Assembly (NCBI GenBank): GCA_035479615.1
Contig: DATIIM010000019.1
Coordinates: 29,590 to 93,589 of the forward strand
Reading direction: 5' to 3'
DNA from: Patescibacteria group bacterium
Lineage (GTDB): Bacteria > Patescibacteriota > Saccharimonadia > Saccharimonadales > UBA4665
DNA: 64,000 nt
Of the stretch, positions 1 through 64,000 are shown piece by piece. Made by a program: the position numbers and the translations under genes. Under the pieces are notes generated by a model that saw only the letters and a list, made by a program, of their open reading frames with translations, did no database searches and had not been told where the DNA came from. The number at the start of each line of letters is the position of its first letter. Positions within the stretch are counted from its first letter, which is position 1.

Positions 1-2
1 CA

Positions 3-182
3 GATACATACATGGTGCGTACCCGCTACCGTGCCGAACTGCTTGACGTTAGCAGCCTGCGCCAGCTAGCAGATGGCAACTGGCACATGGTGCTGCACGA
101 TGAAGTCCGGGCGCTCACCGCAGGCCAGTCGGCCGCCCTTTACCAGGGCGACCGGGTTGTTGGCAGCGGCATCGTTATATAA
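3..182 (+). CDS. mnmA: tRNA-specific 2-thiouridylase MnmA, C-terminal fragment (gene starts before the window)
   Basis: Manual translation from position 3: ...VRTRYRAE...EVRALTAGQSAALYQGDRVVGSGIVI*, matching the MnmA C-terminal R.RYR and R..T.GQ.A..Y.G....G.G.I pattern. TAA at 180-182. Not in the ORF track. Confidence 0.85.
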   Translation, partial: DTYMVRTRYRAELLDVSSLRQLADGNWHMVLHDEVRALTAGQSAALYQGDRVVGSGIVI

Positions 183-188
183 CGGCCG

Positions 189-3100
189 TTACGGCTTGAT
201 CTTAATGTCTCCTTGGCCGACGTCATCGGACATCTGGTAGAGTGGTGCCGCAGTGTTCGGGTCGGCATTTTGTGCGTAGATTTTGATTGCAAAGTGGTCG
301 GTGGTTGTGGGGTTGAACCGGTCGCCATCCAGGGCTGTAACCCGGAAGGTAACAGTTGTAGTCACTCCGTCGATAGTTAGCGTAGCCGTACCTTGGAAGA
401 TGCCCTCAGATTGGTTCGTGCCATCTACTACGAGCCAGGAAATGTTCGTGGCATCTAGTTTAAAGCTGTGACAGTTGACCGCTTGGTTAGGGTTGTTGCA
501 GTGCGTCCCGGTGGAGTAGTCCAGCCTAAGGTCACTGCCGGCAGCAACTACACCCTGGTTATTGTATTTGACGTTGAAGGCAAAGGTTGCTTTGTCGGTC
601 TGGTTGTTGCTTATTAAGCCAGGTAAGTTGTCGCCATTGGCGAGCAAAGGCACGAACGTCCGTTTGCCAGTGATACTGGCTCCGTTCGGGTCATAGACTA
701 CCAGGAAGTCGGTAACAACCGCACTCCAGTTGCCAGCGTTGTCTTTGGCGCGGACGTTGACCCGGTATACACCAGGCTGCAGCGTGGTGCCGAATGTTGT
801 GGTCAGGCTGCCGGAGCCCAGTGCCATAGCAGTGCCATTTCCGGCGCCGGGGTCTGTATCGCCCAAGAAGTATTCACCGCCGACTACTCCTGACAGGTTA
901 TCGCTCACGCCGACTGTTAGCAGTGAGGTCTGGCCGATAGCCTTGGGGTTTTGTGACCATGTTGGCGCAGTTGTAGCCGGGGCGGTGCTGTCGTATTTGA
1001 CCGTAACCGAGTGGCTGGCGGTGCCGCCAGTGCTCGTGGCGCTACAGGTGTAGGTCACTCCAGATGTGTCGGTCGAGATCGTAACCGTGTCGCAGCCTGT
1101 CTGGCTCGTTATGGCTGACTCAGGGTCGGTGACGCTCCAGGTGAGGGTTACCGGGCTATTGTTCCAACCGGCAGCATTGGGCTGTGAACTGAGGTTATAG
1201 CTAATTTGCGGAGCTGTAGTGTCGGCCGGGGCCGGTGGTTGCAGGAATACATACTGGACCATTTGTGAACCGGTTGCCGTAAGGCTTACCGTGACCGGAG
1301 TGTAGTTTTCGGGGTATATCTGGATGCTGTACGTAGCTCCAGGCAAAACGTATCCAGGGTATCCGCCTGAGAAGTAGCCATAAATGCTGCCTCCACCTGT
1401 CCAGTGCATTGTCGTGCCACCGCCGAGGTCAAAGGTGCCGGTAGTAATCTGGTTGGGTATGTATATGCCCGGCGTGCTGAGCGGCACGCCGTTCGGGTCA
1501 ATGACGTTGAATGTCAGCCGTGTTACAGGGATGTTAAACACCGGCGTATTAGTCTCAGTGAAGGTAATGAGCTGGTCGGTTTGGGCAGTGAAAGTGCTTG
1601 GCAGTTGGCTTGAGTACCCGCCGCCATTAGATGTGCAGTACATACCAATAAAGTTGCAGTTTAGCTGTACATAGTATTGGTATGTCTCGGGGTTTGGATT
1701 TTCGTTGTTGATCGTGAAGCTAAAGTTACCATTATCATCAACGGCGATATCTTGAACGACATTGCCACTGGCGTTGAGAAGCTTAACATTTGTCCCAAAG
1801 TAGCGGTTGCCCCCATGCTGGGCATCGCCGCCTAAGGGCTGACCGTCGATCTGCAACTGTCCGTGATACACGTGGTTGTACGTGACTGGTATGGGGTCGG
1901 TCAGGGTGACGGTTTGCGTCATTTGGCCGCCGGTCGCGGTCAAATGTACTGTTACGGGGAAGTATCCGTCGCCATAGACCTGTATGTCATAGGTGCCGCC
2001 TTCGATAACATACCCTGGGTACCCGCCGGAGTAGTATCCATATACACTCGTGCCGCCCGACCAATCCATGGTTATACCAGGTGCAACCTCAACAGTGCCC
2101 GAGGTTGCCTGGCTCGGTATGTATGCCCCAGTATTGGCGATAGGGTTACCATTCGGGTCAACGGTATTAAACGTCAGGTGAGTCACCGGAATCGCAAACG
2201 CCGCAGTGTCAGTTTCGTTAAACGTAACGAGCTGGTTCGTTGTTGCCGTAAATGGGCTTGGTAGTTTGTTGGAATAGCTCGTATTACCATCAGTGCAGTA
2301 CTGGTTAAAGTCGCAGACGATCTGGACGTAGTATTGGTAGGTTGCAGGATCGGGGTCACTCGTTGTCCGATTGAAACTAAAGTTACCGTTATCATCGACC
2401 GCAATACTATCTACTACATTGTGGTTCGCATCGAGGAGTCTTACGTTAGCCCCAAAATAGCGATTACCACCATGCTGTGCGTCGCCACTGAGCGGAGCGC
2501 CATTAATAGATAATGATCCGTGATACACGTGGTTGTAGGCAACAGGTACAGGGTCGGTAAGTACAACTGTCTGGGTCATTTGACTACCCGTTGCGGTCAG
2601 ATGTACCGTTACGGGATAATACCCATCGCCATACACTTGTATGTCGTATGGGCCGCCGGGAAGCACATACCCTGGGTAGCCTCCAGAGAAAAACCCATAG
2701 ACACTATCACCGCCCGACCAATCCATCGTAACGCCAGATGCAACCGTAAAGCTGCCAGTCACGGGTTGGTGTGGGATGTATGCCCCAGTATTGGCGATAG
2801 GGTTACCATTCGGGTCAACGGTATTAAACGTCAGGTGAGTCACGGGAATGTCGAAAGCCGGTGTGGTTGTCGTGGTAAACGTAACGAGCTGGTTCGTTGT
2901 TGCCGTGAAAGTGCTTGGCAGCTTGCTGGAATACCCTCCACCGCCATCAGTGCAGTACATATTAACGAAGTTGCAATTAACCTGGACGTAGTATTGATAT
3001 TCGGCAGGGGTGGGATCGGTAGTGCTGCGGGTGAAGCTAAAATTACCATTATCATCAACGGCAATGCTATCCACGGTATTGTGGTTCGTATCAAGCAGGG

Positions 3101-3584
3101 CGATGTTGGCCCCGAAGTACCGGTTGCCCCCATGCTGGGCATCACCGGCTAGTGGCGCGCCGTCTAGCGATAGCTTACCCTGGTAGGTGTGCGTGTAGTA
3201 AGTGGGTGTTGGATTGCTTGGAGCGAGGGTTACATTGACGACCTGGCTTGAGTTAAGATCGACGTTGGGCAAGTTAGACACCAAGAAATCACTGCCCGCG
3301 GGTGGTGTGACCCGTACATTATAGGTATTGGGCGGTATGGCGGTTACGACATAGTCGCCGGTGCTCCCTGTAGTGGCAGTAGCAACAACACTTGCTGTGT
3401 TGGTGTCGAGGACATCGACTGTTGCGCCAACGACTGCCGCCGAGGGTGTACCGCCGGTTACTTGGCCGCTGAGTTGCGAGTCAAGGGCAAAGGCTTTGCC
3501 CGGGTTTGCCAGTAATAGGAAACCAAACACAATGGGCAGGAACAGGAGTGCTTTTGCCCTAAAAAGTTTAGTGATGCGCTGCAT
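189..3584 (-). CDS. Large secreted/surface protein: signal peptide, carboxypeptidase-regulatory-like Ig domain, three ~219-aa repeats, Ig-like and beta-rich C-terminal domains
   Basis: The ORF track gives 189..3620. Preferred start is MQRITK at 3584 (purine-rich GGGGGGAAC upstream), followed by a hydrophobic segment and an AFA cleavage-like site. The motif GDAQHGGNRYFG and a Cys pair occur three times. Confidence 0.8.
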   Translation of the reverse strand: MQRITKLFRAKALLFLPIVFGFLLLANPGKAFALDSQLSGQVTGGTPSAAVVGATVDVLDTNTASVVATATTGSTGDYVVTAIPPNTYNVRVTPPAGSDFLVSNLPNVDLNSSQVVNVTLAPSNPTPTYYTHTYQGKLSLDGAPLAGDAQHGGNRYFGANIALLDTNHNTVDSIAVDDNGNFSFTRSTTDPTPAEYQYYVQVNCNFVNMYCTDGGGGYSSKLPSTFTATTNQLVTFTTTTTPAFDIPVTHLTFNTVDPNGNPIANTGAYIPHQPVTGSFTVASGVTMDWSGGDSVYGFFSGGYPGYVLPGGPYDIQVYGDGYYPVTVHLTATGSQMTQTVVLTDPVPVAYNHVYHGSLSINGAPLSGDAQHGGNRYFGANVRLLDANHNVVDSIAVDDNGNFSFNRTTSDPDPATYQYYVQIVCDFNQYCTDGNTSYSNKLPSPFTATTNQLVTFNETDTAAFAIPVTHLTFNTVDPNGNPIANTGAYIPSQATSGTVEVAPGITMDWSGGTSVYGYYSGGYPGYVIEGGTYDIQVYGDGYFPVTVHLTATGGQMTQTVTLTDPIPVTYNHVYHGQLQIDGQPLGGDAQHGGNRYFGTNVKLLNASGNVVQDIAVDDNGNFSFTINNENPNPETYQYYVQLNCNFIGMYCTSNGGGYSSQLPSTFTAQTDQLITFTETNTPVFNIPVTRLTFNVIDPNGVPLSTPGIYIPNQITTGTFDLGGGTTMHWTGGGSIYGYFSGGYPGYVLPGATYSIQIYPENYTPVTVSLTATGSQMVQYVFLQPPAPADTTAPQISYNLSSQPNAAGWNNSPVTLTWSVTDPESAITSQTGCDTVTISTDTSGVTYTCSATSTGGTASHSVTVKYDSTAPATTAPTWSQNPKAIGQTSLLTVGVSDNLSGVVGGEYFLGDTDPGAGNGTAMALGSGSLTTTFGTTLQPGVYRVNVRAKDNAGNWSAVVTDFLVVYDPNGASITGKRTFVPLLANGDNLPGLISNNQTDKATFAFNVKYNNQGVVAAGSDLRLDYSTGTHCNNPNQAVNCHSFKLDATNISWLVVDGTNQSEGIFQGTATLTIDGVTTTVTFRVTALDGDRFNPTTTDHFAIKIYAQNADPNTAAPLYQMSDDVGQGDIKIKP

Positions 3585-3605
3585 GTTCCCCCCTGAGATG
3601 TAAAG

Positions 3606-3650
3606 TGACTTATAAGTCAATAATAGGTAGCGCGTTGCAACTTAGTCAAT
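3606..3650 (-). promoter_or_regulatory. Putative sigma70-type promoter of the surface-protein gene with an overlapping 14-bp palindrome
   Basis: On the minus strand TTGACT (3645-3650) and TATTAT (3621-3626) are 18 nt apart. The perfect palindrome TGACTTATAAGTCA lies at 3606-3619. Confidence 0.45.
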
Positions 3651-3842
3651 ACATAGTTAGGACAGTTACGCCAATTTGTTGCACCGGGCTTGCGTTTGCC
3701 TACTCTTATGTTCTTGTTGGATATTCTACTACATTCCGTTAACGCGCCTCGGGGTGACTTCCCAAGTAGCAAGGGGTTGCATTGGCCTGATACAATAGAA
3801 GAGCGTAAGCATTAACATAAACTAAAAACGTAAGGAGGGCTT

Positions 3843-4271
3843 ATGGGCCTCTTCAGTCATGACGACGACAAAAAAGACGAACAGGCAATGCCCGACCAGG
3901 GTGCAGCTCAAGCACCCGTAGACAATGGTGCTATGGGTGGTGCAGCAATGCCCGGTGCTGGTAGCGACGCTGCTGGCGGCGTACCTGGTGCAACCGATGC
4001 AGGTGCTCCTGCTCCTATGGGCGGTGCAGACGCTGGTGCAAGCCAGTGGAGCACAGGTCCTTCAGCTGGCGGTGCAGACGCTGGTGCTGGTGCAGGTGAT
4101 GCAGCGGCAGCCGGTGGCATGGCCGACGAATCAGCCGGTAGTGCTGCTGGTGAACCAACCATTCCTGCAGCTCCTGAAGCCCCGGCAGCCGGTGGCGACG
4201 CGCCTGCGGCAGGTGCTGATCCTGCAGCGGACCCCGCAGCTGGTGGCGGCGAAGAACCCAAGAAGTGGTAA
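3843..4271 (+). CDS. Low-complexity acidic Ala/Gly/Pro/Asp-rich protein, probably disordered
   Basis: 142-aa ORF with a strong SD (AAGGAGG) upstream and an intrinsic terminator downstream. A 20-bp direct repeat (4020-4039, 4068-4087) encodes GGADAGA twice. Confidence 0.75.
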   Translation: MGLFSHDDDKKDEQAMPDQGAAQAPVDNGAMGGAAMPGAGSDAAGGVPGATDAGAPAPMGGADAGASQWSTGPSAGGADAGAGAGDAAAAGGMADESAGSAAGEPTIPAAPEAPAAGGDAPAAGADPAADPAAGGGEEPKKW

Positions 4272-4291
4272 TCTAAGCATCCATTACTGCC

Positions 4292-4322
4292 AAGAGGCCC
4301 GCCACTTGCGGGCCTCTTTTTA
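4292..4322 (+). terminator. Rho-independent terminator
   Basis: AAGAGGCCCGC-cactt-GCGGGCCTCTT followed by a T tract. Confidence 0.85.
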
Positions 4323-4359
4323 TTACCCCGGTACTCATCTGATATAATTAAGGGCAATT

Positions 4360-6249
4360 ATGAACGCACAAGACATACGAAACGCTTATTTAGATTTTTT
4401 CAAGAACCGTGGACACCGTGTGATTCCTCGTGCGCTTTTAGTGCCGCAGAATGACCCGACCACATTGTTTACCGGCTCCGGCATGCAGCCAATGATCCCG
4501 TACCTGTTGGGTGAGACACATCCGGAAGGCGCGCGCATTGTTGATAGCCAGACATGCCTGCGCGCCCAAGATATCGAAGAAGTTGGCGATAACCGCCACA
4601 CCACGTTTTTTGAGATGATCGGCAACTGGTCGCTTGGCGATTACTTCAAAGCTGAGCAAGTGGCGTGGATGTGGGAGTTTTTAACAGAGGTCGTCAAGCT
4701 CGACCCCAGCAAGCTCTACATTACTTGTTTTATCGGTGCTCCTGAATACGACATTCCAAAAGACACCGAAGCTGCCGAAATGTGGCAGAAACTGTTTGAA
4801 GCTAAGGGTCTCAGTTCTGGTGTCGCCGATATTGGCTCCGAGGAAGATGGCTACAAACGTGGTATTAACGACGGTGAGCGCATCTTCTATTACGACGGCA
4901 GCAAAAACTGGTGGAGCCGCAATGGCAACCCTGAAAAAACACCGGTGGGCGACCCCTGCGGCCCGGATAGCGAAATGTTCTACGACTTTGGCACACCGCA
5001 CAACCCAGAATACGGCGAACACTGCCACCCCAACTGTGACTGCGGCCGGTTCATGGAAATCGGCAACAACGTCTTTATGGCCTACCGCAAAGAAGCCGAA
5101 GGCAAGTTCGTACCGCTTGAAAAGCCAAACATCGACCACGGTTCTGGCCTGGAGCGCATTGCCGCCGCAGCCTTAGACGACCCAGACGTGTTCAAAATTA
5201 GCTTGCTGTGGCCAATTATCACCAAGCTGGAAGCTATTTCTGGCAAAACCTACGACAGCAACACCAACGCCATGCGCGTGATCGCCGACCACCTGCGCGC
5301 TGCCACATTCTTGGCTGTCGACGGCATCAAGCCAAGCAATAAAGAACAAGGTTACGTTATGCGCCGCCTGGTGCGCCGCGCGGTCCGTTTCGCGTTCGAC
5401 CTGGGCATTGAGCAGAACTTCTTGCAAGAGGTTGTCCCAGTCATCACCGGCATGTATGCCGCTGATTTCCCCGAAATTGTTGCCCAAAACGAAGAAGTTA
5501 TCGAAACACTGGTGCGCGAAGAAAAGGTCTTCCGCCAAACGCTCCGTAAGGGCATCCACGAAATGTCCAAGATGGCCGCCGGGGGCTTAACCGGTGAAGA
5601 AGTGTTCAAGTTGTATGACACTTACGGTTTCCCCGTAGAATTAAGCGTCGAAGAGGCCTTTACTCAGGGCATTGCCGTTGATGAACATTGGCGCGAGCAA
5701 TTCGAGACCAGGATGAAAGAACAGCGCGAGCGTTCACAAACTGCTACCAAAGGTACGTTTAAGGGCGGCTTGGGCGGTCAAACTGAACAGCACAAGAAGT
5801 ACCATACTGCCACGCACCTGATGTACCAGGCATTGCGCCAGGTATTGGGTGATCATGTCGTGCAGAACGGTTCCAACATCACCGAAGAGCGCCTGCGGTT
5901 TGACTTTAGCCACCCGCAAAAGGTGACCCCTGAAGAGATCAAACAAGTTGAAGACATTGTGAACGAACAGATCGGCAAAGATCTGAAAGTAAGCTGGGCC
6001 GAATACCCAACCAAGGTCGCCCGCGAAGAGATGGGTGCGCTCGGCCAGTTTGGCGACCGCTACGGCGACACAGTCAAAGTCTACAAAATGATCGCCGATG
6101 GCGCCGACAAACCATTTAGTTTTGAAATCTGTGGCGGCCCGCATGTTGACCACACCGGCCAACTTTCCGAAGATGGCAAGCACTTCAAGATCATAAAAGA
6201 AGAAGCTAGCTCCGCAGGCATCCGCCGCATCAAAGCAGTATTAGTTTAA
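4360..6249 (+). CDS. alaS: Alanine--tRNA ligase, lacking the C-Ala domain
   Basis: N-terminal DPTTLFTGSGMQP, GDNRHTTFFEMIGNWSLGDYFK, IDHGSGLERI, the editing-domain motifs HTATHL and CGGPHV, and a C-terminal SAGIRRIKA. 629 aa. Confidence 0.97.
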   Translation: MNAQDIRNAYLDFFKNRGHRVIPRALLVPQNDPTTLFTGSGMQPMIPYLLGETHPEGARIVDSQTCLRAQDIEEVGDNRHTTFFEMIGNWSLGDYFKAEQVAWMWEFLTEVVKLDPSKLYITCFIGAPEYDIPKDTEAAEMWQKLFEAKGLSSGVADIGSEEDGYKRGINDGERIFYYDGSKNWWSRNGNPEKTPVGDPCGPDSEMFYDFGTPHNPEYGEHCHPNCDCGRFMEIGNNVFMAYRKEAEGKFVPLEKPNIDHGSGLERIAAAALDDPDVFKISLLWPIITKLEAISGKTYDSNTNAMRVIADHLRAATFLAVDGIKPSNKEQGYVMRRLVRRAVRFAFDLGIEQNFLQEVVPVITGMYAADFPEIVAQNEEVIETLVREEKVFRQTLRKGIHEMSKMAAGGLTGEEVFKLYDTYGFPVELSVEEAFTQGIAVDEHWREQFETRMKEQRERSQTATKGTFKGGLGGQTEQHKKYHTATHLMYQALRQVLGDHVVQNGSNITEERLRFDFSHPQKVTPEEIKQVEDIVNEQIGKDLKVSWAEYPTKVAREEMGALGQFGDRYGDTVKVYKMIADGADKPFSFEICGGPHVDHTGQLSEDGKHFKIIKEEASSAGIRRIKAVLV

Positions 6250-6254
6250 GCCGC

Positions 6255-7364
6255 TCATATTTCGACAGTATCTGCCAGGCCAAGCTGCGCCAGGTAGCGT
6301 TGGAAGTTATCGGCAGCCAAGTGTAGCTGCTCGCCAGCGCGGAACAAATGTTCGCCCGCGTTGCCAAAGGCCGCCTGCAATCCCGCAGTTTGGTCACTCC
6401 CGTCGGTCGCGCTGGCGAGCGTGTCATTGGCCCTGCCAAACTGGTCAATGGTGGCTTGCAGAGTGGGGAAGGGCAGCGCGTCTATTACGCCTGCTACTTC
6501 CATGCCGACAGCTAATACACTGTTGGTTTCGTTGCTGGTCGCGCCGGCTGCGGGTGTAATTGTTGGTGCTGTGGGCCACTTAGGCGCGTAGCTGCGGACT
6601 TGGTTGGATATTTCGCCGGCTGTGGCTTCGGGGGCGAGGCCAAACATTTGTTCCATCTGGTTCATCCAAGGCATATATGTCGGGTCAAAGAACGATTCAT
6701 GCCCGTCGAATACAAATATCCCGCCGCTCACTAACCTTCCCAGAACGTTTGCCATAATGCGGTTCCGGGATTTTTCTGAACAGTGGTAAAGCAGATTGTT
6801 CATAAGAATTACATCATAGGGGCCGCCTGGCGGCGGGCCTTCAATGATGTCGTGTTCCATGAACCGTACATGTTCGTGGTAGGCCGCGTTGCCGCGCCAT
6901 CTGCCGGGCTCGGCGGGTTCAAACAGCGGGCGCAGCAACTCCCGCTGTTTCTCGTTCCCCAATTCGTTTTCGTAATATGTTGCCCGACGGGCCTGCCGAA
7001 TTGCATCAGGGTTAACGTCGTAGGCGTCGATGGAAAATGGTATCCCGTAACGGGTAAACCATGCGGCCATGGTTGCTGTTTCGTGGCCGGTAGAGCAGGC
7101 AATTTGCCCGACACGTAGCCGCTTACGCCCTAATTGCTGTTGGAGGGTGGGCGCCGTATCCCGCGCAAACACCTCCAGATTAGCGCTGCGGAAAGTGTTG
7201 GTGCGATCGGTAACGGGGTGCGCTCGGAAGCCTCTCACCAGGTCATCTATGGAATCGTCGGGACGCTGTGCCGCCCGCCAGGCGAGTTTTTCACGCCCCC
7301 GTGCGCCGTATAAATCTTCGGCCGCAGCGAGTGCTTTTTCCCAATCTTCAGCCGACCTGCTCAT
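6255..7364 (-). CDS. CheR-family SAM-dependent methyltransferase fused to a C-terminal helical module
   Basis: CheR-like motifs TNTFR, QIACSTGHE, DAYDVNPDAIRQAR, VRFMEHDI and YDVILMNNLLYH. Start is 7364 (MSRSAEDW) or 7391 (ORF track). Confidence 0.75.
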   Translation of the reverse strand: MSRSAEDWEKALAAAEDLYGARGREKLAWRAAQRPDDSIDDLVRGFRAHPVTDRTNTFRSANLEVFARDTAPTLQQQLGRKRLRVGQIACSTGHETATMAAWFTRYGIPFSIDAYDVNPDAIRQARRATYYENELGNEKQRELLRPLFEPAEPGRWRGNAAYHEHVRFMEHDIIEGPPPGGPYDVILMNNLLYHCSEKSRNRIMANVLGRLVSGGIFVFDGHESFFDPTYMPWMNQMEQMFGLAPEATAGEISNQVRSYAPKWPTAPTITPAAGATSNETNSVLAVGMEVAGVIDALPFPTLQATIDQFGRANDTLASATDGSDQTAGLQAAFGNAGEHLFRAGEQLHLAADNFQRYLAQLGLADTVEI

Positions 7365-8472
7365 GCGGCGCTCTGCTCCCGTCGTAGCCAATATCGGCTA
7401 GGTAATTATCAAAGTCGCTGGTGGCTTTATATAAAAGGTCTTCAATTGCCCGTAGCCGAGAGAAGGCCAGGTTGAGCGTACTGAATCGTTCGCGCAGATG
7501 GATATACCCCACGGTATCTTCCAGAATATCCCGGCTGGCCACTAGTTTGTCTTGTGCTGCTTGTATCTCCGGGAACGGTATCGAATTTACGGCGTCCAGT
7601 ACGCAGGCACCAATGTTGGCCACCGTGTTGCCGTCGGGTGCAATGGTGGCGCGTTCGGCAAGTGTGGATTGGACAGGCGTGGTGTAGGGTTTGGGCCGGT
7701 AACGCCGTATGGCATTGCCTGTATCTTGTTGTGAATCAAGCAGGGTCAGTCCAAAGCGGTGAGCCAGACCTCTTCTCCATGGTATGTAGGTTGGCTCCGC
7801 AATCGCAGCAACTGGCGGATCAAAAATCAGTACGCCATGTGCGGTATCGAGCGCCGCGAGTATATTGCTAAGCATGCGATCTCTGACAGGGTTGGCGTAA
7901 TGGAAAAACAAGTTTTTGGCTATCAGTACATCGTACGGGCCGCCTGGCAGTTGTTGCCTGCGTGCATCGTAATGGCTAAATGTCGCCCGGTCCCGAAGGG
8001 CGGCAACTGGTCTTATGTGGGTGGGGTCGACTTGTTCGAACAGGTGAGCCACGCCAAGTTTCTCGGCCCTTTCTTTTTGCACATTCCTGAAATTGGGGTA
8101 GACGGCTCGATCAGCGTCTGCCAATGAGCCTCGGTGGATATCAAAGCCGGCTATGGTGAAGTCGACCCCTGCCTTTTCTAGCAGCGCGGCTACTGTCCAT
8201 GTCTCTTCACCATCACTGCAGGCAATTTGCCCAATATTCAAACGCCGGCCGAGTGCTTCCTGTAAGTCTGGTGCTACCTCTGCTGCAAACACTTCTAAGT
8301 CGCTGGAACGGAAAAATGTAGTCGTGAGTGTGGTAGGTCGCTCAGCGGCTTGTTCTACAACCCAATCGGGCGGGGCGTCCGGATAGAAATGCTCATCGTA
8401 CATGAATTCCTTACGGCCCAGCTGGCTGAAATCACTATATATATCTCCCCATGTCGGGGCTGGCTCTGTCAT
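7348..8472 (-). CDS. Second CheR-family methyltransferase fused to a C-terminal helical module
   Basis: Motifs TTFFR, QIACSDGEETW, GFDIHRGSLADA and YDVLIAKNLFFHY. Likely start is MTEPAP at 8472, 7 nt downstream of TACAAT (8480-8485). The ORF track extends to 8553. Confidence 0.78.
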   Translation of the reverse strand: MTEPAPTWGDIYSDFSQLGRKEFMYDEHFYPDAPPDWVVEQAAERPTTLTTTFFRSSDLEVFAAEVAPDLQEALGRRLNIGQIACSDGEETWTVAALLEKAGVDFTIAGFDIHRGSLADADRAVYPNFRNVQKERAEKLGVAHLFEQVDPTHIRPVAALRDRATFSHYDARRQQLPGGPYDVLIAKNLFFHYANPVRDRMLSNILAALDTAHGVLIFDPPVAAIAEPTYIPWRRGLAHRFGLTLLDSQQDTGNAIRRYRPKPYTTPVQSTLAERATIAPDGNTVANIGACVLDAVNSIPFPEIQAAQDKLVASRDILEDTVGYIHLRERFSTLNLAFSRLRAIEDLLYKATSDFDNYLADIGYDGSRAPHEQVG

Positions 8473-8615
8473 GCACGCCATTGTAGCGTTTTTTGCAATT
8501 ATTTCCATATATGTTTTTGCTCGTCCTCTCTGGAGTGCAGTAAGGAAGTTCACAGCGAGTTAATATCACACTGCTATAATGCCTAGTCGCCAGGCCTTCG
8601 GGAGGTGGCCCCACA

Positions 8616-9581
8616 ATGAAACGGTACATAGCAGATGTTTTAGTACCTGCCTATAACGAAGAAGCGATGATCGGTAAGACATTGCGAAGCATCGCAAACC
8701 AGAAGATTGAGCCGGATTGGCATTTCCGGGTCCAAGTGATTACAAACGGTTGCACGGATGACACACGTAAGGTGGCCGAACGCACCATTGCCGAACTCCA
8801 ACACAATGAACACTTTGAGTTCGTGCTCCATTCCCTAGAACAGCCCAGTAAAATAAGAGCTTTGCAGTTCGGGCTAGACCGAGCGGATGCGCCGCTCATT
8901 TTTTGTATAGATGCCGACTCGATCGTGTCGAATAACTGTTTTGCCGCTACGCTGCGCGAATTCCAGAACCCGCATACCATGCTGGCCGGGCCGTTGCCAC
9001 AGGTAATCGTGCCTAAGGAACGCTGCAACACCAAGCTTGGGTACATACACCGTACGGCAAATGTATGCCGCCGCGCTTACGAAGTCATTAGCCCCGGCGG
9101 GGCAATGATTGGCTATCGCCGCGAAAATATGGATGGCTATCCAGAAGGCATCGCCTCGGACGACAGCTACGTGACATTTAAAATGGCCGAGCGTTTCGGT
9201 TGGGAATCTGTGCGGGTTCCCCGGGATGCCGTGGTGTATTGGATTGGCGCCCAAAACTGGGTAGATTACATTAAACAAGAGTCCCGTTTTGCCCGTGCTA
9301 CGGTGCAGCTGCTTGAACGATTCCCGGAATTTGCCACAGTACGGCAAACACAAAAAGAGATTGTCCGCTGGGAAGAGCGCAAAAAGCTCGTTACGGTTCG
9401 CTTTAAGCTCAAACGGGCGGGCATACCACTCGGCACCCTCGGATATCTGCGGTTCCTGCAGAAAGCATGCGCCGAGAACGCCGGCTTTATACCAGACCAA
9501 CTTATTGGCAGCGACGGGCGCTGGGAAACGATTCTCAGTACCAAACAAGCACCAGACTGCGACCCAGCACTACCTTGCTAG
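8616..9581 (+). CDS. Glycosyltransferase family 2 (GT-A fold)
   Basis: VLVPAYNEE, the DxD motif IDADS, SDDSY and QESRF. SD GGGAGG upstream and TGCTATAAT at 8572-8580. Confidence 0.85.
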   Translation: MKRYIADVLVPAYNEEAMIGKTLRSIANQKIEPDWHFRVQVITNGCTDDTRKVAERTIAELQHNEHFEFVLHSLEQPSKIRALQFGLDRADAPLIFCIDADSIVSNNCFAATLREFQNPHTMLAGPLPQVIVPKERCNTKLGYIHRTANVCRRAYEVISPGGAMIGYRRENMDGYPEGIASDDSYVTFKMAERFGWESVRVPRDAVVYWIGAQNWVDYIKQESRFARATVQLLERFPEFATVRQTQKEIVRWEERKKLVTVRFKLKRAGIPLGTLGYLRFLQKACAENAGFIPDQLIGSDGRWETILSTKQAPDCDPALPC

Positions 9582-9608
9582 AGTCTGGCGCCCACCGTGC
9601 TATAATAG

Positions 9609-10955
9609 ATGACGATTATGCTTGATAGGGTAAAAAACTCCGTACGCGGTATAGCCGGTAAGGTCGCTCAAAAAGCTACCGAGGTTAATACCAAAATGGC
9701 ACAGAAGAATCCGGCTGCTGATGAAGAGCGCTATATTGTCGCATTGGACGTTGGAACCGAATTCGTAAAGGCGCTTATTGGCAAAGTTGCCGGTGATCAA
9801 ATTGAGATCATTGGTGTCGGCCGGGCCCATCAAGGGCTCAGCGACATGCAAGCCGGGGCCATCGCCGATATTGCCGGGGTTGTAGAAAATTGTGACAAAG
9901 CCCTGGCCCAGGCCGAACAACAGGCCAACGTTAGCGTGCGCACCGCAGTAATTGGCATTGCCGGTGAACTCGTAAAGGGTACTACGACCACGGTGCGTGT
10001 CTCGCGCAAAGATGCTGGTAAGGCCCTAGACCTTGTAGAAATGCAGCGGATTATCAAACTCGTCCAACAGCGGGCCGAAGCCAAGGCTAAGCAGCAATTA
10101 GCCTGGGAATTAGGTGGCAAAGAAGTTGAAGTCAAGCTGGTGAACAGTGCCTTAGTTGGCATCGAAATTGACGGCTATAAAGTTACCAGCCCGATCGGGT
10201 TCCAGGGCAAAGAAGTCGTGGTGCAACTATACACCGCATTTGCGCCGCTGATCCACATTGGTGCGCTGGAGCGCACTGCCCAGCAATTAGACCTTGATCT
10301 GTTAGCTGTTGCAGCCGAACCGTTCGCCGTCGCCCGTTCAGTCATTGGCGATGACACATCGGCCAGCATGAACGCGGTGCTTATGGACATCGGCGGTGGC
10401 ACAACCGACATTGCGGTGATTACCGATGGCGGCGTGCAAGGCACCAAGATGTTTGGTATTGGCGGTCGGGCGTACACCCGGGCAGTGGAGCGCGATTTGA
10501 ACGTTGAATATGCACAAGCCGAAGCGCTTAAAGTAGGCCTGGCTACCGGCCGGGTGCCGCAAAACAAAGCGGCCAACGTCGAAGCGGCGCTAAAAAAGAC
10601 GCTCGATGTATGGATGAGCGGCATCGAACTGGCCTTGGGCGAATTCGACAAGCTCGACAACCTGCCACACAAACTACTGCTCTGCGGCGGCGGTTCCAGC
10701 CTTGATTTGCTCATGGATCGTTTAGAGAGCGGCAACTGGTATGCCGAACTGCCGTTTACCCGTAAGCCAAGCGTGCAACACATTAACCCGGACCAAGTGG
10801 TAGGTATTGTTGACAAAACAGGCGATGTAAACGACCATACATTCATAACCGCAATGGGTCTGCTCCGCGTAGGCCTGGATACGCTCCAGTTTTCGGTAAC
10901 ACCGGACAAGAGCGGATCACTGCGCGATAAATTAGACAAGGCCCTACGTGTATGA
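9609..10955 (+). CDS. FtsA-like actin-family ATPase (not adjacent to ftsZ)
   Basis: Phosphate-1 motif ALDVGTEFVK, LQAGAIAD-like QAGAIADI, phosphate-2 motif MDIGGGTTDIA, GIGGRAYT and LLCGGGS. The start may be 9618. Confidence 0.85.
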   Translation: MTIMLDRVKNSVRGIAGKVAQKATEVNTKMAQKNPAADEERYIVALDVGTEFVKALIGKVAGDQIEIIGVGRAHQGLSDMQAGAIADIAGVVENCDKALAQAEQQANVSVRTAVIGIAGELVKGTTTTVRVSRKDAGKALDLVEMQRIIKLVQQRAEAKAKQQLAWELGGKEVEVKLVNSALVGIEIDGYKVTSPIGFQGKEVVVQLYTAFAPLIHIGALERTAQQLDLDLLAVAAEPFAVARSVIGDDTSASMNAVLMDIGGGTTDIAVITDGGVQGTKMFGIGGRAYTRAVERDLNVEYAQAEALKVGLATGRVPQNKAANVEAALKKTLDVWMSGIELALGEFDKLDNLPHKLLLCGGGSSLDLLMDRLESGNWYAELPFTRKPSVQHINPDQVVGIVDKTGDVNDHTFITAMGLLRVGLDTLQFSVTPDKSGSLRDKLDKALRV

Positions 10956-12703
10956 CCGAAAAAGCAGCCGCCAGCAACAAAGATGTCATTTACATCGATG
11001 TTGATGACGAAATAACCAGCATTATTGATAAAGTCCGTGGCAGCCACAATAAGATTGTGGCGCTTGTGTTGCCTAAGCGTGCAACCGTGCTCCAGAGTGT
11101 TGTGAACATGAAGTTGCTCAAGCGCGCCTCCGAAGAAGCCAAGAAGAACCTTGTGCTGATTACTGCCGAAGCCGGGCTTTTGCCCCTGGCCGGCAGCGTT
11201 GGGGTATTTGTGGCCAAAACATTGCAATCCAAGCCAGAAGTCCCTGACGCGCCAGACCGTGGCGACAGCAAACCAGAGAGCGTGGATGAAGATGATGCCG
11301 TCGACGACGAAGGCGACCCCGCCGAAGCGCTCGACAAAAGCGCACCAATCGGTGAACTAGCCGGTGCCGCAGCCCTAGAAGAGACGATCGAACTAGACGA
11401 TGATGACGAAGGCGATGCCGAAGAAGGCCCCGTGGCTGTCGGCAGTGCCGCCAAAGCCGCAAAAAAAGGCAAAAACAAGAAGTTTAAGATACCAGACTTT
11501 AATAAGTTCCGTTTGCTGTTGATCCTTGGCGGTGTTGGCGTTATCGCGCTGATCGTCTTTGGGTACATGGCGCTTGCCGTGCTGCCTAAGGCAACCATCT
11601 CTATTAAAACAGACAGCCAATCCGTGAACAGCAGTACGGTCGTGACGCTCACCACCGCTGCTGATGCCAAGTTCGATCTCGCCACTGCCACCATCCCAGC
11701 CAAGGGGCAAGTGGTGCAGAAAACCCTGACACAGCAAGTCGATGCCACCGGGCAGCAGAACAACGGCACCCAGGCTTCTGGCAAGGTAACGCTGAGCATT
11801 AAAGATTGTTCTGTTGATTCTGTCACCGTGCCAAGCGGCAGCGGCGTAACGAGCGGCGGCTTCACCTTTATTACGCAGCAGTCGGCTACGATGAGCAGTG
11901 TTAAGATCGGCGGCGTTTGCAAGAACAGCTCATACCCCTCTATTTCTAGTGCAACGGTTGACGTGATTGCCCAGAAGGCAGGTGCATCCTACAATCTGGC
12001 ATCTGGTTCAACCTTTGCCGTACCAGGTATTCCGGCCGCAACCGGCACCTCCAGCACAGCTATGACCGGCGGTACAGACGACATTATCAAGATCGTGCTC
12101 CAGGCCGACATCGACAGCGCTACCCAGAAAATTGGTGCCCAAGACGCGACCCCTATCAAGCAGGAACTGAAAACCGATCTGACAAACTTGAACTTCCGGC
12201 CCATCGAAGAGACTTTTGCCACAGCTACGCCCGAAACTAAAACCACCTCAAATGCTGGCGATAAGGCCGACAGCGTTACTGTGACCCAGACGATTAAGTA
12301 CACTATGCTCGGCGTTAATCCTGACGACCTCAAGAAAGTCATTGCCCAGGACGTAAGCAAGAAGATCGACACCAAGAAGCAAAGTATTCTAGATTATGGC
12401 CTCGACAGCATCGTCTTTGGCGTGCAAAGCCAGCCAGCAGAAGGCGCTGTGCTCACCATGCAAACGTCGGTTGTAGCCGGGCCAGACCTCAAAACTGATG
12501 ACCTCAAGAAGCAAGTGGCCGGCAAAAAGGCTGGCGACGCCAAGGAAGCCATCAAGCAGAACCCTGGCGTAACAGAGGTAGATGTAAAGTACAGCCCATT
12601 CTGGGTCAGCTCTATCCCTAAAAAGACAAGCAAGATCACGATAACCATCGAAAAACCGAAAGTGACAACGACAAGCAAACCCTCTGATGCAGCCGGCAAT
12701 TAG
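10952..12703 (+). CDS. Bitopic membrane protein with a baseplate J/gp47-like extracellular region
   Basis: N-terminal alpha/beta domain (IYIDVDDEITSII), acidic linker, basic patch, one TM helix (LLLILGGVGVIALIVFGYMALAVL), then a Thr/Ser-rich beta region with V.A...G..YN. Its start overlaps the upstream stop (ATGA). The family call is from recall. Confidence 0.65.
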   Translation: MTEKAAASNKDVIYIDVDDEITSIIDKVRGSHNKIVALVLPKRATVLQSVVNMKLLKRASEEAKKNLVLITAEAGLLPLAGSVGVFVAKTLQSKPEVPDAPDRGDSKPESVDEDDAVDDEGDPAEALDKSAPIGELAGAAALEETIELDDDDEGDAEEGPVAVGSAAKAAKKGKNKKFKIPDFNKFRLLLILGGVGVIALIVFGYMALAVLPKATISIKTDSQSVNSSTVVTLTTAADAKFDLATATIPAKGQVVQKTLTQQVDATGQQNNGTQASGKVTLSIKDCSVDSVTVPSGSGVTSGGFTFITQQSATMSSVKIGGVCKNSSYPSISSATVDVIAQKAGASYNLASGSTFAVPGIPAATGTSSTAMTGGTDDIIKIVLQADIDSATQKIGAQDATPIKQELKTDLTNLNFRPIEETFATATPETKTTSNAGDKADSVTVTQTIKYTMLGVNPDDLKKVIAQDVSKKIDTKKQSILDYGLDSIVFGVQSQPAEGAVLTMQTSVVAGPDLKTDDLKKQVAGKKAGDAKEAIKQNPGVTEVDVKYSPFWVSSIPKKTSKITITIEKPKVTTTSKPSDAAGN

Positions 12704-13109
12704 TACGATACTAGCACTGGATGTGGGCGAACGGCGGGTAGGTGTGGCACGGGCAAATACTTTTGCGCGTATTGCCAGCGCGTTAACCACATTGGAACGC
12801 GGCCCAGAGATCATACAAGCCATTCAGAAGCTGATTAGCGCCGAAAACGCATCAGTACTGGTCGTGGGTCTGCCAAGGGGGCTACAGGGGCAGCACACGC
12901 AGCAAACCAAAAATACCGAGGCATTTGGCGAAGAACTAGCACAGGCCTTGAGTATTCCGGTAAAATGGCAGGATGAGGCGGTAACGTCTCGAAAGGCTGA
13001 GGCCGAACTGCAGGCCCGCGGTAAGCCATACCAAAAGGGCGATATCGACGCCCTCAGCGCCGTATACATCCTAGAAGACTATTTGCGAGATAATCCGGAG
13101 GATTCGTAA
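12687..13109 (+). CDS. ruvX: Holliday junction resolvase-like / pre-16S rRNA nuclease RuvX (YqgF)
   Basis: ILALDVGERRVGVA, VVGLP, DEAVTS and IDALSAVYILEDYL. Confidence 0.93.
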   Translation: MQPAISTILALDVGERRVGVARANTFARIASALTTLERGPEIIQAIQKLISAENASVLVVGLPRGLQGQHTQQTKNTEAFGEELAQALSIPVKWQDEAVTSRKAEAELQARGKPYQKGDIDALSAVYILEDYLRDNPEDS

Positions 13110-14161
13110 TGCGTTATACATCGCAGCCGCCTAAGCGGCATTTAGTTAAACGATTAGTAGTCGTCGTTATTATTGTTATCTTGCTGCTCATAGCTGGCAC
13201 GATTGCGGTGCGCCACGTCTATTTTGAGAACCTCAAGCCCGTGAGCACTACCAGCCAGCAGGGCCAGCGCATCACTGTACAAAAAGGCGCGACGGTTGAC
13301 GAAATCGCCAAGCAGCTCAAAGACGCCGGCCTGATCCGCAGCACATGGGCCTTCCGACTGTATGTAAGCAGCAAGGAAGTGCGAGACCAGCTCGAAGCCG
13401 GCACGTATGTGCTGGAGCCGAGCCTAAGCGTACCAGAAATCGTTTCCCAGCTGACCCATGGCAAAGTGGCAACCGACCTTGTCACGATTATCCCCGGCCA
13501 GCGCATTGACCAAATCCGCAACACACTTAAAAACTATGGCTTTAGCGACGCCGAAGTCGCCAAGGCGCTCGACCCAGCTACATATGCCGGCAATCCGGCG
13601 CTGGTAGACAAACCGTCCGGTGTTGGCACGCTCGAGGGGTATATCTACCCAGATTCATACCAGAAGACCAGCGCTACAGACGCCCAGCAGGTGGTAGCGG
13701 CCGCGCTTAAAGAAATGGACGGCAAGCTGACGCCAGAGTTGCGCGCAGCATTTGCGGCCCATGGGCTGAGCACCTACGACGGGCTGATCCTGGCGTCGAT
13801 CATCGAACAAGAAGTCTCTAACCCAGCCGACCGGGCGCAGGCTGCCCAGGTATTCCTGAAGCGGATATCGATTGGCATGCCTCTGGGTTCGGACGTCACT
13901 GCCTACTATGGGTCGATTGCCGCAGGCAAGGAGCCGTCACTGCTGTTTGATTCGCCCTACAACACTCGGTTGCACACCGGCTTGCCGCCTACGCCGATCA
14001 GCAACGCCAGCCAAGGTTCGCTCGAAGCCGCAGCTCATCCGGCTACGACCGACTACCTGTATTTTGTGGCCGGGGATGATGGCACTACCCATTTCTCCCA
14101 CACCTTGGCCGAGCACGAAGCAGCCACTGCGCAGTACTGCCACAAGCTGTGCAGTCAATAG
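13109..14161 (+). CDS. mltG: Endolytic transglycosylase MltG
   Basis: N-terminal TM anchor, LEGYIYPDSY, LASIIEQE, SPYNTRLHTGLPPTPISN and YLYFVA. Confidence 0.93.
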   Translation: MRYTSQPPKRHLVKRLVVVVIIVILLLIAGTIAVRHVYFENLKPVSTTSQQGQRITVQKGATVDEIAKQLKDAGLIRSTWAFRLYVSSKEVRDQLEAGTYVLEPSLSVPEIVSQLTHGKVATDLVTIIPGQRIDQIRNTLKNYGFSDAEVAKALDPATYAGNPALVDKPSGVGTLEGYIYPDSYQKTSATDAQQVVAAALKEMDGKLTPELRAAFAAHGLSTYDGLILASIIEQEVSNPADRAQAAQVFLKRISIGMPLGSDVTAYYGSIAAGKEPSLLFDSPYNTRLHTGLPPTPISNASQGSLEAAAHPATTDYLYFVAGDDGTTHFSHTLAEHEAATAQYCHKLCSQ

Positions 14162-14201
14162 GTTGACGACCCAAAATATGCTATACTTATGCTTGTAGTA
14201 A

Positions 14202-15401
14202 TTGAGGACTACCCCTGTTAGAGGTGTTCTGAATGCTACATTCATTTGGAGATTTGATATTAGTAACACCCAAGGATTAGTCGAACGCACTGCCCTGGCA
14301 CGGCCGTTTGTCTTTTGGCGACGGTTGTTCAAGCATGTGGGTAAAATTCTGAGTCATCGGCACGCGGTGCGTACGATGATTGTTGGCTTGAACCTTGTTT
14401 TGTTGCTTACGATTGGTGGTTTTGCCTGGCGCGGTACCCAAGTAAAGCAGGTGCTGACGCGCAGTAATGCCACCGGGAGTGCAGCCGCTGGCAACTCTGG
14501 CGAACCATTGGACCAGATTTCTTCAGCCGACATTGCCGTAAATGCCGCCAAGATGGTTGGCCTAGCCGAAACAGTGGCCATTAGCAACCAGGCCGACAGT
14601 GTTGCCGCCAGCTTGGCCGTATCTCCGGCCGACTCAACGGTTATTGCTAAGCCTCAGACCGTGGCAACTGCGTTCTTCAGTCGTAAGGACATTAAAAATT
14701 ATGTTGTAGCAGGCGGCGATACTGTGTCGAGCATCGCAGCAAAATTCAACATTACCTCCGACAGCATTATTTGGTCTAACAACCTGAGCGGTAACAGCGT
14801 AAACGCCGGTACAAAGCTGGTTGTGCCTCCGGCTAACGGCATTGTGTACACCGTAAAAGCGGGCGATACCATCGATAGCCTGGCAAGCAAATACCTTGCT
14901 AACAAAGACCAGCTGGTGGCGGTCAACGACATCGAGCTGACCGGCTTGAAGGTTGGCGACCAGATTTTAATCCCTAACGGCCAGCAGCCAGCTGCAGTGG
15001 CTCGCGCCAGTGCGAGCTTTGCCTGGGGCGGCTCAGCAGTGTATGGCTCCAACGGCTACGACTACGGGTTCTGTACCTGGTACGTTGCCAACCGCCGCGC
15101 AGAATTGGGCAACCCGGTACCGAGCAACTTAGGCAACGCCTACAGCTGGTACAGCATTGCTTCCCGGGCGGGCCTGTCCACTGGTACAACACCGCGGCTC
15201 GGCGCCGTACTCGTGAACCAGCCTGGTGACCACGTCGCTGTTGTAGAGCAAATGAACGACGACGGCAGCTTCTGGATTTCGGAAATGAACTCACGTGGCC
15301 AGGTCGGCATTAACGACTCCCGGTCGACAGGTGGATGGGGCGTCCGCGACTACAAACTCATCCCCGCATCAGCCGCTTCTCACTACGGATACATCTATTA
15401 A
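14202..15401 (+). CDS. LysM (x2) + CHAP domain peptidoglycan hydrolase
   Basis: LysM repeats YVVAGGDTVSSIA and YTVKAGDTIDSLA; CHAP motifs CTWYVA, GNAYSW, HVAVVE and ISEMN. The true start is probably downstream of 14202. Confidence 0.88.
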   Translation: MRTTPVRGVLNATFIWRFDISNTQGLVERTALARPFVFWRRLFKHVGKILSHRHAVRTMIVGLNLVLLLTIGGFAWRGTQVKQVLTRSNATGSAAAGNSGEPLDQISSADIAVNAAKMVGLAETVAISNQADSVAASLAVSPADSTVIAKPQTVATAFFSRKDIKNYVVAGGDTVSSIAAKFNITSDSIIWSNNLSGNSVNAGTKLVVPPANGIVYTVKAGDTIDSLASKYLANKDQLVAVNDIELTGLKVGDQILIPNGQQPAAVARASASFAWGGSAVYGSNGYDYGFCTWYVANRRAELGNPVPSNLGNAYSWYSIASRAGLSTGTTPRLGAVLVNQPGDHVAVVEQMNDDGSFWISEMNSRGQVGINDSRSTGGWGVRDYKLIPASAASHYGYIY

Positions 15402-15434
15402 GTTTTACTCTACCCCTGATATCTGCTTAACTAG

Positions 15435-16721
<1,287 letters not shown>

Positions 16722-16791
16722 TACCAGAGCACAGTAGAGCCACTATAACGGTATTGTTTATTTTTACTAAATATTCTATAATATTCGATCT

Positions 16792-18093
16792 ATGCCAGAG
16801 AATTACACAGTGTCCGGTACTCAGAGTTCGGTGGGAGCAGTAGTAGGTGAAGTCCAAGCCGCTTGCCAGGATTTACCCGTTGGCGAGCTTGCCGATGTAG
16901 CGCAGGAATTACAAGACGCGGCCGCGACAATATATGAGGTAGCCGGGGATGGGCAGGGCAGTGAAGTGGCAGCGATGATCTCGCAGGCAGGTGAACGGGC
17001 ATCGGCAGCAGCCGGTGCGTTGCTCGTGGCACAAGAGAACCTCACGGCGTACGCGGGGGCAATTACTGGGGCAGGCGGTGGCGATGCTCCGGCCGTACAC
17101 GAGGCTGCGCCTACCACTTCCTCCACTCCCTCCCAAGGCCTTGAATTTGGCCCCTACGCGCCAGTTATCATAGAGGAACGACGGATGGGTAACGTTCAGG
17201 TGAAGGCAGCGCTTGTGCGGCATTCACCAGAGAATGCTGCACTTATTGCCGGTGTGGTTCGCGACTGTGACGTTATTGTCATGGAGACTGCTGGCGCAGC
17301 TAACGCACAAGAACGACTGCAGCTAGAACAGTTATATACCACGCTCCTATCGAGTCAGGTGGACCCTGCAGCAATCCAGGAGTTTTTTGAAAAAAATGAA
17401 AAATCATTTCCGTTCGTTTTTCTTGCCAACCTTGTCGGCACCGACAAGCCAGTTCGGCTCATTGACATGGATGTCGATGACGCCGACTATCGCTTAGTCG
17501 AAGCATTTTCGGAAACGAGGAGGGAGCTCTTAAAGCTGGCTGACGACGTGGCGCCAGTAGATGAATTGCGCCAAGCGGCGCTCGTTGCCGTCGAGGCTGC
17601 ATATCACTCCCAAGTGGCTCGGAATGAGCGTATGCGTCGTGACTTGGCCAAGCTAGAACCGCAGTTGGGATACGCTAAAGTGGGATTGGTAATGGGAGCG
17701 TCGCACTACGAAGTTTTGGATGGCATGGCGCCTGCTGGCAAGCCATCGTCGCAGTCGATCCGGGATAGGGCATGGGCACAGCTCAACACATGGGACAAGG
17801 CTGATGCCCAACGGGCCGAGAAAGGCGCAGTTGACCCTGAACTTTTGGATCGGATGGTGCTGAGTGTACAAATAGGTATGCATACTGGCAAGAAGGAGGA
17901 AGGTGAGCATTTAGCGCACGTACTGACCGACGAAGGGGTTGCTTTCGTGCTCCGCAATCTTGACGATATAGCACATGAGCCGGGCCGGAACAGAGTCGAA
18001 AAGGCATTTATCGCCAAGGTGTACTTACAGAGGATAGTAGATACTTTTCCACTGCCAGCACGTGGGTTTGTGATGCCGATCGATACAGTGTAG
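16792..18093 (+). CDS. Hypothetical protein: N-terminal helical module + linker + EreA/ChaN/TIKI-like domain
   Basis: 433-aa ORF. The order of motifs VRH, DVIVME, LIDMD, ARNERM and VMGASH matches the EreA/ChaN/TIKI superfamily. TATAAT lies just upstream. Confidence 0.6.
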   Translation: MPENYTVSGTQSSVGAVVGEVQAACQDLPVGELADVAQELQDAAATIYEVAGDGQGSEVAAMISQAGERASAAAGALLVAQENLTAYAGAITGAGGGDAPAVHEAAPTTSSTPSQGLEFGPYAPVIIEERRMGNVQVKAALVRHSPENAALIAGVVRDCDVIVMETAGAANAQERLQLEQLYTTLLSSQVDPAAIQEFFEKNEKSFPFVFLANLVGTDKPVRLIDMDVDDADYRLVEAFSETRRELLKLADDVAPVDELRQAALVAVEAAYHSQVARNERMRRDLAKLEPQLGYAKVGLVMGASHYEVLDGMAPAGKPSSQSIRDRAWAQLNTWDKADAQRAEKGAVDPELLDRMVLSVQIGMHTGKKEEGEHLAHVLTDEGVAFVLRNLDDIAHEPGRNRVEKAFIAKVYLQRIVDTFPLPARGFVMPIDTV

Positions 18094-18135
18094 TTGTAAT
18101 TGACAAAAGTAACCATAAGTGGTATACTGTGATCT

Positions 18136-18528
18136 ATGAGTGATTTTTTGATGGAACGTTCGGCAATTGGCCAGGCCATGAATCAGGTTCCTGGGCAGCT
18201 GCCTGAATTACGCCCGACAGTGCCGGAACTGCGTATGGCACGCGACTTCCCGAATGACAGCCCGCTGGTGCGGGAATGGGTTGGGGCAGGTGAGGGTACT
18301 ATTGTATTCGATACCCCAACAGAGGAACATGCTGCTGACCCCGCTTGGCGCGAGGGCCGCATTGTTGACCCTAATGGTGAAGCTACGGCTACGTTTGCCT
18401 ACCGTGCCGAAATGCCGGGCCGTGGTTCGGAAGTCTTTTTCCGGGCGCTTGGCTGGTTTATTGGCGAGCAACTGCCGGTCCGCGGTTGGTTAGCTGGCCG
18501 GGCCAACCCTGTCCGCAAAACCTCTTAA
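18136..18528 (+). CDS. Hypothetical protein
   Basis: 130-aa ORF filling the gap before sbcB; TATACT lies 7 nt before the ATG. Confidence 0.6.
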   Translation: MSDFLMERSAIGQAMNQVPGQLPELRPTVPELRMARDFPNDSPLVREWVGAGEGTIVFDTPTEEHAADPAWREGRIVDPNGEATATFAYRAEMPGRGSEVFFRALGWFIGEQLPVRGWLAGRANPVRKTS

Positions 18529-18563
18529 GGTGTAAGCAATAAATGGTACACTGGTAGCTACGT

Positions 18564-20006
18564 ATGGCTACCAGTTTTTTCTTTTATGACCTTGAAACGA
18601 GCGGCTTTAGCCCGCGCTCGCACCGCATTATGCAGTTTGCCGGGCAGCGGACAGACTTAGAACTGAACCCGATTGGCGAGCCGGTCGACATCTTAATTAA
18701 AATGACCGACGACAATTTGCCGGATGTTGACGCCGTGCTATTAACCGGCATTACGCCACAGCAAACGATTATGGACGGCGTAACCGAAGCAGAATTTTTG
18801 CGGACATTTACCGACGAAGTTGCCACGCCGGGCACGGTGTTTGTGGGCTTTAACACGATCCGGTTCGACGACGAATTTATGCGCACGCTGCATTACCGCA
18901 ACTTTTACGATGCCTACGAATGGCAGTGGCAGGACAACCGCGGTAAGTGGGACATGCTCGACGTGGTGCGCATGACGCGCGCCCTGCGCCCGGATGGCAT
19001 TGAGTGGCCGTTCGACGCCAAAGGCAACCCAACCAACCGTTTGGAACTGCTCACGGCGCTTAACAAACTGGATCACGAACACGCCCACGACGCCCTCAGC
19101 GACGTTGACGCCACAATTAGCGTGGCACGTTTGATCCGCAACAAGCAAACTAAGCTTTTCGACTACCTGTTTACCATGCGGGACAAAAAGAAGCTGGCTG
19201 AACTCGTCGAATCCAATGAGCCGTTTGTGTATACCAGCGGCAAGTACCCGTCTGAACACGAAAAGACCACGGTTGCCGTGCAATTGTGCGCCCAACCAGA
19301 GCGCAGCGGCGGCGTGCTAGTGTACGATTTGCGCCACGACCCAAATGACTGGATCACTAAAACGCCGGAGCAGCTTGCCGAAGCCTGGCGCTGGAAGAAA
19401 GACAATACCGACCCGCGGTTGCCGGTCAAGGCAATGCAGTACAACCATTGCCCGGCAGTGGCGCCGCTGGGTGTTCTGGATGCTGCCAGCCAAAAACGGC
19501 TGCAAATTGACCCGGCAACGATCCGTAAACACTATGAAACACTTAAGCAAGCTACAGGCTTTGTGGATGCTGTGTGCAAGGCTTTGGAGATCAACAACAA
19601 GCAGCGCCAAACTAGTTTGGTGAGCACTGAAAGCGACGTCGACAGCGCCCTGTATGAAGGGTTCTTTGGCCCGGAAGACAAACGGGCGATGAGCGTGGTG
19701 CGGGCCGCCGCGCCTCAAGAACTTGGCGGCTTGGGTTTGAAGTTCCGCGACCAGCGGCTGGAGGCATTACTGCCGCTTTACAAAGCCCGCAATTATCCCA
19801 AGCTATTAACCAGCGAAGAACGCGAAGAATGGGAACGATTCCGCATTAGTCGCTTGGCTACGGGCGGCACGGGCAGCCAATTGGCCAAGTACTTCGCGCG
19901 CCTGCAAGACGTTATCGCCAAGGGCGGTCTGACTGGCCACCAAGAGTATTTAGTTGAAGAATTACGGCTGTATGCCGAGAGCATCATGCCGGAGCCGGAA
20001 GTTTAG
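18564..20006 (+). CDS. sbcB: Exodeoxyribonuclease I
   Basis: DEDDh motifs FYDLETSG, GFNTIRFDDEF and HAHDALSDV; LLPLYKARNYP. Confidence 0.95.
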   Translation: MATSFFFYDLETSGFSPRSHRIMQFAGQRTDLELNPIGEPVDILIKMTDDNLPDVDAVLLTGITPQQTIMDGVTEAEFLRTFTDEVATPGTVFVGFNTIRFDDEFMRTLHYRNFYDAYEWQWQDNRGKWDMLDVVRMTRALRPDGIEWPFDAKGNPTNRLELLTALNKLDHEHAHDALSDVDATISVARLIRNKQTKLFDYLFTMRDKKKLAELVESNEPFVYTSGKYPSEHEKTTVAVQLCAQPERSGGVLVYDLRHDPNDWITKTPEQLAEAWRWKKDNTDPRLPVKAMQYNHCPAVAPLGVLDAASQKRLQIDPATIRKHYETLKQATGFVDAVCKALEINNKQRQTSLVSTESDVDSALYEGFFGPEDKRAMSVVRAAAPQELGGLGLKFRDQRLEALLPLYKARNYPKLLTSEEREEWERFRISRLATGGTGSQLAKYFARLQDVIAKGGLTGHQEYLVEELRLYAESIMPEPEV

Positions 20007-20007
20007 T

Positions 20008-20565
20008 ATGCGCGTAACTCTAGCTGCTGTTATTTCGCTGGATGGCCGGGCCACGCGGGGCGACGATCCGAACAACCACGCCTGGTCTTCGACCGAGGAC
20101 TGGCACCATTTTATGGAACTCCGCGACCTGTCTGACGCTGTTATTATCGACCGTCTGACGTACGAAACCGTTAAGCCAGAGCCGGAAGCTGCACGGCTCC
20201 GCGTTGTTCTAACCAACCACCCAGGGTTGTACGCTGGCAAAGAAGTACCCAACCAGCTAGAGTTCACCGGCGGGAAGCCCACAACCTTACTCAAGAATTT
20301 ACAGCAGCGCGGCAAACAACGAGTGCTGGTTGCTGGCAACAATGCCTTGCTGCACAGCTTTTTGGCAGCTGGGGTAGTTGACGATTTGTACCTGTCGTTT
20401 GAACCGGTGTTGTTTGGGTCGGGCGAGCCGCTCATTGAAGCACCGCAGACGCTGAACGTCCAACTACAGCTACAAAGTGTCAAGGAATTGAACAAGCAGG
20501 GCACGCTGCTGGCACACTATATCGTGGCGAATACAGGCACGAACACCAGCCAGCCTAGCGCTTAG
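20008..20565 (+). CDS. Dihydrofolate reductase / RibD C-terminal-domain family protein (copy 1)
   Basis: MRVTLAAVISLDG...FLAAGVVDDLYLSFEPVLFGSG. The ATG at 20008 directly follows the sbcB stop; the ORF-track extension overlaps sbcB. Confidence 0.8.
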   Translation: MRVTLAAVISLDGRATRGDDPNNHAWSSTEDWHHFMELRDLSDAVIIDRLTYETVKPEPEAARLRVVLTNHPGLYAGKEVPNQLEFTGGKPTTLLKNLQQRGKQRVLVAGNNALLHSFLAAGVVDDLYLSFEPVLFGSGEPLIEAPQTLNVQLQLQSVKELNKQGTLLAHYIVANTGTNTSQPSA

Positions 20566-20839
20566 CGCCAGGTTTGAACTTCAAGACGAATGCACGCCAC
20601 TTTTTGAGGCCAGCCTTGGCGCCAGTTTTTACCAGGGCGATCAGCCAGTCGCGGACTTTTTCAGCAAAAGCGAACTCAGTAGCCAGAATGGCAAAGCCTA
20701 AGAAAATTGCCGCCCAACCTGGGCCAGGCAGAATCAGCATTGCCAAGCCGGTGAGGATCACGGCTGAACCAATAACCAAAATGAGCGGCTTACGAACAGC
20801 TGCGGGGACCCGTTTCCAGTGTTTAGGCAAATTGCGCAT
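20555..20839 (-). CDS. PGPGW-motif small membrane protein
   Basis: GLAMLILPGPGWAAIFLGFAILATEF, with two hydrophobic segments. Confidence 0.85.
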   Translation of the reverse strand: MRNLPKHWKRVPAAVRKPLILVIGSAVILTGLAMLILPGPGWAAIFLGFAILATEFAFAEKVRDWLIALVKTGAKAGLKKWRAFVLKFKPGAKR

Positions 20840-20909
20840 GCAGGCATTATCGCATCATTCTGGCCAGCACGCTACCGGCCAGGCCAGCGGGATGCTAGAG
20901 TATATGCAG

Positions 20910-21437
20910 ATGAAAGTAGCGATTATTGCCATGGTGTCGGCCGATGGCCGGTTAACCCGCGGCACAGAGACCAATATCCATGCCTGGCGTTCGCCAGAAG
21001 AAGGGGCGATGTTTACCAAGCTACTCGGCCAGCACGAAGTGGTAATCGTCGGCCGCAAAGGGTATGAAGCTGCAGGCAGGCCAAAGCCCCGTGAAGGCCG
21101 GCTGTACGCAGTTATGACCCGCCATCCAGAGCGCTTCAAGGAGCTGACTGTGCCAGACCACTTGGAGTTTATGGATGATTCGCCGCACGACTTAATGCAA
21201 AACCTGCAAAAGCGCGGCTATCATTCCGCGGCAATCACGACCGGCGGTGACTTGAATAACGACTTTTTGGCCGCTGGCGTGGTGGATGAATTGTATTTGA
21301 CCATTGAGCCGTACATGTTTGGTGCGGGCGGCGATTTGGCTGGTACTAAAGCGCTGAACGTCAGTCTGACATTGCTCGATGTGCAGCAGCTAAACGACCG
21401 CGGCACACTGCTGGCACACTACAAACTGGGGCGCTAA
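20910..21437 (+). CDS. Dihydrofolate reductase / RibD C-terminal-domain family protein (copy 2)
   Basis: MKVAIIAMVSADG...GRKGYE...GGDLNNDFLAAGVVDELYLTIEPYMFGAG. Start is 20910 or 20904. Confidence 0.82.
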   Translation: MKVAIIAMVSADGRLTRGTETNIHAWRSPEEGAMFTKLLGQHEVVIVGRKGYEAAGRPKPREGRLYAVMTRHPERFKELTVPDHLEFMDDSPHDLMQNLQKRGYHSAAITTGGDLNNDFLAAGVVDELYLTIEPYMFGAGGDLAGTKALNVSLTLLDVQQLNDRGTLLAHYKLGR

Positions 21438-21438
21438 C

Positions 21439-21468
21439 TTGACAGACCACAGCACATGCCAGTACGCT
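21439..21468 (+). promoter_or_regulatory. Sigma70-type promoter for the transporter/ligase operon
   Basis: TTGACA (21439-21444), 18-nt spacer, TACGCT (21463-21468). Confidence 0.6.
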
Positions 21469-21488
21469 ACCTCAAAAGGAACACCGCT

Positions 21489-21551
21489 ATGTTGATAAAC
21501 AAGCACGTCACTACCTGGTCCGGATTCGTTGAGCGCAGCTCCCTTTGCTGA
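21489..21551 (+). CDS. Putative 20-aa leader peptide MLINKHVTTWSGFVERSSLC
   Basis: Manual translation. AAGGA (21476-21480) lies 8 nt upstream of the ATG. It sits in the leader of the VUT transporter gene. Confidence 0.4.
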   Translation: MLINKHVTTWSGFVERSSLC

Positions 21552-21586
21552 ACGTTTTCTAACCATACATAATATTTGAGGTAGTC

Positions 21587-22264
21587 ATGATACGTAAATT
21601 TGATCTTTTGGTGGCGTTATACATTTTTGGAGTAATGGTAACGGAGTTGATGGGAGCTAAAACCTTTCCGCTGCTGCACGTAAGCTGGGCGCACTTGAAC
21701 GCCAGCGTGGCAATCTTTGTACTGCCGCTACTGTTTACCGCTACCGACGTAGTCGTGGAAGTATATGGCCGGGCCCGGGCCCGTAGCCTGGTATTCTCGG
21801 GCATTTTAATGGTGTTCCTGGTGATGTTGTTCGCTCTATTGGCCACGCATTTGCCAGCTTCGCCGCGCTTTGCCAGCAGAGAAGCTGCTTACGACACAAT
21901 CTTTGGGGCTTCCATCCGCATTGCGGCTGCCAGCTTGACTGCCTTTGCGGTTTCGGAATTGCTCGACGTGGCGATCTTTAGCAAGCTGCGCCAAAAGATG
22001 CACAACAAGGCGTTGTGGCTGCGCAACAACGTGTCGAACTTTGTGTCGATGGGCGTTGACTCCGTGGTCTTCATTACCTTGGCTTTCTACGCCTTTGGGC
22101 ACCCGTTCGGTTCTAATGTGTCATTTTTGACCAGCCTGATTATTCCGTACTGGCTCATTAAGTGTGCCTTTTCGGTCTTTGAAACCCCGTTGGTGTACGC
22201 CGGCGTGCGTTGGCTTAAGGGCACAAAGAAAAGCACTGCTAAGGTTGCTCCGGAAGCCGCATGA
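21587..22264 (+). CDS. VUT/YhhQ-family (queuosine-precursor-type) transporter
   Basis: Multi-TM protein with ASVAIFVLPLLFTATDVVVEVYG, RIAAASLTAFAVSELLDV and WLRNNVSNFVSMGVDS. Confidence 0.88.
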   Translation: MIRKFDLLVALYIFGVMVTELMGAKTFPLLHVSWAHLNASVAIFVLPLLFTATDVVVEVYGRARARSLVFSGILMVFLVMLFALLATHLPASPRFASREAAYDTIFGASIRIAAASLTAFAVSELLDVAIFSKLRQKMHNKALWLRNNVSNFVSMGVDSVVFITLAFYAFGHPFGSNVSFLTSLIIPYWLIKCAFSVFETPLVYAGVRWLKGTKKSTAKVAPEAA

Positions 22265-23016
22265 TAGCCCGCGCCATTCGCACTCGCAAAGTTACGCCTT
22301 CGGCCTGCACGATTTTTGAGCTGCTGGACGAATCCATAACAGAGATGAAGGAGCAGAGTATTCTGGTCATCACCTCCAAGGTCATTTCGCTGTGCGAAGG
22401 GCGCGTGGCGCCAATAGCAGGCACTGACCTGCAAGCGCTGGTACGCGAAGAGGCTGAGCAATACATGCCCGAAGCGCACGCCCAGCACGGGTACACGTTT
22501 ACGATCGCCCACAATATGCTGACGCCTAATTCTGGCATCGATGAATCAAATGCCGACGGCCAGTACGTGCTGTGGCCAAGCGACCCGCAGGCCAGCGCCA
22601 ATGCCGTACGCGAATATTTGTGCGAGCGGTTTAAGCTGCAAGACGTGGGTGTGGTTATTGCTGACGGCGACTTTATTGCGCTGCGCTGGGGCGCCATTGG
22701 GCTGGCCCTGGCATACAGCGGCTTTGAGCCAGTGCGTCACTATGCCGACCAGGTTGATTTGTTCGGACGGCCGCTATTGTATACCCGCACAAACATCATG
22801 GACGCTATTGCCACTTCGGCCACGCTGTTAATGGGTGAGGGGGCCGAACAAACACCGCTCGCGCTGTTTGAAGACCTGCCACCCATCAACTTCCAGCGCC
22901 GCAATCCGACAGCCGAAGAACTGGCTGGCATGCGCGCTACCTTGGCAGAAGATTCATATGCGCCATTGCTGCAGGCAGTGACCTGGAAAGACGGCGGCCG
23001 CAAGACTAGCCCTTAG
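22261..23016 (+). CDS. CofE-like gamma-glutamyl ligase (F420-0:L-glutamate ligase / FolC2 family)
   Basis: VITSKVISLCEG, SGIDESN, GVVIADG, DLFGRPL and MGEGAEQTP. Its start overlaps the transporter stop (ATGA). Confidence 0.85.
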   Translation: MIARAIRTRKVTPSACTIFELLDESITEMKEQSILVITSKVISLCEGRVAPIAGTDLQALVREEAEQYMPEAHAQHGYTFTIAHNMLTPNSGIDESNADGQYVLWPSDPQASANAVREYLCERFKLQDVGVVIADGDFIALRWGAIGLALAYSGFEPVRHYADQVDLFGRPLLYTRTNIMDAIATSATLLMGEGAEQTPLALFEDLPPINFQRRNPTAEELAGMRATLAEDSYAPLLQAVTWKDGGRKTSP

Positions 23017-23026
23017 CTTCAGTTCT

Positions 23027-23232
23027 CCACAAAGAGACTTTTAATATTCTACCTGCTCGTAAACTTCGCTGTCAGAATATTAAAAGTCTCCGCGGCCACT
23101 ATTCTAAGGGATAGGACCTGTAACCTTAGTAGTAAGGTCCGCGGAATAAAAAAGTTTTCGATCGCGCACAGCTTGCGAGCACGACGAAAACTTTTTTATT
23201 TCCCCATGAGGAGCTTAAAAGTCTCTTTGGGG
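23027..23232. repeat. Nested inverted-repeat element (REP/MITE-like or structured RNA)
   Basis: 17-bp perfect inverted repeat (23034-23050 / 23074-23090), 16-bp perfect inverted repeat (about 23145-23160 / 23185-23200), and an outer 15-bp inverted repeat CAAAGAGACTTTTAA / TTAAAAGTCTCTTTG. Confidence 0.7.
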
Positions 23233-23298
23233 GCTAAGGGCTGGCAAAGTTAGCCAATGGCGATGGAGGCGTTTTTCCTGTATAATTAACCCCTGCTT

Positions 23299-26109
23299 AT
23301 GAGTGAGAACATAGTCGTTAAAGGTGCCCGCGAGCACAACCTCAAAAATATTGATGTTGAGCTGCCGCGTAATAAACTTGTGGTAGTGACCGGTCTGTCC
23401 GGTTCAGGCAAGTCTTCCTTGGCATTCGACACGATTTACGCCGAAGGTCAGCGCCGTTACGTCGAAAGCCTCAGTTCCTATGCCCGCCAGTTTCTAGGCT
23501 TGATGGAGAAGCCGGACGTAGATCAGATAGATGGGCTATCACCGGCCATCTCCATCGACCAGAAGTCTACCAGCCGCAATCCGCGCTCGACTGTGGCTAC
23601 GGTCACTGAAATTTACGATTATTTACGCCTGCTTTTTGCCCGTATCGGCATCCCGCACTGCCCGGTCTGCGGCAAACCAGTTACCCGGCAAACAACCCAA
23701 AATATTGTTGACCAAGTAACGCACTTGCCAGCTGGCGCCCGCTTGATGATACTCGCACCGGTCATTACTGATAAAAAAGGTGCTTTTGAGCATATCCCGG
23801 AACAGTACCAACGTGCTGGTTTTGCTCGCGCCCGCGTTGACGGCGTGGTGTATGCCTTGGACGAGTTCCCAGAACTAGACAAGAACTACAAGCACACCAT
23901 CGAAATTGTGATTGACCGCCTAGTAAACGACGAAGAGTCGCGCTCCCGTTTGGCTCAGTCGGTTGAGCAGGGCCTGGAAGTCGCCGAAGGCAAGATCCGG
24001 ATTGTGAACGCCGACGACAGCGAAGAATACCAATACAGCCTGATGTACGCCTGTATTGACCACCCCGAAGTTGCTATCCCTGAACTTGAACCGCGTACCT
24101 TTAGCTTTAACTCGCCGCACGGCGCCTGCCCAGTGTGTACCGGCCTTGGTTCCCGGTTGGAAGTTGACCCTGAACTGGTGATCCCAAACGGCCGGCTGAC
24201 GATTGCCGAGGGCGCCATCCGCCCATTCAACCGCGTGAACGCCGACGCCTGGTACATGAAGAAAATGCAGGCCGTGGCTGAGCGCTACAACTTTAGCCTG
24301 CACGTGCCGACCGGCCAACTTACGCCCGACCAACTCGAAAAAATCCTGTACGGCACTGGCAACGAAAAGTACCGCGTGAGCCTGGGCATGGGCCGCACCT
24401 TCGACACCACCTACGAAGGCGTTATTCCGAACCTGGAGCGCCGCCACAAGGAAACAGAGAGCGAATTCATGCGCAACGACATTGAGCGCTTTATGCAGGA
24501 AAAGCCCTGCTATGCCTGTAAGGGTCTGCGCCTGAAGCCCGAAGTGCTGGCTATTACTGTGGCCGGCCAGTCGATTATGGACATTTGCCAGCTGTCTATC
24601 GACGACGCGGTGGATTTCTTCAACAATGTAAAATTCAGCGCCAAAGAAACGCACATTGCTGCCCAGGTGCTCAAAGAAGTCTGCTCCCGCTTAGGCTTTT
24701 TGAAAGATGTTGGCTTGAACTACCTCACCCTGCTGCGTGGTGCCACGACGTTGTCTGGTGGGGAAGCGCAGCGTATTCGTTTAGCAACGCAGATCGGCTC
24801 TGGCCTGCAGGGTGTGCTGTATGTTTTGGATGAACCGAGCATCGGGCTGCACCAGCGCGACAATGCCCGGCTGATTAAAACGCTTGAGCACTTGCGTGAC
24901 CTTGGTAACACCGTGATCGTCGTGGAGCACGATGAAGACACCATTCGTACCGCAGATTACCTCTTGGACATTGGCCCCGGCGCTGGCGTCCATGGCGGCC
25001 ACGTCGTTGCCGCTGGTACGCCGGCTGAAGTCGAGAAAACTCCCGGTAGTATTACCGGCCAGTATTTGTCTGGTAAGAAAAAGATCGCCACGCCTAAAAA
25101 GCGCCGCCCGGGCAATGGCAAGAGCCTGGTCATTAAAGACGCCCGTGAAAACAACCTGCGCGGTATAGATGTCGAGATCCCCCTTGGCCAGATGGTGGTG
25201 GTCAGCGGCGTGTCCGGTTCTGGTAAGTCGTCGCTTATCAACGACATCCTTGCCAAGGAGCTCCAAGCCCGGCTGATGCGCGCTAACACCGTCCCGGGTA
25301 AGCATGGAGACATCGAAGGCATCAAGCAGCTCGACAAAGCCATTATTATCGACCAATCACCAATCGGCCGCACTCCGCGCAGCAACCCTGCAACGTACAC
25401 TGGTTTGTTTACGCCAATTCGCGAACTTTTTGCCGCGACGCCCGAAGCCAAACTGCGCGGCTACAGCCCGGGCCGGTTCAGCTTTAACGTCAAGGGCGGC
25501 CGCTGTGAAAACTGTTCTGGTGACGGCATTATTAAGATTGAAATGCACTTTTTACCAGATGTGTACGTACCCTGCGAAGTCTGCCACGGCAAGCGTTACA
25601 ACCGCGAAGCGCTGGAGATCCACTACAAGGGCAAGACTATTAGCGACGTGCTGGAGATGACCTGCGAACAAGCGCTGGCGTTCTTTGCGAACCAGCCTAG
25701 CATCGCCCGCAAGCTCCAGACTATGGTAGATGTTGGGTTGGGCTACATCGGTCTTGGCCAGCCTGCTACCACGCTGTCTGGTGGGGAAGCGCAGCGTATT
25801 AAGCTGGCCAGCGAACTGAGCCGCCGGCCAACTGGCCGCACCCTGTATATTTTGGACGAGCCAACAACCGGCCTGCACATGGCTGATGTTGATAAGTTAC
25901 TGCACGTGCTGCACGCCTTGGTAGACACCGGCAACAGCATGGTCGTTATTGAGCACAACCTGGACGTTATTAAATCGGCTGATCACCTCATCGACATGGG
26001 CCCAGAAGGCGGCGCCGGTGGCGGTATGGTTGTTGCCAAGGGTACTCCCGAGCAAGTCGCCAAGGTCGCCGCCAGCTACACCGGCCAATTCCTCAAGCGC
26101 ATGCTGTAG
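23299..26109 (+). CDS. uvrA: Excinuclease ABC subunit A
   Basis: GAREHNLKN, two Walker A motifs ([18 protein letters not shown]), LSGGEAQRI twice, and Zn-finger CxxC pairs. Confidence 0.98.
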
Positions 26110-26110
26110 G

Positions 26111-26734
26111 CTAGCGACGGCTGCGCATATGGCTGCTCCGGCGCACGAGCTGCCATACGAGTGGCCCGAACGTACAGCAGATCACCAACAACGCCGCTGG
26201 CAGCACATATCGCTCCACATGAGGTATGCGGGCGCTCAGCCAGTAGCCGATCATCACGGTCATGATCGTCCAAAGCAGCGCGCCAACGATGTTATAGGCA
26301 ATGAACAGTGAACGCTGCATACGCGCCACGCCAGCCACAATCGGGGTAAATGTGCGAACATACGGCACAAACCGGGCCAGCAGCACGGTCTTAGGGCCGT
26401 GTTTTTTAAAGAAGGCTTCTGCCCGCTGGATGTATTCGCGCCGGAAAAATAACCCCTCACGTTTCCTAAAAATGCGCGGGCCGGTCCGCTTGCCAAACAC
26501 ATATCCGGCATTATCGCCCAAAATGGCCCCAACAAAAATAACCAAGATCGCCGGAATGAGCGGCAGCGTGCCTTGGGCCGCAAAGAACCCAGCGGCCAAC
26601 AGCAGCGAGTCTCCGGGCAGGAAAATCCCAACCAGCAGGCCGGATTCCGCAAATACAATAATACCGATAGCTGCCAGTACGCTCAGTATTCCCGCACTTG
26701 CAACCCAGGTGTCGATGTTCAACCCACCAAGCAT
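26111..26734 (-). CDS. DedA/VTT-family membrane protein
   Basis: FAESGLLVGIFLPGDSLLLAAG, GDNAGY and ARFVPYVRTF. Confidence 0.92.
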   Translation of the reverse strand: MLGGLNIDTWVASAGILSVLAAIGIIVFAESGLLVGIFLPGDSLLLAAGFFAAQGTLPLIPAILVIFVGAILGDNAGYVFGKRTGPRIFRKREGLFFRREYIQRAEAFFKKHGPKTVLLARFVPYVRTFTPIVAGVARMQRSLFIAYNIVGALLWTIMTVMIGYWLSARIPHVERYVLPAALLVICCTFGPLVWQLVRRSSHMRSRR

Positions 26735-26778
26735 GTTACCTATAGTATACAGCTAGTGGTTGCAGGAACGCTGAATTA

Positions 26779-27486
26779 TTACCGAGAAAGCATCAAGTGC
26801 ATTTTTTCTTTGAGCTTTTGGCGGCTGATGGGGTCGCGCAGAATATGCGCAAAGCTAATGCCAAAGGTGGCCAGGGTTGCCAGCAATGCGGCTGGCAGTA
26901 TGTAGTGGTCAATATTAATGTAGTGCCCCAGCACCTTACCGGCCCAGTATCCGATAAAGGTGATGCTTGGCACCCACAGAAGGGCACCTACGAGGTCATA
27001 AAGCATAAACTTGGCATACGGCATGTGGCCCATACCGGCCAGAGGCGAAGAAAGGGTTCGCACGATTGGCACAAAGCGTGCCAGGATAATCGTTTTGCCG
27101 CCGTGCTTGGTAAAGAAGTCCTGGGCCTTTTTGACGTTGTCTTTGTGAAAAAATATAGAATCAGACTTCTTGAATAGTTTGTGCCCGTTGCGCTTGCCGA
27201 TTTCGTAGCCAACCATGTTACCGATCACTGCGCCGGCGTACAGCACCAGCAGGCTAATCACCAAACTGAGCCGGCCTTGCGCCGCAAAGAACCCAGCCGC
27301 AAACAAGAGCGTGTCGCCTGGCAGGAAGAATCCGGCCAGTAAACCGGTTTCAGCAAAGACGGTCAGGCCGAGGCCAATGATGCCCCAGGTTTGGAATATT
27401 TTGTCTACACTCACGACTTTTTGGAGTACCACAAAAATAATTACGAGTGCGACTACTGATATTCCGGCTTTGTGTATTGATTTCAT
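26779..27486 (-). CDS. DedA/VTT-family membrane protein (paralog)
   Basis: FAETGLLAGFFLPGDTLLFAAG and ARFVPIVRT. Confidence 0.92.
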   Translation of the reverse strand: MKSIHKAGISVVALVIIFVVLQKVVSVDKIFQTWGIIGLGLTVFAETGLLAGFFLPGDTLLFAAGFFAAQGRLSLVISLLVLYAGAVIGNMVGYEIGKRNGHKLFKKSDSIFFHKDNVKKAQDFFTKHGGKTIILARFVPIVRTLSSPLAGMGHMPYAKFMLYDLVGALLWVPSITFIGYWAGKVLGHYINIDHYILPAALLATLATFGISFAHILRDPISRQKLKEKMHLMLSR

Positions 27487-27585
27487 ATGCCCAATTGTAC
27501 CATCTGTTGTTGCATTTCTTGGTATACTACTATAGATGGGCGTTTCAGGATGTTTCAGATTAACGACAAGAGGAAGTGATTTTGT

Positions 27586-28272
27586 ATGGAAGAAGTATTA
27601 TTAGACCTAGATAAACGTGAAGTAACTGGCAAGGCTGTAAAGCGCTTGCGCGCCGAGGGGCTTGTCCCAGCGGTGATCCACGACCACGGCAAAGACTCCG
27701 TGCACGTGACAGCAGACTACGTGCCAATGCTCAAGGCATACCAAGCAGCAGGCAAGCACCACCCGGTGACTTTGAACGCCAGCGGCAAGCAATATGTAGC
27801 GCTGATTAAGTCGGTCGATTTTGACCCCAAGAAGCACCAATTGCGCCACGTAGTATTTAACGCGGTCAACGCCAACGAAAAAGTTGACGCCGAAATCCCA
27901 GTGCACATCAAGTTTGCCGAAGGCAACGACTCAACTCCTGCCGAGCGCGCAGGTCTGGTTGTACTGCACCAGACAGAAGTTGTACAAGTTGAAGCTATTG
28001 CCAGCAAACTGCCTGACGCACTGTACTTTGACGGCGAAAAGCTGGTTGAAGTTGGTGACCACGTCACCGTTGCTGACTTGATCGCTCCTGCAGGTGTAAC
28101 AATCAAGACAGACCCGAGCCACCCACTAGCCACTGTCTTTGAGCCAAGCGCCCTCCAGGCAGCCAACGACGCTGCTGGTGGTGACGCCGAGGAAGAAGCC
28201 CCAGCTGCTGAAGCTGCCGAAGGCGAAGAATCAGCCGAAGGCGAAGCCAAGCCCGAAGCCAAAAAAGAGTAA
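27586..28272 (+). CDS. rplY: 50S ribosomal protein L25 / general stress protein Ctc
   Basis: GKAVKRLRAEGLVPAVI, the C-terminal beta domain and an acidic tail. Confidence 0.93.
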   Translation: MEEVLLDLDKREVTGKAVKRLRAEGLVPAVIHDHGKDSVHVTADYVPMLKAYQAAGKHHPVTLNASGKQYVALIKSVDFDPKKHQLRHVVFNAVNANEKVDAEIPVHIKFAEGNDSTPAERAGLVVLHQTEVVQVEAIASKLPDALYFDGEKLVEVGDHVTVADLIAPAGVTIKTDPSHPLATVFEPSALQAANDAAGGDAEEEAPAAEAAEGEESAEGEAKPEAKKE

Positions 28273-28291
28273 CCTGCAATTAAGCAGGAAG

Positions 28292-28322
28292 AAAACACCC
28301 GCTGCCAGCCAGCGGGTGTTTT
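28292..28322 (+). terminator. Rho-independent terminator
   Basis: AAAACACCCGCT-gccagcc-AGCGGGTGTTTT. Confidence 0.85.
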
Positions 28323-28341
28323 GTAATGGTATAGTGGGCAT

Positions 28342-28833
28342 ATGCCCTGGTTTCACCCCAAGTCACTGCTAGACAAGACGTATGAGATCGGCCTTATTAT
28401 TAAAGGCTTTGACGGCAGCGTCGAATTGATCGCTGGCATCTTGCTGCTTGTCATTCCTGCTGCCACCATTGAGCATGTAGTCTGGGCGGTGACGCACGGT
28501 GAGCTGGCGACTGACCCGCATGATTTTATCGCCACGCATATTTTGCACTATGGCCAACAGCTGGCCAGCGGACATAACCTGTTTGCTGTACTCTTTTTGT
28601 TGACGCACGGTGGTGTTAAGGTTGGGCTCGTTGTCGCACTACTGCTCCAAAAGCTGTGGGCCTATCCGTGGGCGCTGGGAGCGCTCGTATTATTCCTGGC
28701 GTACCAGGTCTATCTGCTGGTGACACAACCAACATTCATCATGGCCTTTTTGACGTTCCTAGATGTAGCGATTATCTGGCTAGTATGGCGTGAGTGGCAG
28801 AAGGTAAAGGCTCCGGCCGCGGCCGCGGACTAA
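28342..28833 (+). CDS. DUF2127-like membrane protein
   Basis: IIKGFDGSVEL, THGELATDPHDFIA and LLTHGGVKVGLVVALL; four TM segments. Family call from recall. Confidence 0.75.
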   Translation: MPWFHPKSLLDKTYEIGLIIKGFDGSVELIAGILLLVIPAATIEHVVWAVTHGELATDPHDFIATHILHYGQQLASGHNLFAVLFLLTHGGVKVGLVVALLLQKLWAYPWALGALVLFLAYQVYLLVTQPTFIMAFLTFLDVAIIWLVWREWQKVKAPAAAAD

Positions 28834-30612
28834 CTAGTCTTCGAGGAACCCGCCGGACTGGTGTGCCCAGAGCCGGGCGTAGGTGCCCTTGTTTTTGAGC
28901 AGTTCTTTGTGCGTGCCTTGCTCGACGATCTCGCCATGTTCCAGTACTAAGATCCGATCCATTTTTTGGATGGTGCTCAACCGGTGGGCAATGACAATAG
29001 CCGTCCGGTCTTGCATGAGCTTCCACAGGGCGTCCTGGATGAGCACTTCGCTTTCGCTGTCCAGTGCTGAGGTAGCCTCGTCCAAGATGAGTAACGGAGC
29101 ATCTTTAAGGATTGCGCGGGCAATCGCAATGCGCTGGCGCTGGCCGCCACTCAGCTTTACACCGCGCTCGCCAACAACGGTGTCGTATTTGTGCGGCAGG
29201 TCTTGAATGAAATCAGCGGCGTGCGCAGCTTTTGCGGCTTTGAGAATGTCAGCTGCGGTGGCATCCGGCTTGCCATAGGCGATGTTGTCGGTAATTGGCC
29301 GGTGGAACAAGAGCGGTTCCTGCGGCACGTACGATATCGCCTGACGCAGGGATGCCTGAGTAACGTCGGCAATGTTTTGGCCGTCGATGCTAATAGTGCC
29401 TTCGTTGATATCTTCAAAGCGCAGCAATAGGCGGGTGAGGGTCGATTTGCCGCCGCCGCTTGGCCCGACCAACCCGATTTTTTCACCTGGCTTAATGTTC
29501 AGTTCTAGGTTTTTGAATACTTGCTGCTCGGTGTTTTCGTCTTGGTAGCGGAAGCTTACGGTGTCAAATATAATGCCGCCTTTTTTGACTGCCAGCGGTT
29601 GGGCGTCGGGCTTATCGAGGATTTCAATCTCTTGCGACAGAATTTCGGTCATAGACGATGCCATGAGCAGCCCGTCTTCCATGCCGCGGGTCATGGTGTT
29701 GATGTCGAACAGTTTGCTGCTGAGTGTAATAGTGAATGAAAATGCAAAGATGCCAATGCCGAGCAGGCTCGGGTCGTTATGGATAAGCCGGACGATCACC
29801 AGTACAAACAGGATTTGCATAAGCACCAGCCCAGCGATACGGTTGCTGCCGTTCAGGGCAGCGCGGGTCCAGTCGTGTATACGCATATCGAGCAGCTGCG
29901 AACCAAAGCCGGCATGAGTTTGGAGTTCGGTATCTTCACGGGCAAATGTTTTAACGGTTTGGACATTCATAATGGTGTCGGCAAGGTGGCCAGTCAGGTT
30001 TTTGGTCGCCACAAGGCGGCGCTTGCGTACGCCCGCCCGGCGCCGGCTTTCATATAGGGCGGTGCCAACCACCATGAAAGTCATGGCAAGTATTACTAAG
30101 CCTAAAATCCAGGAATCAAAAAAGATAACTAGGGTGCCGGTAACAACGGTCAGTGTAAAGGGCATCATTTGGCTCACCAGGGTGTTGCTGAGCATGCCAA
30201 AGCCTGAAGGGAAGTCGACAGCATCCGAAACGAGCTTGCCGCCGATCGTATTGTTATGGAAACCCATGCTGCGTTTAAGGAGCGCCTCCAGCCCTTGGGC
30301 TTGCAGGCGGCGCATGGCGATTGCCTGATATTTTAGGTAGGCCGTAAAACCGTAGCGGTTGCCGACAAACCCGAGTACGGCGGCCACGGCGAACCCAATG
30401 ATATATGGTTGCGAGCTAACGCCCGGCCGGCCAAGTGTCGCCAATGTCTTGCCGATAAACAGCGGGACGAGGGTACCCAGGCAGATCGTGCCAATGGGGT
30501 ACAACAGCAACCGTACCAGCAGCACCTTCGGTGTTTGCTTGCTGGCATCCCAAAACAACCGCAGGGTTTGGCGGTCGGTTTCACTGATGTATTTGTCTTG
30601 TTTATCTGCCAT
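28834..30612 (-). CDS. ABC exporter, fused TMD-NBD (MdlB-like), 4th gene of the operon
   Basis: GPSGGGKS, LSGGQRQR, DEATSALD and AHRLSTI. Start is MADKQ at 30612; the ORF-track extension overlaps the upstream gene. Confidence 0.93.
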   Translation of the reverse strand: MADKQDKYISETDRQTLRLFWDASKQTPKVLLVRLLLYPIGTICLGTLVPLFIGKTLATLGRPGVSSQPYIIGFAVAAVLGFVGNRYGFTAYLKYQAIAMRRLQAQGLEALLKRSMGFHNNTIGGKLVSDAVDFPSGFGMLSNTLVSQMMPFTLTVVTGTLVIFFDSWILGLVILAMTFMVVGTALYESRRRAGVRKRRLVATKNLTGHLADTIMNVQTVKTFAREDTELQTHAGFGSQLLDMRIHDWTRAALNGSNRIAGLVLMQILFVLVIVRLIHNDPSLLGIGIFAFSFTITLSSKLFDINTMTRGMEDGLLMASSMTEILSQEIEILDKPDAQPLAVKKGGIIFDTVSFRYQDENTEQQVFKNLELNIKPGEKIGLVGPSGGGKSTLTRLLLRFEDINEGTISIDGQNIADVTQASLRQAISYVPQEPLLFHRPITDNIAYGKPDATAADILKAAKAAHAADFIQDLPHKYDTVVGERGVKLSGGQRQRIAIARAILKDAPLLILDEATSALDSESEVLIQDALWKLMQDRTAIVIAHRLSTIQKMDRILVLEHGEIVEQGTHKELLKNKGTYARLWAHQSGGFLED

Positions 30613-30616
30613 AAAA

Positions 30617-32377
30617 TTATGCTTCCTCGATAAATCCGCCGGACTGGTGCGCCCACAGCTTACCATACAGACCCTTACGTTTGACAAGCTCGCTATGCGT
30701 CCCTTCTTCAACGATAGTGCCCTTGTCGAGCACCACAATGCGGTCCATTCGCTGGATTGTCGACAGGCGGTGGGCGATCACAATCGTGGTTTTGCCTTGC
30801 ATCAGTTTCCAGAGGCCGTCTTGGATGTAGGCTTCGCTTTCGGAGTCGAGTGCCGAAGTTGCTTCGTCTAATACAAGTATGGGTGCTTTTTTGACCATGG
30901 CGCGGGCAATCGCAATGCGCTGGCGTTGGCCGCCACTTAGCTTTACGCCGCGCTCGCCAACCATTGTGTCGTAGCCATGGGGCAGGTCTTTAATAAATTC
31001 GTGAGCGTGGGCTTGCTTGGCTACGCGGATAATATCTTGCTCATCTGCATCGGGGTTGCCATAGCGGATGTTTTCTTTGATGCTGCGGTGGAATAGTAGC
31101 GGTTCCTGCGGCACGTACGATATCGCCTGGTGGAGGTCATCCTGAAGGATCGTGCGGATATCCTGGCCGTCAATGGCAATAGTGCCGCTTTGGATGTCAA
31201 CGAACCGCAGCAGCAGTTTAGTCAGCGTTGATTTGCCGCCGCCGCTTGGCCCGACCAACCCGACCTTTTCACCTGGTTTGATCTGCAGATTAAAACCATT
31301 GAGCAGTGCCTGTGCGTTGTCCGCTTGCTCGTGATAGCTAAACACAACATTGCGCAGCTCGATGTCGCCCTGGTTAATACGGCTCGGCTCCGGGTGCTCA
31401 GGGTCTTTGATTACTGGTGTACGGCCCAGTAGCTCGGTCATTTCGTGAGCATCGCCCAAGATGCCTTCAAATTGGCGCACAACAGATGTGGCTACGCCAA
31501 TGCTGTCGATGATCCGCAAGATGTACAACTGGAATAACAGGAACGCGGCAATAGTCAGCGCATGGTGTTGGACAGCGATAATACCCCCGATGAATACCGT
31601 CAATTGCAGAGTGCCGCAGAGCAAGTTAATAGCTAGGGTGTTACGGACCGCCATTTCCCAGCTGCGATAGTAACGGTTGGAGCGTTCCTGGTTTGTTGCG
31701 CCATATCGGCGTTGTTCGTTAGATTCTTGGGCAAATGTTTTAACGGTAACGGCATTGGTTATGATGTCGGCCAGCTCACCGGTTTGCTCGCTTTCTTTTG
31801 CGACGGCTGCACGACGAACCGCCATACGGCGTATCGCCAGGTAAATCACGATGCTCACCGACGCTACCCACAACCCGGCTACGGCCAGGCCGATAGCAAA
31901 GTTGTAGTGCATCATAATGCCGATCGCTACCAGAACGCCACAGAGCAGCCCAAAGGCGTCCAGGAAGAACACGGTATTGAGTACCTCATAGCCTTTCGCA
32001 AAGCGGTTAGCCTGAGCTACCAGCGACCCGCCAAAGCTATTGGCAAAGAACCCGTACTCTTGCTTGAGCAGGTGCTTAAGGTTGGCGTTGTAGATGTCGC
32101 GGGTGGTCTTGGCACACAGCTGCATAATGCAGTAGCGGTCGGATGCATAGCGGAGCAGCGCACCGCTAATTAACGACCCGCCGGCGAGCCACAAATACGC
32201 AGTACTGACCGGCGTGTGGCTCGCCAGTTGCCCGAGCGCTTTGGCAATAAACAGCGGGCATAGGATACCCTGCAGCACGTATGCCGGACCCATCAAGGCG
32301 GCACCGGCTACGAGCCACGGGTGCATTCGCCAGTACGTGAGGTATATCCGGAGTGCGCGCAAGCTGGTGTCGTTCAT
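30617..32377 (-). CDS. ABC exporter, fused TMD-NBD (MdlB-like), 3rd gene of the operon
   Basis: Six-TM N-terminal half; GPSGGGKS, LSGGQ and DEATSALD. Confidence 0.93.
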   Translation of the reverse strand: MNDTSLRALRIYLTYWRMHPWLVAGAALMGPAYVLQGILCPLFIAKALGQLASHTPVSTAYLWLAGGSLISGALLRYASDRYCIMQLCAKTTRDIYNANLKHLLKQEYGFFANSFGGSLVAQANRFAKGYEVLNTVFFLDAFGLLCGVLVAIGIMMHYNFAIGLAVAGLWVASVSIVIYLAIRRMAVRRAAVAKESEQTGELADIITNAVTVKTFAQESNEQRRYGATNQERSNRYYRSWEMAVRNTLAINLLCGTLQLTVFIGGIIAVQHHALTIAAFLLFQLYILRIIDSIGVATSVVRQFEGILGDAHEMTELLGRTPVIKDPEHPEPSRINQGDIELRNVVFSYHEQADNAQALLNGFNLQIKPGEKVGLVGPSGGGKSTLTKLLLRFVDIQSGTIAIDGQDIRTILQDDLHQAISYVPQEPLLFHRSIKENIRYGNPDADEQDIIRVAKQAHAHEFIKDLPHGYDTMVGERGVKLSGGQRQRIAIARAMVKKAPILVLDEATSALDSESEAYIQDGLWKLMQGKTTIVIAHRLSTIQRMDRIVVLDKGTIVEEGTHSELVKRKGLYGKLWAHQSGGFIEEA

Positions 32378-34170
32378 GAGGCATCCTCTTCGAGGAACCC
32401 GCCGGACTGGTGCGCCCAGAGCTTGGCGTACGTACCCTTATGCTGCAACAGCGAGTGGTGCGTGCCTTCTTCTAAGATTTCCCCTTGGTCCAATACGATG
32501 ATCCGATCCATTTTTTGGATGGTGGATAAGCGGTGGGCGATGACAATAGCCGTGCGGCCTTTCATCAACTGCCAAAGGGCTGCCTGAATCAGTTTTTCGC
32601 TCTCGCTGTCGAGTGCCGATGTTGCTTCGTCGAGTACTAGGATGGGTGCGTCTTTGAGGATGGCCCGGGCGATAACTACCCGCTGGCGCTGGCCGCCACT
32701 CAGCTTTACACCGCGCTCACCAACGAGTGTGTCGTACCCCTTGGGCAGCTTGTCGATGAATTCGCTGGCGTAGGCTTTTTCGGCGGCAAGTTTTATCTCG
32801 GCTTCGGTAGCGTCGGGTTTGCCGTAGGCAATGTTTTCCCGGATGCTGCGGTGAAACAGCAATGGTTCCTGTGGCACATAGGCAATACTGCGGCGCAGAT
32901 CGTCTTGCGTGATGCTGGTAATGTCTTGGCCATCGATCAGAATATGGCCGCCGTCTATGTCGCTAAACCGGAGCAGCAAGCGGGTGAGCGTGGTTTTGCC
33001 CGAACCAGAGTGCCCAACCAGCCCGATTTTTTCGCTTGGCTTAATAGACAGGTTAAGGTTGGCGAACAGTGTGTCGCCCTGGCGCGAGTCGGGGTGCGTG
33101 AAGTCGACATCTTTAAAGGCAATAGCGCCTTGCTTAATGTGCGATTTTTCAGGGTGCAACGGGTCTTTGATTTCCGGCTCAATAGCCAGGATTTCGGTCA
33201 TCGCCTGGGCATCCCCAAAGGCCCGGTTGTAGTTGCGCAGCGCTTGAGTACTAAAGTCCCAAAGCCGCGTTAGAATGTCGCCAGCATAGTTGAGCATTAG
33301 GAATACGACTGCAATGTCGGCGTGGAACATGACAATACTGGCCGTTGCCAAAATAAGCGACAAGGCATTAATGCTGACACCAATAGTACCGAACGCCGAT
33401 TCCACTTTAAGCGTTGCCCACATAACTTTGATCGTGGCCTTGCGGGCTGTTTCGCTGACATCATCGAAGCGGTCGCTTTCCATCTTGCCAGCAGCAAAGC
33501 CTTTGATGGCCATAACGTTTGTCACTGCGTCGGCCAGCTGCCCGGTTTGGTCGTTGCTGGCCTCGGCTTCCTCGGCATTCAAGCGGCGGACTTTGCGAGT
33601 AATGAGCATGGCGCACGACATATAGAACACGGTGAATACCACCAGTAGTACTACAAATACGGGCGCTTTATGTATAAGTAAGATGCTTGTAAATAACAGC
33701 GACCACACCACACCTAATACCTGGAAAACCGTGGAATCGGTAAAGCGGATGTACGCGCCGGTTAGCTTTGAGGTCTGGGAAACAAGCGACCCGCCAAAGT
33801 GGTTGGCGTGGAAGGACGGGCTGAGGCGCATGAGGTGGTTAAAGACCTTACGGTTCAGGTCGCGGACGACATTCGCCTCGAGCTTGTAGTTAAAGTAAAT
33901 GACAATGCGCCACAGCACAATGCCGCCGAACGCTTCCAGGGCAATGGCCAGCAGCATGTTGTGTCCAAAACTGCCCCATAAATCGCCTTTGGTGAAATCT
34001 TGCTTACTCAGCCGGTTCAGAATGTCGGCAATTATGAGGGCCGGCAGGAACCGCAAAAACAGGATGGCAAACGGATGAGTAAAGAGCATGCCAAAGAGCA
34101 GCTTCGGATAGCGGAGCTGCTCCCGGACAAAGAGCCGGATTATGGTTTTGATGTTTTCTAAATCAGACAT
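32374..34170 (-). CDS. ABC exporter, fused TMD-NBD (MdlB-like), 2nd gene of the operon
   Basis: GHSGSGKT, LSGGQ and DEATSALD. Confidence 0.93.
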   Translation of the reverse strand: MSDLENIKTIIRLFVREQLRYPKLLFGMLFTHPFAILFLRFLPALIIADILNRLSKQDFTKGDLWGSFGHNMLLAIALEAFGGIVLWRIVIYFNYKLEANVVRDLNRKVFNHLMRLSPSFHANHFGGSLVSQTSKLTGAYIRFTDSTVFQVLGVVWSLLFTSILLIHKAPVFVVLLVVFTVFYMSCAMLITRKVRRLNAEEAEASNDQTGQLADAVTNVMAIKGFAAGKMESDRFDDVSETARKATIKVMWATLKVESAFGTIGVSINALSLILATASIVMFHADIAVVFLMLNYAGDILTRLWDFSTQALRNYNRAFGDAQAMTEILAIEPEIKDPLHPEKSHIKQGAIAFKDVDFTHPDSRQGDTLFANLNLSIKPSEKIGLVGHSGSGKTTLTRLLLRFSDIDGGHILIDGQDITSITQDDLRRSIAYVPQEPLLFHRSIRENIAYGKPDATEAEIKLAAEKAYASEFIDKLPKGYDTLVGERGVKLSGGQRQRVVIARAILKDAPILVLDEATSALDSESEKLIQAALWQLMKGRTAIVIAHRLSTIQKMDRIIVLDQGEILEEGTHHSLLQHKGTYAKLWAHQSGGFLEEDAS

Positions 34171-34184
34171 ATCTTTCAGTTAGG

Positions 34185-35960
34185 TTAATCTTCGATAAAG
34201 CCGCCTGATTGGTGCGACCATAACTTGGCATAGACTCCCTTGGTATTAAGGAGTTCTTTGTGCGTCCCTTGCTCTACAATTGTACCCTTTTCCAGCACTA
34301 AAATCCGGTCCATTTTTTGGATGGTGGATAAGCGGTGGGCAATCACAATTGCCGTGCGGCCTTCCATAAGTTTCCACAGGGCGTCCTGGATGAGCACTTC
34401 GCTTTCGCTGTCCAGTGCCGAGGTCGCTTCGTCGAGCACCAAGATCGGTGCGTTTTTAAGCATGGCCCGGGCGATGGCAATCCGCTGGCGCTGCCCGCCG
34501 GACAGTTTAGTCCCGCGTTCACCAACCATTGTGTCGTAGCCATTGGGCAGGCTTTGGATGAACTCGTGGGCGTTGCTCATCTTTGCGGCAGCAAATACTT
34601 GCTTGTCGCTGGCATCGAGCTGCCCATAGCGGATGTTATCCATGATGCTGCGGTGGAACATCAGTGGTTCCTGCGGTACATAGGCAATGTGGCTGCGCAG
34701 ATCTTCTTGGGCGACGCGGGCAATGTTGTGCCCGTCAATCACGATCTCGCCCTTTTGGATATCCATCATGCGCAGGAGCAGGTAGGTAAGCGATGTCTTG
34801 CCCGAACCGCTCGGCCCAACCAACCCGACTTTTTCACCTGGCTTGATGTGCAGGTCCAGCTTTTTGAATATGCGGGCACCGTCATCATTGTGTTTAAAGT
34901 CGACCTTTTTGAACAAGATGTCGCCGCGGGTAAAGTGTGCAGGTTCAGGGTTGGCGATGTTTTTGACTTCTGGCTCCATGCCCAGGATCTCGGTCATTTC
35001 TTGGGCATCACCGAACACCCGGTTCAGGTTGCGGAAGAAGCCGTTCATTTCCCATAGACGGCCCATGATGCCGCCGGTGTAGGTAAGAATCAAGTACACT
35101 AACCCAACCTGTACCTTGCCGTTGACAGCCAACCAGAGTGAAACCAGGATGGCAGTGAATTGGATAAGGCGTTGGATCGAGTTCGTGAAGACCTCGCTGT
35201 TCATGGCGTGGCGCATGGTTTTGAGGGATGAGTCAGTAACGTCTTGGGCGCGGCCTTGGAACAGTGTGGCTTCTAGCTTTTCGTGGGCAAACGACTTGAC
35301 CGCCGCAATGTTCGTAACGCTGTCGGCCAACTGGCCAGTGCGCCGGTTTTCGGTCTCGGCCCAGTGCTTGTTAAGGCTGAGTTCGCGCTTTTTAAGGTGG
35401 TAAACGGTGTAAATATAGACGGCAGCGAGCACGGTAATGCCAACTACATAGAGCGGTGCCGGCCGGATCAGGATTACTGCGGTCAGGACGAAGCCGATGA
35501 TTAGCTTGTAGACCGTCCAAATGAGGCCGTCGGCGAGGCGCTCGTATGATCCAACGAATTTGTTGACCTGGCTTACAATGGAGCCGCCAAAGCGGTTGCT
35601 AAAGAAGCGCTGGCTCATGGTGAGCAAGTGCGTGAAAGCGGTTGTCGCCAAGTCTTGCATGGTTCGTTCTTCCATACGCCACACCGACCGGACAATCCGG
35701 TTCCAGGCCAGTAATTGGAAGACTTCGGCTGCCAAAATGCCCAGCATGTACGGCATAAAGCTGCTAAGTTGCAATTCGTGGTGGGCGGCGCTGGCTGTTG
35801 CTAGCATCGTCAAAATGTGGCTGATAAGGATCGGCACGGCGAAGTCGTCGGCAAATTGTGCGATCGGTGCGGCAAGCAGGACTACCCAGAAGTCACGCTT
35901 GTGATTAAGCGTGTGCGCGAGGTAAATTTTAACTGTCTTGCGTGAAATAGGGGTTGCCAT
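34185..35960 (-). CDS. ABC exporter, fused TMD-NBD (MdlB-like), 1st gene of the operon
   Basis: GPSGSGKT, LSGGQ and DEATSALD; SD GGAGG upstream. Confidence 0.93.
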   Translation of the reverse strand: MATPISRKTVKIYLAHTLNHKRDFWVVLLAAPIAQFADDFAVPILISHILTMLATASAAHHELQLSSFMPYMLGILAAEVFQLLAWNRIVRSVWRMEERTMQDLATTAFTHLLTMSQRFFSNRFGGSIVSQVNKFVGSYERLADGLIWTVYKLIIGFVLTAVILIRPAPLYVVGITVLAAVYIYTVYHLKKRELSLNKHWAETENRRTGQLADSVTNIAAVKSFAHEKLEATLFQGRAQDVTDSSLKTMRHAMNSEVFTNSIQRLIQFTAILVSLWLAVNGKVQVGLVYLILTYTGGIMGRLWEMNGFFRNLNRVFGDAQEMTEILGMEPEVKNIANPEPAHFTRGDILFKKVDFKHNDDGARIFKKLDLHIKPGEKVGLVGPSGSGKTSLTYLLLRMMDIQKGEIVIDGHNIARVAQEDLRSHIAYVPQEPLMFHRSIMDNIRYGQLDASDKQVFAAAKMSNAHEFIQSLPNGYDTMVGERGTKLSGGQRQRIAIARAMLKNAPILVLDEATSALDSESEVLIQDALWKLMEGRTAIVIAHRLSTIQKMDRILVLEKGTIVEQGTHKELLNTKGVYAKLWSHQSGGFIED

Positions 35961-36060
35961 AATAGCCTCCAGCTAGTGGCATGAACAGGGAAGTTCACGG
36001 TGATTTTATATAGTATGTGGTGTTTAGATTAGTAAAAAGAGATTCAATTTAGGGAGCGGG

Positions 36061-36117
36061 TTAGCCGCGTAAGGCGGTAACGCCGTACCCAGTAACAATC
36101 TGAGTCTGTGATGTCAT
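36061..36117 (-). CDS. Putative 18-aa leader peptide MTSQTQIVTGYGVTALRG
   Basis: Manual translation of the minus strand. Purine-rich SD AAGGAAAGGG upstream, TGCTATAAT further upstream (36159-36167), and a hairpin over the last codons and stop. Confidence 0.5.
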   Translation of the reverse strand: MTSQTQIVTGYGVTALRG

Positions 36118-36237
36118 GTAAGCTGCCGCCCTTTCCTTAAAAATAAACATTAGTTTTGATTATAGCACTTATGTCAATAATTACAGATTATTTAACGTAG
36201 CTTTATTTACAACTTAGCAACACAGTATACTGTGGGT

Positions 36238-36978
36238 ATGGGTACCAACCGCCGCCTTCCTGCCTTTTTACCGCCTGACCAATACGACCTAACCGATGCT
36301 GATCGCGCTCGTTTTATCGAAGAGCGGCAGCGCGGTATGTTGCCGCCAGATAGCCCAGAGCTATCTAAAGCGGTCGCTCCCTTACCTGTAGACGCTATCA
36401 AAACTCCGCGTATCCAGCAGGTTATCGCCAGTTTGTTCACTGCTGCAAACGGACAGCGCCGCGACACCCTAAATGGTAAGAAAAAGCGTACACTCGTTGG
36501 TTTAGCGGCCCCGCAGATCGGCGAACGTTACCGGGTTATCCTTGTTGACACTAGAGTGGACGAAAGCCGTAAAGAGTACGGCAACCTCGAATGTCTCATT
36601 AACCCAGAAATTATTTGGCGAACCCGCGAAACCATAGAAGGCCGCGAAGGCTGCTTCTCGGCTGGCCCGGTATGGGGGCTGGTCCGGCGGCCAGCAGCCA
36701 TAAAAGTCCGGGCCTACACGAAAGACGGCGTGCAAGTAGAACGCATCCTCGAAGGCTTTACCGCCCGCATAGCCTGCCACGAAATAGACCACCTGGATGG
36801 TATACGCTTCCCAGAACGTATCAAGAACGACCGTAAGCGGCACTGGGTGCACACCGAGGAGTTGGGCGACTACCCGGACTACATCAAACACTGGCCTCGG
36901 CTCTGTACCAAGGAGCGTTGGGAGGCGTACAAAATTGCCGGTAACGACGCCAGCCTCCGAGCTACTCCTCGCGCATAA
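36238..36978 (+). CDS. def: Peptide deformylase with N- and C-terminal extensions
   Basis: The three PDF motifs GLAAPQIG, EGCFS and HEIDHLDG. Confidence 0.88.
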   Translation: MGTNRRLPAFLPPDQYDLTDADRARFIEERQRGMLPPDSPELSKAVAPLPVDAIKTPRIQQVIASLFTAANGQRRDTLNGKKKRTLVGLAAPQIGERYRVILVDTRVDESRKEYGNLECLINPEIIWRTRETIEGREGCFSAGPVWGLVRRPAAIKVRAYTKDGVQVERILEGFTARIACHEIDHLDGIRFPERIKNDRKRHWVHTEELGDYPDYIKHWPRLCTKERWEAYKIAGNDASLRATPRA

Positions 36979-38761
36979 TGCTTACCAGGTTGCGCCGTCG
37001 GCTTAAGAGCACGGGTATCGCAACGCCAATCATGGTGGCCAGCAGCAAAACGAGGGCGATAGCCAGCATCCAGAGCGGGTGTAAGCCCAGTAGTGTTGAG
37101 TGACCGGGGTTTTGGTAAGAGCCAACGGCCTGGACAAGCAGGTTATTAAAGCGGTCTGCAAAGCGCGACGAAAACACCAGCGCAGCAATGACTGCAAATG
37201 TAATCGACACAATCAAAGCCGTCACCGCTAACATAAAGCCGTAGGTAAAGTAGATCTGGGCGATATCGCGCTGCCGGGCACCGAGTGCGCGGAAGACGGC
37301 AATCTCCCGCCGGTTATCACTGATTAATTTACTGATGGTTAGGAGTACAAGTGTCGCCGCTAAGGTTGCAACACCGAGCGTTATCCATTTGCCAACTTTG
37401 ATACCTTTGGCGAATACGCCTTCAAAGGCCGTTTTAATACTGCCAAATGTTGTGAGCGTCCATTCGTTGTTCTTGGTGCAGTCGTTACCTTTGCAGCTGG
37501 TGCTATCGATAAAATGTTTTTGTTCGGCACGAGTATTGAAGTCGAAGAATAGTGTGGGCTGGTTGCCGAATCCATAAAGATTATCTGTCGATGACAGGAA
37601 AGGCTCTTGATTGACCACGGCCTGGGGCATGATGATCGGCATGGGAACGGGCCAATTATCAACACTGCTAAACAACGAGCCAAAGATGTCATCGCCTGGG
37701 CCTTGATCTGTAGTAGGTACAAAGCCGACGATTTTTACGCGAAAGAAGTGGGTATCGGGTGCTGGTGCGGCTGGCTGCGGGAACAACGGTTTTGGTGCGT
37801 CAGGGTCTGGGCCAGGGAGTAAGCCGGCAGTTTTGAGTAGCTTTTGGTCAAAGCCGGTACAGGCGGCAACATCCAGTGGCTTGGTCTTGGGGTCGTTATC
37901 CTTTTTGGCATCGTAGTTGTACGTCAGCACACTGGCTAGCTGAGTCTGCGCCGTTGAGTTCCGGTAGCAATACTGTAGCGTTTGGCCGGTATATTGCTTG
38001 ATCAATGCCTGATAACCTTTAATTTTATCCTCGCTCGATAGCTTGTTAAATGATTTTTTGGAAAGTTGCTGCAGGTAACTGTAGGGTACTTCCACTGGGT
38101 AGGGCTGGCCCGGCTTCCAGGCAAGGGTTTGTCCGGCTATAAGCATCGGCTTTAACATGTCTGGTTCGACAGAGAGGAATGTGGGCAGTGCTTCGTTAGG
38201 GTTAAACATCGGGCCGTTTTTACCTACGCCGGTTTCGACCTGTTGTAATTGTTGGGTTAACAAGGGGTCAGGGTCGTCGGCCGTGCCGGGCTGCATGAGT
38301 TGGAGAGCGTTTATATAACTTAGGTGGTAGGTTGCTTTGGGGGAAAACTTTTTTTGGACAGAGGCTTCGAACTGCTTTTGCGTTGCCGTGCTATCGGCCA
38401 AGGCTACTGCGCCAATTCGTCTGCCAAGCTCTATGACATACTCTGGCCTGGCGCGCATTTCGTCGGTAACTTTGATCTTGCGAGCCAATAGGTCGGCATC
38501 CATTTGGTCAGTGATTTGTTTTTGAAGGGTATTAAAATCGGCGGAGAACGGATTGCCCGACATAGACGCCTGGGTTAAATGCCGGCCATTGTAGCCGTAG
38601 TCCTGGAACCGCGCGCTGCTTTTTTGAACGCCGGCAAATGACAGTGCGCCAAAGAATAAAACGGCAAACAACAGTGAACTGACGATGGTCACGAGTGCCA
38701 TGCGGATGCGCCGGGTTTTGCGCTTGGTGCGCGCTAAAATGTAGGCGTCGATAATTTTCAT
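36962..38761 (-). CDS. MacB/FtsX-family ABC permease
   Basis: One N-terminal TM, a large extracytoplasmic domain, REIAVFRALGA, three C-terminal TMs, and the ending IMREE. Confidence 0.88.
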   Translation of the reverse strand: MKIIDAYILARTKRKTRRIRMALVTIVSSLLFAVLFFGALSFAGVQKSSARFQDYGYNGRHLTQASMSGNPFSADFNTLQKQITDQMDADLLARKIKVTDEMRARPEYVIELGRRIGAVALADSTATQKQFEASVQKKFSPKATYHLSYINALQLMQPGTADDPDPLLTQQLQQVETGVGKNGPMFNPNEALPTFLSVEPDMLKPMLIAGQTLAWKPGQPYPVEVPYSYLQQLSKKSFNKLSSEDKIKGYQALIKQYTGQTLQYCYRNSTAQTQLASVLTYNYDAKKDNDPKTKPLDVAACTGFDQKLLKTAGLLPGPDPDAPKPLFPQPAAPAPDTHFFRVKIVGFVPTTDQGPGDDIFGSLFSSVDNWPVPMPIIMPQAVVNQEPFLSSTDNLYGFGNQPTLFFDFNTRAEQKHFIDSTSCKGNDCTKNNEWTLTTFGSIKTAFEGVFAKGIKVGKWITLGVATLAATLVLLTISKLISDNRREIAVFRALGARQRDIAQIYFTYGFMLAVTALIVSITFAVIAALVFSSRFADRFNNLLVQAVGSYQNPGHSTLLGLHPLWMLAIALVLLLATMIGVAIPVLLSRRRNLVSIMREE

Positions 38762-39597
38762 GCCTGTACCTGGCCGTCTTCGAGTTTAATAACGCGGTCG
38801 GCCCAATCGGCCACGCGCGGGTCATGGGTGACCACAATAATAGTCGTGCCCAGGCGGCCCCGAATGGTTTGCAGCAGCTCCATAATAGCCATACTGTTTT
38901 TGGAATCAAGATTGCCAGTCGGTTCGTCGGCCAATAAGATTTTTGGCTTGTTGACGAGCGCCCGGGCTATAGCCACGCGCTGCATTTGGCCCCCGGAAAG
39001 TTCTTTGGGTAAAAAGTTAGCCCTGTCGGTCAAATCGACCGCCTCGATCACGTCGGCAACGGCCGCAGTACGAGTTTTGCGTTTAGTACGGGCGAACATG
39101 AGCGGCACCTCGATGTTACGGTTTAAACGGAGAAAAGGTTGTAGGTAGAAAAACTGGAACACAAAGCCGATGGTTTCGTTGCGGAACCGGGCTAGCTTGC
39201 CCTCGTGTAATTTGCCTACCGACTGGCCGTTAACTAATACCTCTCCCGACGAGGGCCGATCTAGCCCGCCAATGAGGTGCATGAGTGTACTCTTGCCGCT
39301 GCCGCTCGGGCCGGTCAACGCCACAATCTCGCCTTCGTGGACTTCGAAGTTGATATTTTTGACGGCCGTTACGGTATTTTTGCGATTTAGTTTGTAGATG
39401 CGGGTAACGTCGTGCAGGTTAATAATTACCGGTGTTGTAGGCGTGACCTTCGGCTTGTTGGCTGTCGTCGTTCGGTGCTGTAGCTCCTCTACGTAAGTGT
39501 CTATATCGTGCAGGAATGCAGCGGTATCATCCTGATAGGCCGTTTTCAATATCTGTTCGAGTTTTTGCTTTGAGTGTTGGGAAATCATTTTTACCAC
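38758..39597 (-). CDS. MacB/LolD-type ABC ATP-binding protein
   Basis: GPSGSGKST, LSGGQMQRVAIARAL, DEPTGNLD and VTHD. Confidence 0.93.
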   Translation of the reverse strand: MVKMISQHSKQKLEQILKTAYQDDTAAFLHDIDTYVEELQHRTTTANKPKVTPTTPVIINLHDVTRIYKLNRKNTVTAVKNINFEVHEGEIVALTGPSGSGKSTLMHLIGGLDRPSSGEVLVNGQSVGKLHEGKLARFRNETIGFVFQFFYLQPFLRLNRNIEVPLMFARTKRKTRTAAVADVIEAVDLTDRANFLPKELSGGQMQRVAIARALVNKPKILLADEPTGNLDSKNSMAIMELLQTIRGRLGTTIIVVTHDPRVADWADRVIKLEDGQVQA

Positions 39598-39716
39598 CTA
39601 AATTATAAGCTACGGCAACCATTAGCGCTATGTTTTAGCGACCGGTAGCCAGTGCATATCCTATATACAACAGCCGGCGTCAAAAAGTTACAAAAATTTG
39701 CGTATACTAGATACAG

Positions 39717-41207
39717 ATGAACGACTTATTAGCAAAAAAGCTTAAAGATCTGCCTACACAGCCTGGCGTGTATTTCCACAAGGACGCCGCCGGGGAGATT
39801 ATTTACGTGGGCAAAGCTGCCCGGCTCAATAACCGAGTGCGGCAGTATTTTCAAAAGAGCCGTTCGCGCGACCCGAAAACCGATGCGTTGGTGGCCGAAA
39901 TACATGACACCGACTGGATGGTGGTAGAGAGCGAAATCGAAGCGCTGTTTTTAGAAGCCGAAATGATCCGCCGCTACATGCCGCGCTACAATATTCTGCT
40001 GCGCGACGATAAAGCCATGAGCTACATCCGCATTAGCTACGATAGTGATTTCCCAACGGTGAGCACCACCCGCCGCCCGCTGGACGACGGTGCCCGGTAC
40101 TTTGGGCCATACAACAGCACGGTTGGCATCCGCGAGGCGCTTAAGGCGCTGCGGCGGATATTTCCATTTGCTACACGCCGCATTCCCGGGCAAAAGCGGG
40201 CTACCTTGCACTACCACTTGGGGCTAGACCCTGGCCTGGAAGAGGGCCGGACATCGTTGGAAGATTACCGTGCTAACTTGCGCAAGCTTATCGCGGTTAT
40301 TGAAGGCAAGCGTAAAAACATTGAACATGACCTGGAAAAAGAAATGACCAAAGCGGCCAAGGCGCAGGACTTTGAAAAAGCCGCCAAGATACGCAACCAG
40401 TTGTTCAACCTGCAAAGTCTAAACAAGCAGATCATTTTTAGCGACAAAGAATTCATGGACATCAGCAAAGACCACGCCTTGGCTGAACTGGTGGATGTGC
40501 TGAGCTTGCCGAAATTCCCAGTGCGCATCGAGGGGTACGACATTAGCCATATGCAAGGCACCGATGTTGTCGCCAGCATGGTAGTGTTCACGAACGGGGT
40601 GAGCAACAAAGGCGAATACCGCAAGTTCAAGACCAAAAAAGACCACAACAACGACTTTTATAATATGAACGAAACGATCAAGCGGCGCCTCAGCGAAAAG
40701 AATCGCAAAGCCTGGGGGCTGCCCAGCCTGGTGCTGATCGATGGCGGCAAAGGCCAGCTCGACGCGGCGATCCACGCCCGGGACGACATGGGCTGCAGTA
40801 CGCTGCCGTTCATTGGGCTGGCCAAGCGCGAAGAGCAAATCGTCATTCAAAAGGGCAAATCCAACGTTACGCTCAATACCGAAGCGCTCAAAAAACTCAG
40901 CGGCTACGTGACTGAAAGCGACGATTTTATTTTAGTGAACATTCCCCACCACACTAACGTCGTAAAGCTATTGCAGCGTATCCGCGATGAATCGCACCGC
41001 TTTGCCGTAACTTACCATTCGGTATTAAAGGTTAAGCGTCAAACCGCCAGCAGCCTTGACGATATCCCTGGCATCGGGCCGTCAACCCGTAAGAAATTAT
41101 TGCGCACGCTGGGAAGCGTCCGTGGCGTCCGCGAGGCGTCTGAGGCAGACATTGTAGCAGTTGTTGGCCTGGCCAAAGCCAAAATTATCCGGGCGCACCT
41201 AGGGTAA
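39717..41207 (+). CDS. uvrC: Excinuclease ABC subunit C
   Basis: GIY-YIG domain (PGVY...IIYVGKA..L..RVRQYF), EGYDISH, LIDGGKGQL, RIRDESHRFA and a C-terminal HhH. Confidence 0.96.
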   Translation: MNDLLAKKLKDLPTQPGVYFHKDAAGEIIYVGKAARLNNRVRQYFQKSRSRDPKTDALVAEIHDTDWMVVESEIEALFLEAEMIRRYMPRYNILLRDDKAMSYIRISYDSDFPTVSTTRRPLDDGARYFGPYNSTVGIREALKALRRIFPFATRRIPGQKRATLHYHLGLDPGLEEGRTSLEDYRANLRKLIAVIEGKRKNIEHDLEKEMTKAAKAQDFEKAAKIRNQLFNLQSLNKQIIFSDKEFMDISKDHALAELVDVLSLPKFPVRIEGYDISHMQGTDVVASMVVFTNGVSNKGEYRKFKTKKDHNNDFYNMNETIKRRLSEKNRKAWGLPSLVLIDGGKGQLDAAIHARDDMGCSTLPFIGLAKREEQIVIQKGKSNVTLNTEALKKLSGYVTESDDFILVNIPHHTNVVKLLQRIRDESHRFAVTYHSVLKVKRQTASSLDDIPGIGPSTRKKLLRTLGSVRGVREASEADIVAVVGLAKAKIIRAHLG

Positions 41208-41209
41208 TA

Positions 41210-41893
41210 CTAGGTGCCTTCTAGATAACGGCGCAGGGCGTTGATAGCTACACCCAGCTGAAAGAGTGCATTCTCTGCATGTTGTTCCGCCCGGATAACG
41301 TGGGCTTGCATTTGCTGGCTGGCGGCATGGGAAGAGCCGTCCAGGGTGGCAGACATACTTTGTATGGCACCGGTGAGTAAGCCAATAGCCCCAGAAGGCT
41401 CGGCTGTCTCTAGGTCGTCAGTGATCGGTTTAATCACTTTTTTTATGTCAGCTATCGCTTTTTGGCCTGGGTTGGCATCGGGGTTAGCCGGTGTGGCAGT
41501 TTCTGTGCCTGTAGCGGGTTTGCGGCGCTCATACAAAGATTCGCGGGCCCGTTGGAAAGCCCGCAGCAGATTGTCTGTTTGCATACAGCTGCCGTGAATT
41601 TCAAAGGCACCTTCGGTTAGGAGTGGAGGTAGACCAGCTTTTGGTTGGGTAAGTAAGAATGAATAATTGCATGCGCCCCCATATTTCTCGCACCAGAAAA
41701 CTGTTGTCGGGCCGTCCGGTCCTTCGGTTGTTGCGCTGGGGATTTGCCCGTCCATTATCTGGTGCACGAGCGGGGAATCTGGGTAGACTTGGTCCCCAAG
41801 ATCCATCGCAACCCCGGATAAAATTTCACGCATAATTTGAGCGCAGGTGTCAGAAGTCTCGATTGGGCGTGGGGCAAAGTCAGGGACAGCCAT
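41210..41893 (-). CDS. Hypothetical protein: unknown N-terminal domain + linker + C-terminal helical module
   Basis: 227-aa ORF with TATAAT upstream; C-terminus ...LDGSSH...AEQHAENALFQLGVAINALRRYLEGT. Confidence 0.65.
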   Translation of the reverse strand: MAVPDFAPRPIETSDTCAQIMREILSGVAMDLGDQVYPDSPLVHQIMDGQIPSATTEGPDGPTTVFWCEKYGGACNYSFLLTQPKAGLPPLLTEGAFEIHGSCMQTDNLLRAFQRARESLYERRKPATGTETATPANPDANPGQKAIADIKKVIKPITDDLETAEPSGAIGLLTGAIQSMSATLDGSSHAASQQMQAHVIRAEQHAENALFQLGVAINALRRYLEGT

Positions 41894-41931
41894 AGAGATT
41901 TAGGAGATTATACCAAAAAACGGGAGGGAGT

Positions 41932-42675
41932 TTACCTGTTGTCGGTGTCTGTGTCGAGGTCGATGCGGCGGAAGCGGCTGGTTTTGAGGTTGTCGAGCGG
42001 GTCCCAGACATGCTTGGCGCGTTTGTGGGTAAGGGTACTGAATTTTACGAGGTTAATCATGAGCATGGTCAAGCCGGTGCACAGCAGGGCCTTAACAAAG
42101 TGCATCCACACATTGTCGCGCACATCCAGGAACAGCACGAAGCCCATGGTTATGCTAAATAGCACCAGCATGATCCACCACTCGTTGCTGTAGACCTTGT
42201 TGCCCAGCAGCATGGCTATTTGGGAGCGATTCTGCTGGTTGGCAATCAGCCCGTTCAGCACTTTTTCGATGGTGGCCGGGTCTTTGCCCTTGTATTCTAG
42301 GCAGTACGTAATAAGTTCTTCGTATTGCTCTTCGCCAGCGGCTGGTTTGCGCTCGTTAAAGCTGGCGACCATATAGACCTCGAACATGGACTGCAGTTTG
42401 TTGCGGCTGATTTTAGGCAGTTTTTTTGTGCGGATTAACATATCGAACAAGGCATTGGCTTCGGCCCGCACTGTTTTGGAAAGGTCATCAATACGCTGTT
42501 TTTGTCCAGCCAATACTGGTGCAATGTAAAAGCCGTAGAGGAATGAGTTAACAGAGAACAATGTAAGTGCTGCTGAGCTAAAAGGCGTGTTATGGACTAC
42601 GAAGGTCAGCGCGGTGAAGATCATAAGGAACACGAAGAAGAACATACTCAGACGGACCTTCAAAAGCAGCTTCAT
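41932..42675 (-). CDS. Hypothetical multi-pass membrane protein (possibly DUF4239/bestrophin-like)
   Basis: Two N-terminal and two C-terminal hydrophobic helices flank a soluble helical region. The family guess is weak. Confidence 0.6.
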   Translation of the reverse strand: MKLLLKVRLSMFFFVFLMIFTALTFVVHNTPFSSAALTLFSVNSFLYGFYIAPVLAGQKQRIDDLSKTVRAEANALFDMLIRTKKLPKISRNKLQSMFEVYMVASFNERKPAAGEEQYEELITYCLEYKGKDPATIEKVLNGLIANQQNRSQIAMLLGNKVYSNEWWIMLVLFSITMGFVLFLDVRDNVWMHFVKALLCTGLTMLMINLVKFSTLTHKRAKHVWDPLDNLKTSRFRRIDLDTDTDNR

Positions 42676-42766
42676 ATAATTAAGATACCATTCCGGATGG
42701 CATTCTGCCTATGTTTATATAGCACATCTTATTTGACGTTTCGGCCTATGATGGTACGATAATTTT

Positions 42767-43297
42767 ATGGCAAATGTCGCAGAAATCCTGGAAGATGTGG
42801 AAACAATAAAGGGTGAACTTACGAATGGCGACAATGCAGTCGCAGCCGCGGCTGAAAAGCGGGCTGCCCTTGAAGCAAGAGCGGCGCGGATTGCAGAACT
42901 GCTCGGGGAATTGAAAACCCTTGTAATGGACAGCCAGTTTCAACAAGACGCAGAGAATATGGGTGCGGCCATAACTGAGGCAGGGAAACGATATGATGCG
43001 GCGATGCAGGGCTTGAACGGGCTGACTGCTGAGACCGACAGTGAACATGTTGAAACTGCACGGCAGTGGGGCGAAGTTGCGCTCTACCAAATACAAGGCG
43101 ATCGCCGTGCCGAAGTGGAGGCAGTAACATTACTGACCGCAATTGGGGGAATGCAGGAGCATTTGGCCCCGCTTGTCGGCCCGGCAGATGAGGCGGTGCT
43201 GACTCTTGACGGTTTGAACGCTAATTTGACTCGCGCCGAGAACTACAGCGCGCTCTCAGTCCAAGCGTTAAGTACGTACCAAGAAGCCATTAGTTAG
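42767..43297 (+). CDS. All-helical hypothetical protein (WXG100/ESX-like helical bundle candidate)
   Basis: 176 aa, Ala/Glu/Leu-rich heptads, begins MANVAEILEDV and ends ALSTYQEAIS. TTGACG and TACGAT promoter elements upstream. Confidence 0.65.
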   Translation: MANVAEILEDVETIKGELTNGDNAVAAAAEKRAALEARAARIAELLGELKTLVMDSQFQQDAENMGAAITEAGKRYDAAMQGLNGLTAETDSEHVETARQWGEVALYQIQGDRRAEVEAVTLLTAIGGMQEHLAPLVGPADEAVLTLDGLNANLTRAENYSALSVQALSTYQEAIS

Positions 43298-43353
43298 GGT
43301 TAGAGTGACCCCTTAGCTTGCCATAGAGAACGGGCTTGCTATACTGCTATGTT

Positions 43354-44595
43354 ATGGGCCACGCTTTTGGGAGTGACTTCTTTAGCGGCAACCGTGAACG
43401 GTTGCGACAGCTTTTTACTGGTACAGCACCAATCGTGCTGACGGCCAATGGTTTGATGCAAAAAAACGGCGATGAGGCTTTCCCGTTCCAGCAGGATAGT
43501 AGCTTTTGGTACCTGACCGGCATCGACGACCCTGAAGTAATCTTGGTGATGGACAAGGGTCGCGAGTATTTAATCGTGCCCACCCGCGAAGCAATTATAG
43601 AGACGTTCGATGGAGCAATTGACGCCGCTGAGCTGACCCGCCGGTCCGGCATTACCGAAATTTTGAATGAAAAAGACGGGTGGAAGCAACTCGAAAGCCG
43701 TTTAGGCAAAGTGCAGCACGTTGCAACGTTTGCTGCTGCTCCGTTGCACAATGATTTTTTTGGCATGTACACCAACCCGGCGCGCCATAGCTTGATCCGC
43801 CGGATTAAAAAAGTGACGCCGGATGTAGAATTGCTTGATTTGCGCCAGCACCTTGCCCGGATGCGCATGGTCAAACAACCTATCGAACTGGAAGCGATCC
43901 AGCAAGCCGTAGACATCACCGTCGATACCCTAAAAGAGGCCATGCGGCCAGCCCGGATGGCAAAGTACGCCTACGAATACGAGATTGAAGCCGAGCTGAC
44001 CCGGGGTTTCCGCCGCCGCGGTGCCGAAGGGCATGGGTTTACGCCAGTGGTTGCGGGCGGCAAGAATGCCTGCACCATCCACCATATTTTGAACGACAGC
44101 CCGCTCACCAGTGACGAATTGGTGCTGCTGGACGTGGGTGCGTCATACAACCACTACACCGCCGACGTCGCCCGGACATATTCGCTTAACGGCCGGCCGT
44201 CACGCCGCCAAGAGCAGGTATGCGAAGCGGTCATGGAGTCCCAGGACTATGCCCGGTCATTGTTAAAACCAGGCGTCATTCTGAACGAGTACGAAAAACA
44301 GATGGAGACGTTCATTGGCGAGAAGTTACGCGAGCTTGGGCTCATAAAGAGCATCAGCCGCGAAACAGTCCGCGACAGCGGCTTTTTCCCGCATCGCACA
44401 TCCCACTTTTTGGGTCTGGAGTGCCACGATGCCGGCAATTACGATGAGCCGCTGCGCCCCGGGGTTGCACTGGTGGCTGAACCTGGTATTTATATTCGTG
44501 AAGAAGGCATTGGTGTGCGCATCGAGGACGTCATGGTCATCACCGAAGACGGCTGCGAAATATTAAGCGGCAAATTGCCTCGCGGGCTTTGCTAA
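43354..44595 (+). CDS. pepP: Xaa-Pro aminopeptidase (M24B)
   Basis: AMP_N motif FPFQQDSSFWYLTG and metal ligands LLDVGA, YTADVART, HRTSHFLGLECHD, EPGIY and GVRIED. Confidence 0.92.
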   Translation: MGHAFGSDFFSGNRERLRQLFTGTAPIVLTANGLMQKNGDEAFPFQQDSSFWYLTGIDDPEVILVMDKGREYLIVPTREAIIETFDGAIDAAELTRRSGITEILNEKDGWKQLESRLGKVQHVATFAAAPLHNDFFGMYTNPARHSLIRRIKKVTPDVELLDLRQHLARMRMVKQPIELEAIQQAVDITVDTLKEAMRPARMAKYAYEYEIEAELTRGFRRRGAEGHGFTPVVAGGKNACTIHHILNDSPLTSDELVLLDVGASYNHYTADVARTYSLNGRPSRRQEQVCEAVMESQDYARSLLKPGVILNEYEKQMETFIGEKLRELGLIKSISRETVRDSGFFPHRTSHFLGLECHDAGNYDEPLRPGVALVAEPGIYIREEGIGVRIEDVMVITEDGCEILSGKLPRGLC

Positions 44596-44612
44596 GGTAC
44601 AATTAAGCATAA

Positions 44613-44996
44613 GTGAAGAAGCACGGAATACTCTACCGTTTCTTGGTGCGTTGGGTCGTCTGCAGCCTGGGGCTTTGGATTGCCGGCGGGCTATTGCATA
44701 CCCATATCCGGTTTGAAACATCCGGGAGCATGCTTGGCGTGGTTATTATCGCCGGCCTAGTGTTGGCATTAGTGAATGCAGTTATCCGCCCATTTGTTGT
44801 TTTGTTGAGCTTGCCGGCGATTCTTTTCTCGCTCGGATTGTTCATGGTAGTGATTAACGGTTTCATGGTTTGGCTGGCATCATGGCTGTATGACCCACTG
44901 CATGTGACGAACTTTTGGTGGGCAATACTTGCCGGGGTAATCATCGGACTGGTAAACTACTTAGTGACAGCAATTTTGGAGAATGAAGAGCAATGA
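44613..44996 (+). CDS. YvlD-like 4-TM membrane protein ('phage holin family')
   Basis: LVNAVIRP...LSLP...SLGLF..VING pattern; GTG start. Confidence 0.85.
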   Translation: MKKHGILYRFLVRWVVCSLGLWIAGGLLHTHIRFETSGSMLGVVIIAGLVLALVNAVIRPFVVLLSLPAILFSLGLFMVVINGFMVWLASWLYDPLHVTNFWWAILAGVIIGLVNYLVTAILENEEQ

Positions 44997-45217
44997 CCCT
45001 AAACATCTATAACTACATTACTATTGGTTCAATGTTACTCATGACATTGCTTATTCTGGTGCAAACCCGTGGCGCTTCGCTCGGTGCCGGTATAGGCAGC
45101 GGCGGCGAGGTCAACACTGAACGCCGTGGTACCGACAAAACCATTTACCAGCTGACAATATTTTCAGCCTTTTTGTTTGCAGCCTCGCTCATCCTAGGGA
45201 TCGTCTTACCTAAGTAG
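44993..45217 (+). CDS. secG: Preprotein translocase subunit SecG
   Basis: ILVQTRGASLGAGIG..GE....RRG.DK; two TM segments. Confidence 0.92.
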   Translation: MTLNIYNYITIGSMLLMTLLILVQTRGASLGAGIGSGGEVNTERRGTDKTIYQLTIFSAFLFAASLILGIVLPK

Positions 45218-45229
45218 GCAGGGCGTCTC

Positions 45230-47029
45230 ATGGGTAAGCTCGACCGCAAGCGCGCACTCAAGCTCCGGTTTCGGCGCCGATTGCGTTTGCAACGGCGTCA
45301 AGTTGAGGAACTCGGCGCACAGGCTGAACAGCGCTTAGAGAATGACTTCTTCCGGCGCTTGGAGCGCTTGGGCAACGTTAAACGCTTTGTTATTAGCTGG
45401 ACGCTGCTGCTTGTGCTGTTGATCGGGAGCGTCATTGCCCAAACCCGGCTGCTCAGCAATTATTATCAGGAGCTTGCTCCAGTGGCCGGCGGTACGTACA
45501 CCGAGGGCATTTTGGGGTCATTCACCACCGCTAACCCGCTGTACGCCACCCGCATTGTCGACGCCAGTGTGAGCAAACTTATCTTTGCCGGGCTGCTTAC
45601 CTATGACCAAAACAATCAGTTGGCCGGCGACCTGGCCGATACCTGGGCAGTGAATGAATCTGGCACGATATATACAGTGCATCTTAAAGACCATCTGACC
45701 TGGCAAGACGGCGTACCGCTGACGGCCGACGACGTGCTGTTTACCTACCAGGTTATCCAGAACCCGGACGCCCGGTCGCCGCTTAACAACAGCTGGCGAG
45801 GGATCAAGGTAACCGTTTCTGATCCGCGCACAATCGTCTTTACACTGCCAAACCCGCTGGCATCATTCCCATATTCATTGACCAACGGCATTGTTCCTAA
45901 GCACTTACTGGGCAGTGTGCCCATGGTAGACATGCGTACCTCGGCATTTAACACCAGCCGGCCGGTTGGCGCTGGCCCGTTCCAGTGGCAGGCGATTGAA
46001 CTCAACGGCGAGTCGGTAGACACGCGCGAAGAGCACATCCTGTTGCGCCCATTTGCCCATTACCACGCCGGCAAGCCTAAGCTCAGCAGTTTTGTGGTGC
46101 GCACGTTCCGCTCCCAAGACCAGCTGGTCCGGAGCTTCCAAAAGCAAGAACTCAATGCCGTTGTCGGCCTGACTGAAGTTCCAGATAAATTGAAGAACAA
46201 CACCAGCATGCGGGTATACAACTTGCCGCTTACAGCTGCGGTGATGACCTTTTTCCGTACCAGCGAAGGCGTGCTGGCCGATACGAAAGTGCGCAGTGCG
46301 CTAGTTTCGGCCAGTAACGTGCCGTCTATTATGAGCGGCCTGAGCTATGCGACTGTGCCAGTGCGTGAGCCATTGCTACGCGGCCAGTTGTCATATAACG
46401 GCGCTTTCCAGCAGTCTGCTTACGACCCGGTTGCAGCCAATGCACTACTCGATGCCCAGGGCTGGGTGATGGCAAAAGATGGCATACGCTACAAAGCAGG
46501 TAAGCCGCTAACCTTCCAACTGTATGTGCAGAACAGTGGCGAATACGCTGATGTTGCGCGGCAGTTAGCTACGCAATGGAAGGCGGTCGGGGCCGACGTT
46601 AAGGTCGCGGTGGCTCAAGATGACGACACGTTCCAGAACGCCATCGCTTACCATAGCTATGACGCAGTGCTGTATGGCATCTCGATTGGCGTTGACCCGG
46701 ATGTCTTTGTGTACTGGCACAGCTCACAGGCTGATTCAGCTGCACCTGTCCGGCTCAACTTGTCGGAGTACACCTCCAAGCAGGCTGACGCGTCCTTGGA
46801 GGCAGGCCGCACTCGCTTAAACCCAGCACTGCGAACCGAAAAGTACAAGCCGTTCCTGCAAGCTTGGCAAGCCGACTCACCAGCGCTGGGCATGTACCAG
46901 CCGCGGTTCCTGTATCTGACCAACGGCACAGTGTACGGCCTTGGCGAGCACGCCATCAACACCGACGCCGAACGCTTTACTAATGTCCAGAACTGGCAAA
47001 TCCGCGAAGGCCGCAAAACAGTACAGTAA
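45230..47029 (+). CDS. Membrane-anchored peptide ABC transporter substrate-binding protein (family 5)
   Basis: NPLYA, GDLADTW, WQDGVPLTADDV.FTY, PVGAGPF and DPDVFVYWHSSQ. Confidence 0.88.
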   Translation: MGKLDRKRALKLRFRRRLRLQRRQVEELGAQAEQRLENDFFRRLERLGNVKRFVISWTLLLVLLIGSVIAQTRLLSNYYQELAPVAGGTYTEGILGSFTTANPLYATRIVDASVSKLIFAGLLTYDQNNQLAGDLADTWAVNESGTIYTVHLKDHLTWQDGVPLTADDVLFTYQVIQNPDARSPLNNSWRGIKVTVSDPRTIVFTLPNPLASFPYSLTNGIVPKHLLGSVPMVDMRTSAFNTSRPVGAGPFQWQAIELNGESVDTREEHILLRPFAHYHAGKPKLSSFVVRTFRSQDQLVRSFQKQELNAVVGLTEVPDKLKNNTSMRVYNLPLTAAVMTFFRTSEGVLADTKVRSALVSASNVPSIMSGLSYATVPVREPLLRGQLSYNGAFQQSAYDPVAANALLDAQGWVMAKDGIRYKAGKPLTFQLYVQNSGEYADVARQLATQWKAVGADVKVAVAQDDDTFQNAIAYHSYDAVLYGISIGVDPDVFVYWHSSQADSAAPVRLNLSEYTSKQADASLEAGRTRLNPALRTEKYKPFLQAWQADSPALGMYQPRFLYLTNGTVYGLGEHAINTDAERFTNVQNWQIREGRKTVQ

Positions 47030-47048
47030 GCATTTGCTAACTGAACGC

Positions 47049-47077
47049 TTGAGTTTTCACCTTAAAAAAAGTACAAT
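47049..47077 (+). promoter_or_regulatory. Promoter of tRNA-Leu(CAG)
   Basis: TTGAGT, 17-nt spacer, TACAAT; nearly identical to the promoter at 51142. Confidence 0.7.
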
Positions 47078-47089
47078 AACTTCGTTCAC

Positions 47090-47174
47090 GCGCGAGTGGC
47101 GGAATTGGTAGACGCGCTAGTTTCAGGTACTAGTGTCTTCGGACGTGGAGGTTCAAGTCCTCTCTCGCGCACCA
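47090..47174 (+). tRNA. tRNA-Leu(CAG)
   Basis: Acceptor GCGCGAG/CTCGCGC, D-loop GGAATTGGTAGAC, anticodon stem CTAGT/ACTAG with loop TTCAGGT, long variable arm, GGTTCAAGTCC and encoded CCA. Confidence 0.96.
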
Positions 47175-47190
47175 AGAGATTATTACAGAT

Positions 47191-47220
47191 AAAAAGACGA
47201 CTGCGATGAGTCGTCTTTTT
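47191..47220 (+). terminator. Rho-independent terminator after tRNA-Leu(CAG)
   Basis: AAAAAGACGACT-gcgatg-AGTCGTCTTTTT. Confidence 0.85.
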
Positions 47221-47326
47221 GTTTTGTGACAGATTTCTATCTGTTGGATGGGTTCAAGACCTCTTTGGTTCATTTTACCTATAATCTTGTGCTCGTTTTG
47301 CAAACAAAACCACCTATACTACTAAC

Positions 47327-47695
47327 ATGAGCAAGAATGTTAAAGGCCTTTTGGCGGCGATAATCGCCCTTATTGTATTCGGCAGCTTCAGCGGCTATGC
47401 GTATTTTGCGCAGCATCAACATATGGTGGTTGGGTTGGCACTTATTGCCGGAATACTGTTGGCTGGTATTGACTGGGCACTACGCAAACCAGGGCGCACT
47501 CCGAACAAGGTAGTTATGAGCACTGCCTATATTATAGGTATACTGGGCGGTCCAGTTGTTCACCTCCTATGGGGCGAGAATACTCAATTCTCGATCGCTG
47601 TCTATTTATCCAGCCTTTGTCTGCCTTTAGTAGCGTATATACTCTTGGCTACATGTATCTTCGCCAGCAAAAGGCCTGGTTATTGGGGGCGTTAG
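47327..47695 (+). CDS. Hypothetical four-TM membrane protein
   Basis: 122-aa hydrophobic ORF; TATACT lies 6 nt before the ATG. Confidence 0.7.
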   Translation: MSKNVKGLLAAIIALIVFGSFSGYAYFAQHQHMVVGLALIAGILLAGIDWALRKPGRTPNKVVMSTAYIIGILGGPVVHLLWGENTQFSIAVYLSSLCLPLVAYILLATCIFASKRPGYWGR

Positions 47696-47701
47696 CTCCG
47701 C

Positions 47702-48007
47702 CTACATTGAACCGAGTTCGTAGACGCGGACTTCGCAGCCAGGGGCGTTAGACAACGGGTTGTTCTGGGTTAGGGCGACAGCTTCGTCAAGGTCCGCTGC
47801 CTTAATAATGGAGTAGCCGACAACAGTGTCAGATTCTTTTGATACTTTGCCGTCCTTGAGGACTGCCTTGCTGCCGAAAGCAGTGGGGTTGCCACCGTCT
47901 ACGACGTGCTCGCCAAGCGTGGCAAACCATTCGCCCCAGGCTTTGAGTGATTCCTCTGGTGGTGGCGTCGTGCGATCGCTGTGGTAAATGTAAATGAAGT
48001 TCTTCAT
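47702..48007 (-). CDS. YciI/DGPF-like protein
   Basis: MKNFIYIYH...WGEWF..LG..VVDGGNP...GYSIIKAADLDEAVAL...EVRVYE; 101 aa from the ATG at 48007. Confidence 0.78.
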   Translation of the reverse strand: MKNFIYIYHSDRTTPPPEESLKAWGEWFATLGEHVVDGGNPTAFGSKAVLKDGKVSKESDTVVGYSIIKAADLDEAVALTQNNPLSNAPGCEVRVYELGSM

Positions 48008-48029
48008 GGTTTCCTCCGCCGCTCGGGCA

Positions 48030-48374
48030 TTATTGTTTTTTGCTAAGTTCGGCGATGTAATTCTCGAGCGTTTCGCTGTCGTTGCCCCATTCGGTGCGGT
48101 ACTGTGCCATCCAGGCTTGGGTGGCTGCCAGGAGCGCGCGCCGCAGGGCAACAAAGTTGGTCCGTCCGACTTTTCGCCGCTGAATGAGCTGGGCTTCCTC
48201 GAGCACGCGAATGTGCCGGTGGATCGCAGCCAGTGATAGCTCATGCTCTTCAGCCAGTTGGCTGACCGTTGCCGGGCGGAACGAGAGCGTCGTTAAGATG
48301 CCGCGCCGCTTGTGGTTGCCAAGCGCGATAAAAACGGCGTCAAGTTGCTCAGGAGTTGCATCGTTACTTAACAT
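48030..48374 (-). CDS. ArsR/SmtB-family transcriptional regulator
   Basis: LDAVFIALGNHKRRGIL..L...PATVSQLA....LSLAAIHRHIRVLEEAQLI...KVGR; start at 48374. Confidence 0.88.
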   Translation of the reverse strand: MLSNDATPEQLDAVFIALGNHKRRGILTTLSFRPATVSQLAEEHELSLAAIHRHIRVLEEAQLIQRRKVGRTNFVALRRALLAATQAWMAQYRTEWGNDSETLENYIAELSKKQ

Positions 48375-48480
48375 GTATGTTAAGTATACAGTATCTACAC
48401 GCTCACGCAAGAGTATGCATCCAGCTAATGCTATAATGAAGATTAACTTTAGATAATTGAATATCCATAGGAGGGTATCG

Positions 48481-49422
48481 ATGGACCCAAACAACAATCA
48501 AACACCACAACCGTCTACGCCCATTCCCGGCCAAGAGCCGCCAGCAGCGCCAACTCCTGTAACTCCTCCTGTCTCTGATGTACCAGCCGAAGGGGTAACA
48601 AGCCCGACAACTCCGGCACCGACCGAACCATCCACGGTCCCGCCAACACCTACTCCGCCTGCGCCGGGTGTAACTCCGCCAACAAGCGGCCCGGGTACTG
48701 TCACTAACGCCTTTGGATCGCCTGCAATGCCTATGACTGACGATGGCATGCCACCGGCGGGCATGGGTGGCATGAGCCCAGCGCCAAAGAAGAAAATGAA
48801 CATTATGATGATCGCTATTATTGCGGCAGTGGCGGTTCTGGTACTGGCAGTTGCGAGCTACTTCCTGTTCTTCAAAAACAGCAATAAGTCGGCCGATAAG
48901 GCAGCCCAGCAGTCGTCCCACTCTTCTACAGTTAAGGCGACCGATATGGCCACCCTCAACCACGTTACGCTCAAGGCTCCTGCTACCATCGGCGGGTACA
49001 CCTCCCGGAACACTGGTGTAGCCACGGTGTCGGACTATGTCTCCACCGACAACACCTGTGAACTGATCGTCGGCACCGTAACTTCTACTCAGCTGCCGGG
49101 CGCCAACCTCGATGCCATTGTCCAGCCGCAGATTAAGCAGCTTAAAGACGCTGGCGCTACTGTTGCCGGCCCGAACGCTGGCACCGCACTGGTCCTAAAG
49201 GACAGCAACAACAAAACGTACAGTATGCCAACACTGACATTTGAATTCTCCCAGGGTAAAAAGCATGCCACGGTTCACTACAGCGCCGTTATCCTCAAGA
49301 GCGGCGACCGGGCGATCGTAAACCGGACCTGCATCAACGCTAATGGTACAGTTGACGCCAGTCGGTTGAATGCGCTGAACGACATAGCCAAGCTAGTTGT
49401 CGTCACCCCTATGGACATGTAG
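48481..49422 (+). CDS. Bitopic protein: Pro-rich N-terminus, one TM, extracellular domain
   Basis: MDPNNNQ start with SD GGAGGG; a P/T-rich stretch, KKKMNIMMIAIIAAVAVLVLAVASYFLFF, then a domain with two Cys. Confidence 0.75.
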   Translation: MDPNNNQTPQPSTPIPGQEPPAAPTPVTPPVSDVPAEGVTSPTTPAPTEPSTVPPTPTPPAPGVTPPTSGPGTVTNAFGSPAMPMTDDGMPPAGMGGMSPAPKKKMNIMMIAIIAAVAVLVLAVASYFLFFKNSNKSADKAAQQSSHSSTVKATDMATLNHVTLKAPATIGGYTSRNTGVATVSDYVSTDNTCELIVGTVTSTQLPGANLDAIVQPQIKQLKDAGATVAGPNAGTALVLKDSNNKTYSMPTLTFEFSQGKKHATVHYSAVILKSGDRAIVNRTCINANGTVDASRLNALNDIAKLVVVTPMDM

Positions 49423-49492
49423 CAATAGCCCGTGCTGTGTTACGATAATTGCAAGAGCTAATCACGATAGTTGGGGACAAAAGTAGAGATAT

Positions 49493-51130
49493 ATGAGTAA
49501 AGTCGCGCACTACCTGCAAGAGCATTTAGTTGGTGAGGTTATGATTTCGGCAGACGCCCGCCGGTACTTCTCGACAGACGGAAGTGTACTGACTATGACG
49601 CCCGCGATTGTTGCTTACCCACGAAACGAAAACGACGTACGCAAAACAGCCCGGTTTACCTGGCAGCTTGCCGAACGCGGGCGGGTTATACCGATTACGG
49701 CCCGTGGCGCAGGTACTGACCAAAGCGGTGCGGCGCTTGGCGCAGGCATTATGCTGGCCTTCCCAGCGCACATGCACCGTATTTTAGAGCTAGACGATAA
49801 AAGCGGTGTCGTGATTGTGGAGCCCGGGACTAACTACGGCAAACTCCAGCAAACGTTGCAAACGCACGACCGGTTCCTGCCGCCATTTCCGGCATCTTTG
49901 GAATACTCCACCATTGGCGGTGCGGTTGCCAACAACGCCAGCGGCGAAAAAAGCATCAAATACGGTTCGACGCGCGACTTTGTACGCGGCTTGCGCGTTG
50001 TGCTAGCCAACGGTGAAGTTATCGAGACGAGCCGGTTAAGCAAGCGCGACCTGAATAAGAAGCTCGGCCTCGCCACCTTTGAAGGCGAAATTTACCGCGC
50101 CCTTGATTCGCTTATCGACGAAAACCAGGACTTAATCGACAAAATGCGCCTGGGCGTTACCAAAAACGCCGCTGGCTACGACATTATGGATGTAAAGCGC
50201 CGCGACGGGTCCATTGACCTGACGCCGCTGATCGTCGGTTCCCAGGGGACACTCGGCCTCATTACCGAAATTGCCATGGAGACTGAGGCGTATAATGCCC
50301 ACTCCGTGTTGCTTGTGGCGCACTTTGACGACCTTGAAAAATTGCAAGCAGCAGTGCTTGAGCTGCGCAGCCTGCCTGAATTGCCAAGCGCGGTAGAGAT
50401 GGTAGACGACCAACTGCTTAACGTTGTAGATCGCCTCAACCCCAACCTGCTCAAGAATGCTGTACCTAAGCCATTCCCTAAGGTTGTACTGCTGGTTGAA
50501 TTCGACAGCACAAGCGACCGCATGCAAAAGAAGCTCACTAAAAAAGCCGTAAAGCTGCTAGAAAAGCACGCCACAACAGTATTTTCCGAGACCGAAGCTA
50601 GCAAGCAAGAAGAGCTTTGGAAGATCAGACACTCGTCCGCAATGGTGGTAGCCCACGGTGATGGCGGTATTAAAGCGCTGCCGATTATCGAAGACGGTGT
50701 TGTGCCGCCTGAGCGTTTCCGTGAATACCTAGAAGGTGTGTATCAATTATTTGCCCGGCACCATTTGCAAGCTGCCGTATGGGGGCATGCAGGGGACGCG
50801 AACCTGCACATGCAGCCGTTCCTTGACCTCGGACAGGTCGGCGACCGCCAAAAGGCGTTCCGTATCATCGATGAATACTACAATTTGGTTATCTCATTAG
50901 GCGGCAGCACCAGCGGCGAGCACGGCGACGGCCGGCTCCGCGGCCCATATCTGGAAAAGCTGTACGGCCCGGAAGTGTACGCGCTGTTCGGCAAGATTAA
51001 GCAAATTTTTGACCCATACGGTACGCTCAACCCAGGTGTGAAGATGAACGTAACTATCGACACCATCAAGCCGTTACTGCGCTCCAGCTACACCATGGAC
51101 CACCTGTACGACCATTTGCCGCGTTCATAG
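49493..51130 (+). CDS. FAD-binding oxidoreductase (GlcD / D-lactate dehydrogenase-like)
   Basis: ARGAGTDQSG, STIGGAVANNASG, GSQGTLG, GHAGDANLH and SGEHGDG. Confidence 0.9.
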   Translation: MSKVAHYLQEHLVGEVMISADARRYFSTDGSVLTMTPAIVAYPRNENDVRKTARFTWQLAERGRVIPITARGAGTDQSGAALGAGIMLAFPAHMHRILELDDKSGVVIVEPGTNYGKLQQTLQTHDRFLPPFPASLEYSTIGGAVANNASGEKSIKYGSTRDFVRGLRVVLANGEVIETSRLSKRDLNKKLGLATFEGEIYRALDSLIDENQDLIDKMRLGVTKNAAGYDIMDVKRRDGSIDLTPLIVGSQGTLGLITEIAMETEAYNAHSVLLVAHFDDLEKLQAAVLELRSLPELPSAVEMVDDQLLNVVDRLNPNLLKNAVPKPFPKVVLLVEFDSTSDRMQKKLTKKAVKLLEKHATTVFSETEASKQEELWKIRHSSAMVVAHGDGGIKALPIIEDGVVPPERFREYLEGVYQLFARHHLQAAVWGHAGDANLHMQPFLDLGQVGDRQKAFRIIDEYYNLVISLGGSTSGEHGDGRLRGPYLEKLYGPEVYALFGKIKQIFDPYGTLNPGVKMNVTIDTIKPLLRSSYTMDHLYDHLPRS

Positions 51131-51141
51131 GCCTATAGGGC

Positions 51142-51170
51142 TTGAGTTTTCCCCTTAAAACACGTACAAT
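51142..51170 (+). promoter_or_regulatory. Promoter of tRNA-Leu(GAG)
   Basis: TTGAGT, 17-nt spacer, TACAAT. Confidence 0.7.
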
Positions 51171-51183
51171 ACCCCCTGTTCAC

Positions 51184-51268
51184 GCGGACGTGGCGGAATT
51201 GGTAGACGCGCTACTTTGAGGTGGTAGTGAGGCAACTCGTGGAGGTTCAAGTCCTCTCGTCCGCACCA
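51184..51268 (+). tRNA. tRNA-Leu(GAG)
   Basis: Acceptor GCGGACG/CGTCCGC, anticodon loop TTGAGGT, long variable arm, GGTTCAAGTCC and encoded CCA. Confidence 0.96.
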
Positions 51269-51282
51269 GATCGAAATCAATC

Positions 51283-51310
51283 AAATCACGACAACTGTCG
51301 TGATTTTTTT
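51283..51310 (+). terminator. Rho-independent terminator after tRNA-Leu(GAG)
   Basis: AAATCACGAC-aact-GTCGTGATTT followed by a T tract. Confidence 0.8.
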
Positions 51311-51398
51311 GTTTTTTCCAGGTTGCTAGAGTGTAGTGGTCTTGATGCTAAGAAGATATGCGAGAAAGTGGGGCTGCACTGCCGATCGAGTACAGAGC

Positions 51399-51728
51399 CT
51401 ACGCTCCCTTACCGCCCACTACGGTCATCTCGGTTCGGTCGGTCATTGAAACAATAAGTGACATGAACTGACTTTGGATTCGCTCCTGTTCTTCCGGACT
51501 CATGTTTGATAAGTTTGCAGGGTCGCTATCTTTTGCTTGTTTGCTTTTCCATAATTCTAAGACCCAGATAACATCAGGTTCTTGGGTGGTGCATATCAGA
51601 TACTGCATACAGTTGGGGTTATTCTTGAGAGGTTCTTCTGCTGTTTGTCTCAAAAATTGTATTAACTCATCACGCTTACCAGGCTTGGCTGTAGCTTTTA
51701 CGTGCTGTGCATAGGGTCGCAAACTCAT
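51399..51728 (-). CDS. Antibiotic biosynthesis monooxygenase (ABM/YgiN)-family protein
   Basis: VKATAKPGKRDEL...PNCMQYLI...IWVLELW; 109 aa from MSLRP. Confidence 0.85.
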   Translation of the reverse strand: MSLRPYAQHVKATAKPGKRDELIQFLRQTAEEPLKNNPNCMQYLICTTQEPDVIWVLELWKSKQAKDSDPANLSNMSPEEQERIQSQFMSLIVSMTDRTEMTVVGGKGA

Positions 51729-51864
51729 ATGGCTCTGCTCCTTTGTTAAATGACGTTCATCATTGTACATTGTTCAATTTATATAGGAATAGTTGAGTAG
51801 GTGGGGAGCGACTGTCTTCTCGAACAGCGACGAGACGAGACACTATAGAAATCTAAAAAAGTGC

Positions 51865-51896
51865 TTGACATTGACGTTACGTCAGTGTTGTAGACT
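51865..51896 (+). promoter_or_regulatory. MerR-type promoter/operator 1 (MMPL gene)
   Basis: TTGACA, 20-nt spacer, TAGACT. The spacer overlaps the dyad ACATTGACGT-T-ACGTCAGTGT (51868-51888, one mismatch). Confidence 0.8.
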
Positions 51897-51954
51897 AAAA
51901 CCATGAGGATTAAGGTCCGTTTAAAACAACTAAGCAACGTGTACAGAGGTCATT

Positions 51955-54162
51955 ATGTTTAATCTTATAGCTCGATTTGCGGTCAAATTTCGATGGTTTA
52001 TTCTTATTTTCTGGATCGCAATGGTTCCTATCCTGAGTGGTGCACTGCCTAAAATTACCGATGTCGTCAAATCCAATAATTCAGATTTTTTACCCAAGAG
52101 TTCACAGTCGAGCAAAGCAGTCGCTCTAGAGGAGAGTTTTCAGTCTAAAGACACGATCAGTCAAGCCACTATCGTTATTTCGCGAAGTGGTGGGCTAAAC
52201 CAGAGCGACGCCAAAGCGCTAACAGCAATGGTCCAAGCAGTAACGAACACTACTGGTGTTGCGAGTGTGCGCGATTCGGGCACGTCTAAGGATGGTGAGG
52301 CGCATCTGTATACTGTTAACCTTGGCTCGAAAGCTGAAGGCCCCGCAGCGCTTACGGTAGCAAAGGATATTCGTCAAGCGATAAGCCAGAATAAGCCGCA
52401 GGGGGCAGAAGGGCATATGAGTGGTGCGTTCGCCCAAGCGGTTGATGCAAGTACATCAAACAATTCAGGGAAGAATAACACGACGCTGTTCACGATTATT
52501 TTTATACTCGTGCTTTTATTCGTCGTCTTCCGATCAGTACTGGCTCCCTTAGTCACGTTTATACCTGCTGGTTTGGCACTGGCCCTTTCCCAGCCGCTCA
52601 TTGCCAAAACCACGGAGTGGGGAGTACAAGTTTCATTCATTACTGAAATATTGCTCGTTGTCTTGATATTAGGCGCAGGCACCGATTATGGTCTCTTCCT
52701 GGTTTTTCGGGTCCGAGAAGGGCTTCGTAAAGGCTTAGCAACTAAAGAAGCCGTAATTCAGGCCGTGACACGTGTGGGCGAATCGATTACCTTTTCTGCA
52801 GCGACCGTTGTAGCTGCACTGCTTAGTTTGCTCTTGGCATCATTCGGCATTTACCGCGGTCTTGGACCTGCTTTGGCGATAGGGTTAGTGGTGATGTTGC
52901 TCATTGCACTCACCTTTTTGCCAGCGTTGCTTGCGATACTCGGCAGGGCTGTTTTCTGGCCGAGTGGGACTAATAAATATGAGGAAAAAATAGGCTTGTG
53001 GGGTCGTCTCGCAGATCGCGTCATTAAACGTCCAGTCGCAATGATTATAGTCGGTGTCCTCCTATTTGGTGGCTTAAGCCTCGGTATTATTGGGTATAAG
53101 ACAGCCGGATTCGCGAGTGGCAACGTCTCCGCAACTACCGACTCCGCAAAGGGCGACGCGGTAATAGCACAGCACTTTAGCGCGTCTCGAACCGCATCGC
53201 AATTCGTTATTTTACATTTTTCAGATTCAGTTTGGTCGAGTCAGAAGCTGCTCGATAAGGTCGAGCAGGCCCAACAAGCGCTGGCAGTGCAACCTGAATT
53301 CAAAGCCGTTGGTGGTCCGTTCAACGCAACCGGTCTAGGCCTGACGGCAGCTCAGCTGTATGCATTACACCAAATAAATCCCCAGCACCCGGCCTTTCTA
53401 GCAACCTCGCAGTTTATAAGTAGTGACGGGAAGACGGTGCAATTTTTCACAACACCGGCAGAAGGCAAATCAGGTAGTGTGGCAGTGGTCAACGCCACAC
53501 CTGCTATTCGCCAGGCTACTACCAAAGTCGGCAACAGTGTGAGTGCCGATCAGGCTCAAGTGTATAGCGCCGACGCGATGACCTACGACATAAACAAAAT
53601 AGCTAATAGCGACCTTAAGAAGATTGTCCCGACAGTGCTGGTAATAATTGCGCTACTTCTAGCATTATTGCTTCGCAGCGCGGTTGCTCCATGGTACCTT
53701 ATTGCCACCGTCGGCCTATCTTATCTTGCAAGCCTTGGCTTTGCTAGCTTGGTATTCTTACATATTTTGGGGCAGGATGGCCTGAATTTTGTCGTGCCGT
53801 TTATGCTATTTATCTTCTGCATGGCACTCGGCGAAGACTACAACATCTTAGTGATGAGTCGTATCCGAGAGGAAGCGCACACCGAGCCGACACTCAACGC
53901 GGCCGTTACGAAGGCTGTGGGTATTACGGGTACAACGGTAACCTCTGCCGGCCTTCTCCTGGCTGGTTCATTCGGAGTATTGGGTCTAGTTGGTGGCGCT
54001 CAGGTAGAACAGATTGGCTATGCTATTGCCTTTGGCATACTGCTTGATACGTTCTTTGTACGCACGCTGTTAGTACCAAGTATCGTGGCTTTGATAGGAA
54101 GGTGGAACTGGTGGCCGTCTCAATTATCAAAGGCAAACTTCCAGAGGCCCAGCGGCGGCTAA
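51955..54162 (+). CDS. MMPL/RND-family transporter
   Basis: Two-repeat topology with LGAGTDYGLFLVFRVRE and ALGEDYNILVMSRIREE; ends LGRWNWWP-like GRWNWWPS. Confidence 0.93.
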   Translation: MFNLIARFAVKFRWFILIFWIAMVPILSGALPKITDVVKSNNSDFLPKSSQSSKAVALEESFQSKDTISQATIVISRSGGLNQSDAKALTAMVQAVTNTTGVASVRDSGTSKDGEAHLYTVNLGSKAEGPAALTVAKDIRQAISQNKPQGAEGHMSGAFAQAVDASTSNNSGKNNTTLFTIIFILVLLFVVFRSVLAPLVTFIPAGLALALSQPLIAKTTEWGVQVSFITEILLVVLILGAGTDYGLFLVFRVREGLRKGLATKEAVIQAVTRVGESITFSAATVVAALLSLLLASFGIYRGLGPALAIGLVVMLLIALTFLPALLAILGRAVFWPSGTNKYEEKIGLWGRLADRVIKRPVAMIIVGVLLFGGLSLGIIGYKTAGFASGNVSATTDSAKGDAVIAQHFSASRTASQFVILHFSDSVWSSQKLLDKVEQAQQALAVQPEFKAVGGPFNATGLGLTAAQLYALHQINPQHPAFLATSQFISSDGKTVQFFTTPAEGKSGSVAVVNATPAIRQATTKVGNSVSADQAQVYSADAMTYDINKIANSDLKKIVPTVLVIIALLLALLLRSAVAPWYLIATVGLSYLASLGFASLVFLHILGQDGLNFVVPFMLFIFCMALGEDYNILVMSRIREEAHTEPTLNAAVTKAVGITGTTVTSAGLLLAGSFGVLGLVGGAQVEQIGYAIAFGILLDTFFVRTLLVPSIVALIGRWNWWPSQLSKANFQRPSGG

Positions 54163-54170
54163 AAAAGTAC

Positions 54171-54202
54171 TTGACATTGACGTTACGTCAATGTTGTTTA
54201 CT
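54171..54202 (+). promoter_or_regulatory. MerR-type promoter/operator 2 (ABC operon)
   Basis: TTGACA, 20-nt spacer, TTTACT, with the perfect dyad ACATTGACGT-T-ACGTCAATGT (54174-54194). Confidence 0.82.
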
Positions 54203-54238
54203 AGGGTTACGGATAAGCATTAAGAAAGGATGAATGTC

Positions 54239-54397
54239 ATGTCCAATAAACAATATTCGAGCGGCGTTGCCCTTGTCGGGCCTACACTCATAGGCCTCGG
54301 CGTAGGAATGCTCAAACATCATACTGCCCCTTACGTTGTCTTAGGTCTAGGGGTAGGCTTTGTACTCGTCGCCCTCATTAGGAGTCGGCGTTCGTAA
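54239..54397 (+). CDS. 52-aa two-helix membrane protein (below the ORF-track cutoff)
   Basis: MSNKQYSSGVALVGPTLIGLGVGMLKHHTAPYVVLGLGVGFVLVALIRSRRS; SD AGAAAGGA upstream; first gene after operator 2. Confidence 0.7.
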   Translation: MSNKQYSSGVALVGPTLIGLGVGMLKHHTAPYVVLGLGVGFVLVALIRSRRS

Positions 54398-54454
54398 TCG
54401 GACTCGTGCACGAAAGCATAAATAGAATAGCGATGCTAGAAAGGGAGGTTCGGT

Positions 54455-55396
54455 ATGGCAGATGAAGCAATTGTTGTAAAAAGCCTTAGAAAAGCCTACA
54501 AAAAGGTGCCGGTGCTAAATGGCGTAGATCTTACAGTAAAAAAGGGGAGCATCTTTGCTCTGTTAGGCGCCAATGGTGCCGGCAAAACAACAACCATTAA
54601 TATTTTGACGACACTACTCAAAGCCGATGGCGGTAGCGCCCAAATCTACGGGTACGATATTGACCGGCAAGGTGACAAGGTGCGCGAACATATCAGCCTG
54701 ACTGGCCAATTCGCTGCTGTTGATGAGATACTAACCGGCCGGGAAAACTTAATTATGATTGCCGAATTGCGCCATGTTGAGCACCCCAAGCAAACGGCCA
54801 AGGATCTGCTCGAGACTTTTGATCTTCAGGAGGCCGCAGAGCGGCCTATTACGACCTACTCTGGCGGCATGCGTCGCCGACTAGATATTGCTATGAGCTT
54901 AATCGATAACCCAGCCGTTATCTTTTTAGACGAGCCCTCAACAGGGCTTGACCCGCAAGGCCGTAATGCCGTGTGGAAAATTATTCGCAACTTGGCAAAA
55001 TCCGGGACGACTGTTTTTTTGACGACGCAATACCTGGATGAGGCCGACCAATTGGCCGATCGTATTGGCATCCTCAAAGACGGGAAGATTGTTGCCGAGG
55101 GCACATCAGCCGAACTCAAAAAGCTGGTGCCCGGTGACCATATTGTAGTCACCTTTGGCGACGAAGCCTCGCTGCAAGTTGCCAAACAGCTTTTTAAATC
55201 GTACAAAGTGAATGCTGACACCGCACAGCTTAGTTTATCTATCACCACTGACGGCAGTGTGGAACAAGTAACGAACATCCTTACTGGTCTCAAGCGCAGC
55301 GATGTTAAAGTCAGTGAGTTTTCGCAAAAAACGCCAACACTGGACGATGTATTTTTGACGATTATCGGCGACAAGCCGCACAAGGAGACAAAGTAA
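54455..55396 (+). CDS. DrrA-like ABC ATP-binding protein
   Basis: GANGAGKTT, YSGGMRRRLDIA, DEPSTGLDP, TTQYLDEAD and PTLDDVFL. Confidence 0.92.
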   Translation: MADEAIVVKSLRKAYKKVPVLNGVDLTVKKGSIFALLGANGAGKTTTINILTTLLKADGGSAQIYGYDIDRQGDKVREHISLTGQFAAVDEILTGRENLIMIAELRHVEHPKQTAKDLLETFDLQEAAERPITTYSGGMRRRLDIAMSLIDNPAVIFLDEPSTGLDPQGRNAVWKIIRNLAKSGTTVFLTTQYLDEADQLADRIGILKDGKIVAEGTSAELKKLVPGDHIVVTFGDEASLQVAKQLFKSYKVNADTAQLSLSITTDGSVEQVTNILTGLKRSDVKVSEFSQKTPTLDDVFLTIIGDKPHKETK

Positions 55397-56172
55397 TGCG
55401 TAAACAATCCAAGTTTGGCATGAAGTTAAGCGATACGAGAGTAATGGCCAAGCGCTCCATGCGCCATGCCGTTCGGAGCAAGGACACCATCATTACGTCG
55501 ATACTTATGCCTATTTTTATGATGCTTTTCTTTGTCTACGTGTTTGGCGGCTCAATTAAGACGGGCTCCGTGAAGTATATTGACTTTGTAGTGCCGGGTA
55601 TCGTGCTTATGAGCGTTTCTCTTGGTGCGGCATACGGCGCTATGCGACTCAGTACCGACATGACAAACGGCATTGTTAATCGGTTTCGTTCCATGCCTAT
55701 CGCCCGCTCGTCAATCCTTAACGGTCACGTTATAACTTCAGTTTTGTTTAACATGATGTCCGCGGTCGTGGTTATAGGTGTGGCTTTCTTGACTGGCTTT
55801 CGCACCGACGCTAATCTAGCCTCATGGCTCGCATTCGGTGGTCTAGTACTGCTATTTACTACAGCGTTAAGCTGGGCGTCGATGATAATCGGCCTTATTT
55901 CAAAAGGACCCGAAGGTGCTGCCGGTTTTAGCTACCTACTGCTCCTCGGTGTGTTTGTTAGCTCGGCTTTCGCACCGACTGATGCAATGGGCTCCGCCGT
56001 CCGGGCTTTTGCGGATCATCAGCCAATGACGCCAATCATCGAAACGGCCCGCTCACTCCTCACGCAAGGAATCCCAGGGCCAAGTGCTCGAATGGCCTTG
56101 ATATGGTGTGTTGTGTTGCTCGTAGTCTCATACGTCGTTGCATTGCGGATAGCGAGCCGTAAGACAGCTTAG
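55396..56172 (+). CDS. DrrB-like ABC-2 permease
   Basis: YIDFVVPGI, GIVNRFRSMPIARSSIL and FADHQPMTPIIE. Confidence 0.92.
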   Translation: MRKQSKFGMKLSDTRVMAKRSMRHAVRSKDTIITSILMPIFMMLFFVYVFGGSIKTGSVKYIDFVVPGIVLMSVSLGAAYGAMRLSTDMTNGIVNRFRSMPIARSSILNGHVITSVLFNMMSAVVVIGVAFLTGFRTDANLASWLAFGGLVLLFTTALSWASMIIGLISKGPEGAAGFSYLLLLGVFVSSAFAPTDAMGSAVRAFADHQPMTPIIETARSLLTQGIPGPSARMALIWCVVLLVVSYVVALRIASRKTA

Positions 56173-56200
56173 TGATAGCTGACGGCATATAATGAAAGGA

Positions 56201-56959
56201 ATGAATCAGCAGTTACTTACTATTAGCCAGCTGGCAAGATATGTCGGCGTGACTGTACGGGCCGTACGCCATTATCACGCCCTCGGACTGTTGCCCGAAC
56301 CCAAACGTGATAGTTCGGGCTACCGTCGTTATGATGCCAATGCAGTGGTTGAGCTGACCCGTATTAAGATTTTGGTTGGGGCTGGTGTGCCGTTGTCTCA
56401 AGTGGAAACTTTGATGCATGCGAAAACAGACGTTCTAGAGAAAGCAATCGTCTCCATCAAAGCAGATATCGCCGAACGAATTGCAAAACTGGCAGCAACC
56501 CAAAAACGCCTTGATGGACTACAGTCTGGCGACCGTATGTTTGTATCGGAGGTGGTAGCCGACTACCTGGACTCTTTACGACACATCGGGCTGAGCGCAA
56601 CAACAGTCTCTCACGAACGAGATGCCTGGATTTTAATAAGCGCTTTATATCCTGAACAAGTTGACGCATGGGCAGTTCAAAAAAAGTTAGTCATCACAAA
56701 GCCTGATATCGCAGCTCTTTACCGTCGTCTAGACGAAGCGCTGCAATGGCCAGCAGACGATCCGCGCTTTAGCGAGCTCGCAAAGGATATGCTTCATATT
56801 TCGCAGCAGCAGCGCGCCTCATCGGTCCCAGACCAAGATAAACTCACCTCAAATATGCAGGCCCTCTCACTTGTTGCCGGCTATGGCGTCGATGCATTTC
56901 CATCGTGGAAACAACTGCAAGAAACGATCAAGACGCTCACTGATAAGCCCGGACAGTAA
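56201..56959 (+). CDS. MerR-family transcriptional regulator
   Basis: LTISQLARYVGVTVRAVRHYHALGLL..P.RDSSGYRRY. Start is 56201 (7 nt after TATAAT) or 56192. Confidence 0.92.
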   Translation: MNQQLLTISQLARYVGVTVRAVRHYHALGLLPEPKRDSSGYRRYDANAVVELTRIKILVGAGVPLSQVETLMHAKTDVLEKAIVSIKADIAERIAKLAATQKRLDGLQSGDRMFVSEVVADYLDSLRHIGLSATTVSHERDAWILISALYPEQVDAWAVQKKLVITKPDIAALYRRLDEALQWPADDPRFSELAKDMLHISQQQRASSVPDQDKLTSNMQALSLVAGYGVDAFPSWKQLQETIKTLTDKPGQ

Positions 56960-57015
56960 GGGGTATCTGACCCGGCGATCCAGGCAGCCACACCAGACTG
57001 AAAATCGAGGCCTTT

Positions 57016-57618
57016 TTATTTTTTCAGTATGACGAATAGTAAAACGAGCAGCGAAATGATCGCCACCGCCCCCAGCCAAACGATCAGAAAAGTAGCGTTT
57101 TGCTTTTTGGATGGCCCGTCGACCTGGGCGCCGAGCGCCTTCAATTGGTCGAACAGTGTATACCATCCGCCGCCAACAGCCGATACCTTAGATCCGATGC
57201 CGCCTGGAGTGAGTCCGCGTATAAGAAAAGGCTGGAGCAGTAGATAGTCTTTGACCGGCCCGTTGATTATCCAGCCAAACTTCGTCGAATAAGTGATTGC
57301 CAGCCCGGCAATAGGCTGTTCAAAAATCATTTTGCCGTCACGGTGGATGCGCACCACGCTTCCGTTATGCGAAAGATACCCGATTGACAGGCCTTGCGCG
57401 CCTACCTGGTAGTTCAATGAAGGAAGCGGGGTATTGGTGGTATACCATTCTCGGCGGATTGGGTCATCTTTGCCTCTTTCCACGAAGCGCACAACAAGGG
57501 CAAATTTTGTGTCATGCGGGAGGGTGGCTATTGCCGCGTCGGCGTTCGGCAGTTCCATAACGCCCTGCAACGTTTCTGATGATTGCTGGACTATGTCGCC
57601 GAGGCCGTAGTGTTTCAT
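57016..57618 (-). CDS. Hypothetical protein with a C-terminal TM anchor
   Basis: Likely start MKHYG at 57618, 6 nt after TATACT; ends FLIVWLGAVAIISLLVLLFVILKK. Confidence 0.6.
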   Translation of the reverse strand: MKHYGLGDIVQQSSETLQGVMELPNADAAIATLPHDTKFALVVRFVERGKDDPIRREWYTTNTPLPSLNYQVGAQGLSIGYLSHNGSVVRIHRDGKMIFEQPIAGLAITYSTKFGWIINGPVKDYLLLQPFLIRGLTPGGIGSKVSAVGGGWYTLFDQLKALGAQVDGPSKKQNATFLIVWLGAVAIISLLVLLFVILKK

Positions 57619-57710
57619 GATCTTAGTATAAATGACTGAGTGATATATGCGCAGCACAGAAGGTGCATTGCAATATTAACACCGGTAGTGTACCATATAC
57701 GAGACCTTAA

Positions 57711-57787
57711 GGGCGCTTAGCTCAGTTGGCTAGAGCACCTCGTTTACACCGAGGGGGTCGGGGGTTCGAATCCCTCAGCGCCCACCA
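57711..57787 (+). tRNA. tRNA-Val(TAC)
   Basis: Acceptor GGGCGCT/AGCGCCC, anticodon stem CCTCG/CGAGG with loop TTTACAC, GGTTCGAATCC and encoded CCA. Confidence 0.97.
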
Positions 57788-57802
57788 TATAGGTTTCTAA
57801 CA

Positions 57803-57839
57803 TAAACGCGACGTTCTCTCGAGAACGCCGCGTTTTTAT
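57803..57839. terminator. Probable bidirectional terminator between tRNA-Val and the ABC permease
   Basis: AAACGCG-a-CGTTCTC-tc-GAGAACG-c-CGCGTTTT. Confidence 0.65.
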
Positions 57840-57863
57840 TTTGCCGTTTTGTTAGCGCTGTCG

Positions 57864-58895
57864 CTACGCGTCGCGTTTCAGCACGAACCAATAGGTAGCG
57901 CCGACTGCCAGTAGCGTCATGCCTAGGTAGATGCCAGCTTCTATGCGCTGGAAATCCCAGTAACGGTACGAGGGCTGGTAGGTGGCAGTCTGGTGGATGC
58001 CGGCCTGATTCAGGCAGTCGTCCAAGGAGTCGCGACCTCCTGCTGACTTCACTCTTACGGCATGACCGCCATCTGAGGTCTGGGCGTTCTGTATGATTTG
58101 CTGGCATTCAGGCGGCATATTCTGGACGTCGAATGAGTCAAATGATTTGCCGTTTTTGTCGATGATGTTACGGGTGAGTACCCATGCTGCATCTTTCGGA
58201 ATTTTTTCGTCAATCGCACCTGGTCCCATTGGCGCAGTGACGGCGATAGGCGCCATGTAGCGTGGCCGGATGACCTGGCTGAATGTGGTTTGGAAGACCA
58301 CGAACAGCGCGAACGTGATACCAAGTGCCAGCAGTGTTTTACGGAAGCAGGCACTTAAGGCAAAGCCGAGGGAGGTGAAAAATACGGAATAGGCAACGGG
58401 CACTATGCCTTGTTCCATGAACAGGCCGGTATGGAACCGATTCAGGTAGAGCGTGTTTGTGGTATGTGACCACCAGGTGGTGAGCAAGGTGACGGCAAGG
58501 CCGTAGAGCGCTGCAAACATGAGCGCCCACGCCAGTTGAGTAGTCAGCCACTTACGCCGTGATACACTCTGCGTCCAGACGAGTTTGTTCGTACCCTCTT
58601 CGTACTCTTTAGCAATGAGCGGCGAGCCCAGAAACAACCCAAGCAGCAGTGGAGTGCCCAGGCCGATCGCAAATACCGTGGTTCTTATCAGAACGTCGAC
58701 CTGGCTTTGCATAAGGCTACCGGGTAAGTCGCTACAGCTTGGCGTTGCTGGATTTTGTACGCAGGTTTGTAGCGCGCTTTGATATGCGTGCCAGAAGTGG
58801 ATGCCGGTGGGGATGAGCAGTGCGGCGGACAATGCCAGCAGCACTCCGAATATCATGAATTGCTTGCGGTGTAAGCGCCAGGTAAACCAGTTCAT
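57864..58895 (-). CDS. ABC transporter permease (actinobacterial type)
   Basis: MNWFTWRLHRKQ, GSPLIAKEYEEGT.KLVWTQSVSRRKWL and YQPSYRYWDFQRIE. Confidence 0.85.
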   Translation of the reverse strand: MNWFTWRLHRKQFMIFGVLLALSAALLIPTGIHFWHAYQSALQTCVQNPATPSCSDLPGSLMQSQVDVLIRTTVFAIGLGTPLLLGLFLGSPLIAKEYEEGTNKLVWTQSVSRRKWLTTQLAWALMFAALYGLAVTLLTTWWSHTTNTLYLNRFHTGLFMEQGIVPVAYSVFFTSLGFALSACFRKTLLALGITFALFVVFQTTFSQVIRPRYMAPIAVTAPMGPGAIDEKIPKDAAWVLTRNIIDKNGKSFDSFDVQNMPPECQQIIQNAQTSDGGHAVRVKSAGGRDSLDDCLNQAGIHQTATYQPSYRYWDFQRIEAGIYLGMTLLAVGATYWFVLKRDA

Positions 58896-59770
58896 CGTGC
58901 GCCTCCTTCCTTGGCTTGGCCCATGTAGGCTAGGATTATCTCTTCTACGTTCGGTTCATGCTGTTGCCAGTGTTTTGAAATTTTCGCGTCTTTGGTAAGC
59001 CGCACAAGCAGCGTAGATTGCTTAGCGGTGTGGGTTTCGTGTATGACATTTATGCCGTCCAGGCTACTTGCATGTTCGCGTGGGCCAACCAGTATCCGAT
59101 GCTCGTTCAATACCGTATCGATGTCGTCGCAAATTTGCGTTTTGCCGGTAGCCACCACAATCACGTGGTCGCATACCCGTTCCAGGTCAGCGAGCAAGTG
59201 CGATGACATTACAACCGTGAGCCCGCCGTCGCTCACGGCCTGGGCTAGCGAAGACAGGAAGTCATGGCGGGCAAGGGGGTCTAGCGCTGCCACTGGCTCG
59301 TCCAACAGCAATAGCTTTGGCTTTTTGGCGAGTGCAAGGGCCAGCGCAACCTGGGCACGTTGGCCGCCGGAAAGTTTGCCGACTGGTTTATCGAGTGGAA
59401 TGCCTAAATCGGAAAGGCGGGTTGTGATAAGTTTATTGTCCCAGCGCTTGTTCAGGTGAGCACCCATGGCGATGTGGTCGCCCGGAGTGAGCTGCTTGTA
59501 GAGGGGGATTTCCTGGGCCAAGTAGCCTATCTCGCCCAGAAACTCATCTGTCTGAGAAGGGGGCTTATTAAAGATTAGGCTGCTGCCGCTGCTGGCGGTA
59601 GATAACCCGGTCAGCAGTTTGAGCAGGGTGGATTTACCAGCCCCGTTCGGCCCGACCAGTGCTGATACGCGCCCTACCGGCACTGTAATATTGCACTGCT
59701 CTAGTGCCCAGAATGACCCGTACTTTTTGCCGAGCCCTTCTGTTTGTATGGCATTTGTTTGTCCACTCAT
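58892..59770 (-). CDS. ABC transporter ATP-binding protein
   Basis: GPNGAGKST, LSGGQRAQVALALAL, DEPVAALDP and SSHLLADLE. Confidence 0.93.
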   Translation of the reverse strand: MSGQTNAIQTEGLGKKYGSFWALEQCNITVPVGRVSALVGPNGAGKSTLLKLLTGLSTASSGSSLIFNKPPSQTDEFLGEIGYLAQEIPLYKQLTPGDHIAMGAHLNKRWDNKLITTRLSDLGIPLDKPVGKLSGGQRAQVALALALAKKPKLLLLDEPVAALDPLARHDFLSSLAQAVSDGGLTVVMSSHLLADLERVCDHVIVVATGKTQICDDIDTVLNEHRILVGPREHASSLDGINVIHETHTAKQSTLLVRLTKDAKISKHWQQHEPNVEEIILAYMGQAKEGGAR

Positions 59771-60153
59771 TTTGCCCCTTTCTTGTTGTGTAATACTTCA
59801 CGAACCAGCGCTTCGACAGCTTCATCATCCAGGCCGGCATCGGCGGCTTTGGCGACCCAACGCGATAAGTCTTTTGCCAAGGCAGCTTGCGTTTCGGGTG
59901 ACGGGCCAGCTGGCGGTTGCAAGGCAAATGTGCCGCTCCCGGTCCGCCCTTCTACCAAGCCCTGGCTTTCGAGCTCGCGGTAAGCCTTAAATACCGTATT
60001 GGGGTTGATAGCGACCATCGCTACCACCTCCTTAACGGTTGGTAGCTGGTCGCCCTCTTGCAAAATGCCCATGCGCAGTGCTTGTTTTACCTGCTGCACG
60101 ATTTGCAAATACGGTGGTACCCCTGAATGTGTGTTAAGCCGGAACGTGATCAT
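59767..60153 (-). CDS. GntR-family (YtrA-like) transcriptional regulator
   Basis: PPYLQIVQQV...GDQLPTVKE...INPNTVFKAYRELE..GLV..R.G.GTF. Confidence 0.93.
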   Translation of the reverse strand: MITFRLNTHSGVPPYLQIVQQVKQALRMGILQEGDQLPTVKEVVAMVAINPNTVFKAYRELESQGLVEGRTGSGTFALQPPAGPSPETQAALAKDLSRWVAKAADAGLDDEAVEALVREVLHNKKGAK

Positions 60154-60162
60154 AATATTACT

Positions 60163-60181
60163 ATTATACTAGTTTCCTAGT
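60163..60181 (-). promoter_or_regulatory. -10 element with a small overlapping dyad (possible GntR operator)
   Basis: TATAAT on the minus strand (60163-60168) and ACTAG-tttc-CTAGT (60168-60181). Confidence 0.4.
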
Positions 60182-60225
60182 GAAATTATAAGCAACGTTT
60201 TTGCATTGTCAAACAACAAGAAAAT

Positions 60226-60747
60226 TTATCGCTCGTTTGGCCCGGCTGTGTACGCTTGCTTAAGCAGCTGTTCGTATGCTGCCAGCCAGGGGCCATACAA
60301 CACAACCAATCCACCGGCGCTCAGGCTCTCGGTTGCCTGGGTGACTTGTGGGGCGAGCAGTGGGACGGTGATATATAAGGTCATGTATGGCGGGAAGCTG
60401 GAAGGTAGTTCCGCAGGAGCTAAGCAGTATACGTTGGCATCGGGTATTTGCGTGGGAGTTTTGGAGGCAAAGCGGCAGTTCCGCATTTGGTCAACTTCGT
60501 ATTGCAGCGCCTCGCGTTTGAGTTTATCGAGCGTGCTGGACCGCTGGCACTCGACTTCGTAGAGTAGTTTCATCCAGCGTTTACGGATGACCGATAAAAA
60601 CACTTTGGTATTGTCGGCGATGATGAGCGTTTTGCCAGCAGCCAGCCGGCGGGGTACGTGTTGGGTAAGGTCAAAACTGATTTGGTCGCTGGTGTCGGCG
60701 GTGCGCACGTCTATGTACCACCGGCCGCCGTCAATATGCAGGATCAT
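60226..60747 (-). CDS. Hypothetical protein
   Basis: 173-aa ORF whose start overlaps the stop of 60744..60992 by 4 nt. Confidence 0.65.
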   Translation of the reverse strand: MILHIDGGRWYIDVRTADTSDQISFDLTQHVPRRLAAGKTLIIADNTKVFLSVIRKRWMKLLYEVECQRSSTLDKLKREALQYEVDQMRNCRFASKTPTQIPDANVYCLAPAELPSSFPPYMTLYITVPLLAPQVTQATESLSAGGLVVLYGPWLAAYEQLLKQAYTAGPNER

Positions 60748-60992
60748 CGTGCTGCCACCTGCTGCTTCCTAATATGCCGCTGTTGAGTGTCGAACGCCGC
60801 CCAAAAGATAATCCATTGGCGGCGGTTTGCTAATAAATGCGCGGTGCAGGCAAAGGCCTGGTTCCCGTAGGCGTCGAGTGACCCCGCGGTGACTTCACCG
60901 GCGCCAACCGGCGCCTCGCACACGACGCAAGTGGCATAGGGGTCGCGGAGTAAAGCAGTTTTTAATGTTCGTCTCTCTGTAAACACAACCAT
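60744..60992 (-). CDS. Small Cys/His-containing hypothetical protein (possible Zn finger)
   Basis: CVVC...C..H pattern; 82 aa. Confidence 0.55.
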   Translation of the reverse strand: MVVFTERRTLKTALLRDPYATCVVCEAPVGAGEVTAGSLDAYGNQAFACTAHLLANRRQWIIFWAAFDTQQRHIRKQQVAAR

Positions 60993-61049
60993 GTTGCAGG
61001 CCCTCGTTATTTAGGTATACTTGGTGCCAAGCACGGCTGCCCTATATAT

Positions 61050-61080
61050 AAAAAAGGACAGCCATTGCTTTGGCTGTCTA
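61050..61080 (-). terminator. Rho-independent terminator downstream of acyP
   Basis: On the minus strand GACAGCCA-aagcaa-TGGCTGTC followed by C and a T tract. Confidence 0.65.
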
Positions 61081-61249
61081 CACCTACAACTAGGTTTTTA
61101 TACCCGTTGGTAACAATGGCTGCCCATCTCCAGGTATAAACTCTAGTTCGAAAACGATTCCCTATTGTAAGTGTAGACGTGGGGAAGTATAGCATACGTT
61201 AATATGCTTTTGTCTACGCTTATCCACAGTCATTTTGTAATAGATCAAG

Positions 61250-61516
61250 CTAGTAAATTTCAAAGCCGCGATGGCCGGCTGGGTCGTGCTCGCTGTGTTC
61301 CACGTTTTCGACAACTGCTTCGCGCGAACCTTCATGGCACCAGGCTAAAAATTCCTGCAACGAGGCATCTTCGCCCTCAACTTCTATGTATACCGAGCCG
61401 TCAGGCTCGTTGCGGGCAAAGCCGTTTAAGTTGCGCTTGGTGGCTTCTTCGCGGGCAGTGTCGCGGAACCATACGCCCTGCACTTTACCGGTGACTCGTA
61501 TTTTGTAGTGCTTCAT
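61250..61516 (-). CDS. acyP: Acylphosphatase
   Basis: VTGKVQGVWFR, GFARNEPDGSVYIEVEG and F.I. Confidence 0.93.
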   Translation of the reverse strand: MKHYKIRVTGKVQGVWFRDTAREEATKRNLNGFARNEPDGSVYIEVEGEDASLQEFLAWCHEGSREAVVENVEHSEHDPAGHRGFEIY

Positions 61517-61560
61517 GCAATCTAGTATACTAATAGGTACAGAAAAGGAGCTATTAACCT

Positions 61561-62124
61561 ATGTTATGGATTATTATCGGCGCGGTTGTAGTACTGCTCG
61601 TGATTGTGGTTGCGGCCATGTACAACGGCCTTGTGCGACTGAACCAGCAATCAGATGAAGCCTGGAGTGATATCACCGTCCAACTTAAACGCCGGGTAGA
61701 CTTGATCCCGAACCTGGTTAACACCGTAAAAGGTTACGCCAGCCACGAAAAGACTGTTTTTGAAGACGTTACCAAGGCCCGTGCCAGCGTCGTAAACGCT
61801 AAGGGTGTCGAAGAAACCGCCAAGGCCGAAAACCAGTTCGAACAGACCCTCAAGAGCCTATTCGCCGTTGCCGAGGCTTACCCGCAACTGCGCGCCAGCG
61901 AAAACTTCCAGGCTTTGCAGGCCGAACTGACCGACACCGAAGACAAAATCATGGCTTCCCGCCGCTTTTACAACGGCGTAGTCCGCGATTTTAACACTAA
62001 GCGCAAAGTATTCCCGACCAACATTTTTGCCGGGATGCTCGGCTTTAATAAGGACAAGGAATTCTTTGAACTCGACGAGGCTTCGCAAGCAGCTGCCGAA
62101 AAGCCAGTGGACGTTAAGTTTTAA
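61561..62124 (+). CDS. lemA: LemA family protein
   Basis: N-terminal TM, YNGLV, AWSDI.VQLKRRVDLIPNLVNTVKGYA and AVAEAYPQLRASENF. Confidence 0.95.
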   Translation: MLWIIIGAVVVLLVIVVAAMYNGLVRLNQQSDEAWSDITVQLKRRVDLIPNLVNTVKGYASHEKTVFEDVTKARASVVNAKGVEETAKAENQFEQTLKSLFAVAEAYPQLRASENFQALQAELTDTEDKIMASRRFYNGVVRDFNTKRKVFPTNIFAGMLGFNKDKEFFELDEASQAAAEKPVDVKF

Positions 62125-62151
62125 TTCAGCTTTCCTTGAGATAATTAGTAC

Positions 62152-63024
62152 ATGTACAGCGAGATAGCCCGTAACAAGCGCCGCACAGTGGTGATTATGC
62201 TATTCTTTGTGCTTTTCGCCGGAGTGCTGGCCTGGATTTTTAAGCTGTACACCGGCTCACCAAGCCTGACGATTGCGGTGCTTGTGGGTGCAATTACCTA
62301 TGCCGTGGTCGGCTATTTCGCCGGCGGCCGCATGAGCCTGGCACTGAACGGCGCGGTAGCGATCGAAAAGAAAGACAACCCCAGGTTGTGGCGCATGGTA
62401 GAAAACCTGGCCATTACCGACGGCCTGCCTATGCCGGGCGTGTATATGATACAAGACCCGGCGCCGAACGCCTTTGCCACTGGCCGCGACCCGAAACATT
62501 CCGCCGTTTGTGTAACGACCGGCTTGATGGATATCATGGATGACCAAGAGCTGGAAGGTGTGCTGGCGCACGAAATGAGTCATGTGAAGAACTACGACAT
62601 CCGTGTGGCAATGTATGCCTTTGCTGTAACTGCGGTCATTTCGATATTGGCCGACATTATTATGCGTATGGTTTGGTTCCGTGACGACGAACGCGAAAAC
62701 AGCCAGGTATTCTTGTTCCTGGGAATTATCGCTGCCATACTAGCGCCGATTATTGCCACCATGATCCAGTTGGCTGTGTCGCGCCGGCGTGAATATCTGG
62801 CCGATGCCAGCGGCGCACTGACGACCCGCTACCCCGAGGGCCTGGCCAGCGCCCTGGAAAAAATCAGCCAGACCGGCAGTTCGCTCAAGAAACAAAATGC
62901 CTCCACTGCGCACTTTTTCTTTGCTAACCCGCTGAAGGGCGGCGGCGTGAGTAAGCTTTTTAGCACACACCCGCCAATCCAAGATCGGATCGAGCGCTTG
63001 CGTAAGATGGGTACCCACGCCTAA
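62152..63024 (+). CDS. htpX: M48 zinc metalloprotease HtpX
   Basis: PNAFATG, AHEMSH (HExxH), SRRREYLADA and FSTHPP...RI. Confidence 0.93.
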   Translation: MYSEIARNKRRTVVIMLFFVLFAGVLAWIFKLYTGSPSLTIAVLVGAITYAVVGYFAGGRMSLALNGAVAIEKKDNPRLWRMVENLAITDGLPMPGVYMIQDPAPNAFATGRDPKHSAVCVTTGLMDIMDDQELEGVLAHEMSHVKNYDIRVAMYAFAVTAVISILADIIMRMVWFRDDERENSQVFLFLGIIAAILAPIIATMIQLAVSRRREYLADASGALTTRYPEGLASALEKISQTGSSLKKQNASTAHFFFANPLKGGGVSKLFSTHPPIQDRIERLRKMGTHA

Positions 63025-63033
63025 ACTACCTAC

Positions 63034-64000
63034 ATGGCAAAAACTCCAAAACCGCCGGCTAAAACCAAAAAACCTGCTCCTAAAGTAGTAGCGAGTGCCG
63101 ACACCCCAACATCATCTCAGCCACGCCGCATGAAACTGCCCAAGTACCGGTCGTTCCATATGCAAAAGCGGCTTAAGCGTCAGACAACCCAGCGTATTCC
63201 CGGTTCTATAGCTTTGCTGCGGGCCAGCCTCAAGCTGCTTAAAGGCAACTGGAAGGTGTTCCTTGGCATTGCTGCGGTATTCGGTATTCTGAACTTGGTG
63301 TTGGTGACCGGGTTTTCGGTCGTCAACTTGAACGAGGCTAAACAGTCATTTGGCGCTGCCCTGAATGGTCAGCTCGTGAGCCAAGTTACCTCAGGGTTGG
63401 GGCTGTTTGTGTACTTGCTTGGGTCATCCAACACGGCTTCGGCCAACCCGACTGCCGGAGTGTACCGGCTGGTGCTGATGGTCGTCGTAAGCCTCGCCAT
63501 TATTTGGGCGCTGCGGCAGGTGCATGCGGGTAGTAAAATACGAATTCGCGATACGTTTTACCAGGGCATGTACCCGCTGGTACCGTTTACCCTGGTGCTG
63601 CTGGCTATTGGATTGCAGCTGCTGCCCATTGCCATAGGCGTCATGCTGTATGGCACGGTAATGGGCAATGGAATCGCTGTGACTTTTGTGGAGCAGGTTT
63701 TGTGGTCGATGTTGCTTGTCTTGTTGTCGCTGGCGTCGATATACATGCTTACCTCATCGCTGTTTGCACTCTATATTGTGAGCCTGCCGAATATGAGCCC
63801 TATGGCTGCACTGCGCTCGGCGCGCCAGTTGGTATTGCATAGGCGGTGGACGCTGATCCGCAAGATATTGTTTATGCCCGTGGCGCTAGTTATCTTGTGC
63901 GCAGTTATCCTGACGCCAATTATTATCCTGGCAACGCCAGCTGCACCATGGGTCTTTTTGGTAATTTCAATGTTCTTGCTCCCGCTCGCCTATAGCTATC
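63034..64000 (+). CDS. Multi-pass membrane protein, 3' end beyond the window
   Basis: Manual translation from the ATG at 63034: MAKTPKPPAKTKK...RASLKLLKGNWKVFLGIAAVFGILNLVLV..., followed by repeated hydrophobic helices. Confidence 0.7.
   Translation, partial: MAKTPKPPAKTKKPAPKVVASADTPTSSQPRRMKLPKYRSFHMQKRLKRQTTQRIPGSIALLRASLKLLKGNWKVFLGIAAVFGILNLVLVTGFSVVNLNEAKQSFGAALNGQLVSQVTSGLGLFVYLLGSSNTASANPTAGVYRLVLMVVVSLAIIWALRQVHAGSKIRIRDTFYQGMYPLVPFTLVLLAIGLQLLPIAIGVMLYGTVMGNGIAVTFVEQVLWSMLLVLLSLASIYMLTSSLFALYIVSLPNMSPMAALRSARQLVLHRRWTLIRKILFMPVALVILCAVILTPIIILATPAAPWVFLVISMFLLPLAYSY

Follow-up and report, generated by a model that had tools for sequence, protein, structure and literature searches.

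CheR methylates glutamate residues of chemoreceptors, and the question raised by the locus described here is what two adjacent CheR-like enzymes would do in a bacterium in which chemosensory genes are absent. The locus lies in a window of 64,000 nucleotides (the whole stretch of DNA that was analysed) from a tiny epibiotic bacterium, Candidatus Saccharimonadales, whose genome measures 1.27 Mb and is 98.96% complete. Little is known of the means by which ultrasmall epibiotic Patescibacteria manipulate the bacteria that host them, and this pair of enzymes, called A and B below, offers a concrete and testable handle on the problem.

Two diverged paralogues occupy a variable gap

The preliminary description had placed two adjacent, diverged paralogues at positions 6255-8472, and both proved to be intact minus-strand ORFs filling exactly this interval, 33% identical over 356 residues with the C-terminal part included (E 3e-55). 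The pair and its surroundings are arranged as follows:

4360..6249, plus strand: alanyl-tRNA synthetase (alaS; Pfam), left border of the variable gap
6255..7364, minus strand: CheR-like methyltransferase A, 369 aa from the ATG at 7364
7348..8472, minus strand: CheR-like methyltransferase B, 374 aa from the ATG at 8472, upstream gene of the pair
8480..8507, minus strand: promoter-like site TGGAAA-16-TACAAT, whose end lies 7 nt ahead of the ATG of B, a leaderless-type start
8616..9581, plus strand: GT2 glycosyltransferase, separating the pair from the ftsA-like gene, additional cargo of the gap
9609..10955, plus strand: FtsA-like gene (Pfam, synteny), right border of the variable gap

The longest ORF of B begins at GTG 8553 (401 aa), and A has an alternative start at TTG 7391 (378-aa ORF). 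The first 17 nt of A are also the last 17 nt of B, as read from the junction sequence, and the two genes would be co-transcribed and are probably translationally coupled. The promoter-like site is the sole one of its kind in the region and is not above shuffle expectation, so that it counts as a weak promoter candidate.

Synteny from alaS to the ftsA-like gene, with a variable gap between them, was seen in about 70 of 80 Saccharimonadales loci. In other genomes the gap holds a PQ-loop protein, an ABC exporter, a GNAT protein and unknowns among many unrelated genes, and the GT2 glycosyltransferase found here is missing from the related loci L016, L017 and L099. The CheR-like clade to which A and B belong usually sits in this gap: a tandem pair occupies it also in L016 and L017/L018, and L099/L100 carries a single tagged CheR-like copy (the tag is described below). 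Since B clusters in the tree with the ftsA-proximal copies of related loci, and L016b with L017b, the duplication is old and both copies have been retained, a pattern in the sequences that counts for A and B both being maintained as functional genes. A functional tie of the pair to the ftsA-like operon was also considered, and is weakened by the many unrelated genes that the gap carries elsewhere, which make the adjacency to ftsA look like a hotspot effect.

Both proteins have the CheR fold

Both A (75.8 bits, E 4e-21) and B (63.3 bits, E 2.6e-17) matched the Pfam CheR domain PF01739 above its gathering cut-off of 27 bits, over the following segments:

6687..7202, minus strand: SAM-binding domain of A including the beta-subdomain (PF01739, residues 64-235 of the 378-aa ORF)
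7828..8322, minus strand: SAM-binding domain of B including the beta-subdomain (PF01739, residues 78-242 of the 401-aa ORF)

An AF2 model of A (pLDDT 83 overall, >90 in the core) contains the strands of the beta-subdomain at residues 129-131, 148-152 and 155-158. When this model was searched with Foldseek, the best 10 matches were all CheR (E 1e-13 to 1e-10; target-normalised TM-score, TMt, 0.60-0.82), while generic class I methyltransferases appeared only at about 1e-6. With solved CheR structures matched first, the fold is that of CheR, and not the small-molecule methyltransferase fold that the preliminary description had set against it. CheR structures were likewise the only matches in a PDB profile search (E 1e-26 to 1e-20). 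CheR (PF03705 + PF01739; PDB 1AF7, 1BC5, 5FTW, 5XLX) is thus the best match of A and B in sequence and in structure, having in common with them a SAM-binding fold with an inserted beta-subdomain and the TxxTxFFR, GxE, Asp and Asn motifs of SAM contact. The SAM-contact residues themselves (in A, R59, E95, D116 and N190, with matching residues in B; Arg98, Glu129, Asp154 and Asn231 in Salmonella numbering) are invariant in the family. The CheR-like relatives used here came from an exhaustive HMMER search; word-indexed searches for homologues of A, of the family alignment and of one module-bearing protein gave almost only the query itself, and a search of genome contigs with the A+B alignment confirmed no relatives.

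The genome has no chemosensory system

Canonical CheR works with MCP, CheA/CheW and CheB, and the genome of A and B has none of these. MCPsignal (PF00015), CheW (PF01584, a domain also present in CheA) and CheB_methylest (PF01339) gave no match in the 98.96%-complete genome, in a search that returned positive matches for control genomes. The lack of MCP, cheA, cheB and cheW first noticed in the window therefore extends genome-wide, with no chemosensory system elsewhere in the genome. MCP-CheW-CheA clusters were found in six congeners, four of which are without any CheR domain, and across 61 related genomes the distribution of the CheR-like clade is independent of the presence of MCP, CheW or CheA.

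The persistence of these clusters in six species of the genus might suggest that A and B are decaying relics of a chemosensory system lost by this species. We consider this extremely improbable, since both ORFs are intact with conserved SAM motifs, related contigs share the tandem pair, whose duplication is old, the MCP-bearing congeners are mostly without any CheR, and the proteins form a clade distinct from canonical CheR and have gained a new domain.

CheR-fold enzymes outside classical chemotaxis also include orphan and kinase-linked homologues, for example those of MAC systems and cfc-type cassettes. These resemble A and B in standing apart from classical chemotaxis, and presumably act on other helical protein substrates. 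Unlike A and B, however, they adjoin the presumed substrate (kinases, coiled-coil proteins) and often CheB, whereas A and B have no such neighbour, no CheB in the genome and a tag common to dozens of unrelated proteins. In the literature on CheR in Saccharibacteria or CPR we found nothing relevant to the epibiont side.

A and B depart from canonical CheR at the active site and in receptor-binding features

Phylogenetic analysis against canonical CheR placed A and B in a separate, non-canonical clade (77 rows in a tree of 175 sequences, with 98 canonical CheR rows on the other side; support 95). In the clade of A and B, the canonical motif R-N-V-x-I-Y-F is replaced by N-N-x-L-[YW]-H-Y, which reads NNLLYHC in A and KNLFFHY in B. 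Tyr235 is the proposed catalytic residue of Salmonella CheR. The position equivalent to it is His in both proteins (His194 in A), and Arg230 has given way to Asn in A and to Lys in B, with the Salmonella numbering checked against the 1BC5 chain in the profile alignment. Across the tree, the Tyr235 column holds Tyr in 87 of the 98 canonical rows and His in 54 of the 77 non-canonical ones. The initial claim that both proteins keep the SAM-binding and catalytic motifs of CheR is therefore correct for the SAM-binding residues and does not hold for the catalytic ones.

Features that serve receptor binding are altered too. The all-helical N-domain of canonical CheR (PF03705) touches the methylation helices of the receptor through its basic alpha2 helix. 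In A and B this domain is reduced and the basic helix is missing: PF03705 was not matched in a Pfam search even at E<=1, the N-domain is cut to two helices ahead of the FFR motif (AF2 of A), and the alpha2-equivalent segment (A, EKALAAAEDLYGARG; B, WGDIYSDFSQLG) is acidic or neutral, with no Lys/Arg cluster. The pentapeptide-binding pocket of the CheR beta-subdomain is formed by Q182, R187, G188, G190, G194 and R197 (PMC2577667). Its R-G-x-G stretch (R187/G188/G190) is replaced by acidic or Pro residues (FEPAEPGRW in A), in a loop where the alignment is uncertain. This pocket marks only the pentapeptide-dependent subclass of CheR, and many genuine CheRs do without it.

Taken together, a genome without chemosensory genes, a separate clade, altered active-site and receptor-binding features, and a distribution decoupled from MCP, CheW and CheA bear out the proposal that A and B have been repurposed; that they do not serve chemotaxis is well supported. 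Such changes could go further still, with A and B related to CheR by descent only and methylating a small molecule, lipid, nucleic acid or cell-wall component, the His then reflecting N-, O- or S-methylation chemistry. The conservation of the Tyr235-to-His and Arg230-to-Asn changes across the clade is consistent with this, as are weak NCBIfam and PADLOC matches, lying in the generic Rossmann region, to methyltransferases of OvoA type, RquA and mad2. We nevertheless regard it as distinctly unlikely, because the proteins keep the beta-subdomain peculiar to CheR and some of the N-domain (pLDDT >90), because the Foldseek E-value for CheR (1e-13) lies seven orders of magnitude below that for small-molecule methyltransferases (1e-6), and because, to our knowledge, characterised CheR-fold enzymes all act on proteins.

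Each enzyme carries a linker and a three-helix module

A and B each continue into a P/T-rich linker (A, PKWPTAPTITPAAGATSNETNS; B, PKPYTTPVQSTLAERATIAPDGNT) and then a helical C-terminal module, additions that canonical CheR is without:

6525..6584, minus strand: P/T-rich flexible linker of A (residues 261-280, pLDDT 52-56, AF2)
6279..6521, minus strand: C-terminal three-helix module of A (module HMM, residues 293-373 of the ORF)
7387..7626, minus strand: C-terminal three-helix module of B (module HMM, residues 312-391 of the ORF)

The linker is a low-confidence part of the AF2 model. By contrast, the module of A, roughly 85 aa long, was modelled by AF2 from a 34-sequence alignment as three helices with a pLDDT of 93, and the conserved module ends in Y-[LIV]-x-x-[IL]-G. 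The presence of a P/T linker and a C-terminal helical module, as first described, is thus confirmed. The accompanying suggestion that the module takes the place of a receptor-tethering region is not, because tethering in CheR belongs to the beta-subdomain, which A and B retain.

Searches for a name for the module gave nothing consistent in Pfam, whether with full proteins or with 34 isolated modules, and no match in NCBIfam or PHROGs; a PDB profile search returned coiled-coil noise only (with ESAT-6 at E 0.09, within that noise), and Foldseek on the pLDDT-93 model gave nothing below E 1. The idea that the modules are themselves methyl-accepting helices found no support: of 34 modules, only 2 contain the MCP methylation consensus [ASTG][ASTG]xx[EQ][EQ]xx[ASTG][ASTG], and its position differs between them.

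The module defines a family of tagged proteins in two related genomes

A module HMM built from six CheR C-termini matched about 30 other ORFs in the genome, rising to 47-52 when the search was iterated. In every case the module is found at the very end of the chain (N-terminal in 28 proteins and C-terminal in 19), and none of these about 47 proteins has a TM-like segment. Their cargo falls into 38 unrelated clusters, which include 2x NUDIX, a ResIII/DEAD helicase and DUF6829+DUF1152, with tagged helicase cargo of up to 841 aa. Two further members lie in the window:

16792..18093, plus strand: module-family protein of 433 aa, whose module spans residues about 13-92 and whose cargo has no match in Pfam
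41210..41893, minus strand: module-family protein of 227 aa with a C-terminal module (G000:C19:70802-71053)

The module profile gave 46 matches in this genome (G000), 39 in a congener (G001) and 0 in 59 other relatives. Judged by its sequence, the module acts in the G000 lineage as a portable tag at the termini of about 47 soluble proteins. Since it is common to so many unrelated proteins, A and B are probably sorted or exported, and the shared tag raises the plausibility that they act extracellularly or on a protein of the host.

A candidate machine and its relation to known secretion systems

If the tag is read by a machine, a candidate component is an additional FtsK/SpoIIIE ATPase (847 aa, no TM segment; G000 C3:49907-52450), whose full-length homologues were found only in G000, G001 and G015. 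Its best NCBIfam matches are the T7SS proteins EccCa, EssC and EccCb; unlike EccC/EssC, it has no membrane anchor and lies far under the family cut-offs (79.8 bits for EccCa, against a cut-off of 509). Two tagged genes lie within 6 kb of the ATPase. G015, in turn, has this type of ATPase yet zero module matches, and, since the co-occurrence of tag and ATPase rests on two related genomes, it possibly reflects one evolutionary event. The neighbours of the ATPase, which include a 755-aa protein, gave no family match and nothing in PADLOC, none of the four small helical proteins beside it matched the module family significantly, and no further core component of a T7SS came to light.

The tagged proteins are similar to T7SS substrates (WXG100, LXG polymorphic toxins, PE/PPE) in combining a small helical terminal domain with highly variable cargo, in having no signal peptide, in being expanded as arrays in one lineage, and in co-occurring with an FtsK/SpoIIIE ATPase. 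They differ in that the tag has neither the WxG nor the YxxxD/E of T7SS substrates, ends instead in Y-h-x-x-h-G, is found at the C-terminus as well as the N-terminus, and has no Pfam or PDB match. Direct comparison of the module with WXG100/LXG revealed no significant similarity (WXG100 matched 1 of 34 modules, at E 0.088), and in the literature on T7SS or WXG100 in Saccharibacteria/Patescibacteria we found no report for the epibiont side.

Secretion systems are essential in epibiotic Patescibacteria, with no substrates named (PMC12857230, PMC12102498). The essential T4SS of Saccharibacteria, a secretion machine likewise with no named protein substrates, is a possible counterpart for the tag route, as T4SS substrates often have C-terminal signals. 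It occurs widely across the phylum, however, and the tag family in only 2 of 61 related genomes. This T4SS could serve as the export route instead, or there could be no export whatever. A further candidate, an anti-phage MADS-type system (A weakly matches mad2 and the ATPase matches mad8), was rejected, since the genes lie on separate contigs, B has no match, the matches cover generic domains only, and the neighbours of the ATPase are blank in PADLOC.

A tag found at either terminus, on cargo as big as the helicase of 841 aa, is also what a docking or assembly domain inside the cell might look like. In that case A and B would act within the producer, with the module as a docking or oligomerisation domain that recruits many different enzymes to a single cytoplasmic scaffold or to each other, and would methylate the cell's own proteins, for example those of division, pilus or signalling. 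The double NUDIX protein, as another large cargo, is in line with this, as are the failure of the module to match any secretion signal or known secretion-substrate family and the persistent position of the CheR-like family next to the ftsA-like operon. However, the last of these looks like the hotspot effect of a gap that carries many unrelated cargo genes elsewhere. Moreover, 38 unrelated cargoes expanded in one sub-lineage and absent from 59 relatives form the pattern of an effector repertoire and not of housekeeping assembly, and the tag family co-occurs with an additional EccC-like ATPase. On balance, we hold intracellular action to be rather unlikely.

Proposed role of A and B

In light of these data, we propose that A and B are active SAM-dependent protein methyltransferases of the CheR fold, from a non-canonical and chemotaxis-independent clade, and that a sorting or export system specific to the lineage takes them as cargo by way of their tags; we give this proposal about an even chance. 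The P/T linker would join each enzyme to its ~85-aa three-helix tag, and the tag would pass the cargo to a common lineage-specific machine, the likeliest being signal-peptide-independent export or translocation driven by the additional EccC-like FtsK/SpoIIIE ATPase. On this view the substrate of A and B would be a protein other than a chemoreceptor, methylated beyond the producer's cytoplasm and possibly in or on the epibiont's host bacterium; a host protein, as the preliminary description had suggested, is a plausible target.

A more far-reaching version would make A and B translocated effectors, with a T7SS-like machine unique to this Saccharimonadales sub-lineage reading the tag and delivering A and B, along with about 45 further tagged enzymes, to the interior or surface of the host, whose proteins they would methylate. 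We think this version unlikely. If true, it would mean that an effector acting between bacteria by protein methylation, and a defined repertoire of effectors in an epibiont of the Patescibacteria, had each been found for the first time.

By means of the tag, an entire set of candidate effectors can be picked out in two species. If it works as a sorting signal, their effector repertoire becomes definable by sequence alone, and if A and B methylate host proteins, this would be a new chemistry for interbacterial antagonism or parasitism. Even a modest reading leaves a distinct His-type CheR-like clade with a non-chemoreceptor substrate. Here the CheR fold appears freed from chemotaxis, with a changed active-site residue, and fused to a portable tag at least once and possibly twice: the CheR-like domain of the congener G001 has a weak, diverged module match at its N-terminus (17.6 bits, E 1e-4), which may represent a second, independent CheR-tag fusion.

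A tandem pair of CheR-like genes

The two minus-strand ORFs between alaS and a GT2 glycosyltransferase gene are arranged as follows.

4360-6249, plus strand: alaS, on one flank of the pair
ATG 7364 to 6255, minus strand: CheR-like A, ORF of 369 aa
ATG 8472 to 7348, minus strand: CheR-like B, ORF of 374 aa
8616-9581, plus strand: GT2 glycosyltransferase, on the other flank, between the pair and an ftsA-like gene

The genes overlap by 17 nt, the start codon of A falling within the end of B, which makes co-transcription and translational coupling probable. Only one sigma-70-like site occurs in this region (TGGAAA-16-TACAAT, ending 7 nt upstream of the B start codon), a count not above shuffle level. 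Both proteins exceed the Pfam CheR cut-off of 27 bits (PF01739; A 75.8 bits, B 63.3 bits) and share 33% identity across 356 residues, C-terminal part included (E 3e-55), a similarity that cannot be due to chance. They are adjacent paralogs, as the preliminary description had noted.

A CheR fold with an altered catalytic-site residue and a reduced receptor-binding domain

When compared with the PDB, the family profile matched CheR structures only (5FTW, 5XLY, 1BC5 and 1AF7; E 1e-26 to 1e-20). The AlphaFold 2 model built for A (pLDDT 83 on average, above 90 in the core) has the beta-subdomain, and its best 10 Foldseek matches were all CheR (E 1e-13 to 1e-10; TM-score normalised by target length 0.60-0.82). 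Generic class I methyltransferases appear in this search only from about 1e-6 upward. A small-molecule substrate is a lesser rival to protein methylation. In the alignment, the FFR arginine, the GxE glutamate, the ribose-binding aspartate and an asparagine are invariant in the family.

A and B are thus CheR-fold enzymes, yet not canonical CheR. While they share the fold, the beta-subdomain and the SAM-contact residues with canonical CheR, neither matches the PF03705 N-domain, with just two helices ahead of the FFR motif. In CheR, the basic helix alpha2 binds the receptor, whereas the stretch aligned with it in A and B is acidic or neutral. Tyr235 is the proposed catalytic residue of CheR; at the R-N-V-x-I-Y-F position, A has N-N-L-L-Y-H-C and B has K-N-L-F-F-H-Y, placing His at Tyr235 (the numbering of Arg230, Asn231 and Tyr235 was verified on the 1BC5 chain). 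In the pentapeptide pocket (residues given in PMC2577667), the R-G-x-G part is apparently not conserved, in a loop whose alignment is uncertain. The conserved, duplicated pair has kept its SAM site intact, while one residue of the catalytic site has changed and the receptor-binding domain has been stripped down.

A distinct clade of CheR-like proteins

Searched exhaustively with HMMER, 1.84 billion representatives yielded 8,700 CheR-like matches, only 13 of them at E <= 1e-30. A tree of 175 CheR-type domains separated a clade of 77 rows, 54 with His at the Tyr235 position, from 98 canonical CheRs, 87 with Tyr (support 95), and placed A and B in a 12-row subclade of the former. Because B groups with ftsA-proximal copies, and the second copies at two related loci (L016b and L017b) group together, the duplication is older than these lineages, with both copies retained. 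This His-type clade in Saccharimonadales is new; for the epibiont side in Patescibacteria, a literature search found no reports of CheR-like enzymes or of T7SS-like systems.

Chemotaxis genes in the genome and its congeners

The source genome (1.27 Mb, 25 contigs, 98.96% complete) contains no MCPsignal, CheW or CheB methylesterase domain, while control genomes were positive for each; the CheW search also covers CheA, which carries a CheW domain. For MCP, CheA, CheW and CheB, the lack noted in the window thus extends to the whole genome. Such a lack is in itself ordinary, orphan CheR homologues being common. A third, weaker CheR-like gene (C25:8973-9749; L003:1048-1824, minus strand; 258 aa) has no C-terminal module, still has Tyr where CheR has Tyr235, lies on a very divergent branch (length 2.1) and adjoins an ABC-2 permease and an EamA-type transporter.

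In six species of the same genus we unexpectedly found MCP genes with neighbouring CheW and CheA-like genes (L115-L120; MCPsignal 113-119 bits, CheW 110-120 bits).

MCP-CheW-CheA-like clusters: G020:C5:~239000-243500; G021:C22:~17500-22100; G017:C30; G006:C5; G015:C1; G012:C8

Four of these six congeners have no CheR domain, and in the remaining two the only CheR domains are weak, non-canonical and on contigs other than that of the MCP. The CheR-like clade occurs in 11 of 60 other related genomes, and shares only two with the MCP-bearing set. Given this small overlap and the four congeners without CheR, the clade does not serve these receptors, an independence from MCPs within one genus that is also new. 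That A and B are a chemotaxis relic is unlikely for the same reasons. The clusters without CheR represent, in an epibiont lineage, a chemosensory system that lacks adaptation by methylation and may be linked to type IV pili.

A portable three-helix module

The helical module of about 85 aa that ends A and B recurs across the genome. An HMM built solely from six CheR C-termini matched about 30 other ORFs, rising to 47-52 after iteration; two lie in the window.

16792-18093, plus strand: module-family protein, 433 aa, N-terminal module
41210-41893: module-family protein

Tallied over 47 proteins, the module was at the extreme N-terminus in 28 (typical start MSS[IV]E...) and the extreme C-terminus in 19, and never elsewhere; none of the 47 has a TM-like hydrophobic stretch. 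Their remaining parts form 38 mutually unrelated clusters, including a double NUDIX protein, a ResIII/DEAD helicase, DUF6829+DUF1152 and many unknowns; the cargo of the 16792-18093 protein had no match in Pfam, NCBIfam, PHROGs or PADLOC. In an independent genome search, a 34-module alignment gave 46 matches in the source genome and 39 in the congener G001, whereas the 59 other relatives had none at that threshold, so the signal is specific and not coiled-coil noise. Modelled with this alignment, the module of A forms a three-helix domain (pLDDT 93; consensus S-[VI]-E ... L-P..E-L ... G-S ... Y-[LIV]-x-x-[IL]-G), and no match in sequence or fold was found in Pfam, NCBIfam, PHROGs or the PDB. 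The module is a portable tag on soluble proteins that form a highly polymorphic set specific to this lineage, and it defines a candidate effector repertoire. Its use as methyl-accepting helices was unsupported by the MCP site consensus.

Fusion of a CheR-like enzyme to this previously undescribed tag is new and has possibly recurred: a G001 CheR-like domain (L012:1375-2400, minus strand; G001:C3) carries a weak, diverged N-terminal match (17.6 bits, E 1e-4), ending ...LLTAWGV rather than YLxxIG, in the arrangement opposite to A and B. If real, it would be a second, independent fusion.

A candidate machine for tagged proteins

Beyond the housekeeping FtsK, the source genome encodes a further FtsK/SpoIIIE ATPase (847 aa; C3:49907-52450) that lacks a membrane segment and has full-length homologues, among 61 genomes, only in G001 (39% identity) and G015 (29%). 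Its best named matches were T7SS EccCa (79.8 bits), EssC and EccCb; these outscored FtsK and VirB4, and every score was far below the curated cut-off. Two tagged genes lie within 6 kb. The surroundings (C3:44046-56438, outside the window; L104, L108) encode an unknown of 755 aa, two Cys-rich proteins that bear the module at the C-terminus, and four all-helical proteins of 166-211 aa with no significant module membership, interleaved with rpoB/rpoC, rpsL/rpsG and fusA; the neighbours matched no PADLOC defence family. A role as the machine for tagged proteins is suggestive only, drawn from two related genomes, with G015 off-pattern.

We infer that the tag would route cargo to a common machine, most likely for signal-peptide-independent export through the EccC-like ATPase or through the T4SS known to be essential in Saccharibacteria (PMC12857230, PMC12102498). 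The main rival is that the tag is an intracellular docking domain. A and B would be active methyltransferases acting on a protein other than a chemoreceptor. The proposal that they were repurposed is well supported by the genome without chemoreceptors, the separate clade and the stripped receptor-binding domain; as it further suggests, the substrate may be a host protein.

PADLOC also gave weak matches to the MADS defence system, mad2 for A (31.8 bits) and mad8 for the ATPase (68.5 bits); as the two genes lie on different contigs and the matches are limited to generic domains, we judged these matches not meaningful.

An accessory-gene hotspot between alaS and the ftsA-like gene

Relatives of the ftsA-like gene (68-92% identity) are nearly all from Candidatus Saccharimonadales/Saccharibacteria MAGs, many soil-derived. 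The order ftsA-like/CheR/CheR/alaS recurs in L016 and L017/L018, a single module-bearing copy occupies the site in L099/L100, and single short copies do so in L101, L023, L020 and L123. In a set of 80 loci from Saccharimonadales, alaS either directly adjoins the ftsA-like gene or is set apart from it by 0.3-6.4 kb of cargo (shortest gap 35 bp, longest 6.4 kb; window 6250-9608, L019-L098); this cargo is highly variable and comes from dozens of unrelated families, among them a recurrent 370-380 aa unknown, a PQ-loop protein, an ABC exporter and a GNAT. As this cargo is so variable and CheR-like genes are a minority of it, the gap is an accessory-gene hotspot, and adjacency to ftsA therefore need not mean a functional link.

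The GT2 gene is found at this position in the source genome only, related loci (L016, L017, L099) lacking it. Just upstream of alaS lies a 142-aa Ala/Gly/Pro/Asp-rich low-complexity ORF (3843-4271, plus strand), and at 189-3620 (minus strand) a probable surface protein of 1143 aa with CarboxypepD_reg, Big_6 and SpaA-like Ig-fold repeats.

Follow-up and report, generated by a model that had tools for sequence, protein, structure and literature searches.

The VUT transporter family, to which YhhQ/QPTR of Escherichia coli (b3471) belongs, has 7-deazaguanines as its only characterized substrates (PMC5372724), and a literature search found no paper linking this family to folate. Uptake of monoglutamyl folate by a folate auxotroph, the job that we propose here for a VUT protein, is that of the carriers ECF FolT (PF12822) and BT1 (Synechocystis slr0642), both of them unrelated to it in sequence. 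A survey from 2007 noted that folate carriers were missing for many folate-requiring bacteria (PMC1971073), and among the CPR genomes examined in a study from 2025, none had a homologue of a known folate transporter (PMC11974145). Among the enzymes, the closest described systems are the ligase FolC2 of Chlamydia trachomatis (CT611, COG1478, TIGR04132), which was shown to rescue a folC mutant of E. coli (PMC1971073), and the DHFR of Thermotoga maritima (1CZ3/1D1G), which we group with the RibD_C-class DHFR analogues Rv2671 and YyaP. Here we describe a locus from a soil bacterium that brings together a VUT transporter, a putative FolC2-type ligase and two DHFR-type reductases, and that probably serves folate salvage.

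Genome content and layout of the locus

The source genome is that of a member of the Saccharibacteria from soil, with a size of 1.27 Mb and a completeness of 98.96%; its DNA was present in four soil-metagenome runs, all from one study, and no RNA runs were listed. Profile searches revealed the folate-dependent or folate-processing genes ThyA, SHMT, FolD, a canonical FolC (270 bits) and a DHFR of the DHFR_1 class. This DHFR is linked to ThyA and lies elsewhere in the genome, the two reductases of the locus being extra paralogues. Dihydropteroate synthase (Pterin_bind/DHPS) had no match in the genome at this completeness. Because DHPS is absent, folate must come from outside the cell, and the bacterium is apparently a folate user without its own synthesis. 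Neither of the known folate carriers, BT1 and the ECF S-component (PF12822), was matched in the genome.

Searches for the TGT family (TIGR00430, PF01702) returned zero matches genome-wide. Since a TGT-family gene is absent, a queuosine-precursor role would have no client in this genome, and the lack of a PF01702 match rules out DpdA too. Luciferase-like enzymes (PF00296, the sole F420-dependent family searched) also had no match in the genome. An earlier note on this DNA had observed that no F420 or queuosine synthesis gene was present in the window, that is, the whole stretch of 64,000 nucleotides that was analysed. This observation held and extends genome-wide for TGT and the luciferase-like F420 enzymes, and the same search, which the note had suggested, recovered thyA and folC.

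The four genes named in the earlier note, two reductases, a VUT transporter and a CofE-fold ligase, were found where it had placed them, between positions 20008 and 23016. The stop codon of the transporter and the start codon of the ligase overlap as ATGA at 22261–22264, in agreement with its description of the two as coupled. Two features were missing from its text, a leader ORF (see below) and a gene on the reverse strand between the reductases (20555–20839), coding for a PGPGW small membrane protein of 94 aa (PF09656, 62.9 bits). Some Saccharimonadales loci also carry the PGPGW protein close to the module, at places that differ between loci, and it is probably a bystander. A promoter and terminator scan gave a site count no higher than in shuffled sequence.

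The reductases retain folate-site residues

Reductase 1 (185 aa, 20008–20565, forward strand) starts one base past the sbcB stop codon, and reductase 2 (175 aa, 20910–21437, forward strand) most likely starts at 20910, with an ATG at 20904 as an alternative. They are paralogous, as had been noted, with 44% identity over 172 residues, and both contain an exact 14-mer, CTGCTGGCACACTA, which has exactly two occurrences, at 20506 and 21408, with 0 expected. As this 14-mer encodes the conserved C-terminal LLAHY motif of the family, we consider it shared coding and nothing special, and gene conversion as its source was rejected on the same ground.

Both proteins passed the RibD_C profile (64 and 52.5 bits, respectively) and missed the DHFR_1 (PF00186) cut-off of 25 bits, reductase 2 with 23 bits and reductase 1 with no hit. 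The best solved relative of both was T. maritima DHFR (1CZ3, E 2.8e-18, for reductase 1; E 2.3e-21 for reductase 2), which has the same DHFR fold motifs and the same acid, Phe, Arg and Thr residues at the folate site, while each reductase was only about 19–20% identical to E. coli FolA. Mapping onto E. coli DHFR, in which the alignment of ~20% identity makes positions approximate, indicated that equivalents of W22, D27 (D/E), F31, R57 and T113 (S/T) are kept in both. In reductase 1, W22, D27, F31 and R57 are retained and T113 is Ser, the departures being Asp in place of G43 and AGNN as the GGG motif. Reductase 2 has Glu as its catalytic acid and keeps R57 and T113; T46 is replaced by Gly, and TTGG stands for the GGG motif. 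These residues support the assignment of both proteins as DHFR-type reductases with a conserved folate site, which differ from known DHFRs in scoring below the DHFR_1 cut-off, in their altered NADPH-binding glycine motifs and in occurring as two additional paralogues.

The transporter belongs to a separate VUT clade

The transporter gene (21587–22264, forward strand) encodes a VUT protein (COG1738/PF02592) and candidate folate importer. It passed the family model Vut_1 (PF02592; 147.2 bits, cut-off 27.2) and TIGR00697, the 'queuosine precursor transporter' model (127.1 bits, cut-off 50.95), and failed the YhhQ equivalog NF008406 (61.2 bits, cut-off 252). In the tree its clade was separate, with 100/95 support and a long stem, at a great distance from both E. 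coli YhhQ and the VUTs linked to tgt, and 23 conserved positions were specific to it. VUT proteins encoded next to tgt, from Saccharibacteria as well as Actinobacteria, were only 23–31% identical to the module transporter. With YhhQ/QPTR the protein has in common the Pfam family, a similar size, about six helices, the lack of an ATPase partner and the family-core positions D54, G61, A119, W144, D158 and P201. Unlike YhhQ/QPTR, the module clade shows no linkage to tgt or to a preQ1 riboswitch, has folate genes as neighbours and is found in TGT-less genomes.

Using an AlphaFold2 model of the transporter (pLDDT 72), a Foldseek search of the PDB gave no match at E ≤0.001; the top rows were ECF S-components at E ≥0.14 and TM 0.3–0.4, a weak and non-significant similarity. 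We also considered a possible counter-example, the cultivated Southlakia epibionticum, in which a 'queuosine precursor transporter' adjoins tgt (supplement of PMC10633639). Since tgt-adjacent VUTs elsewhere are 23–31% identical to the module transporter, the Southlakia protein is most likely a member of the other clade, and it was set aside.

Linkage to folate genes is conserved across genomes

A single-protein query yielded only four transporter-centred loci, and the larger set was obtained with an alignment query. In 56 of 81 loci from other genomes the immediate neighbour of the transporter was a folate gene (DHFR-like reductase, CofE-like ligase, FolC, SHMT, FolD or 5-formyl-THF cyclo-ligase), against a chance expectation of ~1–2% per gene; owing to the relatedness of the loci, there are fewer independent events than these counts suggest. 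Over the whole of the fetched stretch, DHFR-like genes were found in 39 of the 81 loci, CofE-like in 29, FolC in seven, SHMT in five, FolD and 5-formyl-THF cyclo-ligase in four each, and ThyA in one. About a quarter of the clade loci had no folate neighbour within 3 kb. Gene order varies between loci, and the survey of synteny proposed earlier uncovered a conserved linkage that recurs in several different arrangements.

The association between transporter and ligase takes several forms. Vut_1 and F420_ligase are fused in two proteins, P0122 (445 aa) and P0121 (474 aa), the latter seen in two samples; in the representative library, other long VUT proteins proved to be tandem VUT-VUT proteins or VUTs joined to unrecognised sequence, not further ligase fusions. 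Gene calling placed a canonical FolC, scoring 318 bits on TIGR01499, in the slot of the ligase next to the transporter in seven loci, and tblastn did so in eight; in five CPR loci an ECF-S-like protein takes the slot of the transporter, overlapping the ligase start. Among 39 genomes with the ligase, the 17 that carry the transporter–ligase pair have a single VUT each, always the neighbour of the ligase, and 19 other CPR ligase genomes have zero VUTs.

We also compared the distribution of the clade with that of TGT. TGT was present in 38 of 68 clade-bearing genomes (56%) and absent from 30, and its frequency was similar where the clade is lacking (11/19, 58%). The idea that TGT is missing wherever the clade transporter occurs was therefore rejected, the clade being independent of TGT and not exclusive of it; in genomes with both, the transporter may have a second role. 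No tgt was found within 3 kb of the clade transporter in 83 loci.

The ligase resembles FolC2

The ligase gene (22261–23016, forward strand, 251 aa; F420_ligase 114 bits) gave its best model score with TIGR04132 (FolC2), 234.2 bits, which does not reach the curated cut-off of 350, while TIGR01916 (CofE) failed at 106.7 bits (cut-off 180.65), about half of the FolC2 score. Other CPR homologues scored 246–270 bits on TIGR04132, and Finniella 357 bits, which passes; the ligase is 42–44% identical to Finniella proteins that adjoin DHFR. Its solved relatives were CofE enzymes only (E 7e-17), and its close homologues are often named F420 in NCBI and JGI. Across 80 loci, its neighbours included DHFR-like genes (13), FolD (4), SHMT (3), 5-formyl-THF cyclo-ligase (2) and ThyA with DHFR (1), and among the 39 genomes with the ligase, 31 lacked FolC and 37 lacked DHPS.

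As in CT611, a CofE fold of about 250 aa is combined with DHFR-type and other folate neighbours in a small host-dependent genome, suggesting that the protein is a FolC2-type γ-glutamate ligase and a candidate folylglutamate synthase. Unlike CT611, which lies in a de novo cluster, the module ligase stands in a salvage setting without folB, folK and folP, is coupled to a transporter, the two being fused elsewhere, and coexists with a canonical FolC. The Chlamydia parallel drawn in the earlier note needs one correction: since a canonical FolC is present, the source genome has no gap for which the ligase is needed, whereas the Chlamydia enzyme supplies a step that is otherwise lacking.

A conserved leader peptide precedes the transporter

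An ORF of 20 codons (21489–21551, forward strand) ends 35 nt before the transporter start and carries the motif MLxNK[R/H]VTTWS[G/S]F, which occurs once in the source genome. Of 100 clade transporters, 37 had the motif upstream, encoded by 30 different DNA sequences, and its entropy by codon position was 0.49/0.35/1.15, which indicates selection on the leader peptide. At loci without a VUT, the leader lies directly 5' of the CofE-like ligase. An Rfam scan of positions 19500–23400 with E up to 5 returned only noise and no family matching the leader, and in 40 transporter loci neither THF nor preQ1 riboswitches were found at the Rfam gathering threshold.

These features point to a putative regulatory uORF. 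The metabolite-sensing leader peptides TnaC and SpeFL, which we take to be its parallel, are likewise short conserved uORFs with an invariant Trp, which lie immediately 5' of the genes under their control and are under selection on the peptide rather than on RNA; they have no sequence similarity to the module leader.

Discussion

From the identity and order of the genes, the conserved linkage, the fusions and the gene content of the genome, we infer a function for the locus, including its substrate, enzyme activities, trapping by glutamylation and regulation. The reading that we hold to be probable is a folate salvage module of import, reduction and glutamate trapping, with the conserved leader peptide as control. 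A monoglutamyl folate present in the surroundings or supplied by the host, be it folic acid, dihydrofolate or 5-formyl-THF, would enter through the VUT-clade protein. At least one of the two DHFR-type reductases would convert it to tetrahydrofolate, and the FolC2-type ligase would add γ-glutamates, so that the product could no longer leave through the carrier and would be the form that ThyA, SHMT and FolD prefer as cofactor. The overlapping stop and start codons would lead to co-production of transporter and ligase, with expression probably set by the upstream leader peptide. Import of a folate- or pterin-type compound by the VUT protein, followed by reduction and polyglutamylation, had been suggested in the earlier note, and gene content, linkage and fusions lend support to it. 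For the wider proposal, that this VUT/COG1738 clade is the missing CPR folate importer, a solitary carrier made one-way by a coupled or fused ligase, with a Trp-containing leader that senses folate at the ribosome, we see the chances as evenly balanced.

Salvage of a folate fragment or precursor, in which pteroate, dihydropteroate or a pterin would be imported, receive its first glutamate from the ligase and be brought to the end of the pathway by the reductases, seems unlikely to us. A ligase and then DHFR would match the way in which de novo folate synthesis ends; CT611 stood in for E. coli FolC, which is bifunctional (PMC1971073), the separate FolC of the genome could handle polyglutamylation, and DHFR-like genes are the commonest transporter neighbours (39/81 loci). 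However, free pterin would be of no use without DHPS and HPPK, and DHPS is absent, while the occurrence of 5-formyl-THF cyclo-ligase, SHMT and FolD beside the transporter points to intact reduced folates. It is also improbable that the transporter imports a queuosine precursor (preQ0, preQ1 or queuine) and that its position among folate genes is inherited synteny without function. The TIGR00697 score (127 bits, where 51 is the cut-off) and the presence of TGT in 38/68 clade-bearing genomes would agree with such a role, but the source genome has no member of the TGT family, DpdA included, TGT is equally frequent with and without the clade, and it is a different VUT, 23–31% identical, that lies beside tgt, which was found near none of the 83 clade loci (3 kb). 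The lack of a preQ1 riboswitch in 40 loci, the ligase fusions and the NF008406 score (61 against 252) argue in the same direction.

The earlier note had also considered that F420-0 or a precursor might be scavenged from an actinobacterial host and glutamylated by the CofE homologue. Apart from the Pfam name F420_ligase, the solved CofE relatives and the frequent F420 annotations in NCBI and JGI, this idea found no support, and we regard it as extremely improbable: the CofE equivalog was failed (107 against 181 bits) with the folate-ligase model scoring twice as high, the luciferase-like F420 enzyme is absent from the genome, the recurrent neighbours of the ligase are folate and thymidylate genes, and FolC can substitute for it beside the transporter. 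A last explanation is that the genes are functionally independent, or that the carrier is mainly an exporter or exchanger giving reduced folate to a DHFR-less host. CPR bacteria have been proposed to supply THF to folA-less hosts (PMC11974145), and a carrier of this size without an ATPase partner could work both ways. Without DHPS, however, folate must first enter from outside, the coupled glutamate ligase favours retention and thereby import rather than export, and the ATGA overlap, the fusions and the common leader peptide argue against independence, making this explanation improbable as well.

For folate import as the function of the module, the source genome offers a clean case, with no TGT on which the queuosine reading could act; it is distinguished by its two reductases, by a canonical FolC that occurs together with the ligase, and by having no TGT at all. 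The database name of the transporter is probably wrong, since queuosine precursors are all that its family is known for. The ultra-small CPR bacteria commonly have folate-dependent enzymes, and a testable candidate would close the transporter gap; knowledge of the vitamins that these epibionts draw from their hosts aids their cultivation. If our reading is true, it would correct the widespread annotations 'queuosine precursor transporter' and 'F420 ligase', the VUT family would gain a new substrate class, and the module would represent a simple case of uptake turned one-way by a coupled ligase.

Results

Pfam and NCBIfam profiles bore out the gene set that the earlier note had claimed for positions 20008–23016, namely two DHFR-type reductases, a VUT transporter (COG1738/PF02592) and a CofE-fold ligase, all on the forward strand between sbcB (18564–20006) and uvrA (23299–26109). 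The window covers 29590–93589 of contig C19; the source genome spans 1.27 Mb in 25 contigs (98.96% complete), falls in Saccharimonadales to judge by its relatives, and the window DNA is present in soil metagenomes. Reductase 1 (20008–20565) starts one base past the sbcB stop codon, and reductase 2 most likely extends from 20910 to 21437. A 149 nt leader separates reductase 2 from the transporter gene (21587–22264), whose TGA overlaps the ATG of the ligase gene (22261–23016) as ATGA, in agreement with the coupling proposed earlier. Between the reductases, on the reverse strand, lies a gene for a small PGPGW membrane protein (20555–20839), a family that recurs at varying positions near the module in Saccharimonadales loci L011–L014, L106, L113 and L118; it is probably a bystander. 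From 23027 to 23232, between the ligase and uvrA, Rfam gave only noise-level, miRNA-like matches.

The closest solved structure for both reductases was Thermotoga maritima DHFR (E 2.8e-18 for reductase 1 and 2.3e-21 for reductase 2). R57 of E. coli FolA binds the glutamate of folate, and both reductases kept it together with W22, the catalytic acid at 27 (Asp/Glu), F31 and T113 (Ser/Thr), at positions that are approximate since identity to FolA is about 20%. Both departed from NADPH-binding motifs kept by their relatives (G43 to Asp and GGG to AGNN in reductase 1, T46 to Gly and GGG to TTGG in reductase 2), which hints at altered cofactor use or a division of labour; folic acid may be the substrate of one and dihydrofolate that of the other, or the two may use different cofactors. 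The two are paralogous, as had been noted (44% identical), and the 14-mer common to their genes is real, coding for the family's C-terminal LLAHY motif and nothing more. A recent tandem duplication was rejected, since relatives of reductase 1 in other genomes are closer to it (56–60% identity) than its neighbour is. Elsewhere, all 38 of 38 transporter-adjacent reductases were more like the window pair than like the ThyA-linked DHFR.

Profile searches of the whole genome found ThyA (346 bits) and SHMT (540 bits), and FolD and canonical FolC (270 bits, cut-off 163) are also present; thyA and folC were among the genes that the earlier note had proposed looking for. Of the four DHFR-superfamily paralogues that the genome encodes, one scores above the DHFR_1 cut-off; it belongs to a thymidylate cluster that also contains ThyA, on a different contig from the module. 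On contig C1, a 750-aa protein (L180:3253–5505) combines thymidylate kinase at its N-terminus with a ThyX-like (Thy1) domain at its C-terminus. It is clustered with a HIT-NUDIX protein and with a DHFR_1-class DHFR whose gene overlaps a dCMP-deaminase-like one, and ThyA is 7 kb off; this cluster is an unusual deoxypyrimidine island. The genome contained no Pterin_bind/DHPS, which makes de novo folate synthesis very unlikely, and the cell is apparently unable to make its own folate. Neither BT1 carriers nor ECF S-components, both known bacterial folate carrier families, were found in it. The absence of queuosine and F420 genes reported for the window extended to the genome for the TGT family (TIGRFAM and Pfam models) and for luciferase-like F420-dependent enzymes. 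Taken together, these searches suggest a cell that needs folate, with no known means of importing it and no use for queuosine precursors.

The ligase scored best on TIGR04132, the model named 'putative folate metabolism gamma-glutamate ligase', but its 234 bits fell short of the cut-off (350). On the CofE model it reached 107 bits (cut-off 181), and the sole solved relatives were archaeal CofE (E 7e-17). Homologues from Finniella, intracellular Alphaproteobacteria, were 42–44% identical to the window ligase and passed TIGR04132 at 357 bits; there the gene directly follows a canonical DHFR, like folA-folC2 in Chlamydia, whose CT611/FolC2 rescues a folC mutant of E. coli (PMC1971073; PMC4161248). 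Across 80 loci encoding relatives, the ligase neighboured a VUT transporter in 17, DHFR-like reductases in 13, FolD in 4, dCTP deaminase in 4, SHMT in 3, thymidylate kinase in 3, 5-formyl-THF cyclo-ligase in 2 and ThyA with DHFR in 1. FolC was absent from 31 of 39 ligase-bearing genomes and DHPS from 37 of 39, suggesting that the ligase is usually the sole candidate folylglutamate synthase in CPR and would serve in salvage, not in synthesis. The lineage of the window is the exception, as it retains FolC in addition to the CofE-like ligase. Small soluble proteins directly adjoin the ligase at L037:5738–6259, L024:5723–6256, L057:4241–4753, L030:1322–1768 and L054:4609–5001, with weak matches to NlpC/P60, CHAP or papain-like amidases and, in two cases, a position behind the leader peptide described below. 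They are possible gamma-glutamyl hydrolases that would act on folate tails.

Each of the 17 genomes with adjoining VUT and ligase had exactly one VUT gene, always the ligase's neighbour, and none of the 19 other CPR genomes with the ligase had a VUT. An alignment of the ligase-adjacent transporters retrieved 463 relatives in species-representative genomes, and we examined 83 loci, comprising the best 80 of these and loci from the first search. At least one folate gene lay within 3 kb in 63 of 83 (tblastn), and one was the immediate neighbour in 56 of 81 (gene calling), so that the linkage proved conserved across genomes. Gene calling over the entire fetched stretches placed a DHFR-like gene in 39 loci, CofE-like ligase in 29, FolC in 7, SHMT in 5, FolD in 4, 5-formyl-THF cyclo-ligase in 4 and ThyA in 1. 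The orders reductase-VUT-ligase, VUT-reductase-ligase, VUT-ligase, SHMT-FolC-VUT, VUT-reductase-FolC and cyclo-ligase-VUT-ligase were all seen, indicating that the link outlived many rearrangements. Transporter-adjacent FolC (318 bits) and cyclo-ligase (120 bits, cut-off 85) were genuine, and the alternation of FolC with the CofE-like ligase in one neighbourhood is a textbook pattern for two unrelated enzymes with a shared function, and it ties the transporter to that function. Two proteins, P0121 (474 aa) and P0122 (445 aa), are Vut_1-F420_ligase fusions; P0121 is a single open frame in contigs of two samples, and compared with the transporter/ligase pair of the window its halves show 47% and 37% identity.

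Five other proteins of 380–460 aa (P0136, P0166, P0178, P0222 and P0243) appear to be tandem VUT-VUT duplications, with two Vut_1 stretches in four and one in P0243. A Paceibacterota genome has an AdoCbl riboswitch (L116:5312–5435), which exceeded the gathering score at 55 bits, some 1.2 kb downstream from an SHMT-VUT-reductase cluster. In VUT-less Staskawiczbacteria and Daviesbacteria, the gene that overlaps the ligase start at five loci (L088:4346–5020; L042, L076, L083 and L084) encodes a 5–6-helix protein about 224 aa long; the protein is named ECF S-component in the Atlas, matched PF12822 weakly, is otherwise unannotated and is a second candidate folate carrier.

The leader contains a 20-codon open reading frame (21489–21551) with the motif MLxNK[R/H]VTTWS[G/S]F. 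The same peptide lies upstream of 37 out of 100 clade transporters, encoded by 30 different DNA sequences that vary mostly at third codon positions (entropy 0.49/0.35/1.15); it occurs once in the window's genome and stands directly before the CofE-like ligase in VUT-less loci. This pattern argues for a translated, selected leader belonging to the module. No Rfam family matched the leader, and regulation through a folate-sensing ribosome-arrest peptide is possible.

Discussion

Characterized VUT proteins such as YhhQ import queuosine precursors, and this role was weighed for the window transporter. Its score on the YhhQ equivalog model fell far short (61 bits; cut-off 252). A maximum-likelihood tree grouped 87 CPR-type transporters in one clade (support 100/95, stem length ~4), far from E. 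coli YhhQ and tgt-adjacent alphaproteobacterial VUTs; of its 59 positions conserved at 90% or more, 6 were common to all five outgroup VUTs and 23 to none. The YhhQ paper offered DpdA DNA modification to explain COG1738 genes in TGT-less bacteria (PMC5372724), a route ruled out here by the lack of any TGT-family gene in either model search. TGT was absent from 30 of 68 clade-bearing genomes, and its frequency among them (56%), which rejects mutual exclusion, nearly equals that in a comparison set without the clade (58%, 11/19), suggesting that the occurrence of the two genes is unrelated; no tgt lay within 3 kb of any of the 83 clade loci. In relatives that do encode TGT, the transporter may nevertheless also have a queuosine-related function.

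In a cultivated Saccharibacterium, a 'queuosine precursor transporter' adjoins tgt (supplement of PMC10633639). In 80 loci centred on Saccharibacteria-type tgt, tgt-adjacent VUTs (one Saccharibacteria genome and many Actinobacteria) were only 23–31% identical to the window transporter, indicating that Saccharibacteria have two kinds of VUT, tgt-linked and folate-linked. Saccharibacterial TGT is 59–64% identical to that of Arthrobacter, Rhodococcus and Rothia (L188–L267; e.g. L188 versus L212 and L224), and saccharibacterial L218 and Actinobacteria have a convergent tgt-VUT pair in common, which suggests that this queuosine salvage pair came from actinobacterial hosts.

Gene identities, linkage and genome content are observed here; we infer the substrate, the enzyme activities, the trapping and the regulation. 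Folate import, reduction and gamma-glutamylation is the best reading of the module, with pteroate or dihydropteroate as cargo that the transporter may carry instead. NCBIfam and some JGI names already treat ligases of this kind as FolC2. For the VUT transporter, our literature search found no paper tying COG1738/PF02592 to folate, and a 2024 survey of queuosine-precursor transporters nowhere mentions folate. The VUT-clade carrier would import monoglutamyl folate, the DHFR-type enzymes would reduce it and the FolC2-type ligase would add gamma-glutamates. Folate carriers handle polyglutamates poorly and folate enzymes favour them (summarized in PMC1971073), and the ligase would thus trap the imported folate, making uptake effectively one-way.

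What the first reader, a model, noticed from the sequence alone, without database searches (positions are those of the whole stretch)
21439..21589. Unannotated leader with a uORF and anti-SD sequences upstream of the VUT transporter
Seen: a promoter, then a 20-codon uORF with its own SD (21489-21551), a hairpin CGTT(G)AGCG/TGCT(G)AACG (21527-21554), and two sequences complementary to the transporter SD region. ACTACCT (21510-21516) pairs with AGGTAGT (21579-21585), and CTACCTCAAA (21467-21476) pairs perfectly with TTTGAGGTAG (21575-21584); the second would be present mainly in read-through transcripts. I could not match it by eye to preQ1 class I-III or THF riboswitches. Inference: a new riboswitch or translational attenuator. 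The uORF contains Asn and His codons read by Q-modified tRNAs, which is a speculative sensing route.
Basis: partly seen in the sequence, partly recalled or inferred. Interest (0 to 1): 0.6.

Follow-up and report, generated by a model that had tools for sequence, protein, structure and literature searches.

The report
Folate-gene leader peptide switch
The tiny reading frame before this transporter gene is a real, conserved regulatory mini-gene of ultra-small Patescibacteria; it precedes folate uptake and synthesis genes, probably turns them on when a ribosome pauses on it, and was not found in any paper or database searched.

Summary
In detail: the promoter, 20-codon uORF with its own SD, hairpin and both anti-SD pairings are at the stated coordinates. 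It is not a riboswitch. Rfam finds nothing at E<=10, and wobble positions vary freely.

The uORF peptide is what is conserved: M-L-x-N-K-x-x-x-T-W-S-[G/S]-F. It occurs in 10 orthologous leaders of relatives, in 98 species genomes and in at least 120 metagenome contigs, almost all Patescibacteria.

The genes behind it concern folate and one-carbon metabolism, not queuosine: VUT plus CofE/FolC2-like ligase, FolE, FolB, FolK, FolP, PabAB, FolC, DHFR, GlyA, FolD and SerA. The window's genome lacks FolP and TGT.

Constrained folding of three leader sets gives the same result. A ribosome with its P-site at codons 13-15 best frees the downstream SD or disfavours a terminator. A ribosome at the stop codon does the opposite. 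So this is most likely an erm/trp-like attenuator driven by a peptide-dependent pause.

In the window, uORF codons 6-10 pair with the VUT SD and start codon. The signal sensed is unknown. Sensing of Q-modified tRNA is not supported.

This scan found the same family earlier on other genomes. No publication describing it was found.

The parts
21439..21468 (+). Predicted sigma-70-type promoter: -35 TTGACA 21439-21444, 18-nt spacer, -10 TACGCT 21463-21468. The predicted transcription start is about 21474-21476.
   Evidence: Sequence. The same TTGAC(A/T/G)-N17/18-TA(A/G/C)(G/C)CT arrangement sits about 20 nt before the uORF ATG in orthologues. Promoter-like sites occur before 42 of 97 family uORFs against 1 of 89 control windows. 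The start site is inferred, not measured.
21476..21481 (+). Shine-Dalgarno of the uORF (AAGGAA), 7 nt before its ATG.
   Evidence: Sequence. Purine-rich SDs occupy the same place in the genus orthologues.
21489..21551 (+). Leader ORF (uORF): 20 codons plus TGA, encoding MLINKHVTTWSGFVERSSLC.
   Evidence: It is the only copy in the genome.
21489..21527 (+). Conserved core, codons 1-13 (M L x N K x x x T W S G/S F). This is the family signature.
   Evidence: Conserved in the 10 orthologous leaders found through the VUT protein. Pairwise codon differences among the 11 sequences (10 orthologues plus the window's own): 274 synonymous against 145 non-synonymous, the latter confined to positions 3, 6, 7, 8, 12 and 13. 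Also present in 98 species genomes and at least 120 metagenome contigs.
21525..21533 (+). Predicted regulatory ribosome position: P-site at codons 13-15.
   Evidence: Inferred from constrained folding of family leaders. For this leader, the SD-opening cost falls from 6.75 kcal/mol (free) to 3.43 (P-site codon 13) and returns to 6.76 at the last sense codon.
21506..21516 (+). Anti-start and anti-SD segment inside the uORF (codons 6-10). 21506-21508 pairs with the VUT ATG; ACTACCT 21510-21516 pairs with AGGTAGT 21579-21585.
   Evidence: MFE and centroid structure of the proximal transcript. This particular pairing is not conserved in orthologues, where the anti-SD usually lies at or after the uORF stop.
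21527..21554 (+). Hairpin over uORF codons 14-20 and the stop codon. It forms the inner part of the long stem-loop that brings the SD next to the anti-SD.
   Evidence: The U-tail (TTTTCT) is weak, and the terminator scan did not call it a terminator.
21467..21476 (+). Upstream complement CTACCTCAAA of the VUT SD region 21575-21584. It would be present only in read-through transcripts from the upstream RibD_C genes and is specific to this window.
   Evidence: significant here and not conserved in 9 orthologues. It overlaps the -10 box.
21578..21589 (+). SD (GAGG 21578-21581) and start codon (21587-21589) of the VUT gene. This is the regulated target.
21587..22264 (+). VUT/YhhQ-family transporter (225 aa), here inferred to be a folate or pterin importer.
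   Evidence: Pfam Vut_1, E 6.5e-43. A CofE-like gene follows it in many family loci and is fused to it in L059. The genome has no FolP and no TGT. The substrate is inferred.
22261..23016 (+). CofE/F420-ligase-like gene overlapping the VUT stop (ATGA); a likely FolC2-type folylpolyglutamate synthase.
   Evidence: Pfam F420_ligase, E 9.5e-33. The Chlamydia CofE homologue CT611 complements E. coli folC (PMC1971073).
19954..21437 (+). Context: two RibD_C/DHFR-like reductase genes directly upstream. Transcripts reading through from them would carry the 21467-21476 complement.
   Evidence: Pfam RibD_C, E 3.3e-17 and 7.1e-14.

Best explanation
The element is a leader-peptide attenuator. It belongs to a widespread and apparently undescribed Patescibacteria family that controls folate and one-carbon genes.

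Proposed mechanism:
1. A promoter immediately upstream starts an mRNA whose first translated element is the 20-codon uORF.
2. Its first 13 residues (MLxNKxxxTWS[G/S]F) are the conserved sensor.
3. When the nascent peptide holds the ribosome with its P-site at about codons 13-15, the ribosome covers or frees RNA segments so that the downstream gene is expressed.
4. When the ribosome runs to the stop codon and leaves, the OFF structure forms.

In this window the OFF structure is translational. uORF codons 6-10 (21506-21516) pair with the SD and ATG of the VUT transporter (21579-21589). In roughly half of the family the same peptide is joined to an intrinsic terminator instead.

The regulated operon here, VUT plus a CofE/FolC2-like ligase, is most likely a folate uptake and polyglutamylation module in a folate auxotroph. 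The pause should therefore occur when folate or one-carbon supply is low.

Shown: peptide conservation, gene association, RNA complementarity and modelled switching.
Inferred: that stalling occurs, where it occurs, the ON/OFF polarity, the transporter's substrate, and the signal, which is unknown.
For: 1. Peptide-level selection.
- The 10 orthologous leaders found through the VUT protein alone keep M1 L2 N4 K5 T9 W10 S11 while using 2-3 synonymous codons at each degenerate site; position 13 is Phe in all but one, which has Tyr.
- In 98 pattern hits, the position the pattern left free (12) is G 52, S 45, A 1.
- Leu2 uses all six Leu codons and never Phe, although the pattern allowed Phe.
- No uORF is shorter than 14 codons.

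2. Family size.
- 97 of 98 genome hits, and nearly all of 120 metagenome hits, are short ORFs of 14-30 codons.
- About 2 chance matches were expected from my own information-content estimate.
- Divergent variants keep Trp at position 10.

3. Regulon.
- First genes in 94 genome loci: Vut_1 37, NlpC_P60 11, F420_ligase 6, FolB 6, FGase 5, 2OG-FeII_Oxy_2 5, DHFR 2, SHMT 1, RibD_C 1, Mur ligase 1.
- Later genes in those loci: F420_ligase 29, GTP cyclohydrolase I 4, FolP 4, HPPK 1, FolD 1, SHMT 1.
- Metagenome loci add FolE-PabA-PabB and a SerA-like gene.

4. The window's genome (G000).
- It has fmt, def, thyA, glyA, folD and a DHFR.
- No FolP and no TGT were found at 99% completeness.

5. SD-type leaders (31 VUT leaders).
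- Opening the SD costs a median 6.75 kcal/mol when free.
- A ribosome footprint lowers this most at P-site codons 13-15: mean -2.7, -3.1 and -2.6 kcal/mol. The effect is small at codons 1-8 and 17-18.
- In uORFs of 17 or more codons the optimum stays at codons 13-14 and is about 0 at the last sense codon.
- Dinucleotide shuffles of the spacer give -0.5 against -3.3 kcal/mol.

6. Terminator-type leaders.
- 50 of 97 leaders have a terminator-like hairpin with a U-tail, and in 45 it starts 10-45 nt after the stop.
- Its predicted probability is low with the P-site at or before codon 15, and rises to 0.8-0.9 with the ribosome at codon 19 or later, or at the stop.
- In 38 further metagenome leaders the probability has a distinct minimum at codons 13-15: median 0.06-0.09, against 0.33 free and 0.9 late.

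7. Promoter-like sites lie directly before the uORF in 42 of 97 loci against 1 of 89 controls.
Against: - There is no experimental or transcript evidence of any kind.
- Stalling, its position and its polarity come only from equilibrium folding with an assumed -12..+15 footprint.
- The leaders are related, so the statistics overstate independence.
- In 25 non-VUT leaders analysed by the SD-opening measure the effect is weak: mean -1.3 to -1.5 kcal/mol, median about 0.
- The window's own proximal leader is only modestly structured (z -1.88). Its SD is opened as well by a ribosome at codon 7 as at codon 13.
- The window's anti-SD pairings are not conserved in orthologues.
- The distance from the conserved motif to the stop codon varies, which differs from TnaC and SpeFL.
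- No signal molecule has been identified.
- The peptide resembles no known arrest peptide.
- The folate role of the VUT transporter and of the amidase genes rests on context only.
Confidence: 0.75

Rival explanations
1. A riboswitch: the leader RNA itself binds preQ1, a folate or another ligand and hides the SD.
For: The leader is structured, with SD-sequestering helices. VUT/YhhQ genes elsewhere are known to sit behind preQ1 riboswitches (general knowledge; PMC5372724 and PMC10622847 were listed).
Against: No Rfam match at E<=10 in 21300-21750. No non-tRNA family matched in 16 other family loci. The conserved stretch varies freely at wobble positions and keeps the amino acids. The RNA after codon 14 varies in sequence, length (spacers of 27 to 205 nt) and type of expression platform.
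Confidence: 0.03
2. Sensing of Q-modified tRNA, the first reader's speculation: slow decoding of the Asn and His codons in the uORF when tRNAs lack queuosine controls a Q-precursor transporter.
For: Asn4 is invariant, His6 is present in the window, and the gene belongs to the YhhQ family.
Against: Position 6 is R 41, H 29, K 13, N 11 across the family. Asn4 uses both AAC and AAT. The modelled regulatory position is codons 13-15, with little effect at codons 1-8. No TGT was found in the 99%-complete genome. The same leader precedes FolE, FolB, FolP, DHFR, GlyA and SerA.
Confidence: 0.03
3. A classical hungry-codon attenuator: the ribosome pauses because a charged tRNA is scarce when one-carbon metabolism fails (Ser11, Gly/Ser12, or Trp10). 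The peptide sequence as such does not matter.
For: Ser and Gly are interconverted by the folate enzyme GlyA. Position 12 is always Gly or Ser. Leaders before a SerA-like gene add a Ser-rich tail (L178). A ribosome with its P-site at codons 10-12 already lowers the SD-opening cost somewhat, by -1.0 to -1.5 kcal/mol.
Against: There is only one or two such codons and no run of them. Nine positions are conserved, including M1, L2, N4, K5 and F13, which a hungry-codon model does not need. The optimum is at codons 13-15. The regulon is cofactor uptake and synthesis rather than one amino acid.
Confidence: 0.08
4. The uORF product acts in trans as a small protein or a modified-peptide (RiPP-like) precursor. 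The neighbouring ligase, oxygenase, peptidase and transporter genes would be its processing and export machinery.
For: The short conserved peptide lies upstream of ATP-dependent ligase-like, 2OG-oxygenase-like, papain-like peptidase and transporter genes.
Against: The same peptide precedes canonical folate enzymes: FolE, FolB, FolK, FolP, DHFR, SHMT, FolD and PabAB. A terminator or SD-sequestering helix whose state depends on ribosome position follows it. The C-terminal tail is not conserved in length or sequence.
Confidence: 0.04
5. A constitutive coupling device: uORF translation merely unwinds the SD helix so that VUT is expressed in step with general translation, with no specific signal.
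For: In the window, a ribosome anywhere from codon 7 to 13 opens the SD.
Against: This does not explain strict peptide conservation across classes of Patescibacteria. It does not explain the exclusive link to folate and one-carbon genes. It does not explain the terminator-type platforms, where a ribosome that finishes the uORF favours termination.
Confidence: 0.05

Closest known systems
erm/cat-type translational attenuation (ErmCL, ErmBL, CatA86 and CmlA leaders)
   Same: A short leader ORF with its own SD. The downstream SD is locked in a helix. A ribosome arrested inside the leader at a defined codon by its nascent peptide remodels the RNA and exposes the SD. This matches the window's architecture and the modelling of 31 leaders.
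   Different: There is no sequence similarity. The inducers there are ribosome-binding antibiotics and the targets are resistance genes. Here the targets are folate and one-carbon genes and the signal is unknown. The arrest site predicted here (codons 13-15) has not been demonstrated.
Ribosome-mediated transcription attenuators of amino-acid operons (trpL, hisL, pheL, thrL, leuL)
   Same: A leader ORF followed by alternative antiterminator and terminator helices, selected by where the ribosome sits. This applies to about half of the family.
   Different: Those leaders carry runs of codons for the regulated amino acid and their peptide sequence is otherwise free. Here a fixed 13-residue peptide is conserved and no codon run exists. 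The window's own copy has no terminator.
Metabolite-sensing arrest peptides TnaC (L-Trp) and SpeFL (L-ornithine)
   Same: A conserved leader peptide, selected at the amino-acid level, controls a metabolic operon. The ribosome and nascent chain would together be the sensor.
   Different: Those peptides stall at the stop codon and, from general knowledge, act by blocking Rho. Here the distance from motif to stop varies from 1 to 17 codons, and the output is SD release or an intrinsic terminator. No similarity was found. No ligand is known.
THF-I/THF-II and ZTP riboswitches
   Same: They play the same physiological role: cis-regulation of folate transport, folate synthesis and one-carbon genes.
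   Different: Those are RNA aptamers. No Rfam match was found here, and conservation is in the peptide.

Membership tests
Riboswitch (preQ1-I/II/III, THF-I/II, ZTP, SAM) | Match to the family covariance model | tested here: not met
   No match at E<=10 in 21300-21750. Only tRNAs matched in the whole window and in 16 family loci.
Riboswitch (any class) | Conservation at the nucleotide and base-pair level, independent of reading frame | tested here: not met
   The conserved block follows codon periodicity with free wobble positions. The RNA downstream is not conserved.
erm/cat-type translational attenuator | Short leader ORF with its own SD upstream of the regulated gene | tested here: met
   AAGGAA 21476-21481, ATG 21489, 20 codons.
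erm/cat-type translational attenuator | The SD of the regulated gene is sequestered in a helix that a ribosome paused in the leader opens | tested here: met
   Tested in silico only. In the window, the opening cost is 6.75 kcal/mol free, 3.43 at P-site codon 13 and 6.76 at the last sense codon. The family profile has its minimum at codons 13-15, and shuffles lose the effect.
erm/cat-type translational attenuator | Nascent-peptide-dependent ribosome arrest triggered by a small molecule | not testable with these tools
   Peptide conservation is consistent with this. Neither arrest nor an inducer has been shown.
trp-type transcription attenuator | Intrinsic terminator and competing antiterminator after the leader ORF | tested here: not met
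   The window has no convincing terminator; its hairpin at 21527-21554 has a weak U-tail. The feature is met in 45 of 97 other family members and in 38 metagenome members.
trp-type transcription attenuator | Run of codons for the regulated amino acid in the leader | tested here: not met
   There is no codon run, only a conserved heterogeneous peptide. Ser-rich tails appear only in leaders before a SerA-like gene.
TnaC/SpeFL-type metabolite-sensing arrest peptide | Sequence similarity to the known peptides | tested here: not met
   No Pfam, NCBIfam or PDB-chain match at E<=10, apart from two chance hits to an unrelated protein.
TnaC/SpeFL-type metabolite-sensing arrest peptide | Arrest at the stop codon at a fixed distance from the conserved residues | tested here: not met
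   The uORFs are 14 to 30 codons long with the motif fixed at residues 1-13. In long uORFs, a ribosome at the last sense codon gives no SD opening.
Patescibacteria folate/one-carbon leader-peptide family (defined in this scan, unpublished) | Core MLxNKxxxTWS[G/S]F starting at Met1, uORF of 14-30 codons, placed directly before a folate or one-carbon gene | tested here: met
   The window peptide MLINKHVTTWSGFVERSSLC scores 39.2 bits against the family profile. VUT plus a CofE-like gene lie downstream.

The most novel reading that the evidence does not exclude
The ribosome may read the N-terminal formyl group of the nascent leader peptide.

When 10-formyl-tetrahydrofolate is scarce, initiation would use unformylated Met-tRNA. 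The free amino terminus, held exactly 13-14 residues from the peptidyl-transferase centre, would then interact with the exit tunnel and arrest the ribosome. That arrest would switch on folate uptake, folate synthesis and serine supply. This would be a direct, protein-free read-out of one-carbon status by the translation machinery.

Observations consistent with it:
- Conservation starts exactly at Met1-Leu2.
- Trp stays at position 10 even in divergent variants.
- The modelled regulatory position is codons 13-15.
- The regulon includes both cofactor genes and a SerA-like gene.
- Many uORFs look leaderless.
- fmt is present in 40 of 40 leader-bearing genomes, though this does not discriminate.

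No result tests the idea directly.
Probability: 0.2. Interest if true: 0.95.

Novelty: new variant of a known kind. Interest (0 to 1): 0.78.

Why it matters
Three points would make this matter if it holds.

1. It would be a new class of peptide-based cis-regulator for a vitamin pathway. Folate and one-carbon control would rest on the ribosome and a nascent peptide, where other bacteria use THF or ZTP riboswitches. The same peptide sensor is joined to two different expression platforms, SD sequestration and an intrinsic terminator, much as riboswitch aptamers are.

2. It marks a regulon in organisms that are hard to study. The VUT plus CofE/FolC2-like pair becomes the leading candidate for the folate importer of Patescibacteria. 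A survey of CPR genomes reported no known folate transporter in the genomes it examined, while folA, glyA and/or folD were present in 90.8% of 4,581 genomes (PMC11974145). Several uncharacterised amidase and oxygenase-like families also become candidate folate-salvage enzymes.

3. The signal is unknown. A short in vitro translation experiment could test whether the ribosome senses a folate, or the formylation state of the nascent chain.

Tried and rejected
- Rfam: gathering scan of the whole window, E<=10 scan of 21300-21750, and 16 other family loci. Only tRNAs matched.
- Pfam and NCBIfam on four leader peptides, and PDB chains with the peptide and with the 14-column profile: nothing relevant.
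- Literature: searches for the peptide motif, 'leader peptide + folate + Patescibacteria', 'nascent peptide + ribosome stalling + tetrahydrofolate', formylation with arrest peptides, and COG1738 with folate. No description of this element was found.
- RNA sequencing runs: no RNA holder was listed.
- Conservation of the upstream CTACCTCAAA/SD pairing: rejected as a family feature, being within shuffles in 9 orthologues.
- Other copies in the window's genome: none.
- Profile search of an even sample of 400 Patescibacteria genomes: only 2 strong hits (G267, G160) and one weaker one (G452) besides the window's genome, plus a few divergent variants. The element is sporadic across the phylum but common in the window's genus.
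- Hits in genomes labelled Gammaproteobacteria, Nevskiaceae, Planctomycetota or Pristimantibacillus: the five genomes checked are about 1.0-1.1 Mb and lack Omp85, so I treat the labels as doubtful rather than as spread beyond Patescibacteria.
- SD-opening analysis on 25 non-VUT leaders: only a weak effect. Many of that gene class carry a terminator.
- Distant VUT paralogues (26-34% identity) in relatives: no leader peptide and no preQ1 riboswitch. One lies behind a SAM riboswitch and metK.
- fmt presence as a test of the formyl idea: 40 of 40, which does not discriminate.
Full report
**1. What is in the window**

- A -35 TTGACA (21439-21444) and a -10 TACGCT (21463-21468), separated by 18 nt, lie one base after the stop of the upstream RibD_C gene.
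- An AAGGAA SD (21476-21481) precedes an ATG at 21489.
- That ATG opens a 20-codon frame, MLINKHVTTWSGFVERSSLC, ending at TGA 21549-21551.
- The hairpin 21527-21554 and both complements to the transporter's SD region are present.
- The downstream gene 21587-22264 is a Vut_1/YhhQ-family transporter.
- It overlaps a CofE/F420-ligase-like gene (22261-23016).
- Two RibD_C/DHFR-like genes lie upstream.

**2. The peptide is conserved, not the RNA**

I searched 60 relatives with the VUT protein alone and recovered 11 further loci with usable upstream sequence from close orthologues (58-73% identity). Ten carry a uORF at the same place, with the sequence M-L-x-N-K-[H/R]-[V/I/T]-[T/R]-T-W-S-[G/S]-[F/Y]. 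One (L010) does not.

- Among the 11 uORF sequences (the 10 orthologues plus the window's own), pairwise codon differences are 274 synonymous against 145 non-synonymous.
- All non-synonymous changes fall at positions 3, 6, 7, 8, 12 and 13.
- The other fixed residues use two or three codons each.
- After residue 14 the frame differs in length and sequence. The spacer to the transporter varies from 27 to 205 nt with no conserved sequence.
- Rfam gives no match at E<=10.

This is a translated leader peptide, not an aptamer.

**3. A large family**

I wrote a degenerate DNA pattern for codons 1-13. By my own information-content estimate it should hit about twice by chance in the species-genome collection.
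- It hit 98 genomes, one per species.
- 97 of the 98 genome hits, and nearly all metagenome hits, are short frames of 14-30 codons.
- Almost all records are Saccharibacteria or other Patescibacteria.
- The five oddly labelled genomes I checked are about 1 Mb and lack Omp85, so their labels are doubtful.
- The position the pattern left free (12) is G 52, S 45, A 1.
- Leu2 uses all six Leu codons and never Phe.
- Position 7 is I, V or T in 86 of 98.
- No uORF has fewer than 14 codons.
- A profile search of an even sample of 400 Patescibacteria genomes found few members, but it turned up divergent variants: MLHNHSTKTWSGFV.., MLIRKDIKTWSGFI.., MIISNKIVTWSSFIK. All keep Trp at position 10.
- One locus (L035, genome G474) is flagged unpublished.

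**4. The regulon is folate and one-carbon metabolism**

- First genes after the leader, 94 genome loci: Vut_1 37, NlpC_P60 11, F420_ligase 6, FolB 6, FGase 5, 2OG-FeII_Oxy_2 5, DHFR 2, SHMT 1, RibD_C 1, Mur ligase 1.
- Second and third genes: F420_ligase 29, GTP cyclohydrolase I 4, dihydropteroate synthase 4, HPPK 1, FolD 1, SHMT 1.
- VUT and the CofE-like domain are fused in L059.
- Metagenome loci repeat these classes. They add FolE-PabA-PabB (L229), FolE (L251) and a SerA-like dehydrogenase behind a leader with a Ser-rich tail (L178).
- The Chlamydia CofE homologue CT611 (FolC2) complements an E. coli folC mutant (PMC1971073). The CofE-like partner of VUT is therefore plausibly a folylpolyglutamate synthase.

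**5. The host genome fits**

The genome is 1.27 Mb and 99% complete. It has fmt and def, a second def, thyA, glyA, folD and a DHFR. No dihydropteroate synthase and no tRNA-guanine transglycosylase were found. It therefore uses folate, probably cannot make it, and probably does not use queuosine. The leader occurs once, before the only candidate uptake module. Both the Q-precursor assignment of this VUT and the Q-tRNA sensing idea lose their basis.

**6. How it probably works**

I forced a ribosome footprint (-12 to +15 around the first P-site base) to be unpaired. I then asked how this changes the cost of opening the downstream SD, or the probability of the terminator.

(a) 31 VUT-type leaders with a clear SD.
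- The free leader needs a median 6.75 kcal/mol to open positions -13..-5.
- The cost is barely changed by a ribosome at codons 1-8.
- It drops most at P-site codons 13, 14 and 15: mean -2.7, -3.1 and -2.6 kcal/mol, with 65-77% of leaders lowered by more than 1 kcal/mol.
- It recovers at codons 17-18.
- In the 16 uORFs of 17 or more codons the optimum stays at codons 13-14 and is about zero at the last sense codon. The effect is therefore not simply proximity to the stop.
- Dinucleotide shuffles of the spacer give 5.2 kcal/mol free and -0.5 with the ribosome, against 7.0 and -3.3 for the real leaders.

(b) Terminator-type leaders.
- 50 of 97 leaders, nearly all with uORFs of 18 or more codons, have a hairpin with a U-tail. 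In 45 of them it starts 10-45 nt after the stop.
- In those 45, the terminator probability is about 0.2-0.3 (median 0.00) with no ribosome or with the P-site at or before codon 15.
- It jumps to 0.57-0.9 from codon 17 to the stop.

(c) 38 further metagenome leaders with new peptide sequences.
- The terminator probability is 0.33 (median) free and about 0.6 at codons 5-8.
- It has a distinct minimum of 0.06-0.09 at codons 13-15.
- It rises to 0.9 late.

All three sets point to the same state. A ribosome held just past the conserved motif is ON, and a ribosome that reaches the stop is OFF. No-translation cannot be the common ON state, because it gives OFF in the SD type and ON in many of the terminator type. 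This is the logic of erm and trp attenuators, with a conserved peptide as the part that holds the ribosome. All of it is modelling, and no pause has been observed.

**7. The window's own copy**

This copy is SD-type with a long tail.
- In the transcript from the proximal promoter (about 21475 onward), the MFE and centroid pair 21506-21508 with the VUT ATG and 21510-21516 with AGGTAGT 21579-21585.
- This closes a domain that contains the 21527-21554 hairpin (-29.9 kcal/mol, z -1.88).
- The SD-opening cost is 6.75 kcal/mol free, 2.59 with the P-site at codon 7, 3.43 at codon 13 and 6.76 at the last sense codon.
It dominates the fold of a read-through transcript.
- However, it overlaps the -10 box and is absent from 9 orthologues. 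It may keep VUT silent on read-through transcripts from the RibD_C genes in this lineage, or it may be fortuitous.

**8. Promoter and leaderless forms**

Promoter-like sites sit directly before the uORF in 42 of 97 loci against 1 of 89 control windows. The distance from the -10 box to the ATG is bimodal.
- At 19-23 nt, as in the window, there is a short SD-bearing leader.
- At 6-10 nt, the uORF would be leaderless.

**9. The signal**

The signal is unknown. Since the ON state is the held ribosome and the targets supply folate and one-carbon units, holding should occur when supply is low. My rough odds are as follows.
- 0.35: a metabolite acts with the nascent chain in the tunnel.
- 0.2: the ribosome reads the missing N-terminal formyl group. 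This would explain why conservation starts at Met1-Leu2, why the N-terminus-to-Trp distance is fixed, and why a serine-synthesis gene belongs to the regulon.
- 0.1: scarcity of Ser- or Gly-tRNA.
- The remaining odds go to something else.

fmt is present in 40 of 40 leader-bearing genomes, which does not discriminate.

**10. Known or new**

- Pfam, NCBIfam, Rfam and PDB chains hold nothing similar.
- The paper library returned no description.
- This scan has met the same family on other genomes.
- I formed my reading before seeing those notes; one search had returned nothing.
- I re-derived the conservation and regulon claims here. I partly checked the serine-operon link (L178).
- I did not reproduce the claim that a SAM riboswitch replaces the leader. 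I found only a SAM riboswitch-metK-VUT-paralogue arrangement.

**11. Caveats**

- The folding is at equilibrium and the footprint is assumed.
- Start codons of downstream genes were chosen by a simple SD score.
- The leaders are related, so P-values overstate independence.
- The genome pattern fixed nine residues, so it cannot itself show their conservation. That evidence comes from the protein-anchored set and from the positions left free.

Noticed in passing
window 19954-23016; L059: Two RibD_C/DHFR-like reductases, a VUT transporter and a CofE/FolC2-like ligase form a candidate folate salvage module. The genome lacks FolP and TGT. VUT and the ligase are fused into one 472-aa protein in L059, and the pair recurs in dozens of loci.
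   Followed up: partly
L118, L089, L117, L060 and about 60 other family loci: Three unrelated amidase families sit directly behind the folate leader: NlpC/P60/CHAP-like, Peptidase_C92-like and FGase-like. They may be folylpolyglutamate or p-aminobenzoyl-glutamate hydrolases that prepare host folates for uptake. No function has been tested.
   Followed up: no
L068, L058, L067, L079; fused forms L045, L062, L093: A protein of about 200 aa resembling 2OG-Fe(II)_Oxy_2 is the first gene of leader-controlled operons. In the operons examined, GTP cyclohydrolase I and dihydropteroate synthase appear to follow it. In the fused forms it appears joined to FolB. It may fill a missing folate or pABA step.
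   Followed up: no
L178 (also the L185 and L140 peptides): Leaders with the same 13-residue core but a Ser-rich tail (..GFVSCLSSST). In L178 the leader precedes a SerA-like 3-phosphoglycerate dehydrogenase with an ACT domain. This suggests the core can be combined with classical Ser-codon sensing.
   Followed up: partly
L014:150-256 and 218-2166: A SAM riboswitch (56.8 bits) precedes metK, followed by a distant VUT paralogue (31% identity to the window's protein). This VUT subgroup has neither the leader peptide nor a preQ1 riboswitch, and its substrate is unclear.
   Followed up: partly
L129, L130, L138, L124 and about 18 loci: In many family members the -10 box ends only 6-10 nt before the uORF ATG and there is no SD, so the leader peptide would be translated from a leaderless mRNA.
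   Followed up: partly
L032, L048, L097, L101, L104 (genomes G061-G065): Records labelled Gammaproteobacteria, Nevskiaceae, Planctomycetota or Pristimantibacillus are about 1.0-1.1 Mb genomes without an Omp85/BamA gene, and they carry the Patescibacteria leader. Their taxonomic labels look wrong.
   Followed up: partly
window, 12 sites including 21510-21516 and 21579-21585: The heptamer ACTACCT and its complement occur 12 times in the window against 4.4 +/- 2.0 expected, with 0 of 100 shuffles reaching 12. This may reflect Thr-Thr codon usage or SD-like AGGTAG sites. It is unexplained.
   Followed up: no
window about 36385-36837 (G000:C19:65974-66426): A second peptide deformylase homologue (open frame 260 aa), in addition to the def-fmt pair on contig C11.
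   Followed up: no
L010 (G040): One VUT orthologue (58% identity) in a genome of the same order has no recognisable leader peptide upstream and no Rfam match. Its regulation is unknown.
   Followed up: partly
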